The notes: generated by a model from the sequence alone, not told the origin. A DNA stretch of 64,000 nucleotides from an uncultured Acidobacteriota bacterium (GCA_963700145.1 OY969474.1:4224001-4288000); one strand, 5' to 3'. Counted from the first letter of the stretch, positions 1 to 64,000 are shown. Translations and numbers: made by a program.

Positions 1-463
1 CGCCCGCGCTTATCAGGAGACCGGGCGCCACGCCGACGCGGTCGCGGTCTACCGGCGGCTGCTGGCGCAAGAGCCGGAGCTGGCGCAGGCGCGTTATGCG
101 CTGGGGCTTCTCCTGCAGCGGACCGGCGACGCCGAGGGGGCGCGGCGGGAGCTGGCGGAGTACGCGCGGCTGCACGCCGAGGAGAAGGCGCGGACGCACC
201 GCGAGGGGCTCGAGCGGGCGCGGCTGGACGAAGGGTGGCGGCTGCTCTCGGAGAAGAAGGCGGGGGAGGCGCTGGAGCACTTCCAGAAGATCTCGGGGTG
301 GGAGGCGCTCTCCGGCCAGGCGGCGGCGCTCACCGCGCTCGGGCGGCACGCCGAGGCGGTGCAGGCGCTGGAGCGCGCGGTGATTCTCGCCCCGGAGCGG
401 GAGGAGCTGCGGTTGTCGCTGGCCGAGGCGCGCCAAGCCGCCGAGAAGCGTTCAGGGAAGTGA
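1..463 (+). CDS. TPR-repeat protein, 3' part (starts before window)
   Basis: Frame 2 reads ARAYQETGRHADAVAVYRRLLAQEPELAQARYALGLLL...LGRHAEAVQALERAVILAP, a TPR pattern; TGA at 461-463 overlaps the next ATG. Absent from the ORF track. Confidence 0.8.
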   Translation, partial: ARAYQETGRHADAVAVYRRLLAQEPELAQARYALGLLLQRTGDAEGARRELAEYARLHAEEKARTHREGLERARLDEGWRLLSEKKAGEALEHFQKISGWEALSGQAAALTALGRHAEAVQALERAVILAPEREELRLSLAEARQAAEKRSGK

Positions 464-2157
464 TGGTGGCTGTCCGCGCGCGTCAAGCGGCCTTCGCCGT
501 CGCCCTCTCCGCCGTCGCCTCGCTGTCGCCCGCGGCGGCGGCCGCGCCGCCCGAATCCCCGCTCACCTGCCCCGGCGTCGCGCTGACCGAGGTCACCGCC
601 GCGGCCGGGGTCGACTTCCGCCACCGCTCCGGCGCCTCGCCGCTCAAGCACCTGCCCGAGACGATGGGCGCCGGCCTCGCCTGGCTCGACTACGACGGCG
701 ACGGCTGGCTCGACCTCTACCTCGTGCAGTCCGGACCCTTCCCGCCGGACGGCTCGGCCGCGGCCGCCAACCGCCTCTTCCGCGGCCGCGGCCCCGACGC
801 CGCGGGGCGCGTGACCTTCGAGCCGGTGGCGAACGACGGCGGCGCCGGCGGCCGCGAGTACGGGCAGGGCGTGGTGGCGGCCGACGTCGAGGGGGACGGC
901 GACGTGGACCTCCTGGTCACCAACTTCGGGCGCGATGCCTTGCTCTTGAACGGCGGGGACGGCCGCTTCGCGCCGGCGCCGGAGGCGAGCGGGCTCGGCC
1001 GCCACCCCGGCTGGAGCTCCTCGGCCGCCTTCGCCGACGGCGACGGCGACGGCGACCTCGACCTCTACGTAGCCCGCTACGTCGAGTACGACCCGGCGCG
1101 GCCGCTCTTCTGCGGCGACGCCAAGAGCGGCCGCCGCGAGTACTGCGACCCCTCGCTCTTCACCGGCTCGACCGACCTCTATTTCCGCAACGGCGGCGGC
1201 GGCGCCTTCGCCGAGGCGGCGCGCGAGGCCGGACTGGCCGACCCGCTGGGCAAGGGCCTCGGCGTCCTCTTCCTCGACCTCGACGGCGACCTGCGGCCGG
1301 AGGTCTACGTCGCCAACGACCAGACGATCAACCTGCTCTTCGCCAACCGGGGCGGCGGGCGCTTCGAGGACGTCTCGCTGCTCTCCGGCACCGCGGTCAA
1401 CCGCGACGGCATGGCCGAGGCGGGGATGGGGCTCGCCGCCGCCGACTTCGACGGCGACGGCGACGCCGACCTCGCGGTCACCAACTTCGACTTCGAGACC
1501 AACACCCTCTACCGCAACCTCGGCGGCCTGCAGTTCGAGGACGACTCGGCGGAGACCGCCTTCGGGCCGCCGTCGCTCAACCTCCTCGGCTTCGGCCTCG
1601 CGGCCCTCGACCTCGACCTCGACGGCGACCTCGACTACTACATCGCCAACGGCCACGTCTTCGAGCGCCCGCCGCGCCAGGGGGTGACCTACGAGCAGCC
1701 GAGCCTCGTGATGTTCGGCGACGGGCGCGGCCGCTTCACCGCCACGACCTGCCCGGTCTACGGCGGCGGCCGCCCGGGGCTCGGGCGCGGCCTCGCCGCC
1801 GCCGACTACGACAACGACGGCGACCCCGACCTCGGCATCCAGAACAACGACCGGCCGCTGGCCCTGCTGCGCAACGACGCCAAGCCGGCGGCCGGCTGGG
1901 TGGGCGTGGCGCTGCGCGGGCGCGGCGGCAACAGCGAAGGGATCGGGGCGGTGGTGCGCCTCGTCACCAGCGCGGGAATCCAGTCGCGCTGGGTGCTGGC
2001 GGGGGAGAGCTACCTCTCCTCGGGCGACAAGCGGGCGCTCTTCGCCCTGCCGGCCGGCGCGCGGGCGGAGGCGGTCGAGGTGACCTGGCCTTCCGGCGCC
2101 CGCCAACGGGTGGAGGCACCGCCCGCCGGGCGCTACCTGACGCTCGTCGAGCCCTAG
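463..2157 (+). CDS. CRTAC1-family protein (FG-GAP repeats + ASPIC/UnbV domain)
   Basis: Signal peptide after ATG 463; repeated DxDGDGxxDL motifs; C-terminal GIGAVV...SYLSS...VTWPSG UnbV pattern. Confidence 0.88.
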   Translation: MVAVRARQAAFAVALSAVASLSPAAAAAPPESPLTCPGVALTEVTAAAGVDFRHRSGASPLKHLPETMGAGLAWLDYDGDGWLDLYLVQSGPFPPDGSAAAANRLFRGRGPDAAGRVTFEPVANDGGAGGREYGQGVVAADVEGDGDVDLLVTNFGRDALLLNGGDGRFAPAPEASGLGRHPGWSSSAAFADGDGDGDLDLYVARYVEYDPARPLFCGDAKSGRREYCDPSLFTGSTDLYFRNGGGGAFAEAAREAGLADPLGKGLGVLFLDLDGDLRPEVYVANDQTINLLFANRGGGRFEDVSLLSGTAVNRDGMAEAGMGLAAADFDGDGDADLAVTNFDFETNTLYRNLGGLQFEDDSAETAFGPPSLNLLGFGLAALDLDLDGDLDYYIANGHVFERPPRQGVTYEQPSLVMFGDGRGRFTATTCPVYGGGRPGLGRGLAAADYDNDGDPDLGIQNNDRPLALLRNDAKPAAGWVGVALRGRGGNSEGIGAVVRLVTSAGIQSRWVLAGESYLSSGDKRALFALPAGARAEAVEVTWPSGARQRVEAPPAGRYLTLVEP

Positions 2158-4133
2158 CCGCCCGTCGCGGCCGGCTCGACGACTTCCAGCGTCCCGTTCA
2201 CCTTCACCTGGCTCCCCGGCACCGTCTGCTTCTCGCCGGAAGGCCAGACGACCTCGACCTTCTCGACCGCGGCGGCGTCGCCGAGGCCGAAGTAGAGCGG
2301 CATCACGCTCTGCGACAGGTACCCCGACTTGCCGTCCTGCTGCCGCGTCTGGGTCTTGCCGCCGGCGGTCACCTTGACCAGGGCGCCGAGGCCGTCGCGG
2401 TTGGAGCGCGTGCCGCGCAGCTCGACCTCCAGCCAGCGCAGGCCGGGCTTGCGCTCGGCCAAGTCGCTGATGAAGACCTGCGGCTCGGAGTTGAAGTCGC
2501 TGGTGACGATGTCGAGGTCGCCGTCGCGGTCGAGGTCGAAGAGCGCCGAGGCGCGGCTGCCCAGCGTCGCCAGGACCTCCGTCGTGCCCGTCGCGTCCTT
2601 GCACAGGTCGAGCGCCTTGTCCGCGCCGGCGCAGTCGAAGGTCATCCACGGCGTGTGCGTGCGGCCGCCGCGGCGCGGCTCGACGCCGACGACGAACTCG
2701 GCGTCGAGGAACTTCTCGCCGCGGTCGTTGAGCAGCAGCGAGTTGATGCCGTAGCGGAAGGGGTAGTTCATGCTGGAGGTGATGAAGACGTCCTCGAAGC
2801 CGTCGGCGTTGAGGTCCCCGACGCTCAGCCCCCACGGCCAGTAGTTCTCCAGCCCCATGCCGTCCGACAGCTCGACGAACTTCCCCTCCCCCAGGTTCTT
2901 GTAGAAGGAGTTGCCCCAGACGTTCTTGCCGTCGTCGGGGATGTTCGGCGGGGTGACCTTGAGCTTCTCCTCGTCGGGGGCGAAGACGCGCGACATGTCG
3001 GAGTGCATGTCGGTGATCAGGAGGTCGAGCAGGCCGTCGTTGTCGTGGTCGAACCACTTGATCCCCATCGCCCCCCACGAGGTCTTCGGGAAGTGCGCCG
3101 CGGTGCGGTCGACGAAGCGCTTGCCGCCCTCGTTCTCCAGGTAGTGGTTGTGCCCCTGCATGTTGAGGACGTAGAGGTCGGGCCAGAGGTCGCCGTCCCA
3201 GTCGACCGGGCTGGCGTCGCCGGCCCAGCCCTCGTCCGGGATGCCGGCCGCCTCCGTCACGTCCGCGAAGCGGAGATTGCCGGAGTTGCGGTAGAGGCGG
3301 GAGAGCTCGGTGCGGTCGGGGAAGTTGTGGCTCGAGAAGGCGTCGGCGCGGCCGACGTAAAAGCCGCCGCGGCCGACCTCCTCGACCGTGTACTTGCCGA
3401 CGTTGACCAGGAAGACGTCGAGCAGGCCGTCGCGGTCGTAGTCGAAGAAGACCGACCCCGAGGAGTGGCCGACGTAGCCGAGGCCCGACTGCGCGGTGAC
3501 GTCCTTGAACTTGCCCTTGCCGTCGTTCTCGTAGAGGACGTTGCCCTTGCGCACGGTGGTGACGTAGAGGTCGGCGTCGCCGTCGTTGTCCATGTCGGCG
3601 AAGGCGCCGGCGACGCTGATGCGGTCGGGCATCGCCACGCCGGCCTCGGCGGTGACGTCCTTGAACTTGCCGCCGCCCAGGTTCTTCCACAGCTCGTTGT
3701 CGCCGAGCTGGGAGAGGAAGTAGAGGTCGAGCAGGCCGTCGCCGTCCACGTCGGCCACCAGCAGGCCGTTGCCGTGGTCGTAGTGGACCGCCTTGTAGGT
3801 CTTGCCGGCGTCGTCGACGATCTCGTGCTTGAAGGTGATGCCGCTCTCGGGCTGGCGGTCGGTGTAGCGGAAGTCGTGGAAGACCTTCCAGCCCTTGGCC
3901 GCCGCGACCTGCGCGTCGCGCCGCGCCGGCAGGCTGGCCACCCCGGCGTCGACCGGCGGATGGAGGATCTGCTTCGGCTTCGCGTCCGGCGCCGCCGGCG
4001 CCGCCGGAGCGGGCTGGGCGGGGGTGCCGTGGTCGTGCTGGCGGGCGGAGAGCGCGCCGGGCAGGGCGCAGAGCGCCAGCGCACAGGCGAGCGGGAGCGA
4101 GAGGCGACGCAGGGAAAGCTGGTCAGGATGCAT
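2154..4133 (-). CDS. CRTAC1-family protein (FG-GAP repeats + ASPIC/UnbV domain)
   Basis: Signal peptide; DVDGDGLLD, DMDNDGDAD, DYDRDGLLD repeats; SNRDGLGA...GYLSQS...FGLG...WPSG. Confidence 0.9.
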   Translation of the reverse strand: MHPDQLSLRRLSLPLACALALCALPGALSARQHDHGTPAQPAPAAPAAPDAKPKQILHPPVDAGVASLPARRDAQVAAAKGWKVFHDFRYTDRQPESGITFKHEIVDDAGKTYKAVHYDHGNGLLVADVDGDGLLDLYFLSQLGDNELWKNLGGGKFKDVTAEAGVAMPDRISVAGAFADMDNDGDADLYVTTVRKGNVLYENDGKGKFKDVTAQSGLGYVGHSSGSVFFDYDRDGLLDVFLVNVGKYTVEEVGRGGFYVGRADAFSSHNFPDRTELSRLYRNSGNLRFADVTEAAGIPDEGWAGDASPVDWDGDLWPDLYVLNMQGHNHYLENEGGKRFVDRTAAHFPKTSWGAMGIKWFDHDNDGLLDLLITDMHSDMSRVFAPDEEKLKVTPPNIPDDGKNVWGNSFYKNLGEGKFVELSDGMGLENYWPWGLSVGDLNADGFEDVFITSSMNYPFRYGINSLLLNDRGEKFLDAEFVVGVEPRRGGRTHTPWMTFDCAGADKALDLCKDATGTTEVLATLGSRASALFDLDRDGDLDIVTSDFNSEPQVFISDLAERKPGLRWLEVELRGTRSNRDGLGALVKVTAGGKTQTRQQDGKSGYLSQSVMPLYFGLGDAAAVEKVEVVWPSGEKQTVPGSQVKVNGTLEVVEPAATGG

Positions 4134-4192
4134 TGCTGGGGGTCCTCCGGAAAGCGGCGTGACAGCCTAGCACCTCGCGCCCGCGCGGCGCT

Positions 4193-4224
4193 AGGCGCGA
4201 AGGCCTTCGCGCCGGGCTCCGATC
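4193..4224. repeat. 32-nt dispersed palindromic repeat, copy 1
   Basis: AGGCGCGAAGGCCTTCGCGCCGGGCTCCGATC; matches 61634-61665 with one mismatch. Confidence 0.7.
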
Positions 4225-6319
4225 AATGACCGCCGAGGCCGCGGAGCAGGCGCCGCGCCTCGGCGAGATCGGCGGCGAAGCGGGGCGCGGGGGCGGTGGC
4301 GAGGAACCGCTCGAGGGCGGCGCGGGCCTTCGCCCGCTCGCCGGTGCGGGCCGCGACGACGCCGAGGTTGTAGAGGGCGTCGAACTGCCGCGGATCGAGC
4401 GCCGCCGAGCGCTCCCAGGCGGCCAAGGCGGCGGGCACCTCGCCGAGCTGGTAGCGGGCGACGCCGAGCGTGTTCCAGGCGATCGGCAGCCCGGGGTTGG
4501 CGGCGAGCGCGCGTTCGAGGTGCGCCGCGGCCTGCCTCGGCCGCCCGGCGGCGAGCGCCACGGCACCCAGGCTCTCCAGGGCCTTGACGTTCCCCGGGTC
4601 GCGCGCCAGCACCCGCTCGAGCTCCGCCTGCGCCTCGGCGAGCCGCCCGCCGGTGTAGTAGGCGGCGGCGAGCGCGTTCATCGCCTCCAGGTCCTCGCCC
4701 GGCGCGGCCACCGGCGCGAGGACGCGCACCGCCTCCTCCGCCCGTCCATGCTCGGCGAGCGCGAGGCCGAGCTCGCGCACCAGGGTCGGCGTCGCCGCGC
4801 CGTGCGCCAGCGCTTCCTCGAGCACGGCGACCGCCTCGCCCACGCGCTCCTGCTGGCGCAGGATGAGCGCCAGGTGCTCGTAGCCGGCGCTCATCTCGGG
4901 GCGCGCCGCCACCACCTCGCGCGCCAGCGCGGCGGCGGCGGCGAGGTCGCCGCGCGAGTAGAGGTCCACCACTTGATGGAGCTGGCGGTCGAGCGCGACC
5001 AGGCGCTTGGGGTCGTCCTCGGCGGTGAAGCGCGTCTTGCCGCCGGCGGACCCCGCGAGGTAGCCGAGGCTGCGCAGGCGCGCCGCCTCGTCCCCCGAGA
5101 CCGCGCCCCCCTTCGGCGGCCACACCGCCTCCCGCGGCAGCGCCGCGCGCAGGGCATGGACCGTCCGCCGCTGGCGCTCGACCAAGTTGCGACTCTCGGC
5201 CGGGTCGGCGGCGAGGTCGTAGAGCTCGGGCAGCGGCAGCTCGATCAGCTTGTCCGTGCCGCCCAGGACGCCGCGCAGCGGCGCCCAGCCGCGGTTGAGG
5301 TAGGGCGACAGCGCCTCGAAGTAGAGCTGCCGGCCGGCCGGCCCCGGCGGCCCCAGGAGCGACCGTCCGGGGAGCCCCGCCGGGGCCTCGACGCCGACCG
5401 CGGCGAGGAGCGTCGGCAGCAGGTCCACGTGCCCCGCCGCCCGGCGGTCGGTTCCGGGCTCGACGCCGGCACCCCAGAGGACCAGCGGCACCTTGAGCGT
5501 CGCCTCGTAGGCGAAGAGCCCGTGGCTCACCTCGCCGTGGTCCCCCAGAGCCTCGCCGTGGTCGGCGGTGACGGCGACGAGCGCCGGCTCCTCCTCGCCG
5601 GCGAGGAAGGGCGCGAGCAGCGGCGCGAGGTACGCGTCCGTCGCCGCCACCTCGCCGAGGTAGCGGTCGGCGGCGTAGCGGGAAGCGAAGGGCTCCGGCG
5701 GCGCGTACGGCGCGTGCGGGTCGTAGAGGTGGACCCAGAGGAAGCGCTTCTTGCCGGCGTTGGCGCGCCACCAGGCGAGGGCGGGCGCCACTACCTGATC
5801 GCCGGGGCGCTCGGCGATGACGAAGGCGGTGGGGGCCGACCCCTCGGGGTAGCGGTCGTCGTAGACGTCGAAGCCGCGGCCGAGGCCGAAACGGGCGTCG
5901 AGCGGGAAGGCGGCGACGAAGGCGGCGGTGGCGTAGCCCGCGCCGCGGAGCAGCGTGGCGAGGGTGGGGAAGCGGGGGGCGAGCGTGAAGCCGCTGTTGT
6001 CGCGCACCCCGTGCTGGTGCGGGTAGAGGCCGGTGAGGATGTTGGCGTGCGAGGGGAGGGTCACCACGTTGTGGGCGTGGGCCTCCGGGTAGGTCCGCCC
6101 GGCGGCGGCGAGGGCGTCGAGGGTAGGGGTCTCGACCCCGCGGTTGCCGGCGAAGCCGAGGGCGTCGTGGCGGAGAGTGTCGAGGGTGACGAGGACGACG
6201 TCGGCGCCGCGCGCGGAGCCCGTGCCGGGGCCCGCGCGCCCCGCCAGGAGCCACCACACCCCGCCGCCGGCCAGCGCCGCGAGGAGCAGCGCGGCCGGCG
6301 CCAGGGTGCGGCGTCTCAT
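4223..6319 (-). CDS. Sulfatase-like (alkaline phosphatase superfamily) hydrolase with C-terminal TPRs
   Basis: VVLVTLDTLRHD, VTLPSHANILTGLYP, WVHLYDPHAPY, TADHGE motifs followed by TPRs; ATG overlaps upstream TGA. Confidence 0.88.
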   Translation of the reverse strand: MRRRTLAPAALLLAALAGGGVWWLLAGRAGPGTGSARGADVVLVTLDTLRHDALGFAGNRGVETPTLDALAAAGRTYPEAHAHNVVTLPSHANILTGLYPHQHGVRDNSGFTLAPRFPTLATLLRGAGYATAAFVAAFPLDARFGLGRGFDVYDDRYPEGSAPTAFVIAERPGDQVVAPALAWWRANAGKKRFLWVHLYDPHAPYAPPEPFASRYAADRYLGEVAATDAYLAPLLAPFLAGEEEPALVAVTADHGEALGDHGEVSHGLFAYEATLKVPLVLWGAGVEPGTDRRAAGHVDLLPTLLAAVGVEAPAGLPGRSLLGPPGPAGRQLYFEALSPYLNRGWAPLRGVLGGTDKLIELPLPELYDLAADPAESRNLVERQRRTVHALRAALPREAVWPPKGGAVSGDEAARLRSLGYLAGSAGGKTRFTAEDDPKRLVALDRQLHQVVDLYSRGDLAAAAALAREVVAARPEMSAGYEHLALILRQQERVGEAVAVLEEALAHGAATPTLVRELGLALAEHGRAEEAVRVLAPVAAPGEDLEAMNALAAAYYTGGRLAEAQAELERVLARDPGNVKALESLGAVALAAGRPRQAAAHLERALAANPGLPIAWNTLGVARYQLGEVPAALAAWERSAALDPRQFDALYNLGVVAARTGERAKARAALERFLATAPAPRFAADLAEARRLLRGLGGH

Positions 6320-7386
6320 CACAGGTCCTTCAAGAAGTCCTTCACCTCGGCCGCCTTGTCGTGGCTCGGGGCGATCTCGAGGAGCTTCAGGAAGTCGGCC
6401 TTGGCCTCGGCGGTCTTGCCCTGCGCGAGCAGGGTCAGGCCGCGGAAGTAGTAGGCGTCGGGCAGCTCCGGGTTCTCCTTGACGACGCGGTCGAACTGCG
6501 CCTGGGCGCCCGGCATGTCGCCCTCGTTGTACTTCTTGATCCCGATGTTGAGCAGCGTGTCGGGGGCCACGGTCGTGCCCTGCGGCAGCTGCGCCAGGTA
6601 CTTCTGCGCGTCCGCCTCGCGCCCTTCGGCGACCAGGATGTCCACCAGGAGGCGAAGCGTCTTCTCGTCCCCCGGCTTGAAGACGAGGGACTCCTCGAGG
6701 GTCTTGACGGCCTCCGCCTTCTTCCCCTCGGCGGCGTAGGTCTGGGCGATGCCGAACATCACCGGCGCCTTCTTCTCGGCCTCCTCGATCTCGGCCAGCG
6801 CCTTCTGGTACTCGGCGCGGGCCTGGGCGTACTTCTCGGGAGCGCGCTGAACCTGTTCAATGTACGAGCGGCACTCGGTCTCGAAAACCTGCCCTTCCTT
6901 CAGTTCGGACCGGCACTTCGAGACGAGCTGCTGGTATCCAACCGCCTCGCTCAGGAACTGGTTGCCCTGCGTGATGGCGGTGGCGGTGGCGCTGGCCTTC
7001 ACCGCGTCCGCCGAGGGCGCCTGCGCCACGGCGGGGCGGAGCTCGATGCGCAGCGTCTCGGCCTGGCCGAAGCCGCCCTCGATCACCTTGGTGGCGCCGG
7101 CCGCGGTGTTGTAGCCCGAGGCCTCGATGGTGATCTCCCAGTTGCCGGTGGCGAGACCGGCCACGGCCCAGCGGCCCTTGTCGTCGGTCTTGGTGCCCTC
7201 GGGGCCGTCGTTCTTGCCCTCGCGGCGGACGGTGACGTTGGCCCCCGCCACGGGCTTGCCTTCCTGGTCGGTGACGATCCCCTGGACCCGGCCGCGTCCC
7301 CTCCAGTCCTGCGCGGAGAGCGGCAGTACGACGGCCGTCGCGAGGACGGCGATCAGCAAGAGGATGGTGCGAAGTCTGCTCGGCAT
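6319..7386 (-). CDS. Secreted carboxypeptidase-regulatory-like domain + TPR protein
   Basis: AAGGAG RBS before ATG 7386; signal peptide; GRVQGIVTDQEGKPVAGANV...TDDKGRW; TPR C-terminus. Confidence 0.85.
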   Translation of the reverse strand: MPSRLRTILLLIAVLATAVVLPLSAQDWRGRGRVQGIVTDQEGKPVAGANVTVRREGKNDGPEGTKTDDKGRWAVAGLATGNWEITIEASGYNTAAGATKVIEGGFGQAETLRIELRPAVAQAPSADAVKASATATAITQGNQFLSEAVGYQQLVSKCRSELKEGQVFETECRSYIEQVQRAPEKYAQARAEYQKALAEIEEAEKKAPVMFGIAQTYAAEGKKAEAVKTLEESLVFKPGDEKTLRLLVDILVAEGREADAQKYLAQLPQGTTVAPDTLLNIGIKKYNEGDMPGAQAQFDRVVKENPELPDAYYFRGLTLLAQGKTAEAKADFLKLLEIAPSHDKAAEVKDFLKDL

Positions 7387-7509
7387 GTCAAAGGCCCTCC
7401 TTGGCGTGGGCTCGAAGTCTATCGCCGGGCGGCCACAACCCGCGATCATACTGCCCGCTCCGGCGGGCGACCCTGCGGGTAGCGGGGCCCGTTACAGGGC
7501 CACGCAACC

Positions 7510-7540
7510 AAAAAAAACCGCCGGGGTATTCCCCCGGCGG
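7510..7540 (-). terminator. Rho-independent terminator of the TonB receptor gene
   Basis: CCGCCGGGG/CCCCGGCGG stem followed by a T8 run on the minus strand; a second hairpin lies at about 7548-7569. Confidence 0.85.
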
Positions 7541-7585
7541 CCTGAAGCGGCGGGGCCGAGGCCCCGCCGATCGGGTGTCTCCGAT

Positions 7586-10500
7586 TTACCGGAAGCTGAT
7601 CCGCGCGCCGATACGGAAGATGCGCGGGTTGATGATCTCGGTGACGTGATCGCCAGCGTTGGAGTTGGCGACGCGGCCGCCCGTCTCGGTGACTCCGCGG
7701 AGAGAGATCTGGCGCTGCAGCACGGTGGACTCGTTCATGAGATTGAATCCGTCGAGGCCGAGCGTCAGGCCGAACTCGCCGAAGTTGAACTCCTTCTCGA
7801 TGCGGCCGTTGACGATGATGATGTCGTCGTTGCGGAAGCTGTCGGTCTCGGGGGAGACGCGGATGGTCCGCGGGCCCACACCGTCACCGAAGGTACCGCC
7901 CGCCACGTTGACGACGTACGGGATGGCGTAGCCCTCACGACCGTTGATGTTGGCGGCGACGTTGAAGCCCCAGGGCGCCTGCGGCGCGATCTGGTAGAGG
8001 CCGCTGACATCGAACGACCAGCCCGGGCTGATCCAGATGCCGCCCTTCGAGCCCGAGCCGGTGCCCGAGCCAGACAGCACCGTCGACCCGTCCTCGAAGC
8101 TGCCGTTCGGGTTGATGTGCGGGCTGATGATGGCGCTGCTCGGAACGTCCCACTCCCACTCGGACTGCGTCACGTGGCCGCGCAGCAACCAGTTGTTCGA
8201 GAGCCTCTTGTTGAAGGTGAAGCTGAGGCCCAGGTAGTTCTGCTCGCGGTCGCCGTTGAACAGGTGACTGCCGGCGAACGTGGTGAGACCCGGCCGGAGG
8301 CGGTACAGCGGCACCCGGAAAGGCGTCCCGTCCGGCAGCGTGCCGGTGACGTGGTCGAACAGCACGAAGTCGTCGCGGTTGGACGGGCGGCCGAGGGAGC
8401 CGGTGGGCGCTCCGTCGAACACCAGCGGACGCGACGGCTGAGCCTCGGCGCCCTGAAGGATGTCCGAGTAGATCCGGTAGGTCGCGTTGAGGCCGATCAC
8501 GAACTCAGGCATGAGCGCGTGCTCGACACCCAGCACCAGCTCGTCCGTCATCGGCGGATCGAGACTGGAGTCGACCGAGCTGACCGCCTCGAAGATCTCG
8601 GGGTGGGCCGGGTCGAAGCCGGCGTAGCCGTAGAAGTCGCCGACCTCGTTCAGGGTGAGGAGGTCGTCGCCATTGTCGTTCCAGTAGAAGTAGGCGTACC
8701 GGTAGGTCCCGGCGCTGAGCTGCTCGACGATGGCGCTGTGGAGCTGGTCGGCGAAGCGGGCGTAGCTGGCCCGCAGCAGCGTCTGGCGCTCCTCGCCCAG
8801 CGCATAGGTCAGACCGATGCGCGGGGTGATCGACGACCAGTCGTACGGCATGTCGACCGCCGGGACGACACCGCCCGGGATCAGGTTCGGGAAGGTCCGG
8901 TGGTCCGGCACGACCGTGGAGTTGATCTTGCCCTCCTGGAGGTCGTAGCGGAGGCCGAAGTTGGCCGTCAGGTTCCCCAGGGTCATCGTGTCCTGGAGGT
9001 ACAGGTTGGTGTAGTCCATCTCGTTCTCGACGTTGCGGTCGGTGCGGGCGAACCCGGTGCCGCCGAACGGCTTGGTGCCGACGAGGCGGTCCCTGCCGCC
9101 CCACGCCGAGAAGGAGGTGACGACGGCGTTGCGCAGCCCGACCCCGAACTTCAGGTTGTGGTTCGAGCTGCCGGCGTTGAAGAAGTAGTCGCCGTCGATC
9201 TTGGCCTGCTCCTGCGGGCGCTCGGTGAGGTAGTCGAGGAAGCTGTGCTTCCAGACCGCGCTGTTGTCCCACACCGTGTTGTCGCCCTCGGTGCCGCCGA
9301 TCGGCGTCAGGCCGAAGCCGCCGTCGACGAACGAGGCCATGCCGGAGAGGTAGAAGCTCGAGTTGAAGATGTGGGTGTCCTCGAGCTTGTAGATCGGCGT
9401 GCCGCCGGCCTGGTTCCAGGTGGTGGCGGGCTCGCGGGTCGGACCGGCGTTACGGCCGGACTTCACCTTGTCGCCGAAGTGGTAGAAGGCGATACCGGAG
9501 TTGTTGCTGGCGATCTGGGCGTTGAGCTTGACGGCGTACGCCGGCAGCTCGGTGAAGTCGTGGAACCCGGGCTGCGTCGCCCGCGACGGGTCGCGGACGC
9601 CGGCCAGGGTCAGCAGGTCGACTTCCTGCGTCCCCCACGAGCCCCACACCCACAGCCGGTCCTTGATGATCGGGCCGCCCAGCTCGGCGCCGAAGTCCTT
9701 GACGTCGATGATCTGGTTGCCCTGCTGGAACACCGGCTGGGTGCGGTTGTTGTTCCACGGCCCGGCCCGGCCCAGGTCGGCCGTGTCGAAGTCGAGGTCG
9801 GCCTGGTCGATGGTGTCGTCGGTCAGCAGGTAACGGCCCGAGCCGCGCCACTCGTTGGTGCCGCGCTTGGTCACCATGTTCATGGTGACGCCGCCGGTGG
9901 CGAGGGTCACGTCCGTGCCGCCCGTCGAGACCTGCATCTCCTCGAACGAGTCGAAGTTGTAGTAGGTCGGCGACGAGCCGACGGCGCCCATGTCGGTGAT
10001 GATGACGCCGTCAACCGACCACGCCGAGTTGTTGTTGTTGGTGCCGGGGCTGATGAACTGCGACTGCTGGCCGCTCTCGTTGCCGCCGACGTTGACGCGG
10101 TCGACGAGCACGCCAGGAGCCTGCTGCAGGATGACCCACGGGTCGCGCGCGGTCGGGATCTTCTCGAGCTCGACCTCGCTGACCGTGGTGCCGGTGGTGA
10201 TCTTGCGCTCGTCGAGGATCGGGCTCTCGGCCGTGACGGTGATCACGTCCTCGACCGCTGAGCTCATCGTCACCTCAATGTTGGTGTTGCGGCCAACGCT
10301 GACGGTGATGTTCGGGTACTCGACGGTCCCGAACCCCTCGAGGGCGGTCGAGAGCTGATAGCTGCCGGCCGACAGACCGAGGAAGCGGAACCCGCCCTGA
10401 GCGTCGGTCACGAAGACCTGCGGGGCGCCGCCGCCCGTGAGGGTGACGGTGACTCCCGGCAGGGCCGCGCCCTGCTCGTCCTCGACGGTCCCGAACACGT

Positions 10501-10594
10501 TGCCGGTCGTCTGCTGCGCGAACGCCGGAACGGCGGCCAGCAGCAGGAACGCGGTAACGGTCAGAGCGCGCCGCCAAAAGTTGGTGGTGCTCAT
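7586..10594 (-). CDS. TonB-dependent receptor, Oar-like, with N-terminal carboxypeptidase-regulatory domain
   Basis: GGAGG RBS before ATG 10594; plug motif IPTARDPW...SVDGVIITD; C-terminal PRIFRIGARISFR barrel end. Confidence 0.92.
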   Translation of the reverse strand: MSTTNFWRRALTVTAFLLLAAVPAFAQQTTGNVFGTVEDEQGAALPGVTVTLTGGGAPQVFVTDAQGGFRFLGLSAGSYQLSTALEGFGTVEYPNITVSVGRNTNIEVTMSSAVEDVITVTAESPILDERKITTGTTVSEVELEKIPTARDPWVILQQAPGVLVDRVNVGGNESGQQSQFISPGTNNNNSAWSVDGVIITDMGAVGSSPTYYNFDSFEEMQVSTGGTDVTLATGGVTMNMVTKRGTNEWRGSGRYLLTDDTIDQADLDFDTADLGRAGPWNNNRTQPVFQQGNQIIDVKDFGAELGGPIIKDRLWVWGSWGTQEVDLLTLAGVRDPSRATQPGFHDFTELPAYAVKLNAQIASNNSGIAFYHFGDKVKSGRNAGPTREPATTWNQAGGTPIYKLEDTHIFNSSFYLSGMASFVDGGFGLTPIGGTEGDNTVWDNSAVWKHSFLDYLTERPQEQAKIDGDYFFNAGSSNHNLKFGVGLRNAVVTSFSAWGGRDRLVGTKPFGGTGFARTDRNVENEMDYTNLYLQDTMTLGNLTANFGLRYDLQEGKINSTVVPDHRTFPNLIPGGVVPAVDMPYDWSSITPRIGLTYALGEERQTLLRASYARFADQLHSAIVEQLSAGTYRYAYFYWNDNGDDLLTLNEVGDFYGYAGFDPAHPEIFEAVSSVDSSLDPPMTDELVLGVEHALMPEFVIGLNATYRIYSDILQGAEAQPSRPLVFDGAPTGSLGRPSNRDDFVLFDHVTGTLPDGTPFRVPLYRLRPGLTTFAGSHLFNGDREQNYLGLSFTFNKRLSNNWLLRGHVTQSEWEWDVPSSAIISPHINPNGSFEDGSTVLSGSGTGSGSKGGIWISPGWSFDVSGLYQIAPQAPWGFNVAANINGREGYAIPYVVNVAGGTFGDGVGPRTIRVSPETDSFRNDDIIIVNGRIEKEFNFGEFGLTLGLDGFNLMNESTVLQRQISLRGVTETGGRVANSNAGDHVTEIINPRIFRIGARISFR

Positions 10595-10951
10595 CCAGAA
10601 ACCTCCGTAGTCATTGATAGATGGGTGCAAAGCAGCCCCCGCGCGGGGGCCGAGGACGAGTGAGTGGACTGTGTCGTGCTTGCCGCGCAACACCCCCTTT
10701 CCGAATCTGCTCGTGGAACGGCGGGAATTCTACTCATCACTAGCAGGCCGGTCAAGCAAGTGGGGTGCCACTCCGAACGCCTGTTTCCGGTAAGGGGCAA
10801 ACACCGCGGAATGAGCGAGTTGCGAGGACCGGTGAAGCACCCGAAAAGGCCCGCTCCAGGGGCTTGGACGCGGCCGATCCAAGTCCTTGGACGGCTACCG
10901 CGGCGGCCGCGTTTCGTCGTACATTCGGCGCCTTCTCCGAGGCCCTCGCCG

Positions 10952-12079
10952 ATGACGCTCCGCACCGCCGCCCGCCCCCTCCTCGCGCCGCTCCTCGTCC
11001 TCGCCGCCTACGCCTGCTCGCAGTACAAGCCGTTCGACTCCGCCGCCCACCTGCGCGGCAAGTACGGCGAGCAGCTCGGCCGCGAGGAAGCGGCCCGGGT
11101 CATCGTCCCCTTCGAGCTCGACGCCGACCGGCTGGCGGCGATCGACGAGCGCGTCCGTCCGGCGCTCGACGAGCGGCGGCGGGTCGATCAGGTGATCGAC
11201 TACATCTTCAACCGGCTCGACCTCGAGTACTCGCTGCAGCCGACGCGCACCGCGATCGAGACCTTCGTCACCCGCGAGGGCAACTGCCTCTCGTTCGTCA
11301 ACCTCTTCGTCGGCGTGGCGCGCCACCTGCGCTTGAACCCCTTCTACGTCGAGGTCATCGACTACCAGCGCTGGAACCACCGCGAAGGGCTGCTCGTCTC
11401 CCAGGGCCACATCGTCGCCGGGATGATGGTCAAGGGCCAGATGAAGACCTTCGACTTCCTCCCCTACCGCGCCAAGGCCTACAAGGACTTCAAGCCGATC
11501 GACGACCTGACCGCGGCGGCGCACTACTACAACAACCTCGGCGCCGAGGCGCTGCTCGACGGCGACCTCGAGCGCGCCAAGGGCCTGCTCACGACCGCCA
11601 CCCGCATCGCCCCGCGCTTCGAGCGCGGCTTCAACAACCTCGGCGTCTGCCTGGCGCGGCTGCGCGACTACGACGGGGCGCTGGAGGCCTACCGCAAGGG
11701 GCTGGCGATCGACCCCGAGTACGTGCCCCTCCTCACCAACCTCGCCGGCGCCTACCAGCGGCTGGCGCGCAGCGAGGAGGCGAGCGCGATCCTGGCCAAG
11801 ATCGACACCGCCCAGAACACCAACCCCTACTTCTTCGTCTACCGCGGCGAGCTCGCCCTGGCCGCCGGCGACACCGCCAAGGCCAAGCAGTACCTGGTCG
11901 AGGCGCTACGCCGCGACACCGAGGTCCCCGAGGTGCACATCGGCCTGGTCAAGCTCTACATGGAGCTCGGCGACCTCGAGCGGGCGCGCCACCATCTCGG
12001 CCGCGCCTTGAACCTCGACGCCACCAACCCCGAGGCCCGCAAGTACGCCCGGCTGCTCGAGCAGGCGGAGGCCCGGTAG
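10952..12079 (+). CDS. Lipoprotein with transglutaminase-like domain and TPRs
   Basis: Lipobox-like LAAYAC; REGNCLSFVNLFVGVARHL transglutaminase-like Cys motif; YYNNLGAEALL TPR start. Start codon estimated. Confidence 0.75.
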   Translation: MTLRTAARPLLAPLLVLAAYACSQYKPFDSAAHLRGKYGEQLGREEAARVIVPFELDADRLAAIDERVRPALDERRRVDQVIDYIFNRLDLEYSLQPTRTAIETFVTREGNCLSFVNLFVGVARHLRLNPFYVEVIDYQRWNHREGLLVSQGHIVAGMMVKGQMKTFDFLPYRAKAYKDFKPIDDLTAAAHYYNNLGAEALLDGDLERAKGLLTTATRIAPRFERGFNNLGVCLARLRDYDGALEAYRKGLAIDPEYVPLLTNLAGAYQRLARSEEASAILAKIDTAQNTNPYFFVYRGELALAAGDTAKAKQYLVEALRRDTEVPEVHIGLVKLYMELGDLERARHHLGRALNLDATNPEARKYARLLEQAEAR

Positions 12080-12085
12080 GGAGCG

Positions 12086-13417
12086 GTGCTCCTCGCCGCC
12101 GCCGCCCTCGCCGCCCTCCCGCTCCTCGAGCAGCTCCTTTCCCCGGCCTCCGCCGAGCGGCGCGCCGCCGCCGAGGGGCTGATCGCCGCCGGCGACCGCG
12201 CCGTCCTGCCGGCCGTCGTCGACGCCCTCTTCTTCCTGCCGCGCGCCGAGCGGGCCGAGGCCTACCGCGTCCTCGAGACCCTCGCCGGCGAGCGGCGCGA
12301 GCGCAGCTACTACGCCTGGGTCGAGCACGTCGCCGAGCACCCCGAGCTGCCGCCGCTGCCCGGCTACGCCGGGTTCAAGGCCGGGCTCCTGGCCCGCATC
12401 GACAAGCGCTACCGGCAGGTCCTCTTCGACGGCGTCCCGGCCCGCATCCGGCTCGCGGAGGTGGTCTGGGGCGGGGTGCCGCCCGAGGGGATCCCGGCGC
12501 TCGACCGGCCGCCGCACGCGCCGGCGGCCGCGGCCCGCCTGCGCGACGCCGATGCGGTGCTCGGGGTGGCGGCCGGCGGCGCCTACCGCGCCTATCCGCT
12601 CGCCGTCCTCTCCTGGCACGAGATGGTCAACGACGAGGTCGGCGGCGAGCCGGTCACGCTCTCCTTCTGCACCCTCTGCGGCTCGGCGGTCCTCTACGCC
12701 GGGCGCACGGCCGCCGGGACCCTCACCTTCGGCACCTCCGGCCTCCTCTACCGCAGCAACAAGCTGATGGTCGACCGCCAGACGCTGTCGCTGTGGAGCA
12801 ACCTGACCGGCGAGGCGGTCGTCGGGCGGCTGGCGGGGGAGGGGCTGCGCCTGGCCGTCCTACCGGTCGTCCGCACCACCTGGGGAGAGTGGCGGGCCCG
12901 CCACCCGGAGACCACGGCGATGGTCCCCGACCGCGAGCTCGAGCGCCGCTTCGGCTTCGACTACCGCGCCGGCGCCGCCGACCGCGCCCGCGCCGGCGTC
13001 CGCTTCCCGGTCTGGCCGCGCAGCGACGCCCTGCCGGAGAAGGAGGAGATCTACGCCGTGCGGCTCCCGGGCAGGGCGGCCAAGGCCTACCCCTTGACGG
13101 CGCTGCTGGCGGCCGGCGTCGTCAACGACGCCGTCGACGGCGAGCCGGTGGTGCTGGTGGCGGAAGCCCCGAGCGGCGCCGTGCGCGCCTTCCGTAGAGG
13201 CGGCCACCGCTTCGCGGCCGGCCCCGAGGCCGGGACCCTGAGCGACGAGGCGGGCCGCCGATGGCAGGTCACGGAGGAAACCCTCGTCCCAGCAGCGGGG
13301 GGCGACCCCGCCGAGCTTCCTCTCCAGCGCCTCCCCGGCCACCTCTCGTTCTGGCTTGGCTGGTACGCCTTCTTCCCCGAGGGCGAGGTCTGGCAACGGT
13401 CGCCGGCCAAGCCGTGA
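12086..13417 (+). CDS. DUF3179 domain protein
   Basis: WGGVPPEGIPALD, WHEMVND, FCTLCGS, FGTSGLLYRSNKLMVDRQTLSLW, FWLGWYAFFP motifs. Confidence 0.85.
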   Translation: MLLAAAALAALPLLEQLLSPASAERRAAAEGLIAAGDRAVLPAVVDALFFLPRAERAEAYRVLETLAGERRERSYYAWVEHVAEHPELPPLPGYAGFKAGLLARIDKRYRQVLFDGVPARIRLAEVVWGGVPPEGIPALDRPPHAPAAAARLRDADAVLGVAAGGAYRAYPLAVLSWHEMVNDEVGGEPVTLSFCTLCGSAVLYAGRTAAGTLTFGTSGLLYRSNKLMVDRQTLSLWSNLTGEAVVGRLAGEGLRLAVLPVVRTTWGEWRARHPETTAMVPDRELERRFGFDYRAGAADRARAGVRFPVWPRSDALPEKEEIYAVRLPGRAAKAYPLTALLAAGVVNDAVDGEPVVLVAEAPSGAVRAFRRGGHRFAAGPEAGTLSDEAGRRWQVTEETLVPAAGGDPAELPLQRLPGHLSFWLGWYAFFPEGEVWQRSPAKP

Positions 13418-13425
13418 AGGTCGCC

Positions 13426-13656
13426 GAGATTCATCTTCCGGGGCCCGAGATTTATCCCGGAGACCCGGAGATTTATCCCGGGGACCCCGAGATCTATCTC
13501 GGAGATCCCGAGATCTATCCCGGAGCCCTGGAGATCTATCCCAGAGCTCCCGAGATCTATCTCGGAGCTCCCGAAATGAATCTTCCATAGCCCGAGATCT
13601 ATCTCCGGACCTCCGAGATCTATCCCAGGGTCCTCGGGATCTATCTCCGGAGCCCC
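13426..13656. repeat. Degenerate 21-bp tandem repeat, 11 units, consensus near GAGATCTATCCCGGAGxYCCC
   Basis: Consecutive 21-nt units read directly (gagatttatcccggagacccg, gagatctatctcggagatccc ...), no spacers. Confidence 0.9.
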
Positions 13657-13683
13657 GGAAACCCTCCGCCGAAGGAGACGATC

Positions 13684-13782
13684 ATGCCCAGGAACCCCAA
13701 CTTGCTCGCCGATAAGCTCAAGGCTTGGAACACTTTAGTCGAGGGGGCGGCAAGCCCTACTACCTTAAGGGCAGCACCCTGA
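13684..13782 (+). pseudogene. Truncated small protein (MPRNPNLLADKLKAWNTLVEG...), resembling the N-terminus of the 48044 ORF
   Basis: AAGGAG RBS, ATG 13684; N-x-x-A-D/E-x4-W pattern shared with 48044; stops after 32 codons near the start of lower-GC DNA. Confidence 0.45.
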
Positions 13783-13875
13783 TCGGCGTCCTCTGGCAGC
13801 AAAACGCCGCTCCTCACTTCATCGTCGGCGAGAACCGCATCGCCCAGGGCGGTGGTCTTGGGTGCGGTGCTCTTC

Positions 13876-14609
13876 CTATTCGGCCCAATTATTGTTAGCG
13901 CAGACACGCCAGTTGTCGCGTTTAGGGTTGTGGGATGCGCAGAACCTTGTGGTCCTGCTCTTGCCGAATCCGTCTTCGTAGAACACCGTACCAATGCAAT
14001 ACAGGAAGCGCTTCTCGCCGGTAATTGCCGTGATCTCCTCCTCTGTGAGAGCGCGAATATACGAATTCATCTCTATGTAACCTCCCGGCAGCATGACGCT
14101 CCTAGACTTAAACGGCAGAGAGCGATTTACGGGGAGGTCGTCGGGTGGCAGCTCGAATCTGAGTTGACAGGCCAACTCATGGCGCACGTCAAGAGCCGGT
14201 ACAGAGCCCGAGTTTTTGATTTTGCTTCGACAGGCCGTTCGGGGTCGTCAGGCTTGAGAGGGTAATCGACAAATCCGTCCAGCCCAACGCGCGCCCGCTG
14301 TGTGAATTCAAGCGCCCGCTTCGACTCGGCTAGGCTCTCGCGCGTCAGTCTTTGCTCGGTCGCGGCGTCCGACTTGCTCTGAGCAAGGCTGCGGTCGAAT
14401 TGCCGCTCATTTTCGGCGGCTTCGCTAGCGGCATCGGCGCGCGACAAGTTGAATTGGCGCCTACTTTCGTCGAGAACGTTACTGGTAAGCGTGTTCGTCC
14501 TCTTCATTTCGCGCAGGATTGCGGCATTAGCCTCGACGGTATTCACGTTGCTCTCCCGCGTCAGTTCGTTACTCTTGCTCGTGTAGTAAGTCTGAACAGC
14601 CAGAAGCAA
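13876..14609 (-). pseudogene. Lower-GC hypothetical protein, frameshifted and likely 5'-truncated
   Basis: Two overlapping ORFs (14127-14609 coiled-coil-like; 13876-14187 ending LYCIGTVFYEDGFGKSRTTRFC) that read as one protein. Confidence 0.5.
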
Positions 14610-14683
14610 CAGACATCGCTACGTAAGGCAATAATATATAGTTGGCTCACCAAGCTATTGCGGTGCGGGCGGTTGGGGCTCCG

Positions 14684-15100
14684 TCATGCCAAGAGCTGGC
14701 GCTCTTCGAGCAGGCGGTAGTAGTCGCTCATGGAGAGAATCCGTAGCCCCTCGTAACCGGAGAGCGCCAGGAGGTCGGTGTCGTTGGTGACCAGGTAATC
14801 TGCGCCTGCCGCCAGAGCCGCTTGAAGAATGGGGCTGTCGTTCGGATCGGCCGGCACCTGGTGGCGGGAGGGCGCGGGCTCTACGAGAGTCGCACGGCGC
14901 CTGGCACGGCTGCGTGTGAGGAGGGCGAAGCGGTGTGAAAAACCGAGGCGCTCCACCATGACGCGCTCGATCTCGGCGAGTACATGGGGGCTGGTGAAGA
15001 TGCGCCAGGAGGCCCGTTGAGTCGCTTCGAGCATGCGTTCGGCGGCGTCACCGAGAAGAGCCTCCGCCACGTAGACGTTGGTGTCGAAGAAGACCTTCAT
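14684..15100 (-). CDS. PIN-domain toxin (PIN_3-like)
   Basis: VFFDTNVYV...DPNDSPILQAALAAGADYLVTNDTDLL. Confidence 0.88.
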   Translation of the reverse strand: MKVFFDTNVYVAEALLGDAAERMLEATQRASWRIFTSPHVLAEIERVMVERLGFSHRFALLTRSRARRRATLVEPAPSRHQVPADPNDSPILQAALAAGADYLVTNDTDLLALSGYEGLRILSMSDYYRLLEERQLLA

Positions 15101-15303
15101 TCACCATGGCGTACGGTGTGGACGGCACGATCGATGGCGCCTTGGTCGATTCCCCGGCTCTGAGCCACCCTCCGCGCACTGGCGGCTTCCTCGCGCCACT
15201 CCTGGTCCTCTCGCTGGGCGAGCAGCTCGTCGAACAGGAGGCGATCTTCCTCGGGAAGTTGGCTGATCCGATCGAGGATCTCGTCGACGGTTGCGCGACT
15301 CAT
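15097..15303 (-). CDS. Small antitoxin partner of the PIN toxin
   Basis: 68 aa, GGAGG RBS, stop overlaps the toxin ATG. Confidence 0.7.
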   Translation of the reverse strand: MSRATVDEILDRISQLPEEDRLLFDELLAQREDQEWREEAASARRVAQSRGIDQGAIDRAVHTVRHGE

Positions 15304-15339
15304 GAGTCCTCCAGGCAAAATTCTACCAGCAGAAGGTGG

Positions 15340-15570
15340 AGGAGAGGACGTGCGTGTCGGGAACCAGCGCGATCAGTTGTCCTCGTAGAGGTTTTCGCGG
15401 CGGAGCGCATCGAGCGGTGGGCTCGGTGCCGCGGTAGCCGGCGGAGCGTGCCGTCGAGCCAGTTGTTCAAATCGGCCGCCGAAGTCGCGCCGCGTGGTCC
15501 CCTCTGCGGCGGCTCGGCAATCACGATGACCTCGGCCTCGCCCGCTGGAAAGTCAGAAGGCAACGTCATA
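15340..15570 (-). pseudogene. Probable antitoxin remnant (LPSDFPAGEAEVIVIAEP)
   Basis: Motif resembles small antitoxin N-termini; no clean start or partner toxin. Confidence 0.3.
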
Positions 15571-15662
15571 GCCCCCGCGCCCGCGGGCCATGCGCCGGCC
15601 AAGCCGGCCCACATGCTAACCTAGCCGCAGAAATCGCGCAGTCAAAGGCGGGCGAGGAGCGG

Positions 15663-16025
15663 GTGGTGCGGAGTCTGGGGCCATGCTTCTGCTTGAGCCT
15701 CCCCGGGGAATCCCTCGAGGAGGAGGCGAGGATCGCGAGCTTGCTCCTGTCCTTCGTGCGTTCTCCGGAGGGAGCTGACGGCATGGTCATGCTCGCCTCG
15801 CGGGGTCCCCTCACGCCGCGGCGGCTCTACATCTTCCCCGGGTCGCAGTCCCTCGTGCGGCAGGTCGTCGACGGCCTCCTCCGCAAGTACGGAGGCTCCC
15901 CCTGCGAGCCCCCGGCCGCCGACGAGACGATGTTCCTCGTCGGGTCGACGGCGGTCTGGAAGCAGCTCCCTCGCGCCAAAGGATCGAAGGAGAGGAACGG
16001 TCCAAGCGGAGAGACCAGGAACTAG
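15663..16025 (+). CDS. Hypothetical protein
   Basis: 120-aa ORF with host-like codon usage. Confidence 0.5.
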   Translation: MVRSLGPCFCLSLPGESLEEEARIASLLLSFVRSPEGADGMVMLASRGPLTPRRLYIFPGSQSLVRQVVDGLLRKYGGSPCEPPAADETMFLVGSTAVWKQLPRAKGSKERNGPSGETRN

Positions 16026-16078
16026 CCCGGCGACTTGGTGTACCATCCCCTCTGGACCCGCTCCTCAGGAGTCTCCAC

Positions 16079-18241
16079 ATGAAGTCCCTTCCTCGCTGCA
16101 TCCGGCGCTCCTTCCCCCTGTTCGCCGCTCTCGCCGCGCTGGCCGCCGCCGGAGCTCTCCTCGCCCAGGAGTTCCAGGACCGTCAGGAGGTCGTGGTCGT
16201 CGAGGTGCCGGTCAACGTCACCGACCGCGACGGCGAGCCGGTGCGCGGGCTGACGGTCGACGACTTCGAGGTCTACGACGAGGGGAAGCTCCAGAAGCTC
16301 ACCGGCGCCGAGATCGTGGACCTCCAGGTGCTGACCGGGGAGAAGAGCGCGCAGGTCGTGCAGCAGCTCCCCTCGACGCAGCGCCGCCACTTCCTCCTGC
16401 TCTTCGACCTCTCCTTCTCGACCCCCTCGGCCATCCTGCGCGCCCGCCTGGCGGCGCGGGACTTCGTGCTCCAGTCGCTGCATCCGGCCGACCTCGCGGC
16501 GGTGGCCACCTTCGCGCTCGAGGACGGGCCGCGGCTGATCGTCACCTTCACGCCCGACCGCGCCCAGCTCGCGCGCGCTATCGACACCCTCGGGGTGCGC
16601 GGCAAGGACGCCCTCGCCGGCCTGCACCTCGACCCACTCCGCTTCCTGATCACCTCCCCCGAGCTCCAGACCAGCGTCGAGGGGCGCGAGTCGGAGAACC
16701 GGGTGGACGTCCGGCTCAACGCCGAAGGCGAGATGCTCGAGCACCTCCAGATCATCATGCAGCAGATGGACCGCAACCAGCGGCAGTTCGACCGCAGCCG
16801 CATCACCGCCTACGCCCGCGCGCTCGGCGACGTCGCGCGCTCGCTCGACAGCGTCCGCGGGCGCAAGCACGTGGTGCTCTTCTCCGAAGGCTTCGACAGC
16901 CGCCTGCTGATCGGCCGCCAGCCCGAGAGCCAGGACGAGGAGCAGCAGCGCGACATCATCAACGCCCAGCGCGGCGCCCTGCACCTGGTCGACTCCGACC
17001 AGATGTACGGCAACGTCGGCCTGCTCAACGACCTCGAGAAGATGGTCGAGCAGTTCCGCCGCGCCGACTGCGTCATCCAGGCGGTGGACATCGGCGGCCT
17101 GCGCGCCGGCGGCGAGCAGCGCCCGCTGGCCGCCAACTCCGGCCAGGACTCGCTCTTCCTGATGGCCGAGCCGACCGGCGGCCAGCTGTTCAAGGACGCC
17201 AACGATCTCGGCCGCCAGCTCGACCGCGTGCTGCAGCGGTCGGCCGTGACCTACGTGCTGACCTTCCAGCCGACCGAGCTCAAGCTCGACGGCGCCTACC
17301 GCAAGCTCCGGGTCAAGCTCAAGAACGAGACGCGCGGCCTGCACCTCGCGCACCGCGCCGGCTACTACCGGCCGCGGCCGTTCCAGGACCTCGACCCGCT
17401 GGAGAAGCAGCTCCTCGCCTCCGACGCGATCGCCAGCGCGTCGCCGGCCGACCAGCTGGCCATCGAAGTGCTGGCCGCCCCGTTCCGCGCCTCGAAGGGC
17501 TCCTCGTACGTGCCGGTGATCGTCGAGATCGACGGCCCGAGCCTGCTTGCCGGGCACGAGGGCGAGAAGCTGGCGGTCGAGATCTACGCCTACGTCACCG
17601 ACGCCAAGGGGGAGATGCGCGACTTCTTCACCCAGATGGTGGGGCTCGACGTCGGCAAGAACCGGCAGGCGCTGATCCGCACCGGCCTCAAGTACTACGG
17701 CCACCTCGAGCTCGCGCCCGGCGACTACCGCATCCGCGTCCTGGTGCGCAACGGCGGCAGCGGCCGCACGGCGGTGGAGTCGATCCCGCTCTCCATCCCG
17801 CCCTACGAGAGCTCCCAGGCCATCGTCCTGCCGCCGTTCTTCGTCGAGCAGCCGGGGCGCTGGATCCTGGTGCGCGAGCAGTCGCGCGAGCAGACCGTCG
17901 TCTACCCCTTCACCGTCAATGGCGAGCCCTACATCCCGGCGGTCAAGCCCGAGCTGCGCGGCGAGGACGCCAGCCGCTTCTGCCTGGTGGCCTACAACCT
18001 GCCGGCCGGCGAGCTGGAGCTCGAGGGGCGGGTGCTCACCGCCGACGGCCGCGAGGTCCCCGGCGCGCGGCTGCAGCTCGTCGAGCGCACGGTGACCGGC
18101 ATCTCGCGCCTCGACAAGCTCCTCGCCACGTTCAGGCCCGGCGGCCTCGAGGCCGGCGACTACCACCTGCAGGTGGGCGTCCGCCAGCCCGGCAACGGGC
18201 CCCTGAGCAGCAGCACGATTCCATTCAGCGTGGTCAATTGA
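16079..18241 (+). CDS. Secreted acidobacterial VWA-domain protein, paralogue 1
   Basis: Signal peptide, VVVVEVPVNVTDRDGEPVRGLTVDDFEV, FDLSFS (DxSxS), GRKHVVLFSEGF, TGG, YVLTFQP, HRAGYY. Confidence 0.9.
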   Translation: MKSLPRCIRRSFPLFAALAALAAAGALLAQEFQDRQEVVVVEVPVNVTDRDGEPVRGLTVDDFEVYDEGKLQKLTGAEIVDLQVLTGEKSAQVVQQLPSTQRRHFLLLFDLSFSTPSAILRARLAARDFVLQSLHPADLAAVATFALEDGPRLIVTFTPDRAQLARAIDTLGVRGKDALAGLHLDPLRFLITSPELQTSVEGRESENRVDVRLNAEGEMLEHLQIIMQQMDRNQRQFDRSRITAYARALGDVARSLDSVRGRKHVVLFSEGFDSRLLIGRQPESQDEEQQRDIINAQRGALHLVDSDQMYGNVGLLNDLEKMVEQFRRADCVIQAVDIGGLRAGGEQRPLAANSGQDSLFLMAEPTGGQLFKDANDLGRQLDRVLQRSAVTYVLTFQPTELKLDGAYRKLRVKLKNETRGLHLAHRAGYYRPRPFQDLDPLEKQLLASDAIASASPADQLAIEVLAAPFRASKGSSYVPVIVEIDGPSLLAGHEGEKLAVEIYAYVTDAKGEMRDFFTQMVGLDVGKNRQALIRTGLKYYGHLELAPGDYRIRVLVRNGGSGRTAVESIPLSIPPYESSQAIVLPPFFVEQPGRWILVREQSREQTVVYPFTVNGEPYIPAVKPELRGEDASRFCLVAYNLPAGELELEGRVLTADGREVPGARLQLVERTVTGISRLDKLLATFRPGGLEAGDYHLQVGVRQPGNGPLSSSTIPFSVVN

Positions 18242-18243
18242 AC

Positions 18244-18273
18244 AGAACGCCCGGCACGTAGGCCGGGCGCTAC
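18244..18273 (-). repeat. GTAG-type REP-like palindrome
   Basis: Minus strand GTAGCGCCCGGCCTACGTGCCGGGCGTTCT, identical to the plus-strand sequence at 20595-20624. Confidence 0.7.
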
Positions 18274-18284
18274 AGGAGATTCTC

Positions 18285-20405
18285 ATGCTGCACTGTCGCA
18301 AGTCCCTCTGCCTCGCCGTCGCTCTCCTCGCGCTGCTGCCGGCGGCGCCCGCCGCGGCCCAGCAGCAGCGGCGCGGCTTCGGCGACACGACCACCGTCGT
18401 CGTCGTCGAGGTGCCGGTCTACGTCACCAAGGACGGCGAGCCGGTGCGCGGCTTGACCGCCGACAACTTCGAGATCACCGACGGCCGCAAGGTCCAGAAG
18501 ATCACCGCCTTCGACGTCATCGACCTGGCGCAGCCCCTGACGCCGCAGCAGGCGGCGCAGCTGCCGGTCGCCGGGCGGCGCCACTTCCTACTGCTCTTCG
18601 ACCTCGCCTTCGCCGACCCGGAGGGGATCTTCCGCGCCCGCGAGGCGGCCAAGAAGGTCGTCTCTGAGCAGCTCCAGCCGACCGACCTCGCCGCCGTCGC
18701 CCTCTACTCCTCCTCCCGCGGCCCGAGCGTCGTCCTCGGCTTCACCTCCGACCGGCGGCAGATCGAGACCGCCGTCGACACCCTCGGCGTGCCGCAGCTC
18801 GTCGGCCGCGGCGCCGATCCGCTGGGCCTCATGGTGAACGCGAGCCCCACTGCCGGAGCGATGCAGATGACCGAGGTCGGGGGCGGCGGCGCGGGCACGG
18901 AGGCCCGGGTCGAGGCGGTGACCGAGTTCCTCAAGGCCGTCTCCAGCGCCGAGACCAAGACCAACGCCGATGCGCTCAGGAACCAGGTGACCGCCTTCTC
19001 GCGCGCCTTCGCCGACTTCGGGAAGCTCATGGGGACGGTGCAGGGCACCAAGCACGTCGTCTATTTCTCCGAGGGCTTCGACAGCTCGGTGCTGCAGGGC
19101 GAGGGCGTGGCGGATGACACGCGGGAATCCATCGCGCACGGCGAGACGTGGGACGTCAACAGCGACGAGATGTTCGGCTCCGGCCGGCAGCAGAACGACG
19201 TCAGCGCGATGCTCGAGGAGTTCCGCCGCGCCAACTGCATCATCCAGGCGGTGGACGTGGCGCGGCTGAAGTCCGGCCACGAGGAGCGGCCGCGCCCCTC
19301 GGGGCAGGACAGCCTGCTGCAGATGGCCAAGTCGACCGGCGGCGAGCTCTACACCAACTTCACCGACCTGTCGCAGGCGATGAGCAAGGTGTTCGAGCGC
19401 ACCAGCGTCACCTACCTGCTCGCCTTCCAGCCCGAGAACCTCAAGCAGGACGGCTCGTTCCGCAAGCTCAAGGTGCGCCTCAAGGACGCGCCGGGGGGCG
19501 CCAAGCTCTCCTACCGCCCCGGCTACTACACGCCGAAGCCGGTGCCGCAGCTCACCGCCCTCGAGCGCCGCTTCCAGACCGCGGCCGAGATCCTCGGCGG
19601 CGAGCCGGGCGGGCCGCTCGGCGCCTCCGTCCTCGCCACGCCCTTCCGCACCGGCGGCCCCAACTCCTACGTGCCGGTGCTGGTCGAGGTCAACGGGCCG
19701 GCGCTGCTCGCCGGTCAGACGGAGAAGGCGCTGGTCACCGAGATCTACGCCTACGCCATCGACGGCGAGGGCTCGATCCAGGGCTACTTCACGCAGAACC
19801 TCGGGCTCGACCTCACCAAGGTCGAGGCGCAGCTCAAGCAGAGCGGCCTCAAGTTCTACGGCGACCTCGACCTGCCGCCCGGCGAGTACTCGCTGCGCGT
19901 CCTGGTGCGCAACGCCCAGACCGGCGCCCACTCGCTGCAGGTCGTGCCGGTCGTCGTCCCGGCCCACGACCAGGCGGGTCCGGTGGTGCTGCCGCCGATG
20001 TTCCCCGAGGCGCAGGGCAAGTGGCTGCTGACCCGCGAGACGCAGGCGGCCGGCGCGCCGCAGCCCGAGTACCCGTTCATCATCGGGCAGGAGCCGTTCA
20101 TCCCGGCCTCGAAGCCGGTGCTCGCCGCCAACCAGGGGGTGAAGGTCGCCGTCATGGCCTACAACCTGGGCAACGGCGACGTCCGCGCCGAGGCCGGCGT
20201 GCTGCGCGCCGACGGCCAGCCCGTCCAGGGCGGAGCGCTGGAGGTCACCGAGCGGCAGCGCGGCGGCGGCCGGGCGCCCGACCGCCTGGTGGGGACCTTC
20301 ACCCCCTCGGGGCTCCCCCCCGGCGAGTACCTGCTGCGGGTGACGGTGACCGACGGGGCGAGCGGCGCGGCGCAGTCGAGCACGATCCCGTTCGTCGTCG
20401 GGTAG
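18285..20405 (+). CDS. Secreted VWA-domain protein, paralogue 2
   Basis: Same motif set; AGGAG RBS. Confidence 0.9.
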   Translation: MLHCRKSLCLAVALLALLPAAPAAAQQQRRGFGDTTTVVVVEVPVYVTKDGEPVRGLTADNFEITDGRKVQKITAFDVIDLAQPLTPQQAAQLPVAGRRHFLLLFDLAFADPEGIFRAREAAKKVVSEQLQPTDLAAVALYSSSRGPSVVLGFTSDRRQIETAVDTLGVPQLVGRGADPLGLMVNASPTAGAMQMTEVGGGGAGTEARVEAVTEFLKAVSSAETKTNADALRNQVTAFSRAFADFGKLMGTVQGTKHVVYFSEGFDSSVLQGEGVADDTRESIAHGETWDVNSDEMFGSGRQQNDVSAMLEEFRRANCIIQAVDVARLKSGHEERPRPSGQDSLLQMAKSTGGELYTNFTDLSQAMSKVFERTSVTYLLAFQPENLKQDGSFRKLKVRLKDAPGGAKLSYRPGYYTPKPVPQLTALERRFQTAAEILGGEPGGPLGASVLATPFRTGGPNSYVPVLVEVNGPALLAGQTEKALVTEIYAYAIDGEGSIQGYFTQNLGLDLTKVEAQLKQSGLKFYGDLDLPPGEYSLRVLVRNAQTGAHSLQVVPVVVPAHDQAGPVVLPPMFPEAQGKWLLTRETQAAGAPQPEYPFIIGQEPFIPASKPVLAANQGVKVAVMAYNLGNGDVRAEAGVLRADGQPVQGGALEVTERQRGGGRAPDRLVGTFTPSGLPPGEYLLRVTVTDGASGAAQSSTIPFVVG

Positions 20406-20435
20406 CGCGTCTGGAAAGTCGGCAGGTCCGTTGCA

Positions 20436-20475
20436 GGAGGGCCGGGGAGAAACTGCCCCGGCCCTCCGTGCTTTC
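20436..20475 (+). terminator. Stem-loop after VWA paralogue 2
   Basis: GGAGGGCCGGGG/CCCCGGCCCTCC 12-bp stem, weak U tract. Confidence 0.55.
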
Positions 20476-20530
20476 CGCGGCACCGCCGCGTTGTCGACTT
20501 CCTGTTTGCCGTCCCGGAAGGAGGACGCCG

Positions 20531-22579
20531 ATGCCCTCTCGCACGGACCTGAAAACGCCCGGGACGTGGCCCGGGCGCTACCCACCGATCGGGCGTAGCG
20601 CCCGGCCTACGTGCCGGGCGTTCTTCCTGGCCTTCACCGCGCTCGTCTTCCTGACGCCCCTCGCCGGTCAGGCCCCGCCGCGCTTCGGCGGCTCGACCTC
20701 GGTCGTGGTCGTCGAGGTGCCGGTCAACGTCACCAAGGACGGCAAGCCGGTACGCGGTCTGACCGCCGAGAACTTCGAGCTCACCGACGGCAAGACTAGG
20801 CAGCCGATCACCGGCTTCGAGGTGATCGACCTGGGCGCGGTCGGGGCCGAGGGGCAGCGGCGCATCCCGATCGCCGCCCGCCGCCACTTCCTCTTCCTCT
20901 TCGACCTCACCTTCGCGCAGGCGAATTCGATCGTGCGGGCGCGCACGGCGGCGGTCGATCTGGTGCGGCAGGGCTTCCACGCCGCCGACCTCGGCGCCGT
21001 CGCCACCTACAGCGCCACCCGCGGCGCCGAGCTGGTGCTCGGCTTCAGCAGCGACCGCGCGCAGATCGAGGCGGCGATCCGGTCGCTCGGCCTGCCGCAG
21101 CTCGTCAACCGCGCGCCGGACCCGCTGCGGCTGATCGTCGCCGACATCCGGGCGGAGGCGGGCAGCGACATCATGCCGGGCGTCCGGGGCGGCGGCGGCG
21201 ACCGCGACTTCCGCGCCGAACGCCGAGAGGCGATCGACTACCAGATGGTCGAGATCGTCGGCGACATCCAGCGCGACAGCAACGAGCAGCAGATGCGGAC
21301 GGCGCAGAACCAGGTGGTGGCGCTGACGCGCTCCTTCTCCGAGCTGGCGCAGATGATGGCCTCGGTCGACGGCCGCAAGCACGTCGTCTACCTCTCCGAG
21401 GGCTTCACCGCCGGCGCCGCCCTCGGCCGCGGCCCCGACCGCGAGACCAGCGACGCGCAGGGACGCAACGACGGCCGCGACGTCCTGCTGACCATGGCGC
21501 GCGACACCGGCGGCGAGCTGTTCCAGAACACCAACGACCTCGCCGCGGCGATGGCGCGGATGCTCTCGGCGACGAGCGTCACCTACCTGCTGGCCTTCCA
21601 GCCCGAGGGCCTGGCGCAGGACGGCACCTTCCATCCGCTCAAGGTGCGCCTGAAGGGCGGCCCGCGCGGCGCGCGGGTCTACCACCGCGCCGGCTACTAC
21701 GCGCCCGATCCGTTGCGCGTGGTGCGGCCGCTCGAGCAGAGCCTGACCTCGGCGGCCGAGATCCTGAGCGGCGAGGAGGGCGGGAACCTCCCGGTCTCAG
21801 CGCTGGCGGTGGCGCTGCCGCTGCCGGGCGCGGCGGGGAAGGCGGTCGTGCCGCTGCTCGTCGAGGTGGACGGGCCGGCGTTGCTCGCCGGCCACGTCGG
21901 GCCGGCCATGTCGGTCGAGATCTACGCCTACGCGCTGGGGACGGAAGGCTCGGTCGATGGCTTCCTCACCCAGCGCCTGGAGCTCGACCTGACCAAGGTC
22001 GCCGACGAGCTGCGGGCGAGCGGCCTCAAGTTCTACGGCGAGCTGGAGCTGCCGCCGGGCTCCTACGAGGTCCGCCTCCTGGTCAAGAACGCGCAGATGG
22101 GAGGCGCCCACGCGCTGCGCTCGCTGCCGGTCGAGGTGCCGGCCGCGCCGCAGCTCTCGCCGCCGCTCTTCGTCGCGGCGGCGGGCGGGTGGCTGCTGAC
22201 GCGGCAGGCGCCGCGGCCGGGCGAAGCGGCGCGGGCGTATCCGTTCACGCTCGCCGGCCAGCCGTTCGTGCCGGACGCGCGGCCGGTGGTCGCGGCGGCC
22301 GGCGAGGCGCGGATCGCTCTGCTGGCCTCGGATCTCGGGAGCGGCGAGGTGGTGGCGCAGGCCGAGGTGCTGCGCGCCGCCGACCGCCAGCCGGCTTCAG
22401 GCGGCGGCTTCCGCCTGCTCGAGCGCCAGCGCGGCGAAGCGGGTGCGCCCGACCGGCTGGTCGGGGTCTTCACGCCGGCCGGCCTGCCGCCCGGGGAGTA
22501 CGTGTTGCGCGTCACGGTCACCGACCGGGCGAGCGGCGCCGCCCGCACGAGCGCCGCGCCCTTCGTGGTCGAGGGGTAG
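20531..22579 (+). CDS. Secreted VWA-domain protein, paralogue 3 (internal deletion)
   Basis: AAGGAGG RBS, ATG 20531; same motifs but lacks the FRRADCVIQAVD segment. Confidence 0.85.
   Translation: MPSRTDLKTPGTWPGRYPPIGRSARPTCRAFFLAFTALVFLTPLAGQAPPRFGGSTSVVVVEVPVNVTKDGKPVRGLTAENFELTDGKTRQPITGFEVIDLGAVGAEGQRRIPIAARRHFLFLFDLTFAQANSIVRARTAAVDLVRQGFHAADLGAVATYSATRGAELVLGFSSDRAQIEAAIRSLGLPQLVNRAPDPLRLIVADIRAEAGSDIMPGVRGGGGDRDFRAERREAIDYQMVEIVGDIQRDSNEQQMRTAQNQVVALTRSFSELAQMMASVDGRKHVVYLSEGFTAGAALGRGPDRETSDAQGRNDGRDVLLTMARDTGGELFQNTNDLAAAMARMLSATSVTYLLAFQPEGLAQDGTFHPLKVRLKGGPRGARVYHRAGYYAPDPLRVVRPLEQSLTSAAEILSGEEGGNLPVSALAVALPLPGAAGKAVVPLLVEVDGPALLAGHVGPAMSVEIYAYALGTEGSVDGFLTQRLELDLTKVADELRASGLKFYGELELPPGSYEVRLLVKNAQMGGAHALRSLPVEVPAAPQLSPPLFVAAAGGWLLTRQAPRPGEAARAYPFTLAGQPFVPDARPVVAAAGEARIALLASDLGSGEVVAQAEVLRAADRQPASGGGFRLLERQRGEAGAPDRLVGVFTPAGLPPGEYVLRVTVTDRASGAARTSAAPFVVEG
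20554..20624. repeat. Inverted REP-like doublet
   Basis: AACGCCCGGGACGTGGCCCGGGCGCTAC, 13-nt linker, then GTAGCGCCCGGCCTACGTGCCGGGCGTTCT. Confidence 0.65.
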
Positions 22580-22583
22580 GGCG

Positions 22584-24771
22584 GTGCGCGGCCGGGCGCG
22601 GCTCCTCGCTCTCCTGCCGCTCCTGCTGGCGCTGGCGCCGGCGCGCCTGCCGGCGCAGGCGGGGCGCTTCGGCGACACCGCCTCGGTCGTCGTCGTCGAG
22701 GTGCCGGTCCAGGTGGTCAAGGACGGGAAGCCGGTGCGCGGCCTGACGGCCGAGAACTTCGAGGTCTGGGACGGCAAGACGAAGCAGCGGCTCACCGGGT
22801 TCGAGGCGCTCGACCTGGCGGCCCTGGAGGCCCGCGGCGCCGCCGCCGGGGCGCCGCCGCGCGCCCTGCCGCCCGCCGCCCGCCGCCACGTCCTCTTCCT
22901 CTTCGACCTCACCTTCGCGCGCCCCAAGTCGATCCTGCAGGCGCGGGAGGCGGCGCAGGACCTGGTGCGCGACGGCCTCCACGCGAGCGACCTCGCCGCG
23001 GTCGCCACCTACAGCGCCAGCCGCGGCAGCGAGCTGGTGCTCGGCTTCACCGCCGACCGCGCGCAGCTCGAAGCGGCCATCGAGTCGCTCGGCCTGCCGC
23101 AGCTGGTGCCCCAGAGCCCCGACCCGCTGCGGCTGGTGATCGCCGGGCTCGAGGCCGACATGGGCCTCGGCGCGCCGGGCCTGGGCGGCGGCGCCGGCAC
23201 CGGCATGGGGCGCCGCTCGGACGGCCGCGAAGACTTTCTCGAGGTCCTCAAGCGGGCGCAGCGGGAGATGGAGGCCAGCCAGCGGCACACCCTGGAAGAC
23301 CAGGTCTCCGCCGCCAGTCGCTCCCTCGCGGACCTGGCGCAGGTGATGGGCGCCGTGGACGGCCGCAAGCTCGTGGTCTACCTCTCCGAAGGCTTCCAGG
23401 CGAGCGCCGCCACCGGCACGGGGAGCGACGCCGACAGCGCGAACGCGGTGGCGAGCGGCGAGAGCTGGAAGGTGGACAGCGAAAAGCTCTACGGCAGCGC
23501 GCGGGTGCAGGCGGCGCTGGCGGCGATGTTCGAGAGCTTCCGCCGCGCCGACTGCATCGTCCAGGCGGTGGACATCGGCGGCGTGCGGACGGCGGGGCCC
23601 GAGGCGGCGACCGAGCACCGCCCCGACGCCGACGTCGCCGACACCGGCCGCGACGCGCTGCTGGCGATGGCCCACTACACCGGCGGCGAGCTGTACCAGA
23701 ACTTCAACGACCTCGGCACGGCGATGGGCAAGATGCTCGAGCGGACGAGCGTCACCTATCTCCTCTCGTTCCAGCCCGAGGGCCTCGTCGCCAACGGCGC
23801 CTTCCACAATCTCGAGGTGCGTCTCAAGGGCGCGCCGCGCGGCGCCCGCGTCCACCATCGCGCCGGCTACTTCGCGCCCGACCCGTCGCGCGCCGTCCAT
23901 CCGCTGGAGCAGCGGCTCCTGGCGGCGGCCGACATCCTGGGTGGCGAGGAGGGCGGCACGCTGCCGGTCTCCGCCCTCGCCGTGCCGCTGCCGGGCGGCG
24001 GGGCGGAGGCGGGACGGTGCCGCTGCTGCTGGAGATCGACGGGCCGGCGCTCCTGGAAGGTCACGTCGGGCGCTCGCTGGCGCTCGAGATCTACGCCTAC
24101 GCCCTCGACCGCGCAGCAGGCGGTGCGCGGCTTCCTGACCCAGCGCGTCGACCTCGACCTCGAGAAGGTGGAGGCGGAGCTGCGCGCGAGCGGCCTCAAG
24201 TTCTACGGCGAGCTGGCGCTGCCGCCGGGCGCCTACACGGTGCGCCTGCTGGTGCGCAACGCGCAGAGCGGCGCCCGCAGGCTCCGCTCGCTGCCGGTCG
24301 AGGTGCCGGCGGCGGTGGTCGGGGCCGCCGGCGCGGGGCCGCTGGTGTCGCCGCCCCTCTTCCTGGCGAGCGGCGGGAGCTGGCTGGTGACGCGGCAGGC
24401 GGAGCGCGCCGGCGAGCCGGCGCGCCAGTACCCCTTCACGCTCGCCGGACAGCCCTTCGTCCCCGACATCCGGCCGGTCGTCGCCGCGGCCGGCGAGGCG
24501 CGCGTCGCGCTCCTCGCCTACAACCTGGGCAGCGGCGAGGTCGTGGCGCGCGCCGAGGTGCTGCGCGCCGCCGACCACCAGCCGGCCGCGGGCGGCGGCT
24601 TCCGCCTCCTCGACCGCCAGCGGGGGGGAAGGCGGCGGCCCTGACCGGCTGCTCGGCGTCTTCACCTCGGCCGGGCTGCCGCCCGGCGACTACCTGCTGC
24701 GCGTCACGTTGACCGACCGCGCGAGCGGCGCCACGCACTCCAGCGCCACCGCGTTCGCAGTCGGAGGCTAG
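22584..24771 (+). CDS. Secreted VWA-domain protein, paralogue 4 (frameshifts near 24015, 24110, 24625)
   Basis: GTG 22584; homology to neighbouring copies continues across frame changes to TAG 24771. Confidence 0.82.
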
Positions 24772-24774
24772 CCG

Positions 24775-26922
24775 GTGCGCGCGCCGATCGCCCGGCTCGC
24801 CCTCCTCCTCGCGCTCCTCGTCCCGCTCGCGCCGGCGGCGTCGCCCGCCCAGGAGGGGCGCTTCGGCGAGACGGCGTCCGTCGTCGTCGTCGAGGTGCCG
24901 GTCCAGGTCACCAAGGACGGGAAGCCCGTGCGCGGCCTGACGGCCGAGAGCTTCGAGGTCTTCGACGGCAAGACGAAGCAGCGGATCACCGGCTTCGAGG
25001 TGATCGACCTGGCGGCGCTGGGGGTCGCGGGCACCGCCGCCGGCACCCAACCGCCGCCGCCCGCGCCCGCCCTGCCGCTCGCCGCCCGCCGCCACTTCCT
25101 CTTCCTCTTCGACCTCACCTTCGCGCAGCCCAAGTCGATCCTGCAGGCGCGCAAGGCGGCGCTCGGGCTGCTGCGGACCGGCCTGCACCCGACCGACTTC
25201 GCGGCGGTCGCCACGTACGGCGTCAGCACCGGCTCCGACCTGGTGCTCGGCTTCACCGCCGACCACGCGCAGGTGGAGGCGGCGATCCACTCGCTCGGGC
25301 TGCCGCAGCTCCTCGAGCGCACCGGCGACCCGCTCCGGCTGCTGATCGCCGACATCAACGCTGAAAAAGGGCTCGGCACCCTCCCGCCGGACATGCCCCA
25401 GGAAGCGCTGCAGGACACCGTGGAGGGGGCGCACTTCGAGGAGATCCAGCGCCTCGCCGACGCGAACTACCGCCGCTCGCTGGAGAACCTGGTGAGCTCC
25501 GCGACGAGCTCCCTCGCCGAGCTGGCGCAGACGATGGCCGTGGTGGACGGCCGCAAGTTCGTCGTCTATCTCTCCGAGGGGTTCCAGGCGAGCGCCGCGA
25601 CCGGCAAGGGCATGGACGCCGGCACCGCGGCGCTGGCGGCCTCGGGCGCGGTGTGGACGGTGGACAACGCCAAGGTCTACGGCAGCGCCCGCGTCCAGGC
25701 CGACGTGGCGAACATGCTGGAGAGCTTCCGCCGCGCCGACTGCGTGATCCAGGCGGTGGACATCGGCGGCGTGCGCACCGCCGGCGTCGAGGCGGCGACC
25801 GAGCTGCGCTCGGACGCCGAGGTCGTCGACACCGGCCGCGACTCGCTCCTCACCATGGCCCACTACACGGGCGGCGAGCTCTACGAGCGCTTCAACGACC
25901 TCTCGGCGGCGATGGGGAAGATGCTCGAGCGGACGAGCGTCACTTACCTCCTCGCCTTCCAGCCGGAAGGGCTGGCCCACGACGGCGCCTTCCACGACCT
26001 CCAGGTGCGGTTGAAGGGCGGGCCGCGCGGCGCGAAGGTCCACCACCGCGCCGGCTACTTCGCCCCCGACCCCCGCCGCCCGGCGAACCCGCTGGAGCAG
26101 CGGCTGAGGGCCGCGGCCGACATCCTGAGCGGCGAGGAAGGCGGCGACCTGCCGGTCGCGGCGCTCGCCGTGCAGCTGCCCTCGGGCGCCCTGCCGCTGC
26201 TGCTCGAAGTGGACGGGCCGGCGCTGCTCGCCGGCGGCAGCGGGCCGCCGGCGCTGGAGATCTACGCCTACGCCCTCGACGCACAGCAGGCGGTGCGCGG
26301 CTTCCTGAGTCAGCGCGTGGACCTCGACCTGGCGCAGGTCGAGGCGGCGCTGCGCGCCGGCGGCCTCAAGTTCTACGGCGAGCTGGCGCTGCCGCCGGGC
26401 GCTTACACGGTGCGGCTCCTGGTGCGCAGCCTGCCGGGCGGCGCCCAGGTCCTCCGCTCGCTGCCGGTCGAGGTGCCCGCGGCGGGCGCCGGGCCGATGG
26501 TGTCGCCGCCTCTCTTCCCGGCGGCGGAGACGGGCTGGCTCCTCACCCGGCAGGCCGAGCGTCCCGGCGCGCCGCCGCGCGAGTACCCCTTCACCCTCGC
26601 CGGCCGGCCGTTCGTGCCCGAGGCGCGGCCGGTCGTCGCCGCGGCGGGCGAGGCGCGCGTCGCGCTCCTCGCCTACAACCTCGGGAGCGCCGCCGTGGCG
26701 CGCGCCGAGGTGCTGCGCGCCGGCGACGGCAAGCCGGCGGCAGGCGGCGGCTTCCGCCTCCTCGACCGCCAGCGCGGCGAAGGCGGCGCGCCCGACCGGC
26801 TGGTCGGGGTCCTGACCGCGCGCGGCCTGCCGCCAGGCGAGTACCTGCTGCGCGTCACCGTCACCGACCGCGCCAGCGGCGCCACGCATTCGAGCGCCGC
26901 GTCCTTCGTAGTGAAAGGATAG
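24775..26922 (+). CDS. Secreted VWA-domain protein, paralogue 5
   Basis: Intact 715-aa ORF with the same motifs. Confidence 0.9.
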   Translation: MRAPIARLALLLALLVPLAPAASPAQEGRFGETASVVVVEVPVQVTKDGKPVRGLTAESFEVFDGKTKQRITGFEVIDLAALGVAGTAAGTQPPPPAPALPLAARRHFLFLFDLTFAQPKSILQARKAALGLLRTGLHPTDFAAVATYGVSTGSDLVLGFTADHAQVEAAIHSLGLPQLLERTGDPLRLLIADINAEKGLGTLPPDMPQEALQDTVEGAHFEEIQRLADANYRRSLENLVSSATSSLAELAQTMAVVDGRKFVVYLSEGFQASAATGKGMDAGTAALAASGAVWTVDNAKVYGSARVQADVANMLESFRRADCVIQAVDIGGVRTAGVEAATELRSDAEVVDTGRDSLLTMAHYTGGELYERFNDLSAAMGKMLERTSVTYLLAFQPEGLAHDGAFHDLQVRLKGGPRGAKVHHRAGYFAPDPRRPANPLEQRLRAAADILSGEEGGDLPVAALAVQLPSGALPLLLEVDGPALLAGGSGPPALEIYAYALDAQQAVRGFLSQRVDLDLAQVEAALRAGGLKFYGELALPPGAYTVRLLVRSLPGGAQVLRSLPVEVPAAGAGPMVSPPLFPAAETGWLLTRQAERPGAPPREYPFTLAGRPFVPEARPVVAAAGEARVALLAYNLGSAAVARAEVLRAGDGKPAAGGGFRLLDRQRGEGGAPDRLVGVLTARGLPPGEYLLRVTVTDRASGATHSSAASFVVKG

Positions 26923-26926
26923 GGCG

Positions 26927-29107
26927 ATGCAGCGCAGGCCCGTCCTGCTCGCCCTCCTCGCCGCGGTCGCCGGCGTCCTCGCCGCCGGCCTGCCCGCCCA
27001 GGAAGGACGCTTCGGCGAGACGGCGTCGGTCGTCGTCGTCGAGGTGCCGGTCAACGTCACCAAAGGCGGCCGGCCGGTGCGCGGTCTGACGGCCGAGGAC
27101 TTCGAGGTCTTCGACGGCAAGACGAAGCAGCGCCTCACCGGCTTCGAGGTCGTCGACCTCGGGCGCTCAGCAGGCCGCGGCCTCGCCGCGCGCGCTCCCG
27201 CTCGCCGCCCGCCGCCACTTCCTCTTCCTCTTCGATCTCACCTTCGCGCAGCCGAAGTCGATCGTCCGGGCGCGCGAGGCGGCGCTCGGCCTGGTGCGGA
27301 GCGGCCTCCATCCGACCGACCTCGCGGCCGTCGCCACCTACGGCGCGAACCGCGGCACCGAGCTGGTCCTCGGCTTCACCGCCGACCGCGCGCAGGTGGA
27401 GGCGGCGATCGAGACGCTTGGCCTGCCGCAGCTCCTCGCCCGCGGCCCCGACCCGCTGCGGCTGGTGGTGAAAGAGGCGCAGGCGATGGCGCTGCTGGGG
27501 TCCGGCGAGCGGGCGGGGGGAGGTGGGGAGGCGGCGGCGGGTGAGCGCTTTGAGAGGAAGCAATTCTTCCTCGACGAGGTGGAGGCGCACCTCGAGGAGC
27601 TGCAGCAGTTGAGCGCCGTGCAGGACCGGCGGGCGCTGCAAAACCAGGTGGTGGCGCTCACCCGGTCCTTCGCCGAGCTGGCGCAGATGATGGCGTCGGT
27701 GGACGGCAGGAAGCACGTCGTCTACCTCTCCGAGGGGTTTCAGGCGAGCACCGCCACCGGCCGCGGCAGCGACGCGGAGACCGCGGAGGCCGTGGAGCAC
27801 GGCGAGATTTGGAAGGCGGAGACCGAGAAGCTCTATGGCAGCTCGCGGGTGCAGGGCGACGTCGAGCGCATGCTCGAGGCCTTCCGGCGCGGCGACTGCG
27901 TGGTCCAGGCCGTGGACATCGGCGGCGCGCGGACCGCCGGGCCCGACGCCGCGACCGAGCTGGCGAGCGACGCCGCGGCGCAGGGCGACGGCCGGGACGT
28001 CCTGCTCACCATGGCGCACGACACCGGCGGCGAGCTCTACCAGAACACCAACGACCTCTCGGCCGCGATGGCCGCGATGCTCGAGCGGACCGCGGTCACC
28101 TACCTCCTCGCCTTCCAGCCCGAGGCGCTGCCGCACGACGGCACCTTCCGTCCCCTCAAGGTGCGGCTCAAGGGGGGGCCGCGCGGCGCCCAGGTCTCCC
28201 ACCGCGCCGGCTACTACGCGCCCGACCCGGCGCGCGTCGCGCTGCCGCTCGAGCGGACCCTGCTGACGGCGGCGGAGATCCTGGGCGACGAGGAGGGCGG
28301 CAGCCTGCCGATCGCGGCGCTCGCCGTGCCGCTGCCGGGGGGCGCGCTGCCGCTGCTCGTCGAGATCGAGGGCCCGGCCCTCCTCTTCGGGCACCAGGGG
28401 GAGGCCCTCGAGGTCGAGATCTACGCCTACGCGCTGGACGGCGCCGGGGCGGTGCGCGGGTTCCTCACCCAACGCGTGAACCTCGACCTGGCGAAGGTGC
28501 GCGAGACGCTCGGCGCCGGCGGGCTCAAGTTCTACGGCGGCCTGGCGCTGCCGCCGGGCTCTTACACGGTGCGCCTGCTGGTACGCAACGCCCAGAGCGG
28601 GGCCCGGGCGCTCCGCTCGCTGGCGGTCGAAGTGCCGGCGGCCGGCGCGGAGCCCGGCGCGGCCGCGGCGGCGCCGTTCCTCTGCCGCCGCTCTTCGCCG
28701 ACGCCGCCGGGCGGTGGATCGTGGCGCGCGAGCAGCGCGGCGAGGAGGAGACCTTGCCGCCCGATCCGTTCCTGAGCGGCGGCGCGCCCTTCCTTCCGGC
28801 GGTGCGGCCCGTCCTCGCCGCCGGCGCCGAGGCGCCGGTGACGGTCCTCGTCTCCAACCTGGCCGCGGAGCAGGCCCAGGTGCGCGCCAAGGTCCTCGAC
28901 GCCGCCGGCCGGGAGGTTGCCGGCGGCAAGCTCCGCATCGCCGCCTGGCGGCGCGGCGCGGCCGGCGCGCTCGGCCGCATGGAGGGGAGCTTCGCCACCG
29001 CCGGCCTGCCGCCAGGGGAGTACGTGCTGCGGGTCACCGTCACCGACCCCGCGAGCGGCGCGGCGCAGTCGAGCACGGCCGCCTTCGTGGTCGCGGCGGC
29101 CGGCTGA
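26927..29107 (+). CDS. Secreted VWA-domain protein, paralogue 6 (frameshifts near 27160-27200 and 28680)
   Basis: Three consecutive ORF pieces reconstruct a full paralogue ending at TGA 29107. Confidence 0.82.
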
Positions 29108-29118
29108 TTCAACCGTTC

Positions 29119-30318
29119 ATGGCGGGCGAGCTGCTCGTCCGGGTCAAGCCCGGGCGCGACAAGGCGCTGCGGCAGGGGCACCCCTGGCTCTTCTCGGGCG
29201 CGATCGCTGGCGTCGAGGGGGACGAGAACGCGCCGCTGGCGCGGGTGGTGGACGCCGCCGGCCGGCCGCTCGGCACCGGCTTCTGGAGCCCGCGCTCGCA
29301 GATCCGGGTGCGCCTGCTGGCCGCCCCCGGCGAGACGGTGGACCGCCACCTCTTCGCCGCCCGCCTGGCCGAGGCGCTGGCGCTGCGCCAGGCGGTGCTG
29401 CCGCCCGACACCACCGGCTGGCGCGTCCTCAACGCCGAAGGGGACGGCGTCCCCGGCTGGACGGTGGACCGCTTCGGCGACACCCTGGTCTCCCAGATCA
29501 CGGTCGCCGGCCTGGAGGCGCTGCGCGACGAGGCCTACGCCGCCCTCGCCGCGGCGTTCCCCGGCGCCAACGTCCTCCAGTCCAACGCCGCGCCCGCCCG
29601 CCGCGGCGAGGGGCTGCCGGCCGAGGACGCGGTCGTCGCCGGCGACCCGCCGGCGGACGCCCTGTTCACCGAGTCCGGCCTCACATTCACCGCCGACCTC
29701 GCGGCCGGGCAGAAGACCGGCTTCTACTGCGACCAGCGCGACAACCGCCGCCTCGCCGAGCGGCTGGCCGGCGGCCGCGGCGTCCTCGACCTCTTCGCCC
29801 ACAGCGGCGCCTTCGGCCTCTACGCCCTGCGCGGCGGTGCCGAGCGGGTGGTGCACGTCGAGTCCTCGACCAAGCTCATCGAGCGCGGCCGCCGGCACTA
29901 CGCGCTCAACGGCCTGGAGACGGCGGAGGCCGAGGGCCGCGTCGAGTGGGTGCGCGCCAACGTCTTCGAGGAGCTGCGGCGGCGGAGCGACCGCTTCGGC
30001 ATGGTCGTCTGCGACCCGCCGCCGCTGGTGCGCCGGCGCGCCGACTTGGCCGCCGGCGCCCGCGCTTACAAGGACTTGAACCGTCTGGCGCTTGGGCTCC
30101 TGGCGCCCGGCGGCCTGCTCATGACCTTCACGTGCAGCGGCGCGGTGGACGCCAAGCTCTTCCGCCAGATCCTCTTCGCCGCCGCCGTCGAGGCCCGCGT
30201 CCGCCTCGCCCTGCTCGCCCCGCTCGCCGCCGCCCCCGATCATCCGGTGGCGGTCACCCACCCGGAAGGCGAGTACCTGCACGGCTGGCTGGCGATGGCG
30301 CGCGGGTCGATGGTATAG
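29119..30318 (+). CDS. rlmI: Class I SAM-dependent rRNA methyltransferase, RlmI-like
   Basis: GHPWLFSG PUA domain, NAEGDGVPG, GQKTGFYCDQRDNR, VLDLFAHSGAF, DPP. Confidence 0.85.
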   Translation: MAGELLVRVKPGRDKALRQGHPWLFSGAIAGVEGDENAPLARVVDAAGRPLGTGFWSPRSQIRVRLLAAPGETVDRHLFAARLAEALALRQAVLPPDTTGWRVLNAEGDGVPGWTVDRFGDTLVSQITVAGLEALRDEAYAALAAAFPGANVLQSNAAPARRGEGLPAEDAVVAGDPPADALFTESGLTFTADLAAGQKTGFYCDQRDNRRLAERLAGGRGVLDLFAHSGAFGLYALRGGAERVVHVESSTKLIERGRRHYALNGLETAEAEGRVEWVRANVFEELRRRSDRFGMVVCDPPPLVRRRADLAAGARAYKDLNRLALGLLAPGGLLMTFTCSGAVDAKLFRQILFAAAVEARVRLALLAPLAAAPDHPVAVTHPEGEYLHGWLAMARGSMV

Positions 30319-30361
30319 GGCAAGCTTCAGCGTACGATTGGCCGAGTAGGAGGTGCACGCC

Positions 30362-30730
30362 ATGCACGGAGCTCGGATCGGTTGTGCGGCTTTCCTGTTG
30401 GCGGTGTTGGCGGGGTGCGCCAGCGGTGGCGCTGGAGTCGATCCCGCGTCGGTGCGCGTCGTCGAGGGCTACGACCAGGAGGCGGGGCTGGAGCACTCCT
30501 TCGCGCTGCCGACGAAGATGGACGGCTGCGAGTACCTCGGCCGCGTCCGGACGCAGACTGCGTCCGTTGCGGGAAGCGAGGCGGCGCAGGTCCTCCTCGA
30601 GAAGCTCAAGATCAACGCTGCGCGCAAGGGTGCCGATACGGTGGTCGTCCTGCCGGCCGGGCATGCCTACACCGCGGCCTCCGGGACCTCGATGCAAGGC
30701 AGCGCCTTCCGCTGCGGCAGCCCTCCGTAG
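30362..30730 (+). CDS. Hypothetical lipoprotein
   Basis: AGGAGG RBS; lipobox LAGC. Confidence 0.7.
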   Translation: MHGARIGCAAFLLAVLAGCASGGAGVDPASVRVVEGYDQEAGLEHSFALPTKMDGCEYLGRVRTQTASVAGSEAAQVLLEKLKINAARKGADTVVVLPAGHAYTAASGTSMQGSAFRCGSPP

Positions 30731-30780
30731 TAATCCGCGGCCCGGCTCCAGACGCGGGAATGGGGGCACGGCGGATCGCG

Positions 30781-30809
30781 TTGACACCCGGGCGCCCCTT
30801 TGCTACCCT
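30781..30809 (+). promoter_or_regulatory. Sigma70-type promoter for the tRNA-Val pair
   Basis: TTGACA, 17 bp, TACCCT, with TG of an extended -10. Confidence 0.7.
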
Positions 30810-30849
30810 CCCTCTTTCCCTGGCGGCGAAGGTGCCGTGGGCAGGACAA

Positions 30850-30926
30850 AGGCCCGTAGCTCAGTTGGTTAGAGCGCTACGTTGACATCGTAGAGGTCAG
30901 CGGTTCAAGTCCGCTCGGGCCTACCA
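30850..30926 (+). tRNA. tRNA-Val(GAC)
   Basis: AGGCCCG/CGGGCCT acceptor stem, CTACG-TTGACAT-CGTAG anticodon arm, GGTTCAAGTCC, encoded CCA. Confidence 0.97.
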
Positions 30927-30980
30927 TTTCGAGATCCAGAACGCGGCGATTCGAGGTCCACAACGCACTTCCGCATGTAC

Positions 30981-31057
30981 AGGCGCTTAGCTCAGCTGGT
31001 TAGAGCGCTACCTTCACACGGTAGAGGTCAGCGGTTCGAGTCCGCTAGCGCCTACCA
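30981..31057 (+). tRNA. tRNA-Val(CAC)
   Basis: AGGCGCT/AGCGCCT acceptor stem, CTACC-TTCACAC-GGTAG anticodon arm, GGTTCGAGTCC, CCA. Confidence 0.97.
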
Positions 31058-31134
31058 GACCCACCGCCCGTGAGCCGCGGCGCGGCGGGCCTCCCGCCCG
31101 CATCTCGTTTGCTCCGAACCTTGCTTTTCTCTTG

Positions 31135-33069
31135 ATGGACCCACACGAGGTGATCCACCTCACGCTGCCCGACGGCTCGGAGCGGGCCGTGCGCCGCGGC
31201 GCGACGCCGCTCGAAGTCGCCGCCGGCATCGGCCGCCGCCTCGCCGCCGACGCCGTCGGCGCCGAGCTCGACGGCGAGAAGGTGGACCTGCGCGCGCCGC
31301 TCGACCGCGGCGGCTCCTTCCGCGTCTTCACCGCCAAGAGCCCGGAGGCCGGCGAGTTCATCCGCCACAGCGCCGAGCACGTGCTGGCCGACGCCGTCAA
31401 GCGCCTCTGGCCGGAGACCGAGATCGACGTCGGGCGCAAGGACCACGCCGAGAAGTTCCAGTACGACTTCCGCTTCCCGCGCCCCTTCACGCCCGAGGAC
31501 CTCGAGCGGATCGAGGCGACGATGCGCGAGATCGTCGCCGAGGGGGCGGAGCTCCAGCGCATCGAGGTCTCGCGCGCCGACGCCGAGCGCACCTTCCGCG
31601 AGATGGGCGAGGGCTTGAAGGTCGAGCGCCTGAAGGACATCCCCGACGGCGAGCCGATCACCCTCTACCGCCACGGCGCCTTCACCGACCTCTGCCGCGG
31701 CCCGCATGCGCAGCGGACGTCGCAGATCGGCGCCGTCAAGCTCCTGGAGTCCTCGGCCGTCTACTGGAAGGGCGACGAGGCCAACGAGCGCCTGCAGCGC
31801 ATCTACGGCACCGCCTTCGCGAGCCCGGCCGAGCTCGAGCAGTGGCTCGAGCAGGCCGAGCAGGCGCGGGCGCGCGACCACCGGCGCCTGGGCCCCGAGC
31901 TCGACCTCTTCAGCTTCCACCCGGCGGCGCCGGCGAGCCCGTTCTTCCACCCCAAGGGGACGATCGTCTACAACGCCCTGGTGGGGCTGATCCGCGAGCT
32001 GCAGACGAAGAGCGGCTTCGCCGAGGTGGTGACGCCGCAGATCCTCGACGTCGACCTCTGGCACACCTCGGGCCACTGGGACCACTACCGCGACGCGATG
32101 TTCTTCTCGACCGTCGACGAGCGCGAGTTCGCGGTCAAGCCGATGAACTGCCCGGGCCACTGCCTGGTCTACAAGACGGCGCTGCGCTCCTACCGCGACC
32201 TGCCGATCCGCTACGCCGACTTCGGCCGGCTCCACCGCTACGAGAAGAGCGGCGTCACCTCGGGCCTGACGCGGGTGCGCTCGTTCGCCCAGGACGACTC
32301 GCACAGCTTCGTCCTGCCCGAGCAGATCGCCGGCGAGGTGCAGCTGCTCATCCGCATGATCTTGGAGCTCTACGCGCTCTTCGCCTTCGACGACGTGCGC
32401 ATCGAGCTCTCGACCCGCCCCGAGCAGCGGCTCGGCGACGACGCCACCTGGGACCGCGCCGAGCAGGCGCTGGCCGACGCGCTCGAAGCCTCCGGCATGG
32501 CCTACGAGGTAAACCACGGCGAGGGCAACTTCTACGGCCCGAAGATCGACTTCCACGTCCGCGACGTCCTCGGCCGCTCCTGGCAGCTCGGCACGGTGCA
32601 GCTCGACTACCAGATGCCGGAGCGCTTCGGCCTCGCCTACGTCGGGCCCGACGGCGCCGAGCACCGGCCGGTGATGATCCACAGCGCCAAGTACGGCTCG
32701 ATCGAGCGCTTCCTGGGGATCCTCATCGAGCACACCGGCGGCGCCTTCCCGCCCTGGCTGGCGCCGGTGCAGGCGGTAGTCATCCCGGTGTCGGAGAAGT
32801 TCGCGGACTACGGCGAGGAGGTGCGGGCGGCGCTCGCCCAGGGCGGCGCCCGCGTCGAGCTCGACGCCGGCAACGAGAAGGTGGGCTACAAGATCCGCCA
32901 GGCGCAGGTGCGCAAGGTGCCGTACATGCTGGTGGTGGGCGGGCGCGAGCAGGAAGGACGGACGGTGGCGGTGCGGCTGCGCTCGGGCGAGGACCTGGGC
33001 GCCATGCCGCTGCCGGACTTCGCGGCGCGGCTCGCCGAGCGCGCCGCGGCCCTCAGCACGGAGCCCTAG
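31135..33069 (+). CDS. thrS: Threonine--tRNA ligase
   Basis: TGS domain, RHSAEH, DLCRGPH, RDHRRLG, KPMNCPGH, FYGPKID, GSIERF. Confidence 0.97.
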   Translation: MDPHEVIHLTLPDGSERAVRRGATPLEVAAGIGRRLAADAVGAELDGEKVDLRAPLDRGGSFRVFTAKSPEAGEFIRHSAEHVLADAVKRLWPETEIDVGRKDHAEKFQYDFRFPRPFTPEDLERIEATMREIVAEGAELQRIEVSRADAERTFREMGEGLKVERLKDIPDGEPITLYRHGAFTDLCRGPHAQRTSQIGAVKLLESSAVYWKGDEANERLQRIYGTAFASPAELEQWLEQAEQARARDHRRLGPELDLFSFHPAAPASPFFHPKGTIVYNALVGLIRELQTKSGFAEVVTPQILDVDLWHTSGHWDHYRDAMFFSTVDEREFAVKPMNCPGHCLVYKTALRSYRDLPIRYADFGRLHRYEKSGVTSGLTRVRSFAQDDSHSFVLPEQIAGEVQLLIRMILELYALFAFDDVRIELSTRPEQRLGDDATWDRAEQALADALEASGMAYEVNHGEGNFYGPKIDFHVRDVLGRSWQLGTVQLDYQMPERFGLAYVGPDGAEHRPVMIHSAKYGSIERFLGILIEHTGGAFPPWLAPVQAVVIPVSEKFADYGEEVRAALAQGGARVELDAGNEKVGYKIRQAQVRKVPYMLVVGGREQEGRTVAVRLRSGEDLGAMPLPDFAARLAERAAALSTEP

Positions 33070-33127
33070 GGGCCCCGTCGCGCCGGGCGCATGCCGCGTC
33101 CGGCGCACTTTTCAAGGAGGTGTGCTG

Positions 33128-33748
33128 ATCATCGACAAAGCGACCAGAGTCAACGACCGCATCCGGGTCAAGGAGGTGCGGTTGATCGAGGCCGACGGCT
33201 CGCAGGCCGGCATCGTGCCGATCGAGGACGCCTTGCGCCGCGCCCAGGAGCAGGTGCTCGACCTGGTGGAGGTGGCGCCGGCCGCCAAGCCGCCGGTCTG
33301 CCGCATCATGGACTTCGGCAAGTTCCTCTACCAACAGAAGAAGAAGGCCCACGACTCGCGCAAGAAGCAGAAGACGATCCAGGTCAAGGAGGTCAAGTTC
33401 CGGCCCAACATCGACGATCACGACTACGGCTTCAAGCTCAAGAACGTGATCCGCTTCCTCGGGGACGGCGACAAGGTCAAGGCGACCGTCCAGTTCCGGG
33501 GGCGCGAAATGGCGCGGACCGACCTCGGCCACAAGCTGCTGGCGCGGGTGGCGCAGGACGTCGGCGAGCGGGGAGTGGTAGAATCCAGTCCCGAGATGGC
33601 CGGCAACCGGATGCACGTCATCCTGGGGCCGCCCCGGCACGGCATCAAGAAAGCCACCCCCTGTGGGCAAGGAGCGGGCCCATGCCCAAGCAGAAGACCC
33701 ACAAAGGGGCCGCCAAGCGCTTCAAGGTCACGGCGGGCGGGAAGGTGA
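33128..33748 (+). CDS. infC: Translation initiation factor IF-3 (probable ATC start; true stop probably near 33660-33680)
   Basis: [50 protein letters not shown]. Confidence 0.93.
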
Positions 33749-33876
33749 TGCGGCATCACGCGTTGCACGGTCACTTCCTGACCAAGAAGACCACGAAGCG
33801 GAAGCGGAACCTGCGCAAGGCGACGACCGTGTCGGACGCCTTCGCCTCGACGATCAAGGAGATGCTGCACTCGTAG
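33682..33876 (+). CDS. rpmI: 50S ribosomal protein L35
   Basis: [21 protein letters not shown]; AAGGAG RBS. Confidence 0.96.
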
Positions 33877-33982
33877 CGGCATCCCACCACCAACCGGGCC
33901 GCCGCTGGGACGAACCTGTCCACCGGGGCCGAGCGCGCCGCCCGCAAGGGCAGCGCCCAACCAACGAACGAGGTTCGCCGAC

Positions 33983-34373
33983 ATGCGTGTCAAGCGCGGC
34001 AACGTCCGCAAAGAACGCCGCAAGAAGATCCTCAAGGCCGCCAAGGGCTATTGGGGCACCAAGTCCAAGGCCCACCGCATGGCCAAGCAGGCGGTGGACA
34101 AGGCCCTCGGCTACGCCTACCGCGACCGGCGGCAGAAGAAGCGCCAGCTCCGCAGCCTGTGGATCGTGCGCATCAACGCCGCCGCCCGCCTCCACGGGCT
34201 CTCCTACAGCCGGCTGATGGCCGGGCTCAAGGCCGCCGGCAACGAGCTGGACCGCAAGGTCCTCGCCGACATCGCGGTGCGCGACCCGCAGGCCTTCGGC
34301 TTGATCGCCGAGGCCGCCAAGCAGGCGCTGCCGGCGGCGCAGCCCGACCGAGCCCCGCCCCGCGGAGGCCTGA
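33983..34373 (+). CDS. rplT: 50S ribosomal protein L20 (stop out of frame; end approximate)
   Basis: [44 protein letters not shown]. Confidence 0.95.
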
Positions 34374-34374
34374 G

Positions 34375-35421
34375 TTGGCGGTCGAGCCGCGCGCCAGCGC
34401 GGCCGACCTCGCCGAGCTCTCCGCCCGGTTCGAGCGCGAGGCCGACGCGGTCGCCGAGCGCGCCGCCTGGGAGGAGCTGCGCCTGCGCTGGGCGGGGCGC
34501 AAGCAGGGGCTCGTGCGCTCGCTCCTCGCCCGGTTGGGCGAGGTGCCGGCCGACGAGCGCCGCGACTTCGGCCAGGCGGTCAACACGCTCAAGGAGCGGG
34601 TCGAGGAGCGCCTCGCCGAGCTCGACGAGCGCCTGACCGCCGGCGAGCGCGAGGCGGCGCGCCGGGCGGCGGCGATCGACTTGACCCTGCCGGGCCGCCG
34701 GCCGGCCCTCGGCAGCCTCCACCCGGTGACCCGCGTGCAGCGCGAGATCGAGGCGATCTTCGCCGAGCTCGGCTACAGCGTCGCCGAAGGGCCGGAGGTC
34801 GAGGACGACTTCCACAACTTCGAGGCCCTCAACTTCCCGCCCGACCACCCGGCGCGCGACACGCAGGACACGTTCTTCCTGAAGAGCGGCCTGCTCCTGC
34901 GCACCCACACCTCGCCGGTGCAGATCCGCACCATGCTCTCGCGCAAGCCGCCGATCCGCGTCATCTGCCCGGGCCGCGTCTACCGCGCCGACAACGACCT
35001 CCGCCACTCGCCGATGTTCCACCAGGTCGAGGGGCTGGCGGTGGGGGAGGGGATCACCTTCGGGCACCTGAAGGGCACGCTCGAGGCGTTCGTGAAGCGC
35101 CTCTTCACGGCCGACACCGGCGTCCGCCTGCGCCCCAGCTTCTTCCCCTTCACCGAGCCGTCGGCGGAGGTGGACATCACCTGCCCCTTCTGCCGCGGCG
35201 GCGGCTGCGACACCTGCTCGCGGACCGGCTGGATGGAGATCCTGGGCTCCGGCATGGTGGACCCGCGCGTCCTCGCCAACTGCGACATCGACCCCGAGGT
35301 CTACACCGGCTTCGCCTTCGGCCTGGGTCTCGACCGCGTGGCGATGATCCGCTACGGCATCCCCAACATCCGGGTGCTGTTCGAGAACGACGAGCGCCTC
35401 CTGAGACAGGTCCGCGCCTGA
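34375..35421 (+). CDS. pheS: Phenylalanine--tRNA ligase alpha subunit
   Basis: GGAGG then TTG 34375; [44 protein letters not shown]. Confidence 0.96.
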
Positions 35422-37510
35422 TGCTCTTCTCGCGCGAGTGGCTCTCGGAGTACGTCGAGATCCCCGCCGGCGAGGAGGGGGCGCGCGAGCTGGCGCGGCG
35501 GCTGACCGGCGCGGGACTGGCCGTCGAACAGCTCGCGGCCCGCGACGGCGACCTCCTCTTCGACGTCGACGTCACCACCAACCGGGTGGACTGCATGTGC
35601 CACTTCGGCTTGGCGCGCGAGGTGGCGGTGGCGCTCGACGAGCCGCTGCGGCGGCCACCGGCGGCGCCCGAGGAGTCGCCGGAGCCGGTCGCGGAGCTGG
35701 CGGCGCTCGAGCTCGAAGACCCCGAGGGGTGCCCGCGCTACGCCGCGCGCGTCGTGCGCGGCGTCGCCGTCGGGCCGAGCCCGGCGTGGCTGCGCCGGCG
35801 GCTCGAGGCGATCGGCCAGCGCTCGATCAACAACGTCGTGGACGTCACCAACTACGTCCTCTGGGAGCTGGGCCAGCCGCTCCACGCCTTCGACCTCGCC
35901 CGCCTCGCCGGCCGCCGCATCGTCGTCCGCCGCGCCCGCCGCGGCGAGCGGCTGACGACCCTCGACGGCGTCGCGCGCGCCCTCGACCCCGAGGTGCTGG
36001 TCATCGCCGACGCCGAGCGGCCGGTGGCGCTGGCCGGCGTCATGGGCGGCGCCGACAGCGAGGTCACCGACGCGACCGCCGACCTGCTCATCGAGAGCGC
36101 CCACTTCGACCGCCGGCGGGTGCGCGCCGCGAGCCGCCGCTTCGGCCTCCACACCGACGCCAGCCACCGCTTCGAGCGCGGCAGCGACCCCGAGGGGTGC
36201 CTGGACGCCGCCACCCGCGCCGCGGCGCTGATCGCCGAGGTCGCCGGCGGCGTCGTCGCCCACGGCGCCCTCGACGTGCGCTGGGCCGAGGCGCCGAGCT
36301 GGACGCCGCGAGGCTTCCTCGATCTCGCCCGCCTCCACGCCTTCGCCGGCGCCCAGGTGCCGCGCTCCGACGTCAAGCGCTGGCTCAGCGGCCTGGGCTT
36401 CCGCCTGCGCGCCCTCGACGACACGGTCTGGGAGGTCACCATCCCCTCCTGGCGCTACTTCGACATGGAACCGCACAAGGCCGAGGAGGGGAAGGAGCGA
36501 AGGTCTTCCCCGCCGACCTCTACGAAGAGGTCCTCCGCCACTACGGCTACGACCGCATCCCCTCGGACCTGCCGGCCGTCGGCGGACCGGACGCGCCGGC
36601 CCCGCCGGAGGCGGCGCGCCGCCGGCGCCTGCGCGACCACTTGGCCGCCTGCGGCTTCGCCGAGGCGATCAACCTCGCCTTCATCGACCCGCGCGAGGAC
36701 GCGGCCTTCCCCAGCCTGCGCCCCGCCGCGCCGGCGCTGGAGCTGGCGAACCCGCTCTCGGAGCGCCTGGCGCTGCTCCGACGGTCGCTGCTGCCGGGGC
36801 TCGTCGAGAGCGCCCGCTTCAACCAGCGGCGCGGGGCGCCGTCGGTCCAGCTCTTCGAGGTCGGCCGGGTCTTCTTCCCGCCCTCGGGCAACCGCGTCGA
36901 GCCGGCGCTGCCCGACGAGCCGGAGATGGTGGCCCTGGTCTGCGGCGGCCGCCGCGGCACCGCCTGGGACCGCGCCCGCGACCTCGACCTCTTCGACCTC
37001 AAGGGCGCGGTCGAGGGGCTGGCGGACCTCGCCGGCGGGCGCCTGGAGGCGCGGCCGGCCGACCTGCCGGGCTTGGCGCGCGGCGTCGCGGCCGAGCTCG
37101 TGCTGCGCGGCGAGGTCGTCGGCTTCCTGGGGCAGGTGGCGGCGGAGGAGGCGTATCCCCTCTACGTCGCCGAGCTGGCCGTCGAGCCGCTGGTGGCCGG
37201 CGAGGCGCCGCTCGCGGTCGCCCCCCCCTCGCGCTTCCCCGGCATCGCCGCCGACTTCACCCTCACCCACCCGCTCACCGTCACCTGGGCCGAGCTGGAG
37301 CGGGCGATCGGCCGCGCCGCGCCGCCCGATCTCGCCGCCTTCCAGCTCAAGGACCGCTACCGCGGCCCCGGCGTCCCGGAAGGCGCCGTCAACACGACGA
37401 TCACCTTCCTCTACAACGCCCGCGACCGGTCCCTCACCCAGGACGAAGTCAACGAGCGCCAGGCGGCCCTGACCGCCGAGCTGGAGCGGCGCTTCGGCTG
37501 GCGGGGGTAG
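35421..37510 (+). CDS. pheT: Phenylalanine--tRNA ligase beta subunit (one frameshift near 36480-36500)
   Basis: VTTNRVDC, INNVVDVTNYV, GQPLHAFD, RFERG; then DLYEEVLRHYGYD, NPLS, FEVGRVF, RSLTQDEV in the next frame. Confidence 0.94.
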
Positions 37511-37569
37511 GCCCGGCGCTTGCAGACAGGGGCTTCGCCCAAGTAAACCGGCGTTTGACTGGAGACTCC

Positions 37570-38139
37570 ATGGAAGACCTCAAGCCGAGATCGGGACACT
37601 TTCACGCTGTCCGCTTCTACGAGAACGAGGACGAGCTCTGCCGCATCGTCGCCGACTTCCTGAGCGGCGGGCTGGCGGCCGGCCAGCCGGCCATCGTCGT
37701 CGCCACCCCCAAGCACCGGGACGGGATCGCGAAGCGCTTCGACGAGATCGGCCTCGACATCGCCGAGCTGCAGCGCAGCGGCGACCTCGTGCTGCGCGAC
37801 GCGCGCGAGATGCTGGCCTTCTTCATGGTCGCCGGCGTGCCCGACTCCGCGCGCTTCAACACCGCGATGTCGCGCCTCATCCAGCAGGCCTGCCGCGGCC
37901 GGGCCGCCTCCCCGGTCAACGTCTACGGCGAGATGGTGGACGTCCTGTGGAAGGACGGCAACCAGGAGGGCGCCATGCGCCTCGAGCTGCTCTGGAACCA
38001 GCTCGCCGGCACCCACGACTTCTCCCTCCTCTGCGGCTACGCCCTAGGAAGCTTCTACAAAGGCGCCAGCCGCGACGAGATCTGCAGCCAGCACAGCCAC
38101 GTGCTGTCGGATGCCGGCGTTGCCGCGGCCGTGAACTGA
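37570..38139 (+). CDS. MEDS sensory domain protein
   Basis: HAVRFYENEDEL, VATPKH, YGEMVDVLW, LELLWNQL, LLCGY, HSHV. Confidence 0.85.
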   Translation: MEDLKPRSGHFHAVRFYENEDELCRIVADFLSGGLAAGQPAIVVATPKHRDGIAKRFDEIGLDIAELQRSGDLVLRDAREMLAFFMVAGVPDSARFNTAMSRLIQQACRGRAASPVNVYGEMVDVLWKDGNQEGAMRLELLWNQLAGTHDFSLLCGYALGSFYKGASRDEICSQHSHVLSDAGVAAAVN

Positions 38140-38239
38140 CGCCTAGGCCGCCGGCGACGGTACCCCCTGACCCGCATCTAAGACGGCGGAAGCGATCCGC
38201 TCACGCCTGGCTAGGCTCGCCTCAGGCGAGCGGCTCTCG

Positions 38240-38400
38240 CGCTGGTTGATCGCCCTCGTCCGCGACCTCTACGTGGCGCTCGGCTGCAGCGCGCGGATGG
38301 GGCTCGCCGTCGGCACCGGCGTGCGGCTCGTCTTCGTGGTCCTGGGCATCCCCACCGTCCTGATGGGCGGGACTGCTGCGCCGCCGCCACCTCTCTTCGG
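38240..38400 (+). pseudogene. Internal fragment resembling the membrane region of fused MFS/spermidine synthase proteins
   Basis: LVRDLYVALG...VRLVFVVLGIPTVLMGGT; no start or end; adjoins the IS1595 end. Confidence 0.35.
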
Positions 38401-38450
38401 CCCAGTCAGCCCAAACCGGACGCAGCCAACCGAGCAAACCAAGCAAAAAA

Positions 38451-38493
38451 GGGTAACAATATACTTGACTCAGGAGCCGGAAGGGGGTAGAGT
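38451..38493 (+). promoter_or_regulatory. Putative IS1595 left end containing the transposase promoter
   Basis: GGGTAACAATATACTTGACT resembles IS1595 ends; TTGACT, 17 bp, TAGAGT, then ATG after 6 nt. Confidence 0.55.
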
Positions 38494-38499
38494 CCCTTC

Positions 38500-39447
38500 A
38501 TGGACGCCCCGCTCCCCCTCCCCCGGACCCTCCTAGAAGCCATCCGCTTCTACGCCGACCCCGACGTGGCGCTCGCCACGATGGTACGCCAGCGCTGGCC
38601 GAATGGCGTCACCTGCCCGACGTGCGGCAGCCCGGAGGTTCGTTTCCTGGCAACGCGCCGGCTGTGGGAGTGCAAGTTCAAGCACCCCCGCAAGCAATTC
38701 TCGGTCAAGGTTGGAACGATTTTCGAGGACTCCCCGCTCGGGCTGGACAAATGGCTGCCGGCGGTTTGGCTGATCGCCAACGCGAAAAACGGGATTAGCT
38801 CGCATGAGCTAGGCCGCGCGCTCGGCGTCACTCAGAAATCGGCGTGGTTTATGTTGCACAGAATCCGCACGGCAATGCAGGCCGGCAGCTTCGCCAAGCT
38901 CTCGGGCGAGGTTGAAGTGGACGAAACCTTTATCGGCGGTCGCGCTCGTTTCATGCACAAGAAGGAGCGCGCTCGGAAGATCAAGGGTCGCGGGCCGATG
39001 GGAAAGACGGCGGTAATGGGGCTCCTAGAGCGCCACGGCGAGGACGGCCATAGCCGCGTCCGTACCCGCGTCGTCCCCAACGTCAAGCGCAAGACCCTCG
39101 CCCCCGAAGTGCGGCAGCACGTCGAGCCGGGATCGGAAGTCTTTACGGATGCTCTGCGCTCCTACGGCGAGCTGGCGAATGACTACTGCCACCAGGTCAT
39201 TGACCACGCCGAATGCTACGCGAAGGGGCGGATTCATACCAACGGCCTAGAGAATTTCTGGAGCCTGCTCAAGCGGTCTATCAAGGGGACTTACGTGAGC
39301 GTCGAGCCGTTCCACCTGTTTCGTTACTTGGATGAGCAGACTTTCCGCTACAACCGGCGGAAGGTGGAAGACGTGGACCGCTTCCGCGACGTGCTTGCTA
39401 CCGTCGTCGGGCGGCGGTTGACCTATGCGGAGTTGACCTCAGCATAA
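38500..39447 (+). mobile_element. IS1595-family (ISXO2-like) transposase
   Basis: RWPNGVTCPTCG zinc ribbon, FSVKVGTIFEDS, VEVDETFIGG, VFTD, HTNGLENFWSLLKR, YLDEQTFRYN. Confidence 0.95.
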
Positions 39448-39466
39448 AGGAAAGAGGGGGAGCCGC

Positions 39467-39680
39467 ATGAAGGCGAAAAAGGTAGAGCCGCCAGCGGACG
39501 ATCCGAGGAATCCGCGTCAGTCGGCGAGTGCTCTGGCGAAGTTCCGCCAGAGCATGCGCGCTTTCGAGTCCCTGACGCGGCGCCTGCTCGCCGTACCGAA
39601 GACGGAGGTTGTGGCGCTCTTGCAGAAACAGCGGAGCAAACTGCGCACACGATCCAAAGTGGGCGCGAGTGTCTCGGTAG
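39467..39680 (+). CDS. Small basic protein downstream of the IS1595 transposase (end uncertain)
   Basis: GAGGGGAG RBS; FESLTRRLLAVPKTEV; the ORF extension to 39991 looks like read-through. Confidence 0.45.
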
Positions 39681-39699
39681 TCTGGTTAGAGAATACGGG

Positions 39700-40362
39700 T
39701 CGCGGTAGTTTCGCAGGGCGGGGGTGCGCGCGCCCGTCTGCGCGTCAAACAGGCGAAGGTCATAGTTCACGAGACGCGTCTGCAAATGAAGCGTGCTGGA
39801 AGCCTCTGGACGGAGTTGCTGGGGTGGCAATCAGTTTAGTTCTGTCGCGTCGCACCATCTTTCATCGATGCCGTCATTGGAAGGTGTACAAATCAATCAA
39901 ACAACCGGAGCGTTGGAGTCGCTGTTTTGGGATCGCCTTTCAGGGTGGTCAATCGCGCCGCGGTTCGTGGCTGAACAGCGGGCATGCCTAAGCTCGATGC
40001 AAGCACGCGTGAGCACGCCTTGTGAAGGCGAAAATGCAAAGCTTCTGACAAATGGGCCACTCGTCGTCACGATCGCCGTCCACAGAGTCGCGGCCTGGCT
40101 AGGTGAACAAGCTCTTACAGCTCGAGGTCAGGCCGGCGAGAGTGAAAAGTAGTGAAAGAACGCCTCGCCCAGCGCCCTCCCTGAGGCCAGGATCAAACCG
40201 ATCCTCAACCTCGCGCGCCAGGTGAGCTCCTCCACCTCGGCACAACGACAGACGCGAGACCCGCACGGCTTTCGACGATCTGCAACAGCTCAGTTCGCCG
40301 AACGATGAAGACCTGGATCAGGCAGTCGGGACGAAGAGTACGTGGTAAATGGGACATTCATT
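39700..40362 (-). pseudogene. Decayed PIN-like protein
   Basis: Fragments across frames: DCLIQVFIV, SVVVP, EVEELTW, LGMPLFSH. Confidence 0.35.
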
Positions 40363-40367
40363 CTGCC

Positions 40368-41538
40368 TCAGCAAGTAGGCGATGCCACGCCGCTGACAAA
40401 AAGGTCTTCACTAATCATGAGTAGGTGTGCGGCCCGGCCGAGACCGACAAGGTTTCTTACAGGCGTGAACAACCTCTTGGACGTAGTGGACGGTAGCAAA
40501 ATTGGCGTGTCGGGATGGTCGTTGTTCGCTTTCTCTTCCACGGCTCGGAGACTTCCTTTTCCATCTTTGCAGGTATTCGCGTCGAGAGGGCGCGGCCGTC
40601 CGGCCTGAGTCAGCCGCGATATCCAACGCCAGGAGATTCGGCTCGGCGCTCTTTTCCATAGGCGAGACTCAATCGCTCCCCAACAATGATCTTGGATCAA
40701 TTGAATTTCGGGAACAGCAGCGCGAATTGGCTGCTAGACATTGGGGAGTTTCAAGAGACGCGTGCTTCCGAGTGGCGTGCGCGAGCACTGTTTCGGAGCT
40801 GCCGCCTCTTGGGCGAACGCTTCCGCGCGCCTTTCCGACAAGTCGTCGTTCTTTCGGTGTTGAAGTATCGAGCGTTGCACGGTCAGAATCTAGATTGAAA
40901 ATCAGGTGCGCCAACTGGTGGAGTATGATTGCATTGGCGCCAACCAGTTGTGCTGCTATTGTTGGCAAGATGGCGGCGGTGCGAGGTGCCGACAGCAATG
41001 CGCAGCCAGAGCATCTTGGGACTGGGGATGGCGGTTCAACAATTCGAGCAGACCCTTGTTGCGAAGCACCCTTCGAGGTATGGTGCCGATTCGAAGAAGA
41101 CCGTAGTTCAGCTGCATCGGCTACGGATACCCTGGTGGCCACGCCCCCGTGCTCGCGCGGGAGACGCCTGCCGGTCGACTTCGCTCCTGATCCGTCGAAG
41201 AGCATTCTCCAACTGGAGGTCTCCTGAGAGCGATGCTCCGAGCTCTCATAAAAAGTGCCGAGCTGGCGATTAGCAGAACGAGCTCGCGATCGACAGGGCC
41301 GAAGCCGGGGCCGCGCAGCTCAACCAGACGGCCGGTGTAGGATCTTGTCGTCATCGGCTGCTAGGGGGTTAAATAGGTCGTCGGCGTTCACGCCCAGGAC
41401 AGAGGCAATGTGGGCTGCAGCAGAAGGGGGGAACGGCTGCTGTTCAGCCGCCCATTCTTGAGAGCAGGCGCGGCTGTAGCCGAGCAGCCCGGCGCAGGTC
41501 GGGATGTCGAGTTCGCTGACCTTGAGGTAAGGGTTCAT
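40368..41538 (-). pseudogene. Decayed HTH + ImmA/IrrE-like metallopeptidase
   Basis: N-terminal HTH-like CAGLLGYS...IASVLGVNADDLF; SGCALL...ILHQLAHLIF (HExxH-like); C-terminal GRAAHLLMISED. Confidence 0.45.
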
Positions 41539-43042
41539 CGGCAGTCGGTCCTCCGGTAAAGGGAACCCCGGCCCCGCCCAGGCTGGGCACTCTTCGCCCA
41601 GCCAGGAGCCCCGGAGAACTCTTCCCAAGGTAGATACGGTGCGCGGCCCCCTTCGTTTGGGGACACCGCTGCAACTCCATTGCCGACCAGGGGTTGAGAA
41701 GCGTGTGTCCCCGTTCGCCGTGCTGCCATTTTGTTCCTGTTGTTCGTCCGTCCACCGAGTTACCCGCCAATTCCGCTACTTCTGTAACAGAAGTATAGCG
41801 CCTGCCTCTCCATAGGACGAACGCGCGGGAGAGTTAATGGCTGCGCTGGCGGCGAGAATTTTTTTTTCTCGAATCCTCGATCTTGAAGAGTTCGAAGGGC
41901 CCGCCGAACGGCGTCGGCCTTCGAGCATCGTGCTCGCGGGTCAGCTCTTCAACGGCTCCAGTCATCGGGACGCAGGTAGATCGTCAGCCGGTGCAGCCCG
42001 TGGCCGGTTGTTGCGGCCCGGCCTTCCGCCTTCCGCGTTCGCCGCCATGCCGGGAGGATACAGAGACCCCCGACGCGGACGAGTCAGAGTGAGGTAGTGT
42101 GAGGCGCAGGAGGAACCTGCCATGCCTATCGATCCGCTGCCGCCGAGCAGCCCGAGCCCACAGAGCCCGCGCAGACGACCGGCGAGAACGAATGCGAGCC
42201 GGCGCGGCCTATGGGCCACATTCCAGAGCCCAAGCCGCGACGCACTACGACGAGCCCGTGAGCTCTCGGCGAGCTGACGGCCGAAGGCGCCGCGCGCATC
42301 GCCGCTGCCACGGCAGAAATTCACGACCTGATGGCCGGACTCAACTCTCTGGCGGCCCGCGTCGAGCGGCGACGATCCAGCTGGCAGCGGTGTGAGCGCA
42401 CCTCGCGGGACATACCGCGGGACATTCCGAAGTGGACCGGGAGACGTGTTCAGCCTGCGGGCGAGCTGCGAGGCGGAGCATTCGAGACGGACCGGAAGCC
42501 TTCGGCCAGTTGGACCTGGACAGGGCTTGCGGGAGGGACTGAAGCGGCGGCAACGCTGGCGTCCGACCAAGGACGCCAGCACCGTTCAACGCGTGGAAGC
42601 GGCGGAAGGAAGCCGACCAGGGAGATCTGCCAGTGCCGATGTTCAAGGCGGTCCGCGCTCGGGCCGGCGAAGCTGGTAGCGCCAGCGCGGAAGCGGACGA
42701 AGGGGAAGGCAAGGCGAAGGCGCTAGAGACTCTGCGCGACGGCTATGCGCCGTTCTGCCTGGCTTCTGGCGCTCGGCGTGGTGCTGCTCTTCCGGCGGTT
42801 CAAGGGCGCCACACATGATGCGGTACTTCGCAGGGCTGGACTCACCGCATGGGATCTGCTGGACGGCGAGACGGACCATCGCGGGCCAGCGGTCCTTCGA
42901 GTTAAGACCCGCAGGAGGAAACCGAGCGGCTGATGCGCTGGAAACAATGATGGACATGACGACGCGAGCGATCGACCGAAATCACCATCGGCGCAACGGT
43001 TTTGGGCTAGCCAGGGACGAACTGCTCCGACCGCCGGCCAGC

Positions 43043-44295
43043 CTATGCGAACAGATCGTCACCGAAGCCATGACAGCCGCAAGTAGTTCTTCGGTCCGTC
43101 GTCAGTGTTGGCGGCCAGTGTCGCAGCTCCAGGAACCACAACGTCCTTCGAGTCCCAAGAGCTACCTGGCGATTCCCGACAGCGAGTAACCGCACGCCAG
43201 CAGGCGTCTGCGCCAGCCGAACGATCTGGCGCATGTCGCGGATGGAGTACAAGCCACCATTCTCCCCTGCCGCGATCACAGTGCGAGGGTCATAGCGGAA
43301 CAGCGCCGAAATCGGGGAGGGAATAACCTCCCCAGAAACGGCTATGCCTGGCGACGACGATGAGAGGGCTACAACGGCACCTTGACGGGTGCCGACCAAG
43401 ACCTCCTCAGCATCCGTTGCCGCGAATGTTGTTGGTTCGTAGATAGGAGGGTAACCTTGGTAATGACGCTGCGCAAGTGAAAGTCGCCAGTAGCCCTCTG
43501 CTGGATTGCCGACGACGAGAGTAGGTCCGTCCGCAACTAGCGCCCAATTTTGGGCCGGCAAAATAAAATCGGCTCCCTCCTGCACGAGCGAGGCCCTGTC
43601 AGTCCGCCAGATTCTAATTCTCGATATTCGCGGTAGCGTATCAGCCAAGATCACTACCAGTCGACTATTCCCCAAAAACGAAAGCGCCTGAATTGGGTAT
43701 TTAACTCGCACGTTGCGGTGCCTCGCAAGGTCGAGACCTCCAGGACTCTGCAGGTCCTGCACTCTTGCGAGCGTCAATACTCCCGCGAAGTGCCAAGCTA
43801 CAAGCGGTTCATGTGGTGAAACGGCATAGGGCAATCGATTTGATTCCGGAGCAAACGCAGCTGTCTCTGCCCACAGAGAGGCGCGTGGGCTGTGGAGGGC
43901 GATGCGAGTGCTATCCCCTATATTCAAAAGCCGCGCAAAAGGCACTATTTGCACGACTGGTGACTCTTTGTGCTCCAGTGGCCACGATGTTATAGACAGA
44001 GAGAGATTGTGCTCGAATACAGCCGTTACAACGCCGGCTGGAGAAATCCAAAGATCGGCCAGAGTCTTATCTGAGTTCTGGCCAGTAACGACGCGCAGGG
44101 TACCGGCCCGGAGAAATGAGGCTTCCTTAGAAAGATAGATGCAGAGGGTCGTGGAAATGAGTACGGCGAGGAGAACAACGACAAAATTTACTCTAACACG
44201 AGGGGACCAATCTTGGAGGAAGAGGGAAAAGCTGACGTTATTCCATACGCGGGAGAGCCAAGGGCGGGCGTCGTGATTAATAGGTCCAGCCCCCA
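43043..44295 (-). CDS. Membrane-anchored beta-propeller (WD40-like) hypothetical protein
   Basis: Long lower-GC ORF; TM helix VVVLLAVLISTTLCIYL; strand motifs IQALSFLG, VLVGTRQGAV, VIAAGENGGL. Ends uncertain. Confidence 0.5.
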
Positions 44296-44858
44296 TCACA
44301 AGTATCATCGCCATAGCTGACTTGGTTAGCGCACACGGTACGCGAACCGTATGCCAAGCAGCAGATTCCATTTCTCGATAATCCGTATGCAATACGCATA
44401 TCTGCCGGTGCGAAGTATCTCATGGCGTCCGGAAGCGGTCTGATGTCTGGAAAGCTCCAAGCCTCGATTCCGCGCACCTCGAAGCGAACATTGATAGGAG
44501 TAAATCTGATAGACCACCCTATGGGCACTACTCGCTCCTCGCCGAGCTGAGAGACCGACTCATCACCACTCGGTTCCTGGAAAACCTGCAACAGCATCAA
44601 TCGGGGCCGCTGCGTGCCATCATCGATTACAGGGCTGAGAACCAGATACCTCGATCCATCTTGCTCCTGTACGGTTGCCCATAGACCGTCGCGAATTACC
44701 ACTTGGGCTCGCGTGTTGTCGGAGAATGTGATCTGGCCCTTTATTACGAAATCGGAGCGCGGAACGGCGAAGGCTTGCTCCGCGACTAGCGGTGCCGCCG
44801 TAGCCGGAGTCAATGAAACGACGAGGCCGGTCAGCAGTCGTGAAAGAGATCGGAGCAT
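44277..44858 (-). CDS. Secreted hypothetical protein with Cys-rich C-terminus
   Basis: Signal-like N-terminus; ends GICCLAYGSRTVCANQVSYGDDTCDGGWTY. Confidence 0.6.
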   Translation of the reverse strand: MLRSLSRLLTGLVVSLTPATAAPLVAEQAFAVPRSDFVIKGQITFSDNTRAQVVIRDGLWATVQEQDGSRYLVLSPVIDDGTQRPRLMLLQVFQEPSGDESVSQLGEERVVPIGWSIRFTPINVRFEVRGIEAWSFPDIRPLPDAMRYFAPADMRIAYGLSRNGICCLAYGSRTVCANQVSYGDDTCDGGWTY

Positions 44859-45109
44859 TAAGGTAAACCCAGACGGTGGCGGAGCGACGAGGTTGCGATT
44901 CCGCGGCTGGCATCGATGTTGGCGCGGGCCTCGGTCAAGCCGCCGTCGGCGTCGTCATCATGCGGCTCGTCGTCGAAAGGGGCGTGAAGGAGAGCGCGGC
45001 TCACCGGATCCCCAGTATCGCGCAGCGCCTCCAGCACGCGGAGCGCCGTCGGCAGGTCCTCCTCCGGAAGATCGTCGACGAGGCGACGGATGGCATCTCG
45101 CGGGCTCAT
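44858..45109 (-). CDS. Putative antitoxin (orphan)
   Basis: RDAIRRLVDDLPEEDL...APFDDEP...LTEARA...LRHRLGL, like antitoxins that precede RelE/ParE toxins. Confidence 0.6.
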   Translation of the reverse strand: MSPRDAIRRLVDDLPEEDLPTALRVLEALRDTGDPVSRALLHAPFDDEPHDDDADGGLTEARANIDASRGIATSSLRHRLGLP

Positions 45110-45136
45110 GACCTTCAAGATCATACCCCCGACCAC

Positions 45137-45905
45137 CTACGCCGCCGGCGCCGGCAGCACCCCCTCGACCTCGAACTGCGCCCGCGGGTAGCGGTAGGCC
45201 TGATGCGCGAAGACGTTGCGCCGGGAGAACTCCACCGCCCGGCGCGCGGCCACGCAGTACCAGGTCCTCGGCGGCTCGGGGCATCAGGCTGGCGAAGGCC
45301 CGCGCCGTGAAGAGGCCGAAGTTGGCGCCCCCGTCCACGTCCCGCGCCGAGCGGTAGCGGAGGATCTCGACCCCCGCGGCGCGGAGGTCGCAGCCGAGCT
45401 GCTGCGATGCCTCGTAGGCGACCGGCGAGGATATCTCCGCCGCGAACGCGGCGAAGGGCTCGCGCGTCCAGGTCCACTCCGCGCTCGGTGAGCACCCGGG
45501 CACGAAACGCCGACACGTCCCCCATCACCGGCTCCAGCGCGGCGCGGCTCCCCTCGAGGAAGAACAGCCGGTAGTAGGCCGCCTCGGCGAAGGCCGTGAC
45601 CAGCTCCTCGGCGCCGTACCAGATGCCGCGCTCGGCGCGGGTGCCGAAGCGCAGGCCGTGGCGAAGCGGCGGATAGCGGAAGGGCGTCAGCAGCAGGTAG
45701 TGGAGCCGCTGCGCAGCTCGGGCTCCGGCGGCAGCAGCGGGTTTCGCCCGCTCGATCAGTTCCTCGAGGAGCTGCTGCTCGGCGTCCGAATCGACGAGCT
45801 TGCGGGTCTGGACGAGGTGCTGCGCTTCCACCACCCGCCAGGGGCGGGCTTCCAGCCTCCCGATCCAACCCTGGCCGCGCAGCGCGTCCAGATAGTCGGT
45901 GGCAC
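45137..45905 (-). CDS. RES-domain toxin (MbcT/ParT-like), frameshifted
   Basis: IWTRC, WRVVEAQH, TRKLVDS, LLTPFRYPPLRHG, FAEAAYYR, YRSARD...N. Confidence 0.85.
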
Positions 45906-46235
45906 GGACCAGGCCCTGGGCGGTCTGGATGAGCTCGGCGGGCACGCCCGACAGATGGTCGTTGTAAGCCCGCAGCCAGAGCCGGGACTTCTCGGAGTCG
46001 CCGCCCAAGAGGGCGTCGAGGCTGCGGAAGACCCGCAGGAAGAGGAGCGCCGGTTCCTCCTTGCTGGCGGGGTCGATGATCCGCCGGCCGGTCGTGATCC
46101 GGGATAGCGACGAAGCGCTGACCCCCAGCGCGGCAGCCGCTCCCGGCCCGAGCCGAGGAGGTCGGCTGCACGCTCGGTGGCCTTGGTCAGGACGGCCGGG
46201 GCTGAAGGCGAGGGCTCGGGCAGAGGGGCGCTCAT
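45865..46235 (-). CDS. Xre/MbcA/ParS antitoxin, frameshifted
   Basis: VLTKATERAADLLG, LGVSASSLSR, LFLRVFRSLDALLGG, WLRAYNDHL, YLDALRG. Confidence 0.82.
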
Positions 46236-46276
46236 TTGCAGATGAAACTCTACAGGCAATCTATGCCGGATTGCAA

Positions 46277-46764
46277 TCAAGCCTCTCCGGCTTCCTTTAA
46301 CGCCCAGTGGATTAGCTCCGGCGTGACGCGAATGTTCGTCTTTTGGAGGGCCTCCAGCACCGGTAGCACAGATCCAATGGCTCCTGCCCGTTTTGCTCGG
46401 ACGACGAAACCGACGGTTCCGGTGAAGTGCAGGCTCGAGAGTGCGGCGGTCCTACGGGCGAGGCGATCGTCGAGGAGGAGCAAGGTGTCCGGATGTGCAA
46501 GGCCGAATGCGAGCGCTTGGGCTTTTTCGCCCGGACCGAGATCCACCAGTGCGGGAAGCAGCGTTCGCTCAGGCGGCGACTCGACCTGGAGCCAAGGGTG
46601 CTGCCAAGATCGGGGACCTCGATCCCGAAGTGCGAGCCAGCGAGCTCTTCCGCTACAGCGGTGGGCACAACGATGCGGCCATAGAGCTGCCGCAGGAGAT
46701 CGGCGTTGGCCTATCTGGTGGAGGTAGTGGGGGAGGTGTTGCTGACCACGAGGCGGTCAGGCAT
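46277..46764 (-). CDS. DUF3368 PIN-like protein, frameshifted
   Basis: VVSNTSP, LLRQLYGRIVVPTAVAEEL, DLGPGE, LLLDDRLARR, TGTVG, AKRAG. Confidence 0.8.
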
Positions 46765-47008
46765 TCAAGACGTCCTGCCGCAACTCCTCCTCGGTCAGTT
46801 GAAAGGGCGTGACGCCATGTCGCCCGAGAGCCATCAAGAAGGCCACCCGCGGAATGCCTGCGAGTTGGGCCGCTCGGCCCGAGGAAAGCCTGCCCAGCTC
46901 GAATAGCTTCACGGCGGTGAGGAGCCGCATTTCCTCACCAAAAGCCTCAGCGTCGGTCTTCAGACTGACGAGTGTCTCGTCAGGCACGTCGATGCGGACG
47001 GTGCTCAT
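46757..47008 (-). CDS. UPF0175-family antitoxin-like protein
   Basis: AVKLFELGRLSSGRAAQLAGIPRVAFL...EELRQD. Confidence 0.88.
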   Translation of the reverse strand: MSTVRIDVPDETLVSLKTDAEAFGEEMRLLTAVKLFELGRLSSGRAAQLAGIPRVAFLMALGRHGVTPFQLTEEELRQDVLNA

Positions 47009-47078
47009 GCGCCTACCTTATACGCTATAAGCCCGGGGCGCCCCGCGTTTCTGCGGAGCGCCCGGGGCCGGACCTTCC

Positions 47079-47429
47079 TTACTCCTTCTCGTCGATCGCG
47101 TTGGCGAGGTTCAGTTCGGCCATTGTTTGAGGCCGCGGCCGGGGCGGCTGGCGGTGTGGAGCGTGACGCCCCCAGGGCGCAGGTTGCGCAGGTAGGCGCG
47201 CAGCCCGCCTCGTCGGCGGGCCGGCGACGTACTCGACGAACGACGTGATCGAGTTGCGGCCCGGCAGCGCGTAGCGGCGCATGATCGCCGTCCCGCCGAA
47301 GGCCAGCCTCCAGCCGGGCATGTCGTGCAGCAGCTCCTGGATGCGCTCGGCCTTGAGCTGCTCCTTGATGGGGCCCGGCGCCGCCGCCGGCGCCGGGGTC
47401 CTTGCCACGATTGCGGTGGCTCGTTTCAT
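47079..47429 (-). CDS. Pterin-4a-carbinolamine dehydratase-like protein, frameshifted
   Basis: AAGGAGG RBS; LKAERIQELLHDMPGWRL...IMRRYALP...FVEYVA...LNLANAID. Confidence 0.6.
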   Translation of the reverse strand: MKRATAIVARTPAPAAAPGPIKEQLKAERIQELLHDMPGWRLAFGGTAIMRRYALPGRNSITSFVEYVAGPPTRRAARLPAQPAPWGRHAPHRQPPRPRPQTMAELNLANAIDEKE

Positions 47430-47535
47430 CGCGTCCTCCTTCCGTTGAGTCAAGCCTCCGCGGCTTGATCGCCGCGGCGGCAGCCAGTGGCTCGTAGAGC
47501 CATAGCTGTCGCCATGCCACCACTGACTTACGCGC

Positions 47536-47558
47536 AAAAGTCAATAGTCTTGACTTTT
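47536..47558. promoter_or_regulatory. AT-rich palindrome AAAAGTCAA-N5-TTGACTTTT between divergent genes
   Basis: Perfect 9-bp inverted repeat; each arm carries a TTGACT -35-like hexamer facing outward. Confidence 0.6.
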
Positions 47559-47739
47559 TGGATAACAGGGCCGATACTCCGCTCCGTTTTTCGCCCGCTT
47601 GGGCGGAGGAGGGACCGTGAGAGCAGCGCGGGGCGCCAATGGGGGCGTTCGAGAGACGACGGGAGGGCTCGGGCCGACGATCCGCGGGCTCGATCCGGCG
47701 CTTGGGCCGCCTTTAGCGCGGATGGGCCCCGTTCGCGGC

Positions 47740-47928
47740 CGTACCCGTCCCATTCGCGCGCGGACCTTCCCCAATCGCCGGCGTACCCGTCCCAATCGCG
47801 CGCGTACCTTCCCCATTCGTCGCCGTACCTTCCCCATTTGCGGCTGTACCTTCCCCAATCGCCGGCGTACCTGCTCCATTCGCGCGCGTACCCGTCCCAA
47901 TCGCCGCCGTACCTGTCCCCATCGCGCC
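47740..47928. repeat. Degenerate 21-bp tandem repeat, 9 units, consensus near CGTACCTTCCCCAATCGCSGS
   Basis: Units read directly: cgtacccgtcccattcgcgcg, cggaccttccccaatcgccgg, cgtaccttccccattcgtcgc ... Confidence 0.9.
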
Positions 47929-48043
47929 GCGCGCGGCGGTGTCGCGGGCCCCCGGCGCCCATCGCTCGGACAGGTTCGGTTCCGCGGCACGGGGTGTCGC
48001 CGTCCGCGGTTTTCTTCCACCCATTCGTGAAAGGAGGTACCCA

Positions 48044-48418
48044 ATGGCGGCAACGGGAAACAGTTTCGCGGAGCGCTTCGCCCGCTGGCAGGTGATGGCC
48101 GACAACCTGCGGGAGGTCGAGGGGTTCGCTCACATCACGGCCGACCACCAACTGCTCCAGGAGCGGCTCGCCGAGGCGCGCGTGCTCGAGGGGCGGGTCG
48201 AGGACTTGCGCTCGCAGTTCCGGACGGTGACCGCCCGGATGCGCAAGCTCGCCGTGGAGGGCGACACCATCCGCGGGCGCATCACCGCCAACCTGCAGGG
48301 CCGGTACGGCTTCACCGGCGAGACGCTGATCCGCTACGGCGTCACGCCGCGGCGGCCGCCGCGCCGGCGCTCGAAGAGAAGGAGACGCCCGAGGCGCCGA
48401 CGACGAAGGCGGGGGTGA
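48044..48418 (+). CDS. Small helical hypothetical protein with basic tail
   Basis: AAAGGAGG RBS; MAATGNSFAERFARW...coiled-coil...RYGFTGETLIRYGVTPRR. The tail frame may be shifted (alternative stop 48438). Confidence 0.8.
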   Translation: MAATGNSFAERFARWQVMADNLREVEGFAHITADHQLLQERLAEARVLEGRVEDLRSQFRTVTARMRKLAVEGDTIRGRITANLQGRYGFTGETLIRYGVTPRRPPRRRSKRRRRPRRRRRRRG

Positions 48419-48456
48419 CGCAGCTCCCTGCCGCGTAGCCGACGTCCACCCAACCC

Positions 48457-48501
48457 CGGCGCGGCGGGCGTGTCGCAAGCGCGCCGCCGCGCCGTTTCAT
48501 T
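48457..48501 (+). terminator. Probable terminator
   Basis: CGGCGCGGCGG/CCGCCGCGCCG stem then TTTCATT. Confidence 0.55.
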
Positions 48502-48537
48502 CGCCGCGAGGAACCGACGATGCCGGGACAACGGCCT

Positions 48538-48905
48538 TGAGCCCACCCACACGTTGCGCGAGACCGTCCGCCGCTGGCTGGAGGCCGCGGGGTAGACGCT
48601 CGAGGAGCAGGACCGCGCCCTCGGCGCCGTCCTGGCGGAAAGCGCAGACTACACGCTGGATCGCGAGGGTCACTCGCGAGCCCTTCTTCATGCTCGTAGC
48701 GGAGCCCGTGGCGGCGCCCGAGCGGCTCTTCGTCTGCCGGGCCTTCTCGCTCGAGCTGCCCGAGCGCGATCGGATCGACGCCCTCGACCACGGCACGCGC
48801 ATCCGACTCACCTGGGACCTCCTGAGCAGCTCAATCTCCTCGAGGTCGACTACATGATCGGCACGCCGGTGCCGCACGAGTCCTGCTCTTCGTCTGCGCC
48901 CGCGC
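48538..48905 (+). pseudogene. Broken hypothetical gene (weak DUF2299-like resemblance)
   Basis: LRETVRRWLEAAG then stop; continues ...DRIDALDHGTRIRLTWDL...QLNLLEVDY across frames. Confidence 0.3.
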
Positions 48906-49029
48906 GCGGGGGCGCGCGATTTTCTGCTACGGCACCTGCCACGCCTCTCCACCGCTTTCCGCCTGGTTTCTCGCCTACGCCAGGCCCTCGGTACGCTCTT
49001 CGGAGCGCCCGAGACGCCGACGGTCCACT

Positions 49030-50375
49030 GAGCTAGCTCGCAGCTCGAGCACCTGCCCGGTCAGCATCAGGAGCCCGGCCCGGAAGCTCCCGGCCGGCAG
49101 CTCGCGCAGCACCTCGCGCCAGACCTCGGCGACGAGCTGGCGGTCGGTCCTGCCGGCCGCGGCCGCGTCGTACAGGCGGCGCAGCGCCGCGCGCACCCTG
49201 GAGGGCAACGCGCGGGCGCGCACCAGCGGCGCGAGCTTCGGCGCCATCCGCATCAGCTCACGCCGGCGGCCGCGCCAGATCCAGAGGCTTGCCAGGTGAA
49301 CCCCGGCGACCGCCGCCGCCTCGGGTGACCCCGCGCCGAGCGCCTCCGCGAACGCCGCGGTGAGCCGCCGGCTCGGCCTCCTCCGCCCGGCCGGCGAGCG
49401 CCGCCGCCTGCGCGCCGGTCACCCTGAGGACGGCGCGGAGCGCCAGGTGGTCAACGTGCGCCAGGGTCCGCCCGCTCCAGCACCGCCTCGGACTGCTCGG
49501 CGCGGTCGAAGCGGAGGAGGAGCTGCGCGAGGGCCGCCGGCCGCGTCGCCGCCGCCGGGTCGGCCACGCGGCTCGACGGCAAGAACGAGCGCGAGAAGAG
49601 CCCCACGGCGCGCTCCAAGTCCCCGAGGTCGGCGTAGAGCGTGCCCTGCTCTTCGAGCGCCAGGCTCTGTCGCCGCCTCGCCGCACTCCTCGAAGAGCGT
49701 CACCGCGCGCTGGTAGAGCGCCAGCGCTTCGGGCACGCGCTTCCCGGCGCGGCGGAAGCCGGCGAGCCGGCGCGCCAGGACCGCGGCCTCGAAGGAGTCC
49801 TGCTCTTCGAGGAGGTCCGAGGCGGTGCGGAAGGCGAGCTCCGCGCTTGACACCTCGCCGCGACGCTGGAGCGCCTGGCCCACGAGCGTGTAGCCGCTGC
49901 TCTGGAGGTCGCGCGCGGCGGCGCCCGGCGGCAACCGCTGGAGCAGGGTCAGCGCGAGCCGCGCCAACTCCTCGGCGGCGTCGGGCTGCGTCTCGGCGGC
50001 CTGACCGCCGCGCTCGAGGAGCGTCAGGACGACGGCGGCCGTGTGGAACCGCTCCTCGGTGCGGAGGGCGAGCGAGCGCTGCTCCCGCGGCAGCGCCAGG
50101 AGCTCGTCGACGAGCGGCCCGGCCGCCGCCCGCTCCGCCGCGATCGCCGCGGCCTGCGCCTCCCAGCGCCGGGCGAGCCGCGGCCAGACCCGGTCGAGCT
50201 CCGGCGCGCTGGCCGCCGGCGCCACGCCGGCCGCGGTCTGCGCGAGCTGCCCGGCGATCGGCCGCGCGAGCTTGCGGCAGCGCGGGCAGGCGAGGAGGTG
50301 CCCGAGGACGCCCGCCTGGCGCTCGGTCAGCGATGTCACGAACGGCAACAGCTCGCCCTCTCGGAAGTGCTCCAT
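49030..50375 (-). CDS. Zinc-finger (HLxxCxxC) + TPR-like protein, multiply frameshifted
   Basis: GHLLACPRC near N-terminus; helical repeats EALALYQRAVTLFEECG; coding pattern continues across frames to about 49030. Confidence 0.6.
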
Positions 50376-50655
50376 CGGCTCTCCTTCCCGCGTCGGTCCC
50401 GTTGCTGGTGGGGCGCTCTCTGCGCTCCAAAGAGTAACAACTATGGTGTACTGTGCCATAGTGTTGCCTACCAAAGCAAGAAGGTGTGAGTTGGTAGATA
50501 GGCATCTCGACGCCCACGGCCCAGGCAGTGCCTTGGGCGGCGGGGCGGCGCATCGAGTTACGCGGTCGGCACTAACCTCTTGGAAACAGGAGACATCCCG
50601 CGGGCGCCGCGGCCATCCCGGCCGCCCGGCGGTCCCGCCGGGAGAGGAGGTTGCG

Positions 50656-50896
50656 ATGTCGCGTCGAAAGATCGTGGTCAGCGTTGGGGTGCTGGCGGTG
50701 GCGACGTTTCTCGCCGTGTCGGGGCCTGCGCAGGCCCTCGGACCGCGGGCCGGCGGAAGGACGTCACCCGCCTGGTCCAGGGCTTGGCAGGCCGTCTCGA
50801 TGCTCTGGCAGGGGGCGCTCCAGCGCGTCGGGCTGGGGCCGGTAACCGCGCAAGGAGACGAAGGAGGTGGGGTGGACCCGTACCGGCAAGAACTAG
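50656..50896 (+). CDS. Small secreted peptide ending GDEGGGVDPY(GKN)
   Basis: GAGGAGG RBS, ATG 50656; signal peptide to AQA; Trp-rich helix; removing one C near 50884 gives DPYGKN-TAG. Confidence 0.6.
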
Positions 50897-50968
50897 CGTC
50901 ACCGAGCATCCGGCTCTGTGGCAGAATACGCGGCGCTAATCTGCTCAAAGCCGGAGACAAACTACCGC

Positions 50969-52414
50969 TTGCGCGAGCACCCGACGCCCCAAACCCTCGA
51001 CCGCTTCTTGCGCGGAGAGCTGCCGGCGACCGAGGGCGTCGGCGTGCTCCAGCACCTCGTCCGCGGCTGCCGCCCTTGCCTGGCGGCCGTCTCGCGGCAT
51101 CTCTATGGGACCGGGCAGCCGAAGGACCTCGACGGCGCCGGGCAGATCTACGACGCCGTTTTCGATCGCGCTTTCGGCATCGACGGCAAGGCCGCCAAAG
51201 ACCGCCGGAAAGAAGCACGCCTCGTCGAGGAGGCGTACACCGCGCTCGTGGCCGAGGGGCCTTCCGGGATCTTCCGTGCTTCCGTCCGCCGCTTCGACAG
51301 CCTGACGTTTTGTCGCGCTTTTCTGCGCCGGAGCTGGGAGCTGCGGCACGAAGACCCTGCCAAGATGCTGCACTTCGCGCGGCTCGCTGTCATGGCCTCA
51401 AGCTTCCTCAAGGTCGAGCGCCTCGGCAAGGCGAAGGTCGCCGACCTCCAGGCCCGCGCTCTCGCGGAGCAGGCGAACGCGCAGCGCATCAACGGCGATC
51501 TGGCGGGCGCGCAGAGGGCCATAGAGCAGGCTCTCGAGCTGCGGCGGGGTGGCACGCAGGATCCCTTCCTCGGAGCTCACCTGCTCACGATTCAGGCCAC
51601 GATCTTCGTCAGCAGGCGCCGCTTCCCGGAGGCGCTGGAGCTCCTGGAGGGAGTCGAGAGGACCTACGCTGCGTTCGGCAAACACCACGAGGCGGGCCAA
51701 GCCGCCGTTCAACGAGGTCTCTACACAGGTTACGGCGGCGATGCCGAGGAGGCGGTGCGCCTCCTGCGCCGCGGGCTAGGCCTCATCGACGAGACGGCGG
51801 ACCCCCAACTCGCATTGGTCGCAGTCCACAACATCGCGTGGTTCCTGATGGAGTCCGGCCGGCACACTGAATCTCGCATTCTGCTCTTCAGGAACAGAGC
51901 GCGCTACAACCAGCACGCCGACCGCATCATCCTCCTGAAGCGCACTTGGCTCGAGGGGCGTATCGCCGCTGGACTAGGGAACTTCGACCGTGCCGCTAAG
52001 CGCTTGGCCGAAGCGATGCAAGGCTTCGAAGAAGCCGAGCTCGGCTACCAGGCCGCCCTCGCCGCCCTCGACCTGGCCGCTGTCTGGCTTGAGCAAAACC
52101 ACTCGCCGATGGCCGCCACCCTCGTCGAGCAAGCCGCCGAGACCTTCACCGCGATCGGCGTCAACCGCGAAGCCATCGGCGCCCTCATCCTCCTCCAGAA
52201 AGCCTGCGAAAAAGGCCTAGCCACCGCCGCCTGGGTCCACCGCCTAACCACCCACCTCCGCCCCCTGGAGTACGATTCCTACGACCCGTTTCAATCAAGA
52301 GTAGGTACGGAGAGCCACCGAGCGAGGGCTCAATGCCCTAGCCCCTCGCCTGCTGACAAGTCAGCGTCAGTGCCCAAGGAGCCTGGCGAGTCGGCGACGC
52401 GGAGCCGGTGCTGA
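50969..52414 (+). CDS. Zinc-finger (HLxxGCxxC) + TPR-like protein
   Basis: HPTPQTLDRFLRGEL...QHLVRGCRPC; helical repeats; WLEGRIAAGLG, LAALDLAAVWL. The last ~45 codons run into the island. Confidence 0.75.
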   Translation: MREHPTPQTLDRFLRGELPATEGVGVLQHLVRGCRPCLAAVSRHLYGTGQPKDLDGAGQIYDAVFDRAFGIDGKAAKDRRKEARLVEEAYTALVAEGPSGIFRASVRRFDSLTFCRAFLRRSWELRHEDPAKMLHFARLAVMASSFLKVERLGKAKVADLQARALAEQANAQRINGDLAGAQRAIEQALELRRGGTQDPFLGAHLLTIQATIFVSRRRFPEALELLEGVERTYAAFGKHHEAGQAAVQRGLYTGYGGDAEEAVRLLRRGLGLIDETADPQLALVAVHNIAWFLMESGRHTESRILLFRNRARYNQHADRIILLKRTWLEGRIAAGLGNFDRAAKRLAEAMQGFEEAELGYQAALAALDLAAVWLEQNHSPMAATLVEQAAETFTAIGVNREAIGALILLQKACEKGLATAAWVHRLTTHLRPLEYDSYDPFQSRVGTESHRARAQCPSPSPADKSASVPKEPGESATRSRC

Positions 52415-52612
52415 GAACCGTTGCCGTTCGAGCGGCCTGGTGAAGTCCAGTGGCGCGGGAAGACCCCATAGGGCCGCCTGCTTGACCAAGGCACTTTTCT
52501 CAGCTACTGTAAAGTCCTCGACTGCGGCCTTTGACTGACACGCCCGGCGAGCGATATCTAGCTCGCGCGCACGCCACATTACTAGAGCAACAAACCCAGG
52601 ACACCAGCGCTC

Positions 52613-54487
52613 GTGGCGAACACAACTATAGTTTCTGAATACGATTGGGAGTACGACGTCTTCGTCAGCTATACAAGGTTCGACGAAACGCTGACCGGCC
52701 TCGTGCAACACATGACCGAGGCCTTGAGGACTCACTATAAAAGGCTAACCGGCCGCCCATTGCGAATATTCCAGGACACGGAGGCCTTACCCACCGCAGC
52801 GCTTTGGCAGGATCGGATCCTAAGCGCACTCCGCGGCAGCGCTACGTTACTGGCGATCTATACACCATCGTATTTTCAATCGGAATGGTGCGCCCGAGAA
52901 TGGGATTTCTTTCTGGCAATGGAACCAGAACGACGGCAGAAGTTCCACCTGGGCGACTTCGACTCATTAGTATTTCCTATCATAGCTGCAGAGGGCATCA
53001 CTTTTCCCGACGCCTCATCTATCCAGCATACCCGGCAGAGCGAGTTGCAAGCACGACAGGCTCTTCGCTTTGTCGACCTCGATCCTACTAGCTTATCCTA
53101 TGCAAAACATATCGCGACACTCGCCAGGCATCTCGCGCGAATCCTCGCGTTAGTGGCCCAAGTACCTATTTCTGATACCCCTGATGGCGGCTACAAGCCA
53201 CAACTAAACATTCCGCTAGTAACGACCTCCGGACGATCTGACGTTCATAGGCTAACAACCCTTCTAGCAGATGCCGAGTCAGCCATCATTATTGGCGTGA
53301 CAAACGACGAGCTTAGCGTCATTCTTGAACCCTCCCTAAAAGCCAAGCGCCTCAAAGCACGCGATGAAGGTGCCTTTTGGGATAGCTTGCGCATTGTCTT
53401 TCTCGCAGAGGACCTCCTCGCCTTTGTGGAGGATCACTTCACCACCGAAATCTCTAATCCGCGAGAGGCGCATCACCGCCGAGCGCGGCACGCCGGGCAG
53501 ATACAGCGACAGATCATGTCGCTCCTGATACGCCAGGGTGCACCTGGGCATTGGCGTCTCTACGCCTACCCGTACGCCCTTCCCTTCGCAGGCTACCTCT
53601 TTACGATGCCAGATGGCCGACGTATTGTTCAGCTAGAGATTGCCCGGGCCTCGCGAATGCCTGGCGACAATGTCTATATTCAGTTTGTCGATCGTGTGGA
53701 TACTCAGCTTGATGAGGCGTTTAGAGAAGTGGTGTCCTCAAGTCAGGAACAGCACGAGATTGTCCTCATTGGCACACCTGGCGTCGAGCCAGGCAGCTTC
53801 GCGTGTAGAGGTGCTCGTTTCCGTCGCAGCGTGCTTCTAGGAGGGCACAACACAGCCGACTTTCTGCCCTGCATCGTGGCCATCACCTGGCGAGCGTCGT
53901 TACGAGGTGTCGAACCGCTTCTTCAGCTGAACACCCCATCCAACTCTACGCGGGAAATGGGGAAGGCATCCCACGTAAGTGGCTATATCAACGAGCGGGA
54001 CTACTGGGCGGCCCTCCCGACCCAAGCCGACCGGTCCTCGGGTGAGGAGATGTGGCTCACACCTTCGGTCGCGGTCGCTGCATTGCACCGAGAGCTACAA
54101 AGCGACTTCGGCATCGAGGACAGCAGGGGTGCCGTGAATCTAGTTGCCACGGTGCCCTTCTACTACGCTGATAAGGAGAACCTTTTCTTTTTTGTTCTCG
54201 AGCGGGAAATACCAGCGGCGCATTTGTTTAGTGCTAACTCGCGGATGTTCGGTTGGTCTATTGATGAGTTACTCGCTGCTCGCTTTCGTCAAGTACTCCA
54301 AAATGCTATAGCTGCTTTACAGCACCCTCTCACTGCCCGCCAACGGGAGCGAGCCCTGAAGATGCTAACTCTTAATCTTCATGCGCACGGCCAACACGAC
54401 CTGGCTGATATGCTTCATCGACTAGGTGAGAGCCTCGGCAACGACCAAGCGGCGATACTGGCCTTGCACCACGCCGCCGCCAAATGA
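52613..54487 (+). CDS. TIR-domain protein fused to a central alpha/beta domain and a Nudix-like domain
   Basis: YDVFVSY...IFQD...W...TPSYFQSEWCAREW (TIR with catalytic Glu); PLLQLNT...SHVSGYI...AALHRELQSDFGI (degenerate Nudix box). Confidence 0.8.
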   Translation: MANTTIVSEYDWEYDVFVSYTRFDETLTGLVQHMTEALRTHYKRLTGRPLRIFQDTEALPTAALWQDRILSALRGSATLLAIYTPSYFQSEWCAREWDFFLAMEPERRQKFHLGDFDSLVFPIIAAEGITFPDASSIQHTRQSELQARQALRFVDLDPTSLSYAKHIATLARHLARILALVAQVPISDTPDGGYKPQLNIPLVTTSGRSDVHRLTTLLADAESAIIIGVTNDELSVILEPSLKAKRLKARDEGAFWDSLRIVFLAEDLLAFVEDHFTTEISNPREAHHRRARHAGQIQRQIMSLLIRQGAPGHWRLYAYPYALPFAGYLFTMPDGRRIVQLEIARASRMPGDNVYIQFVDRVDTQLDEAFREVVSSSQEQHEIVLIGTPGVEPGSFACRGARFRRSVLLGGHNTADFLPCIVAITWRASLRGVEPLLQLNTPSNSTREMGKASHVSGYINERDYWAALPTQADRSSGEEMWLTPSVAVAALHRELQSDFGIEDSRGAVNLVATVPFYYADKENLFFFVLEREIPAAHLFSANSRMFGWSIDELLAARFRQVLQNAIAALQHPLTARQRERALKMLTLNLHAHGQHDLADMLHRLGESLGNDQAAILALHHAAAK

Positions 54488-54720
54488 CAGGTCTTCAAAT
54501 TCTCGACGGTGACGAGTTTGAGGTTAACGGTTTGGCGGGCCTGCAATACCGCATCTTTTTCTCACACCTACTTCCACTGTACGCAAAGCTCGGAGTCATT
54601 GGAGCCAGTGCTGAGCTGATGGCTCTAAACACTGATAAGCGGCGAATCCAAGCGGCTGAGTCACTAAGTGAGCTGTACGCTACGGAGGCATATATGCTAT
54701 CGTTACCAATCGAGGTGTAA
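54484..54720 (+). CDS. 78-aa ORF, or frameshifted C-terminus of the TIR protein
   Basis: ATGA overlap with the TIR gene; fills the gap to the methyltransferase exactly; no obvious RBS. Confidence 0.55.
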   Translation: MTGLQILDGDEFEVNGLAGLQYRIFFSHLLPLYAKLGVIGASAELMALNTDKRRIQAAESLSELYATEAYMLSLPIEV

Positions 54721-54723
54721 GAA

Positions 54724-55386
54724 ATGAACGAGATCGGGGCTTTTTTCGACAGAGTCTACGCGAACACCGAACGATATTGGTGGCGCGTACCGCATGCGCA
54801 TTCGACTGTCCCTGAAGACCATGCCGACTCGCTCATCACACAGCAGGTCCTTCGCTTTGCGCGAATGCGAGGAAGTGGGAGAGCGCTCGACCTGGGAGCA
54901 GGTGAAGGGCACGACGCCGTCCGGCTTGCGCTGCTAGGATGGAAGGTCGAAGCAGTCGAGATGAGTCAAAGCGGGGCCAAGAAGACCCAACGTCTCGCAG
55001 AGAGCCTTGGCACAGAGGTCACTGTACACTGTGCTAATGCGGAAACTTTTGAGCCAACCGAAGCTTTTGATTTGATCGTATGTAACGGCCTCCTTCACTA
55101 TGTTACCGATAAGCGAAGGCTCTGCCAGCGCATGCAAGAGTGGACTGTTATAGGCGGACTTAACGCGATTGCGCTTTGGAGCGATTTCACGCCGGTTCCT
55201 GAGTGTCACCGTATCGTCCCAACTTTTCCGGATCGGGAGCGAGGAGAAGTTGTAGCCGCATACAGCCATTGGCAAATCGAGCTGCTATACCTTGAACGGA
55301 ACCGTGTTGACTTGGCACATGCTGATATGCCGAGTCACGTTCACAGCTACATCAAGTTAATCGCGGTAAGGCCGAGTGTCTGCTGA
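54724..55386 (+). CDS. Class I SAM-dependent methyltransferase (TehB-like fold)
   Basis: ALDLGAGEGHDA, VEAVEMS, FDLIVCNGLLHY; GAGG RBS. Confidence 0.85.
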   Translation: MNEIGAFFDRVYANTERYWWRVPHAHSTVPEDHADSLITQQVLRFARMRGSGRALDLGAGEGHDAVRLALLGWKVEAVEMSQSGAKKTQRLAESLGTEVTVHCANAETFEPTEAFDLIVCNGLLHYVTDKRRLCQRMQEWTVIGGLNAIALWSDFTPVPECHRIVPTFPDRERGEVVAAYSHWQIELLYLERNRVDLAHADMPSHVHSYIKLIAVRPSVC

Positions 55387-55476
55387 GGACAAGCCGTGTT
55401 AGATTGGACCGGCAGGTTCGGGCCCTCGGCCCACGCCCGAGAATTTGGTTCTTAGGAAAGCGAGGAGTACCCAGCG

Positions 55477-55978
55477 ATGGCGACAACCTGGAGAGATGTA
55501 GTTGACGAGAACGATTTTGTTATCGGGCGTGCCCCGAAGGAACATTTCGACGGAGTGACGCTAATCTGCCGGGTCGCCTTCATTATGCTAGCGAACAGTA
55601 AGGGTGAGTTGCTGCTTCACCAACGCTCGTCCAACAAACGGTTCTATCCGTTGCACTGGTCAGGGACTGCTGGCAGGACACCTTCATAGCGGAGAGAGCT
55701 ATGAAGAGGCCGCGCATAGAGAACTTCGAGAGGAGCTTGGAGCCTTCGCCGACCTCGAATTCGTCGGCAAGTTCTACTCGCCCGAGGACCATGAGATGGT
55801 GGGAGTTTTCCTTGGACGCTACGATGGTGAACTGAGGGTCGAGCCTCACGAGGTGGTACAGGTTCGCTACTTCAGCCCAGAAACTCTAGAGCGTGAGCTG
55901 CCTACCATGTTAGTTACTAGCTTTCTGGAGCGCGCACTTCCGTTGATCCTACCTCGGCTGTCGCAACACGCCGAGTGA
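55477..55978 (+). CDS. Nudix hydrolase (YfcD/IDI-like), one frameshift near 55670
   Basis: GAGGAG RBS; DVVDEND, GELLLHQRS, then AGHLHSGESYEEAAHRELREELG (complete Nudix box). Confidence 0.85.
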
Positions 55979-56278
55979 AGCAGACGCTGTCTGGCGATGT
56001 CACGGCGTCTTCAGAGGGAATAGTCAAGAGACTAACACGATGGGACCTCAGTTCGCGTTGTGCCGAGCCTTCAGGGCCGGCAAAATTCGAAGCATGCTTC
56101 GCTGTCACGACGCCGATTTCAGTCAGCACTGCGGCTTCCTGCATGGCGCCTCGATCAGGCCTGCCATTGACTGGGATGCGCTTCCCAGGTAGATTCAGAC
56201 AAGGTCAGAAGATCGGGCATACGGAACACCTCGCCGCCTTTAGCGCAGAATGCACTCACCAGGGAAAGCGGGATACCA

Positions 56279-56789
56279 ATGATTGAGCGGACGCTTATTG
56301 TCATTAAACCCGATGGCTTGGCACGCGGACTCTCGATGGCAATCCTTGCGAGATTCGACATGGTGGGCCTGAAGCTAGAGGCTATCAAGATGATACGGCC
56401 GACTGCGGAGCAGGCAAAACATCACTATCTATATGAGGACATTGCTTCTCGCCATTCCGAAACCGTCTGGATACAACTTATAGAGTACCTTACCGAGGCG
56501 CCGGTGATTGTCGCTGTGTTCTCGGGTGTTTCTGCAATTGAAGTGGCCAGAAAGCTTGTCGGATCGACCGAACCGAGGAATTCACCTCCTGGAACAATTC
56601 GAGGCGATTACTGTCACCAATCCTATGCTGTTTGTGATCGGGCTGGCAAGGCTCGTCCGCAATCTTATACATGCCTCTGCCAACGCAACGGATGCAGAAC
56701 GGGAGATTGCTGTTTGGTTTGCACGAGATGAAATCTTCGCCTATCGAAGGGTTGACGATTTCGAACATTACCTCGGAACGGCAGAATGA
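56279..56789 (+). CDS. ndk: Nucleoside diphosphate kinase, one frameshift near 56655
   Basis: ERTLIVIKPDG, PGTIRGDY, RNLIHAS (catalytic His), AEREIAVWF. Confidence 0.9.
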
Positions 56790-56793
56790 CATA

Positions 56794-57438
56794 GTGGGCG
56801 ACTTTCTTTCAGAGATTCTTCGCCTCTCCGAGACCCCAACGTGTCGGCTGTCGGTGGAAGCTGCACTAAAGAAACTCGGCGTCCTCAATCCAGATGAGCA
56901 GTTGATATTTCATCGAGACTTGGCTGCTTGGCATCGGAGCGGTGCTGAGACCTACAGCTGCTCCGCCGAGCTGACCATTGCCGGCGCGAGCGGAGCGACG
57001 CTATGCCGCACCCTCATATGTAAGGCTGTCTTCACTTTCGGTCCATTGTCCGATCAGAGCCTTTCGAGATGGTTAGAGCGGTACGCCCTTTTGGCCGAAA
57101 ATGGAGTGCAGGTACCTCATGTATATTTTGCCGATCGCGGGGTAATTGTTCAAGACTATATAGAGCACTCTCTTCCTGACTTTCTAGCAGGCTGCTCGGC
57201 GGAGACTGCGGTCGCGGTCGCAACACAGATCCATCGGCTCGCACAAGTTCTCGACAAGCTCGGGTTCCTACCCGTCATGTTCATTCCCGACTTGCGTATC
57301 GCCTCCGACAGTACATGCTTCGTTGTGGATGTCGGCGAGGATCTTGGCCCTCCCGGCCGTGCACCGAAGGGTGCGCGGAATTCCACACGTCAAGCTGAAG
57401 AATTTTTCGCCAAGCTCGGTGGAGCCACTGCTTGGTAA
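56794..57438 (+). CDS. Protein-kinase-like fold hypothetical protein
   Basis: SGAETY, LICKA, GVQVPHVY, IVQDYI, PDLR, VVDVG in kinase subdomain order; GTG 4 nt after the ndk stop. Confidence 0.6.
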   Translation: MGDFLSEILRLSETPTCRLSVEAALKKLGVLNPDEQLIFHRDLAAWHRSGAETYSCSAELTIAGASGATLCRTLICKAVFTFGPLSDQSLSRWLERYALLAENGVQVPHVYFADRGVIVQDYIEHSLPDFLAGCSAETAVAVATQIHRLAQVLDKLGFLPVMFIPDLRIASDSTCFVVDVGEDLGPPGRAPKGARNSTRQAEEFFAKLGGATAW

Positions 57439-57863
57439 GCGCATGGCAGGCCGGCCTAGCTCCTGAAAAGACCTAGCGCTGCGAAAAAGGCAGCCAGAGT
57501 GCCCATTAATGGATCAAGACCAAAGAATTTCGGAGTGTCCACTTGCCGCCGACTTGTCTCGTAGAGCTAGGCGGGGTTAGCTAGTCCTAAGCGCTACCGA
57601 GCCAACTCGACAGATCAGGTGCTCGGCCTTCGCAGCATCACAGCCCTAGGACGAGGTTCGGCATGATCGATGAGAAACTGCACTAACCGTTCGTCGATCG
57701 GGCGTGAACTATCATGGCGAAAGACGGGTCGTACCCACGGAAAACGCGCAAAGGTGCGCGAATAGGCCATAGATCTCATGCTGGCCGTCAAGGATCGGCT
57801 GTCGGCACATGTTCGGAAGAAGTTGAGCAGACGGTGCGCGCCGGTGATCGGCGCAAGGCGGTC

Positions 57864-58298
57864 TCAGCGCCGCCGCGACTTGACCGGCTCTGACGGGGCG
57901 CTGCGGGTGGGGGCTTGGTGGGCTAGAAGGTCCCGGATCTCGCCGAGGAATCGCTGCAGCTCCTGCGACATCGCGGCTGGCCCCTCCGGCGGCAGGGCGT
58001 GGGCCTTCGGGTTGAAGACCTGGAGCTTGCGGCCGGTTGGGCTCGGGGCGGCGGACTCCGGGGGGTAGGCGAGGTTGAAGAACTCGGCGGGGCGCAGCTC
58101 GACGGCTTGCAGGATCTCGAGGACGCGCCGCAGCTTGAGCTCGAAGGAGCCGGAGAGGAGCCGCCAGATGTAGCCGGGGCTCTGGCCGATGCGGCGCTCG
58201 ATCTCGGCGGTCGGGACCTCCGACATCTTGATGACCGCCTTGAGCAGCTCGGAGAGGCGAGCGATCTCGGCGGAATGGTCGTCGGGCTTGGCGGGCAC
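57864..58298 (-). CDS. XRE-like helix-turn-helix protein
   Basis: EIERRIGQSPGYIWRLLSGSFELKLRRVLEILQAV...EFF. Confidence 0.7.
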   Translation of the reverse strand: MPAKPDDHSAEIARLSELLKAVIKMSEVPTAEIERRIGQSPGYIWRLLSGSFELKLRRVLEILQAVELRPAEFFNLAYPPESAAPSPTGRKLQVFNPKAHALPPEGPAAMSQELQRFLGEIRDLLAHQAPTRSAPSEPVKSRRR

Positions 58299-58340
58299 GG
58301 CAGTTTCGAGACTACAGGATTCTGGCGTCAGGCGCGAGAG

Positions 58341-59402
58341 TTATGGCCCCCGGCGCAGGTCGGCGCCCACCGCTTCGCCGACGCTCGCGAGCCCGTCCCG
58401 CTCCAGCAGCTCCAGCAACTCCTCGTTGATCCGCCGCACGACGCCGGGGCCGCGGTAGACGAGGGCGGTGTAGAGCTGGACCAAGGAGGCGCCGGCGCGG
58501 AGGCGGCGGTAGGCCTCGGCGCCGGAGTCGATGCCGCCGACGGAGATCAGGACCGCGCGGCCGGCGAGGCTTGGCGCCAGCGCCCGCAGCATCCGGTAGC
58601 TCTTCTCGCGCAGCACCTGGCCGGAGAGGCCGCCGCCTTCCTGCGCTCCGGCGAGGAGCGCGTACTCGGTCGTGGTGTTGGTGGCGACGATGCCGGCGGC
58701 GCCGGCGGCGACGGCGGCCTCGGCCAGGGCCACCGCCGTCTCCTCCTGAAGGTCGGGGGAGAGCTTGACCAGGACGGGCTTCTCGGTCACCTCCGCCGCG
58801 GCGGCCAGGACCTCGCCGACGAAGGCCTCGTTCTGGAGGTCGCGCAGGCCGGGCGTGTTGGGGGAGGAGAGGTTGACGACCAGGTAGTCGGCGAGCGGCG
58901 CCAGGCCGCGCAGGAGCTTGCGGTAGTCGGCGAGGGCGTCGCGCGGCGGTGTCGTGCGCCCCTTGCCGACGTTGATGCCGACGGGCAGCGGGTACGGGCG
59001 CTGGGCCGCGAGGCGCGCGGCGAGCGCGGCCATCCCGGCGTTGTTGAAGCCGAGCGCGTTCTGCAGGCTCTCGGCCTCGGGGTGGCGGAAGAGGCGCGGG
59101 CGCGGGTTGCCGGCCTGGGGGTGCGGCGTCACGGTCCCGACCTCGACGAAGCCGAAGCCGAGAGCGGGCATGGCGCCGACGGCGCGGCCGTCCTTGTCGA
59201 AGCCGGCGGCGAGCCCGACCGGGTTGGCGAAGCGCCGCCCGAAGAGCTGCTGCACGAGGCGCGGATCGTCCACCAGGTGTCGCGCCGCCAGCCGCTCGCC
59301 GAGCGACGGCAGCGCCGCCACGGCCCGCAGCCCACGCAGCGCCAGCTCGTGGCCGGCCTCCGGGTCGAGCCGGAAGAGCAGCCCCCTGAGCGGGTAGCTC
59401 AT
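58341..59402 (-). CDS. pyrD: Quinone-dependent dihydroorotate dehydrogenase
   Basis: DPEAGH, NPVGLAAGFDK, EVGTVTP, NLSSPNTPGLR, KLSPD, GGLSG, VQLYT. Confidence 0.96.
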   Translation of the reverse strand: MSYPLRGLLFRLDPEAGHELALRGLRAVAALPSLGERLAARHLVDDPRLVQQLFGRRFANPVGLAAGFDKDGRAVGAMPALGFGFVEVGTVTPHPQAGNPRPRLFRHPEAESLQNALGFNNAGMAALAARLAAQRPYPLPVGINVGKGRTTPPRDALADYRKLLRGLAPLADYLVVNLSSPNTPGLRDLQNEAFVGEVLAAAAEVTEKPVLVKLSPDLQEETAVALAEAAVAAGAAGIVATNTTTEYALLAGAQEGGGLSGQVLREKSYRMLRALAPSLAGRAVLISVGGIDSGAEAYRRLRAGASLVQLYTALVYRGPGVVRRINEELLELLERDGLASVGEAVGADLRRGP

Positions 59403-59469
59403 CGTGGTATCATGTGCCAAGTCTCTGCCCTACAGTCACTTGGTGCGGAGACGGGGTACCGACTCGGAC

Positions 59470-59793
59470 GTGAGCACAGAGACTCCCACCACCATGGCGG
59501 TCGAGATCTTTGGCGCCACGTATCACGTGCGGGGCGGCGACGACAGCGGCGACCTCCAGGAGCTGGCCCGGGTCGTGGACGGCAGGATGCGCGAGCTCGC
59601 CTCGCACGCCTCCACCAGCGATCCGGCGCGGCTGGCCATTCTCGTGGCGCTCAACCTGGCCGACGAGCTGTCGCGCGCCCGCAAACAGCAGGAAGGGGAA
59701 CGGGTCGAGATCAGGGAGAAGATGGCGGAGCTGGCCAGGGGGCTGGAAGCGGCCCTCGAGCGTGAAGGCCGCGGCGCCGCCGACTTGGGATAA
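59470..59793 (+). CDS. zapA: Cell division protein ZapA
   Basis: VEIFGATY, LARVVDGRMREL, LAILVALNLADEL; lies upstream of 6S RNA and rny. Confidence 0.9.
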   Translation: MSTETPTTMAVEIFGATYHVRGGDDSGDLQELARVVDGRMRELASHASTSDPARLAILVALNLADELSRARKQQEGERVEIREKMAELARGLEAALEREGRGAADLG

Positions 59794-59806
59794 CATGAGC
59801 GAGTTT

Positions 59807-59989
59807 GCATCCCCTGTGTGGTTTGTGACGGGTTCAACGGTTTTAGAACCAACACGAATCACAAGGGAGTCTTTATCTACGGGACTGTGCCTGCCTCGCA
59901 CCGACGAGGACGCTAATGGCTCGTAGAGCGGACACCCACCTGACGCGCAGGTTCTAACGCGCCAGCCCCCACGGCTGCGCGGGGGATGC
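59807..59989 (+). ncRNA. ssrS: 6S RNA
   Basis: About 183 nt with pairing ends GCATCCCC/GGGGATGC, internal GAACC/GGTTC pairing and CCCACC motif; typical zapA-ssrS-rny position. Confidence 0.85.
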
Positions 59990-60068
59990 CTTAACTCTCC
60001 TCTTCCGGGGATCTCCCGATCCCGGCCGGGCCCCTCCTGTTCGTCGAATCGAACAGGGGGATGATCCG

Positions 60069-61634
60069 GTGGAAACCGAACTGATCCTGGCCGCGGCGCT
60101 GGTCTTCGCCGGCGTCGTCGTGCCGTTGGTCTGGTGGCTGCTGATGCGGCGGGCGGGCAAGCGGGTGCTCGCCGAGGCCAAGCGCCAGGCCGCCAAGGCC
60201 CTCGAGGAGGCCGAGCGCGACCGCGAGGCGCACCTCCGCGAGGCCGAGCTCGCCGCCAAGGAGAAGCTCCTCCAGGCGCGCAGCGAGTTCGAGAGCGCGT
60301 CGCGCAAGCGGCGCAGCGAGCTCGAGCAGCTCGAGCGGCGGCTGACCCAGAAGGAAGACAACCTCGACAAGCGGACGGGGGAGCTCGCGGGGCGCGAGAA
60401 GGAGCTCAACCAGCAGGAGCGCTCGCAGGTGACGCGCGAGAAGGAGATCGTGCGCCTGGAAGGCGAGCTGACGGCGGCGGTGGCCGAGCAGCGCGGGCGC
60501 CTGGAGCAGATCGCCGGCCTGACCGCCCAGCAGGCGCGCGACGAGCTGATCAAGGGGCTCGAGGACGAGGCGCGGGTCGAGGCGGCGCACATCGTCAAGC
60601 GCCTGGAGGACGAGGCGCGCGAGAGCGCCCACAAGCAGGCGCAGAGGATCATCGGCATGGCGGTGCAGCGCGCCGCCTCCGACTACGTCGCGGAGACCAC
60701 GGTCTCGGTCGTCATGCTCCCCTCCGACGAGATGAAGGGGCGGATCATCGGCCGCGAGGGGCGGAACATCCGCACCCTGGAGGCGGCGACGGGGGTGGAC
60801 CTGATCGTCGACGACACCCCCGAGGCGGTCATCCTCTCGGGCTTCGACCCCTACCGCCGGGAGGTGGCGCGGGTCTCCCTCGAGCGCCTGATCGCCGACG
60901 GCCGCATCCACCCGGCGCGCATCGAGGAGGTCGTCGAGAAGGTCAAGGCGGAGTGCGAGCAGCAGATCCAGGCGGAGGGGGAGGCGGCGCTTTTGGAGCT
61001 GGCGATCGCCGGCATGCACCCGGAGCTGGTCAAGCTCCTCGGGCGCCTGCGCTTCCGCACCTCCTACGGCCAGAACGTCCTCCAGCACAGCAAGGAGGTC
61101 GCGTTTTTGGCCGGCACCATGGCGGCCGAGCTCAAGGCCAACGTCCAGGTGGCGCGCCGCGGCGGCATCCTGCACGACATCGGCAAGGCGATCGACCGCG
61201 AGATGGACGGCACGCACCTGCAGATCGGCATGGACCTGATGCGCAAGTACGGCGAGAGCGAGGATGTGGTCCACGCCATGGCCTGCCACCACGGCGACTA
61301 CGACCCGCAGACCGTGGAGGCCGTCCTGGTGACGGCGGCCGACGCCCTCTCGGCGGCGCGGCCGGGGGCGCGGCGCGAGATCCTCGAGACCTACGTCAAG
61401 CGGCTGGAGAAGCTCGAGGAGATCGCCGGCGGCTTCAAGGGCGTGCAGAAGACCTACGCCATCCAGGCCGGGCGGGAGATCCGCATCATCGTCGACAGCG
61501 GCAAGATCGGCGACGAGCAGGCGCTCTGGCTGTCGAAGGACATCGCGCGGCGGATCGAGGCCGAGCTGACCTATCCGGGCCAGATCAAGGTGACGGTCAT
61601 CCGGGAGACGCGCTCGGTCGAGTACGCTCGGTGA
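60069..61634 (+). CDS. rny: Ribonuclease Y
   Basis: N-terminal TM, coiled coil, [13 protein letters not shown] (KH), TSYGQN, LHDIGK (HD), ARPGARRE. Confidence 0.97.
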
Positions 61635-61665
61635 GGCGCGAAGGCTTTCGCGCCGGGCTCCGATC
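61634..61665. repeat. 32-nt dispersed palindromic repeat, copy 2
   Basis: AGGCGCGAAGGCTTTCGCGCCGGGCTCCGATC; see 4193-4224. Confidence 0.7.
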
Positions 61666-61674
61666 GAGGCGCGC

Positions 61675-62466
61675 GTGAAGCTCCTCTTCGTCGGCGACGT
61701 CGTCGGCCGGCCCGGCCGGCGGGCGGTCGCCGAGATCCTGCCGCGCCTGGTGGACCGCCACCGCGCCGACTACGTGGTCGTCAACGTCGAGAACTCGGCC
61801 GGCGGCTTCGGGGTGACGCCCGAGGTGCTGGCGGAGCTCGACGAGGTGCTGCCGATCGACTGCTTCACCTCCGGCAACCACGTCTGGGACAAGAAGGAGG
61901 GGGTGGAGCTCCTCGCCCGCGAGCCACGGCTGCTGCGGCCGGCCAACTACCCCGACGGCAACCCGGGCAGCGGGCTCCACGTCGGCGAGACCGCGGCGGG
62001 GATCCCGGTGGCGACGATCAACCTCGAGGGCCGGGTCTTCATGACCGCCCTGGAGTCGCCCTTCGTCGTGGCCGATCGCCTCCTCGCCAAGCTCGACGGC
62101 CGCGTCAAGGTGGTGATGATCGACTTCCACGCCGAGGCCACGAGCGAAAAGCAGGCCCTGGCCTTCTACCTCGACGGCCGGGTGAGCGCGGTGTTGGGGA
62201 CGCACACTCACGTCCCCACCGCCGACGAGCGCGTATTGCCAGGCGGCACGGCGCTGATCACCGACGTCGGCATGACCGGCCCCTACGAGTCGATCATCGG
62301 CGTCCGCGTGGACAAGGTGCTGAAGCGGTTCCTCTTGCAGACGCCGTCGTCCTTCGAGGTAGCGAAGCGGGACGTGCGGCTGGCCGCCGTCGTCGTCGAC
62401 ATCGACGAGGAGACCGGCAAGGCGCGCGGAGTCGAGCGGCTGCTGATTCCCTTTACGGGCGAGTAG
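61675..62466 (+). CDS. ymdB: YmdB-like (TIGR00282) metallophosphoesterase
   Basis: GDVVG, NVENSAGG, TSGNH, DFHAEATSEK, GTHTHV, TDVGMTG; follows rny. Confidence 0.92.
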   Translation: MKLLFVGDVVGRPGRRAVAEILPRLVDRHRADYVVVNVENSAGGFGVTPEVLAELDEVLPIDCFTSGNHVWDKKEGVELLAREPRLLRPANYPDGNPGSGLHVGETAAGIPVATINLEGRVFMTALESPFVVADRLLAKLDGRVKVVMIDFHAEATSEKQALAFYLDGRVSAVLGTHTHVPTADERVLPGGTALITDVGMTGPYESIIGVRVDKVLKRFLLQTPSSFEVAKRDVRLAAVVVDIDEETGKARGVERLLIPFTGE

Positions 62467-62471
62467 CTGCC

Positions 62472-63245
62472 CTACACCGGCGCCGCGGCCCGCCGGGCCT
62501 CGCGCCAGAAGGCGACGAGGGTGGCTAGGGCGGCGAGGGTGAGGAGGACGCTGACGGCGACCGCTGCGGCGCCCAGGGCCGGGGAGGCGACGTAGAGGAG
62601 GTTGACGTCGGACCGCTCGGCCCAGGTGCGGAACTGTTCGGCCGGAGTCTCCAGGAAGACGTGGGCGAGGGTGGGGACGAGGAAGAGGACGGCGGCGAGG
62701 GCGACGCGCAGGCGCGGGTGGCGGCGGAGGGTGAGGAGCAGGGCGATCAGCGGGTAGACGAGGAGGCTCCAGGTGAAGGGCGTCACCTCGGGCCTGAAGG
62801 GCCAGCCGCTGTGGTCGAAGCGCAGGACGTGGTCGGCGTGGTGGAGGAGCCCGAGCCCGGCGGTCGCGAGGGCCAGCTTCTCGGCGCCGGAGAGCCCGGT
62901 GCGCCTCGCCGGCGCGGCGCGCGCGGCGTCCTCCCGCCGCCAGACGGGGAAGGAGGCGTCCTCCGCGCTCCCCATCGCCTTGATGAACGCCTCGTTGTCG
63001 AAGCCGGGGAGCGCCTGCAGGCGCTCGAGGAGCGCCGGCTCGCCGCTCGCGCCGAGCGGCACGACGCACTTGGCGCCGCCGCCTTCCAGCACCCAGAAGA
63101 CATCCGGCGCGAAGGGGCCGGCGCCGGTCGTCACCACCCGCACCGACTCCAGCGCGGCCCACGAGACGGCGTTGCGCCGGCCGCCCGGATCGACGCAGCC
63201 GGCGTCCTCTTCCGACAGCTCGACGCGGTAGTCGGCTTCGTTCAT
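62472..63245 (-). CDS. Hypothetical membrane protein (soluble N-domain + TM C-domain)
   Basis: GPFAPDVFW...LPGFDNEA N-domain; HHADHVLR...GWPF and hydrophobic helices. Confidence 0.65.
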   Translation of the reverse strand: MNEADYRVELSEEDAGCVDPGGRRNAVSWAALESVRVVTTGAGPFAPDVFWVLEGGGAKCVVPLGASGEPALLERLQALPGFDNEAFIKAMGSAEDASFPVWRREDAARAAPARRTGLSGAEKLALATAGLGLLHHADHVLRFDHSGWPFRPEVTPFTWSLLVYPLIALLLTLRRHPRLRVALAAVLFLVPTLAHVFLETPAEQFRTWAERSDVNLLYVASPALGAAAVAVSVLLTLAALATLVAFWREARRAAAPV

Positions 63246-63278
63246 CGCTCCATCCTACCCGGCGCTCGGAAGCGCCGC

Positions 63279-64000
63279 TCAGGGACTCCGCAGCAGGAGA
63301 TACCCCTCGCTCGCGTCGGGGTCGCGGGCGACCTCGACGAGCGGCAGGGGGCCGCCGCGGAGCTTGGCGAGGTCGTCGCGCTGGGCGAGGAGCCAGACGC
63401 GGCCGGGGCGGGCGGCGAAGCGGCGGAGCGCCTCCTCGCCCTCCAGCGGCACGGCGCGGCGGCGGCTGTAGAAGAGGAAGGTCGAGTCGAGACGCGGGTA
63501 GATGCCGTAGGTCTCGCCGGGCGCGAGCTTGGCGTCGAGCACTCGGGACAGCGGGCGGGCCGACTTGACAACGTCGAAGGCGGGGACGACGAAGAGGAAC
63601 GTCCCGAGCGCCATCGCCGCGGTGCCGGCGGCGAGCGCGGCGGCGCCGTGCAGCGGCCGGCCGCGCAGCGCCAGGAGCCAGGCGGCGACGGCGCCGGCGG
63701 CGAGGAGGCCGAGCGCCGCGGTGAGCTTCCAGACCAGCGCCTCGCCGCCCAGGACCGCCACCTCGTCCGCCCGCCGCGCCGCTACCGGCGGCACCGCCGC
63801 GGCGAGCAGCACGCAGAGGGCGGCGAGCGCGCCGAGCGAGCCGGCGATCCACCGCCGGTCGCGCGGCCAGGCCGCGGCCGCCCGGTCGAGCGCCGCGCCG
63901 ACGAGAAGCGCCAGCGCCGGGTACATGGTGAGGATGTAGACGGTCCGCTTGGCGCTCGACAGGCTGAAGAAGAGGACCGTCACCACGACCCAGCACAAGG
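63279..64000 (-). CDS. ArnT/GT39-like membrane glycosyltransferase, 3' part
   Basis: FFSLSSAKRTVYILTMYPALAL, VKSARP motifs; starts beyond the window. Confidence 0.8.
   Translation of the reverse strand, partial: LCWVVVTVLFFSLSSAKRTVYILTMYPALALLVGAALDRAAAAWPRDRRWIAGSLGALAALCVLLAAAVPPVAARRADEVAVLGGEALVWKLTAALGLLAAGAVAAWLLALRGRPLHGAAALAAGTAAMALGTFLFVVPAFDVVKSARPLSRVLDAKLAPGETYGIYPRLDSTFLFYSRRRAVPLEGEEALRRFAARPGRVWLLAQRDDLAKLRGGPLPLVEVARDPDASEGYLLLRSP

Follow-up and report, generated by a model that had tools for sequence, protein, structure and literature searches.

The window analysed here, a 64,000-nucleotide stretch from an uncultured Acidobacteriota bacterium, contains an island with two gene modules, both horizontally acquired and nucleotide-centred. 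Module 1 consists of a TIR-headed multidomain protein (TIR-X), a SAM methyltransferase and a Nudix hydrolase. Judging from folds and gene associations, the chances are about even that it is an undescribed conflict cassette, with abortive-infection phage defence as its most likely role, in which the X part would sense a ligand and the TIR domain would act as effector. Module 2, an NDK with a kinase-like protein, is a separate recurrent pair.

Composition and borders of the island

The horizontally acquired island spans 5.45 kb (52415–57863). Its GC content is 0.551 against 0.715 genome-wide, which bears out the sequence-only reading of this DNA as more AT-rich than the host, and an equally low value occurs in just 0.04% of 10,901 sliding 5.4-kb windows of the genome. 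The bordering genes (50918–52414 and 57864–58298) are separated by only 52–78 nt in the same-genus genomes L032 and L034. By composition and by the adjacency of these genes in relatives, the island is foreign DNA inserted between two host genes; the searches turned up neither a tRNA or integrase gene nor convincing repeats at its flanks. All island genes lie on the plus strand. Every gene type named earlier (TIR, SAM methyltransferase, Nudix, NDK and kinase-like) was recovered with Pfam or, for the kinase-like protein, by fold, and a candidate sixth gene (55975–56286, 103 aa) found no support from Pfam, PADLOC or locus comparison.

The TIR-X protein

A TGA at 54485–54487 truncates the TIR-X gene (52613–54487, plus strand) to 624 aa. 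Its product is about 45% identical to actinomycete proteins of about 700 aa and follows the architecture TIR/PLD-like/degenerate-Nudix-fold/helical over that length. Pfam TIR_2 was matched at residues 16–110 (E 2.4e-10), and structural comparison with VIA-align placed the TIR domain at residues 8–182 (52634–53158, plus strand), with Glu96 in a WCxxE motif. The domain resembles the TIR structures of TIRAP, RPP1, MyD88 and SARM1 with Z of 14.2–13.3, the best match being 9fqm (Z 14.2, rmsd 2.9, 142 aligned). E96 is invariant in 16 sequences and aligns with the motif Glu of BtpA/TcpB, AtTIR and TLR2; in TIR-domain NADases, the conserved Glu after a WxxxE-type motif has a catalytic role.

The PLD-like middle domain (residues 192–371; 53186–53725, plus strand) matched in VIA-align the N-terminal domain of SauUSI (7clg, Z 9.4) and TrmBL2 (5bpd, Z 9.0), with no invariant His or Lys among the aligned family sequences. 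It is followed by a Nudix-fold domain (residues 380–560; 53750–54292, plus strand), for which the same method gave YfcD as the best match (2fkb, Z 11.0, rmsd 3.1, 140 aligned), then the IPP isomerases 2dho (Z 10.7) and 1hx3 (Z 10.2), as well as 3e57 and 5t3p (Z 8.8 each). The Nudix box consensus is GX5EX7REUXEEXGU. Unlike in YfcD and DR_0079, the box of this domain is degenerate and interrupted: it runs G457-x5-D463, then about 29 residues where the consensus has 7, then R493-E494-L-x-x-D498-F-G-I, so that one Glu is lost and an insert of about 22 residues gained. The TIR–Nudix fusion proposed earlier thus holds at the level of fold but not of sequence, as Pfam NUDIX also has no match in residues 380–560. 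Relatives P0072, P0176 and P0180 give weak Pfam NUDIX matches at the equivalent position, and the comparison of the X and stand-alone Nudix profiles was not significant (hhalign, 19 columns, E 0.073). Since R493, E494 and D498 are retained, catalysis in this domain could persist, which counts against reading it as a dead sensor.

The helical C-terminal end of TIR-X is severed and lies in another frame because of a 1-nt deletion. It is found as a 78-aa ORF (54484–54720, plus strand), which corresponds in alignment to the C-terminal ~70 residues of every full-length TIR-X homologue. Both the PLD-like domain and the identity of this ORF as a TIR-X piece had been missed earlier.

The head attached to X varies among relatives, which carry TIR, SIR2, CHAT, EAD or HTH in this place. 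We scanned 61 X-family proteins, picked by length and match pattern from the best 150 of 192 matches. Pfam found a TIR head in 29 of them, CHAT in 2, and SIR2_2, EAD7, EAD11, HTH_31 and TPR in one each; NUDIX was the sole Pfam match in 3/61, and 22/61 had none at all. The SIR2 head matches the defence model ThsA (3.4e-9) and the CHAT head the model chat (4.4e-18). Swapping of N-terminal heads is typical of immune systems and supports a defence or conflict role of the family. Because the TIR occupies the position of SIR2 or CHAT in relatives, it looks like an effector rather than a signal maker.

The methyltransferase and the stand-alone Nudix hydrolase

The second gene of module 1 (54724–55386, plus strand) is intact and encodes a class I SAM methyltransferase of 220 aa, with Pfam matches to Methyltransf_25 (2.8e-13) and TehB (9.5e-11; 41.9 bits, above the 20.4 cut-off). 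Against the NCBIfam TehB equivalogs it stays far under the cut-offs (49.5 of 303 bits), and the enzyme is TehB-like rather than TehB. It has 133 relatives at E<=1e-10 and resembles small-molecule methyltransferases generally; the family and homologue comparisons gave no pointer to a nucleotide substrate.

The third gene (55477–55978, plus strand) encodes a YfcD/DR0079-like Nudix hydrolase; a 1-nt insertion near 55672 splits it into two frames (55477–55689 and 55604–55978; Pfam NUDIX 8.9e-16). A canonical Nudix box, GHLHSGESYEEAAHRELREELG, is present in the second frame, and across the break the homologues read YPLYWSGAAAGHL. The best sequence matches are YfcD of E. coli (2fkb, 1.7e-13) and DR_0079 of Deinococcus (1q27, 1.3e-13). 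At 82 of 152 bits, the stand-alone gene does not reach the NCBIfam cut-off for the YfcD family; the intact homologue at locus L009 matches that model at 3.8e-23.

The NDK and kinase pair

The island carries the genome's second NDK gene (56279–56789, plus strand); the host's own ndk lies at genome position 4607966. A 1-nt insertion near 56653 leaves the island copy in two frames, 56279–56731 and 56508–56789 (Pfam NDK 2.8e-28 and 1.2e-4), which cover Pfam NDK positions 1–107 and 109–135, respectively. The catalytic-His motif NLIHAS sits past the break in the second frame, and a single-frame NDK domain with the catalytic His is absent from this copy.

The adjoining gene (56728–57438, plus strand, starting at ATG 56728 or GTG 56794 within an ORF of 56671–57438) encodes a small protein-kinase-like protein that no Pfam, NCBIfam or PADLOC model matched at E<=0.01. 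Its structural model (pLDDT 86) matched RIOK3, Rio1, Bud32 and ArkI in VIA-align (Z 12.7–11.0), and the Foldseek matches included RIO2. K99, D188 and D201-x-G203-x-D205-L206 are invariant in 13 kinase sequences and G207 nearly so. The protein shares with the RIO, Bud32 and ArkI atypical kinases a small fold of ~220 aa, the Lys and the DxG motif, and differs from them in a WxxGAExY motif that replaces the Gly-rich loop and in the pairing of its gene with an NDK-fold gene. This pairing, with an NDK or with an NDK-fold protein of 340 aa, was seen in 11/13 metagenome loci from about six independent lineages. Neighbours of the pair include an integrase, an IS element, a prophage protease and an nSTAND1 protein, and at L026 it is preceded by a ThsA-like SIR2 (3.2e-23). 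Module 2 probably performs stepwise phosphorylation of a nucleoside or nucleotide.

Linkage and distribution of the modules

The five genes had been read as one candidate operon. A check of neighbourhood conservation resolved them into two modules that travel separately elsewhere: TIR-X, methyltransferase and Nudix co-occur in 8/9 actinomycete loci, the methyltransferase adjoining TIR-X in each (49–58% identity), and at the ninth the contig stops 233 nt past the X gene. NDK or kinase genes are absent within 8 kb of all nine TIR-X loci, and none of the 13 kinase loci elsewhere has TIR-X, the methyltransferase or the cassette Nudix. Only this island and the sister assembly bring the modules together, so any functional tie between them is suggested only by their proximity and similar composition. 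At L010 and L013 the TIR is missing, yet the methyltransferase and Nudix remain beside X.

All ten named homologues are actinomycete. Full-length matches were found neither in 40 relatives nor in a further 400 genomes from the actinomycete phylum sample, and relatives were not found in viral contigs or PLSDB plasmids. The flanks of the TIR-X loci vary between loci, with transposases at L015. Most hold ordinary genes such as chitinase, M15 peptidase, PNP_UDP phosphorylase and glycosyl hydrolases. Of the defence-island enrichment proposed for a check, one locus gave a positive result: at L013, the cassette has a DruD gene (1.5e-126) at a distance of 3.3 kb, but among 74 flanking ORFs from the nine loci this was the only convincing known defence gene. 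Such thin defence-island support counts against the defence reading.

State of the island copy

The frameshifts noted earlier are real in this assembly and amount to four lesions in three genes: two in TIR-X and one each in the Nudix and NDK genes. Relative to P0036, the intact 702-aa TIR-X of the sister assembly, the window has a stop codon in place of Arg (an inferred CGA to TGA change) and the 1-nt deletion, at about 54500–54501. The reading of these breaks as assembly errors, with the cassette intact and working in this organism, could draw on the single-base indels that make up three of the four lesions and on the sister assembly, which has an intact TIR-X and, to judge from the frame of P0032, presumably an intact NDK. 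It is nevertheless unlikely, since one lesion is a stop codon created by a substitution, the Nudix insertion recurs in the sister assembly with an identical 70-aa truncated product, the indels lie outside long homopolymer runs, host ORFs of 600–1035 aa elsewhere in the window are uninterrupted, and the cassette copies at L010, L011 and L012 are damaged as well. The island copy is decaying, and, with TIR-X, Nudix and NDK broken, the system is probably inactive in this genome.

Comparison with known systems

The earlier statement that no described system has this gene set withstood the PADLOC and literature searches, neither of which gave a matching system. The nine island proteins yielded in PADLOC only a weak ThsB TIR match and a generic mad2 methyltransferase match. 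The ThsB match (1.6e-5) and an NCBIfam ThcB4 match (2e-8) both cover only the TIR part, and the island and Thoeris have in common a bacterial TIR domain that keeps the conserved Glu. In contrast to Thoeris, however, the TIR-X gene neighbours a methyltransferase and a Nudix gene, the TIR heads a 700-aa multidomain protein, and PADLOC found no ThsA-type partner (SIR2, TM or Macro with SLOG) among the nine island proteins.

The Kongming preprint (bioRxiv 10.1101/2024.12.20.629578) describes KomA, an adenosine deaminase, KomB, a HAM1-like protein, and KomC, a SIR2. The deaminase and kinases make dITP, with NDK required for the signal, and a catalytically dead HAM1 pyrophosphatase, which evolved from active enzymes, senses dITP and activates the SIR2 NADase; KomBC modules that lack the deaminase are stated to occur together with SAM methyltransferases. 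The cassette would resemble Kongming in inferred logic only, from a base-modifying enzyme through a non-canonical nucleotide and a sensor to an NADase, the putative X sensor likewise having a house-cleaning pyrophosphatase fold minus catalytic residues. Compared with the components given there, none is homologous: a Nudix-fold sensor stands against HAM1, a methyltransferase against the deaminase, and a TIR effector fused to its sensor against SIR2, with an active-type Nudix and a PLD-like domain as extras of the cassette. The KomA deaminase, KomB HAM1 and KomC SIR2 families are absent from the island proteins in Pfam. Type III CRISPR CAAD (Cad1) is a defence route reported to make a base-modified NTP (ITP), which a Nudix hydrolase processes (PMC13276650); the pathway proposed for the cassette would resemble it in this respect. 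Unlike CAAD, the island lacks a CARF domain, a deaminase and CRISPR genes.

Proposed function and alternative readings

The original proposal was that all five genes form one pathway, in which a TIR-derived or methylated nucleotide is phosphorylated by the kinase and NDK into a signal or antiviral analogue and the Nudix serves processing or self-protection. The genes are co-directional and uniformly foreign in composition (GC 0.50–0.56 per gene), so they probably arrived together; the requirement for NDK in the Kongming signal (bioRxiv 10.1101/2024.12.20.629578) is consistent with this proposal, and the NDK-like/kinase pair lies elsewhere beside NAD- or nucleotide-acting genes (the ThsA-like SIR2, CYTH, Nudix with metallophosphoesterase, GTP cyclohydrolase II with a guanylate-kinase-like gene). 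Against these points stand the mutual absence of the modules at the nine TIR-X and 13 kinase loci and a 300-bp spacer between the two gene sets, which make a single pathway improbable. Still less probable is a scheme of NAD+ depletion and product disposal, whereby the TIR cleaves NAD+, the Nudix ADP-ribose and the methyltransferase modifies nicotinamide, which would block reconstitution of NAD+ by the phage. The TIR with its conserved Glu, the active-type Nudix box, the small-molecule kind of methyltransferase and phage NAD+ synthesis as a counter-measure (PMC9503650) would all fit. The Nudix, however, is of the YfcD/DR0079/IPP-isomerase type and scores poorly with the NCBIfam ADP-ribose pyrophosphatase models (YffH/AdpP 1e-3, NudE 2.9e-3), the nicotinamide N-methyltransferase family is not among the Pfam matches, and the CHAT, EAD and HTH heads on X would be left unexplained.

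A metabolic or natural-product tailoring cassette, which in actinomycetes would modify a nucleoside- or nucleotide-type metabolite and have no part in immunity, would agree with the exclusively actinomycete named homologues, the mostly ordinary flanking genes and the proximity of the TIR fold to nucleoside 2-deoxyribosyltransferases and MilB (VIA-align Z 9.3–11.5). Genuine TIR structures score higher (Z 13–14), though, and Pfam TIR_2 agrees with them, the CHAT, SIR2 and EAD heads are conflict-system signatures, and the flanks differ between loci with no adjacent biosynthetic core enzyme; we consider this tailoring role quite unlikely.

According to the preferred reading of module 1 as a conflict cassette, the PLD-like, degenerate Nudix-fold and helical parts of X would together form a ligand sensor that restrains the N-terminal effector. 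The effector here would be the TIR, whose conserved Glu points to NAD+ cleavage as the probable output. The ligand would be a nucleotide, or a small molecule derived from one, that the TehB-like methyltransferase has methylated; the canonical Nudix would remove stray ligand by hydrolysis and so prevent self-triggering, and the NDK and kinase may feed module 1 in this island. What the island preserves in decaying form is a three-gene cassette that is rare and undescribed.

A low-GC insertion in the host genome

The host genome is complete (5.46 Mb, 71.5% GC), and its GC fraction falls to 0.551 at 52415-57863 of the window, a value equally low in only 0.04% of 10,901 sliding 5.4-kb genome windows. 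The GC fraction of the individual genes in this stretch is 0.50-0.56, and every reading frame lies on the + strand. This island is an insertion between host genes, one for a TPR protein on the left (50918-52414) and one for a 144-aa protein on the right (57864-58298, - strand). The two flanking genes are 78 and 52 nt apart in the same-genus genomes L032 and L034, and they also adjoin each other in the same-family genomes L037 and L038; three further fetched loci were too short or had no TPR match. Neither a tRNA near the island, an integrase or transposase inside it, nor convincing flanking repeats were found, an Rfam scan over 51500-58500 gave no match, and promoter-like and terminator-like sites occurred in the island at chance frequency. 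The host genome holds 15 matches to the 144-aa protein, the gene itself included.

Four short identical pieces of the window (54832-54982, 56662-56812, 56920-57070 and 57803-57900) were present in the soil-metagenome run X1 (share 0.07), the only public run found. The X1 contig that is exact at 57803-57900 continues leftward into unlike, GC-rich sequence absent from the window; its source may be an island-free relative.

Other parts of the window also deviate in composition. An IS1595-type transposase gene (38500-39447) precedes a second low-GC patch (39.4-45 kb, GC 0.56-0.62) containing ORFs without a Pfam match, e.g., one of 449 aa at 43043-44392 (-), and next to it lies a RES-domain ORF with an Xre/MbcA/ParS antitoxin piece (45121-46008, -). 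RES toxins target NAD+, and the region 38500-46008 is probably another mobile or conflict island. A third patch (13641-15624) harbors a PIN_3 toxin-like gene (14684-15100, -) and three overlapping same-strand ORFs (13641-14609, -), which may represent one broken gene. The tandem tRNA-Val pair (anticodons GAC and CAC) at 30850-31057 is unrelated to the island. The genome as a whole is unusually rich in TIR-domain proteins, with 27 Pfam TIR_2 matches above the cut-off.

Gene content of the island

The first ORF (52613-54487, +; 624 aa) has a Pfam TIR_2 match at residues 16-110. It is followed by a 78-aa ORF (54484-54720, +), which aligns with the last ~70 residues of homologues of the first, so the window gene is a severed 702-aa gene, here called TIR-X, with X denoting everything C-terminal of the TIR head. 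Downstream lie a class I SAM methyltransferase (54724-55386, +; Pfam matches including TehB), a Nudix protein in two overlapping frames (55477-55689 and 55604-55978, +; Pfam NUDIX in the second), an NDK split between two frames (56279-56731 and 56508-56789, +; Pfam NDK), and a last, kinase-like ORF without a Pfam match (56671-57438, +). The 300-bp gap between the Nudix and NDK genes (55979-56278) houses a 103-aa ORF (55975-56286), not counted as a gene for want of Pfam, PADLOC or tblastn support.

Pfam matches, GC content and split frames thus show that the genes, the AT-richer DNA and the frameshifts listed by the sequence-only reading are real. Its statement that no described system matches also held: PADLOC (2023 models) yielded no matching system, its only results on the island being a generic mad2 match for the methyltransferase and a weak ThsB match confined to the TIR part, and full-text literature searches turned up no paper on such a set of genes.

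Module 1: TIR-X, methyltransferase and Nudix

In tblastn searches over nine loci from species-representative genomes, TIR-X including its C-terminal piece was present in all nine, and the methyltransferase and the Nudix gene in eight each; at the ninth, L016, the contig stops 233 nt past the X gene. NDK, the kinase and the 103-aa ORF were found by tblastn in none of the nine. The flanks of this three-gene cassette (module 1) vary from locus to locus (chitinase, M15 peptidase, PucR regulator, glycosyl hydrolases, XRE/DUF5753 regulators), and in L015 it is flanked by transposases. Among 74 flanking ORFs scanned with PADLOC, the only convincing defence gene was a DruD gene (1.5e-126) located 3.3 kb downstream of the cassette in L013. 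In this Pedococcus locus (L013:6365-15114), the cassette retains its methyltransferase and Nudix genes, its X protein lacks TIR, and the X gene lies 10 nt behind the end of an alpha/beta-hydrolase gene. An unassigned 1023-aa gene and the Druantia-type DruD gene follow the cassette.

Relatives of TIR-X are ~700 aa long with ~45% identity, and all 10 named ones are from actinomycetes. A full-length relative was absent from the 40 related genomes searched (8 of them with TIR-level matches only) and from a sample of 400 further genomes of the actinomycete phylum, which added no loci. Viral contigs contained no relative of TIR-X or the kinase; PLSDB plasmids gave a TIR-level match only for the former and none for the latter. 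An Atlas search with the X part reached a top score of 0.80, with nothing usable.

The stand-alone Nudix protein is of the YfcD/DR0079/IPP-isomerase type (NCBIfam YfcD 3.8e-23, under the cut-off; PDB 1q27 1.3e-13; 2fkb 1.7e-13), and its box in the window is canonical; ADP-ribose pyrophosphatase models matched it at 1e-3 only. Relatives of the methyltransferase number 133 at E<=1e-10; those listed (120) span 183-303 aa, and nine of them are from contigs equal in length to one that carries a TIR-X homologue, a hint of linkage. A natural TIR-X/methyltransferase fusion (P0009 in locus L012) was rejected as evidence of a functional link, being the product of a deletion that removed the first 55 methyltransferase residues, including the GxGxG motif.

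Module 2: NDK and a RIO-like kinase

The last ORF of the island has three relatives in a search of 5.8 billion proteins, besides itself and the corresponding frame of a second (sister) assembly with a near-identical island. Its model (pLDDT 86) has a small protein-kinase-like fold, closest by VIA-align to RIOK3 (Z 12.7), Rio1 (Z 12.5), Bud32 (Z 11.8 and 11.2) and ArkI (Z 11.3), and Foldseek likewise returned RIO2. K99, D188, the motif D201-x-G203-x-D205-L206 and a WxxGAExY motif are invariant, and G207 is nearly so.

A metagenome scan gave 13 loci with the kinase. In L027 and L030, it adjoins a canonical-type NDK, and in L019-L026 and L028 a 340-aa protein, the profile of which matches PDB NDKs (8e-4) and one member of which also matches Pfam NDK. 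An NDK or NDK-fold partner is therefore found at 11 of the 13 loci. As six of these 11 are closely related to one another, they amount to about six independent lineages. Neither partner occurs in L018, and the L029 contig begins inside the gene. TIR-X, the methyltransferase and the cassette Nudix were found in none of the 13. Other neighbors include GTP cyclohydrolase II and a guanylate-kinase-like gene (L019), a Nudix and a metallophosphoesterase (L029), CYTH (L018), and, elsewhere, an integrase, an IS element, a prophage protease and an nSTAND1 protein. In L026 (6185-8654), a ThsA-like SIR2 protein (248 aa, 3.2e-23) lies directly upstream of the 340-aa NDK-fold protein and the kinase, and this row may be a small defence system of its own. 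Next to the trio are an nSTAND1/FGE-sulfatase protein and an IS element. At another place in its genome, the host carries an intact ndk of its own. The NDK-fold/RIO-like kinase pair is likewise undescribed and separate from module 1; each module recurs as a conserved neighborhood, and in the loci examined the two were together only in this island and its sister copy.

Domain structure of TIR-X and exchange of its head

In the TIR-X structure model, built from 16 sequences (pLDDT 72.8), the TIR domain (residues 8-182) matches TIRAP, RPP1, MyD88 and SARM1 by VIA-align at Z 14.2-13.3. Residues 192-371 form a PLD-like domain, with matches to the N-terminal domain of SauUSI (Z 9.4) and to TrmBL2 (Z 9.0). 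Residues 380-560 adopt a Nudix fold that matches YfcD (2fkb, Z 11.0), two IPP isomerases (Z 10.7 and 10.2) and TM1382 (Z 8.8), and the C-terminal end is helical. Glu96 of the WCxxE motif is invariant among the aligned TIR-X sequences and falls in one column with the motif Glu of BtpA/TcpB, AtTIR and TLR2, which is the catalytic residue of TIR NADases. The PLD-like domain lacks an invariant His or Lys. The Nudix box is interrupted (G457-x5-D463, then ~29 residues, then R493-E494-L-x-x-D498-F-G-I), one box Glu is missing, and Pfam NUDIX was not detected in this part of the window protein. The protein was originally described as a TIR-Nudix fusion; this is correct at the level of the fold, but the Nudix domain is degenerate. 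Comparison of X with the stand-alone Nudix by hhalign was not significant (E 0.073), with the box helix alone aligned.

A profile of the X part (A7), built from five natural TIR-less members, matched 192 cluster representatives at E<=1e-3 (86 at E<=1e-30) in a search of 1.84 billion. A Pfam head scan covered 61 of 150 matches listed, selected as the longer ones plus a distant group. The heads among these 61 were TIR (29), CHAT (2), and SIR2_2, EAD7, EAD11, HTH_31 and TPR (one each); 22 were without a Pfam match, and three had only a weak NUDIX match at the position of the Nudix-like domain. The X profile was matched over its full length by the CHAT (P0055), SIR2 (P0064) and HTH (P0048) forms (E 1e-107 to 1e-135), and chiefly in its PLD-like part by the second CHAT form and the EAD forms. 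SIR2 and CHAT heads are recognized in PADLOC by the ThsA and chat models, respectively. Sensors of immune systems are usually built in this way, as an unchanging module joined to one of several effector heads, and head swapping is taken as the best evidence of a conflict role. EADs are adaptor domains of conflict systems (PMC7159879).

Lesions and probable decay of the window copy

Four lesions disrupt the island genes. TIR-X carries a TGA at 54485-54487, which is Arg in P0036, the intact 702-aa TIR-X of the sister assembly, and a 1-nt deletion relative to P0036 at ~54500-54501. The Nudix gene has a 1-nt insertion near 55672, where homologues read YPLYWSGAAAGHL across the break, and the NDK gene has one near 56653, upstream of the catalytic-His motif. 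The sister assembly (a 48,009-nt contig) differs from the window by a few substitutions, with an identical methyltransferase; it shares the Nudix lesion and has a similar 70-aa fragment. The frame of its ORF P0032 shows an NDK region one base shorter than that of the window, from which an intact NDK is inferred. One lesion is a substitution, another is common to two assemblies, none lies within a long homopolymer, and host ORFs of 600-1035 aa in the rest of the window are unbroken; for these reasons assembly error is disfavored and the lesions are probably real decay. No X1 piece spans a lesion.

Related loci are also damaged: L010 has lost TIR residues 56-193 by internal deletion, the L012 fusion joins X to a methyltransferase without the SAM motif, and the Nudix gene of L011 is spread over two frames. 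Such damage fits a costly or self-toxic system. The window copy illustrates how the cassette decays following transfer into a new host.

Possible function of the cassette

Module 1 is rated as a putative NADase-type conflict system with a small-molecule sensor, its copy in the window being in decay. X would act as a ligand sensor gating the N-terminal head, in the window a putative TIR NADase; the ligand might be made by the methyltransferase, and the active Nudix, which belongs to the same subfamily, might remove it. Defence through TIR or SIR2 NADases is already known. A different role for the same enzymes would be product disposal, with ADP-ribose as substrate of the Nudix and nicotinamide as that of the methyltransferase. 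The subtype of the Nudix counts against this explanation, and so do the CHAT, EAD and HTH heads of the family. The original proposal of a single pathway of all five genes is weakened as well, as the modules co-occur at none of the nine TIR-X loci and none of the 13 kinase loci. Yet the two modules may be functionally linked, in view of the composition common to both and of the SIR2 gene beside the NDK-fold/kinase pair in L026.

One case of a base-modified nucleotide serving as an immune signal is known, Kongming. There, dITP is produced by a deaminase together with dNMP kinases of the phage and NDK of the host. Its sensor, a HAM1 pyrophosphatase in which a catalytic residue is substituted, then activates a SIR2 NADase; deaminase-less KomBC modules adjoin nucleotide-modifying genes, including SAM methyltransferases (bioRxiv 10.1101/2024.12.20.629578). 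Kongming is the closest worked example, and since no component is homologous, the likeness is one of logic only.

Carried over to module 1, this logic suggests a new class of immune signaling, which we consider speculative and rather improbable: the TehB-like methyltransferase would make a methylated nucleotide, kinases of the host, the phage or the island (NDK and the RIO-like kinase) would convert it to a triphosphate, the catalysis-less Nudix would sense it and unleash the TIR NADase, and the active Nudix would reset the system. In relatives, the released effector would be a SIR2 NADase or a CHAT protease. If true, the Kongming principle would have evolved a second time independently, with Nudix, TIR and methyltransferase in place of HAM1, SIR2 and deaminase. 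With its swappable effector head, degenerate Nudix sensor, methyltransferase and active Nudix, the cassette would add a new sensor fold to bacterial immunity and might also bring in a novel type of messenger, one that is methylated instead of deaminated.
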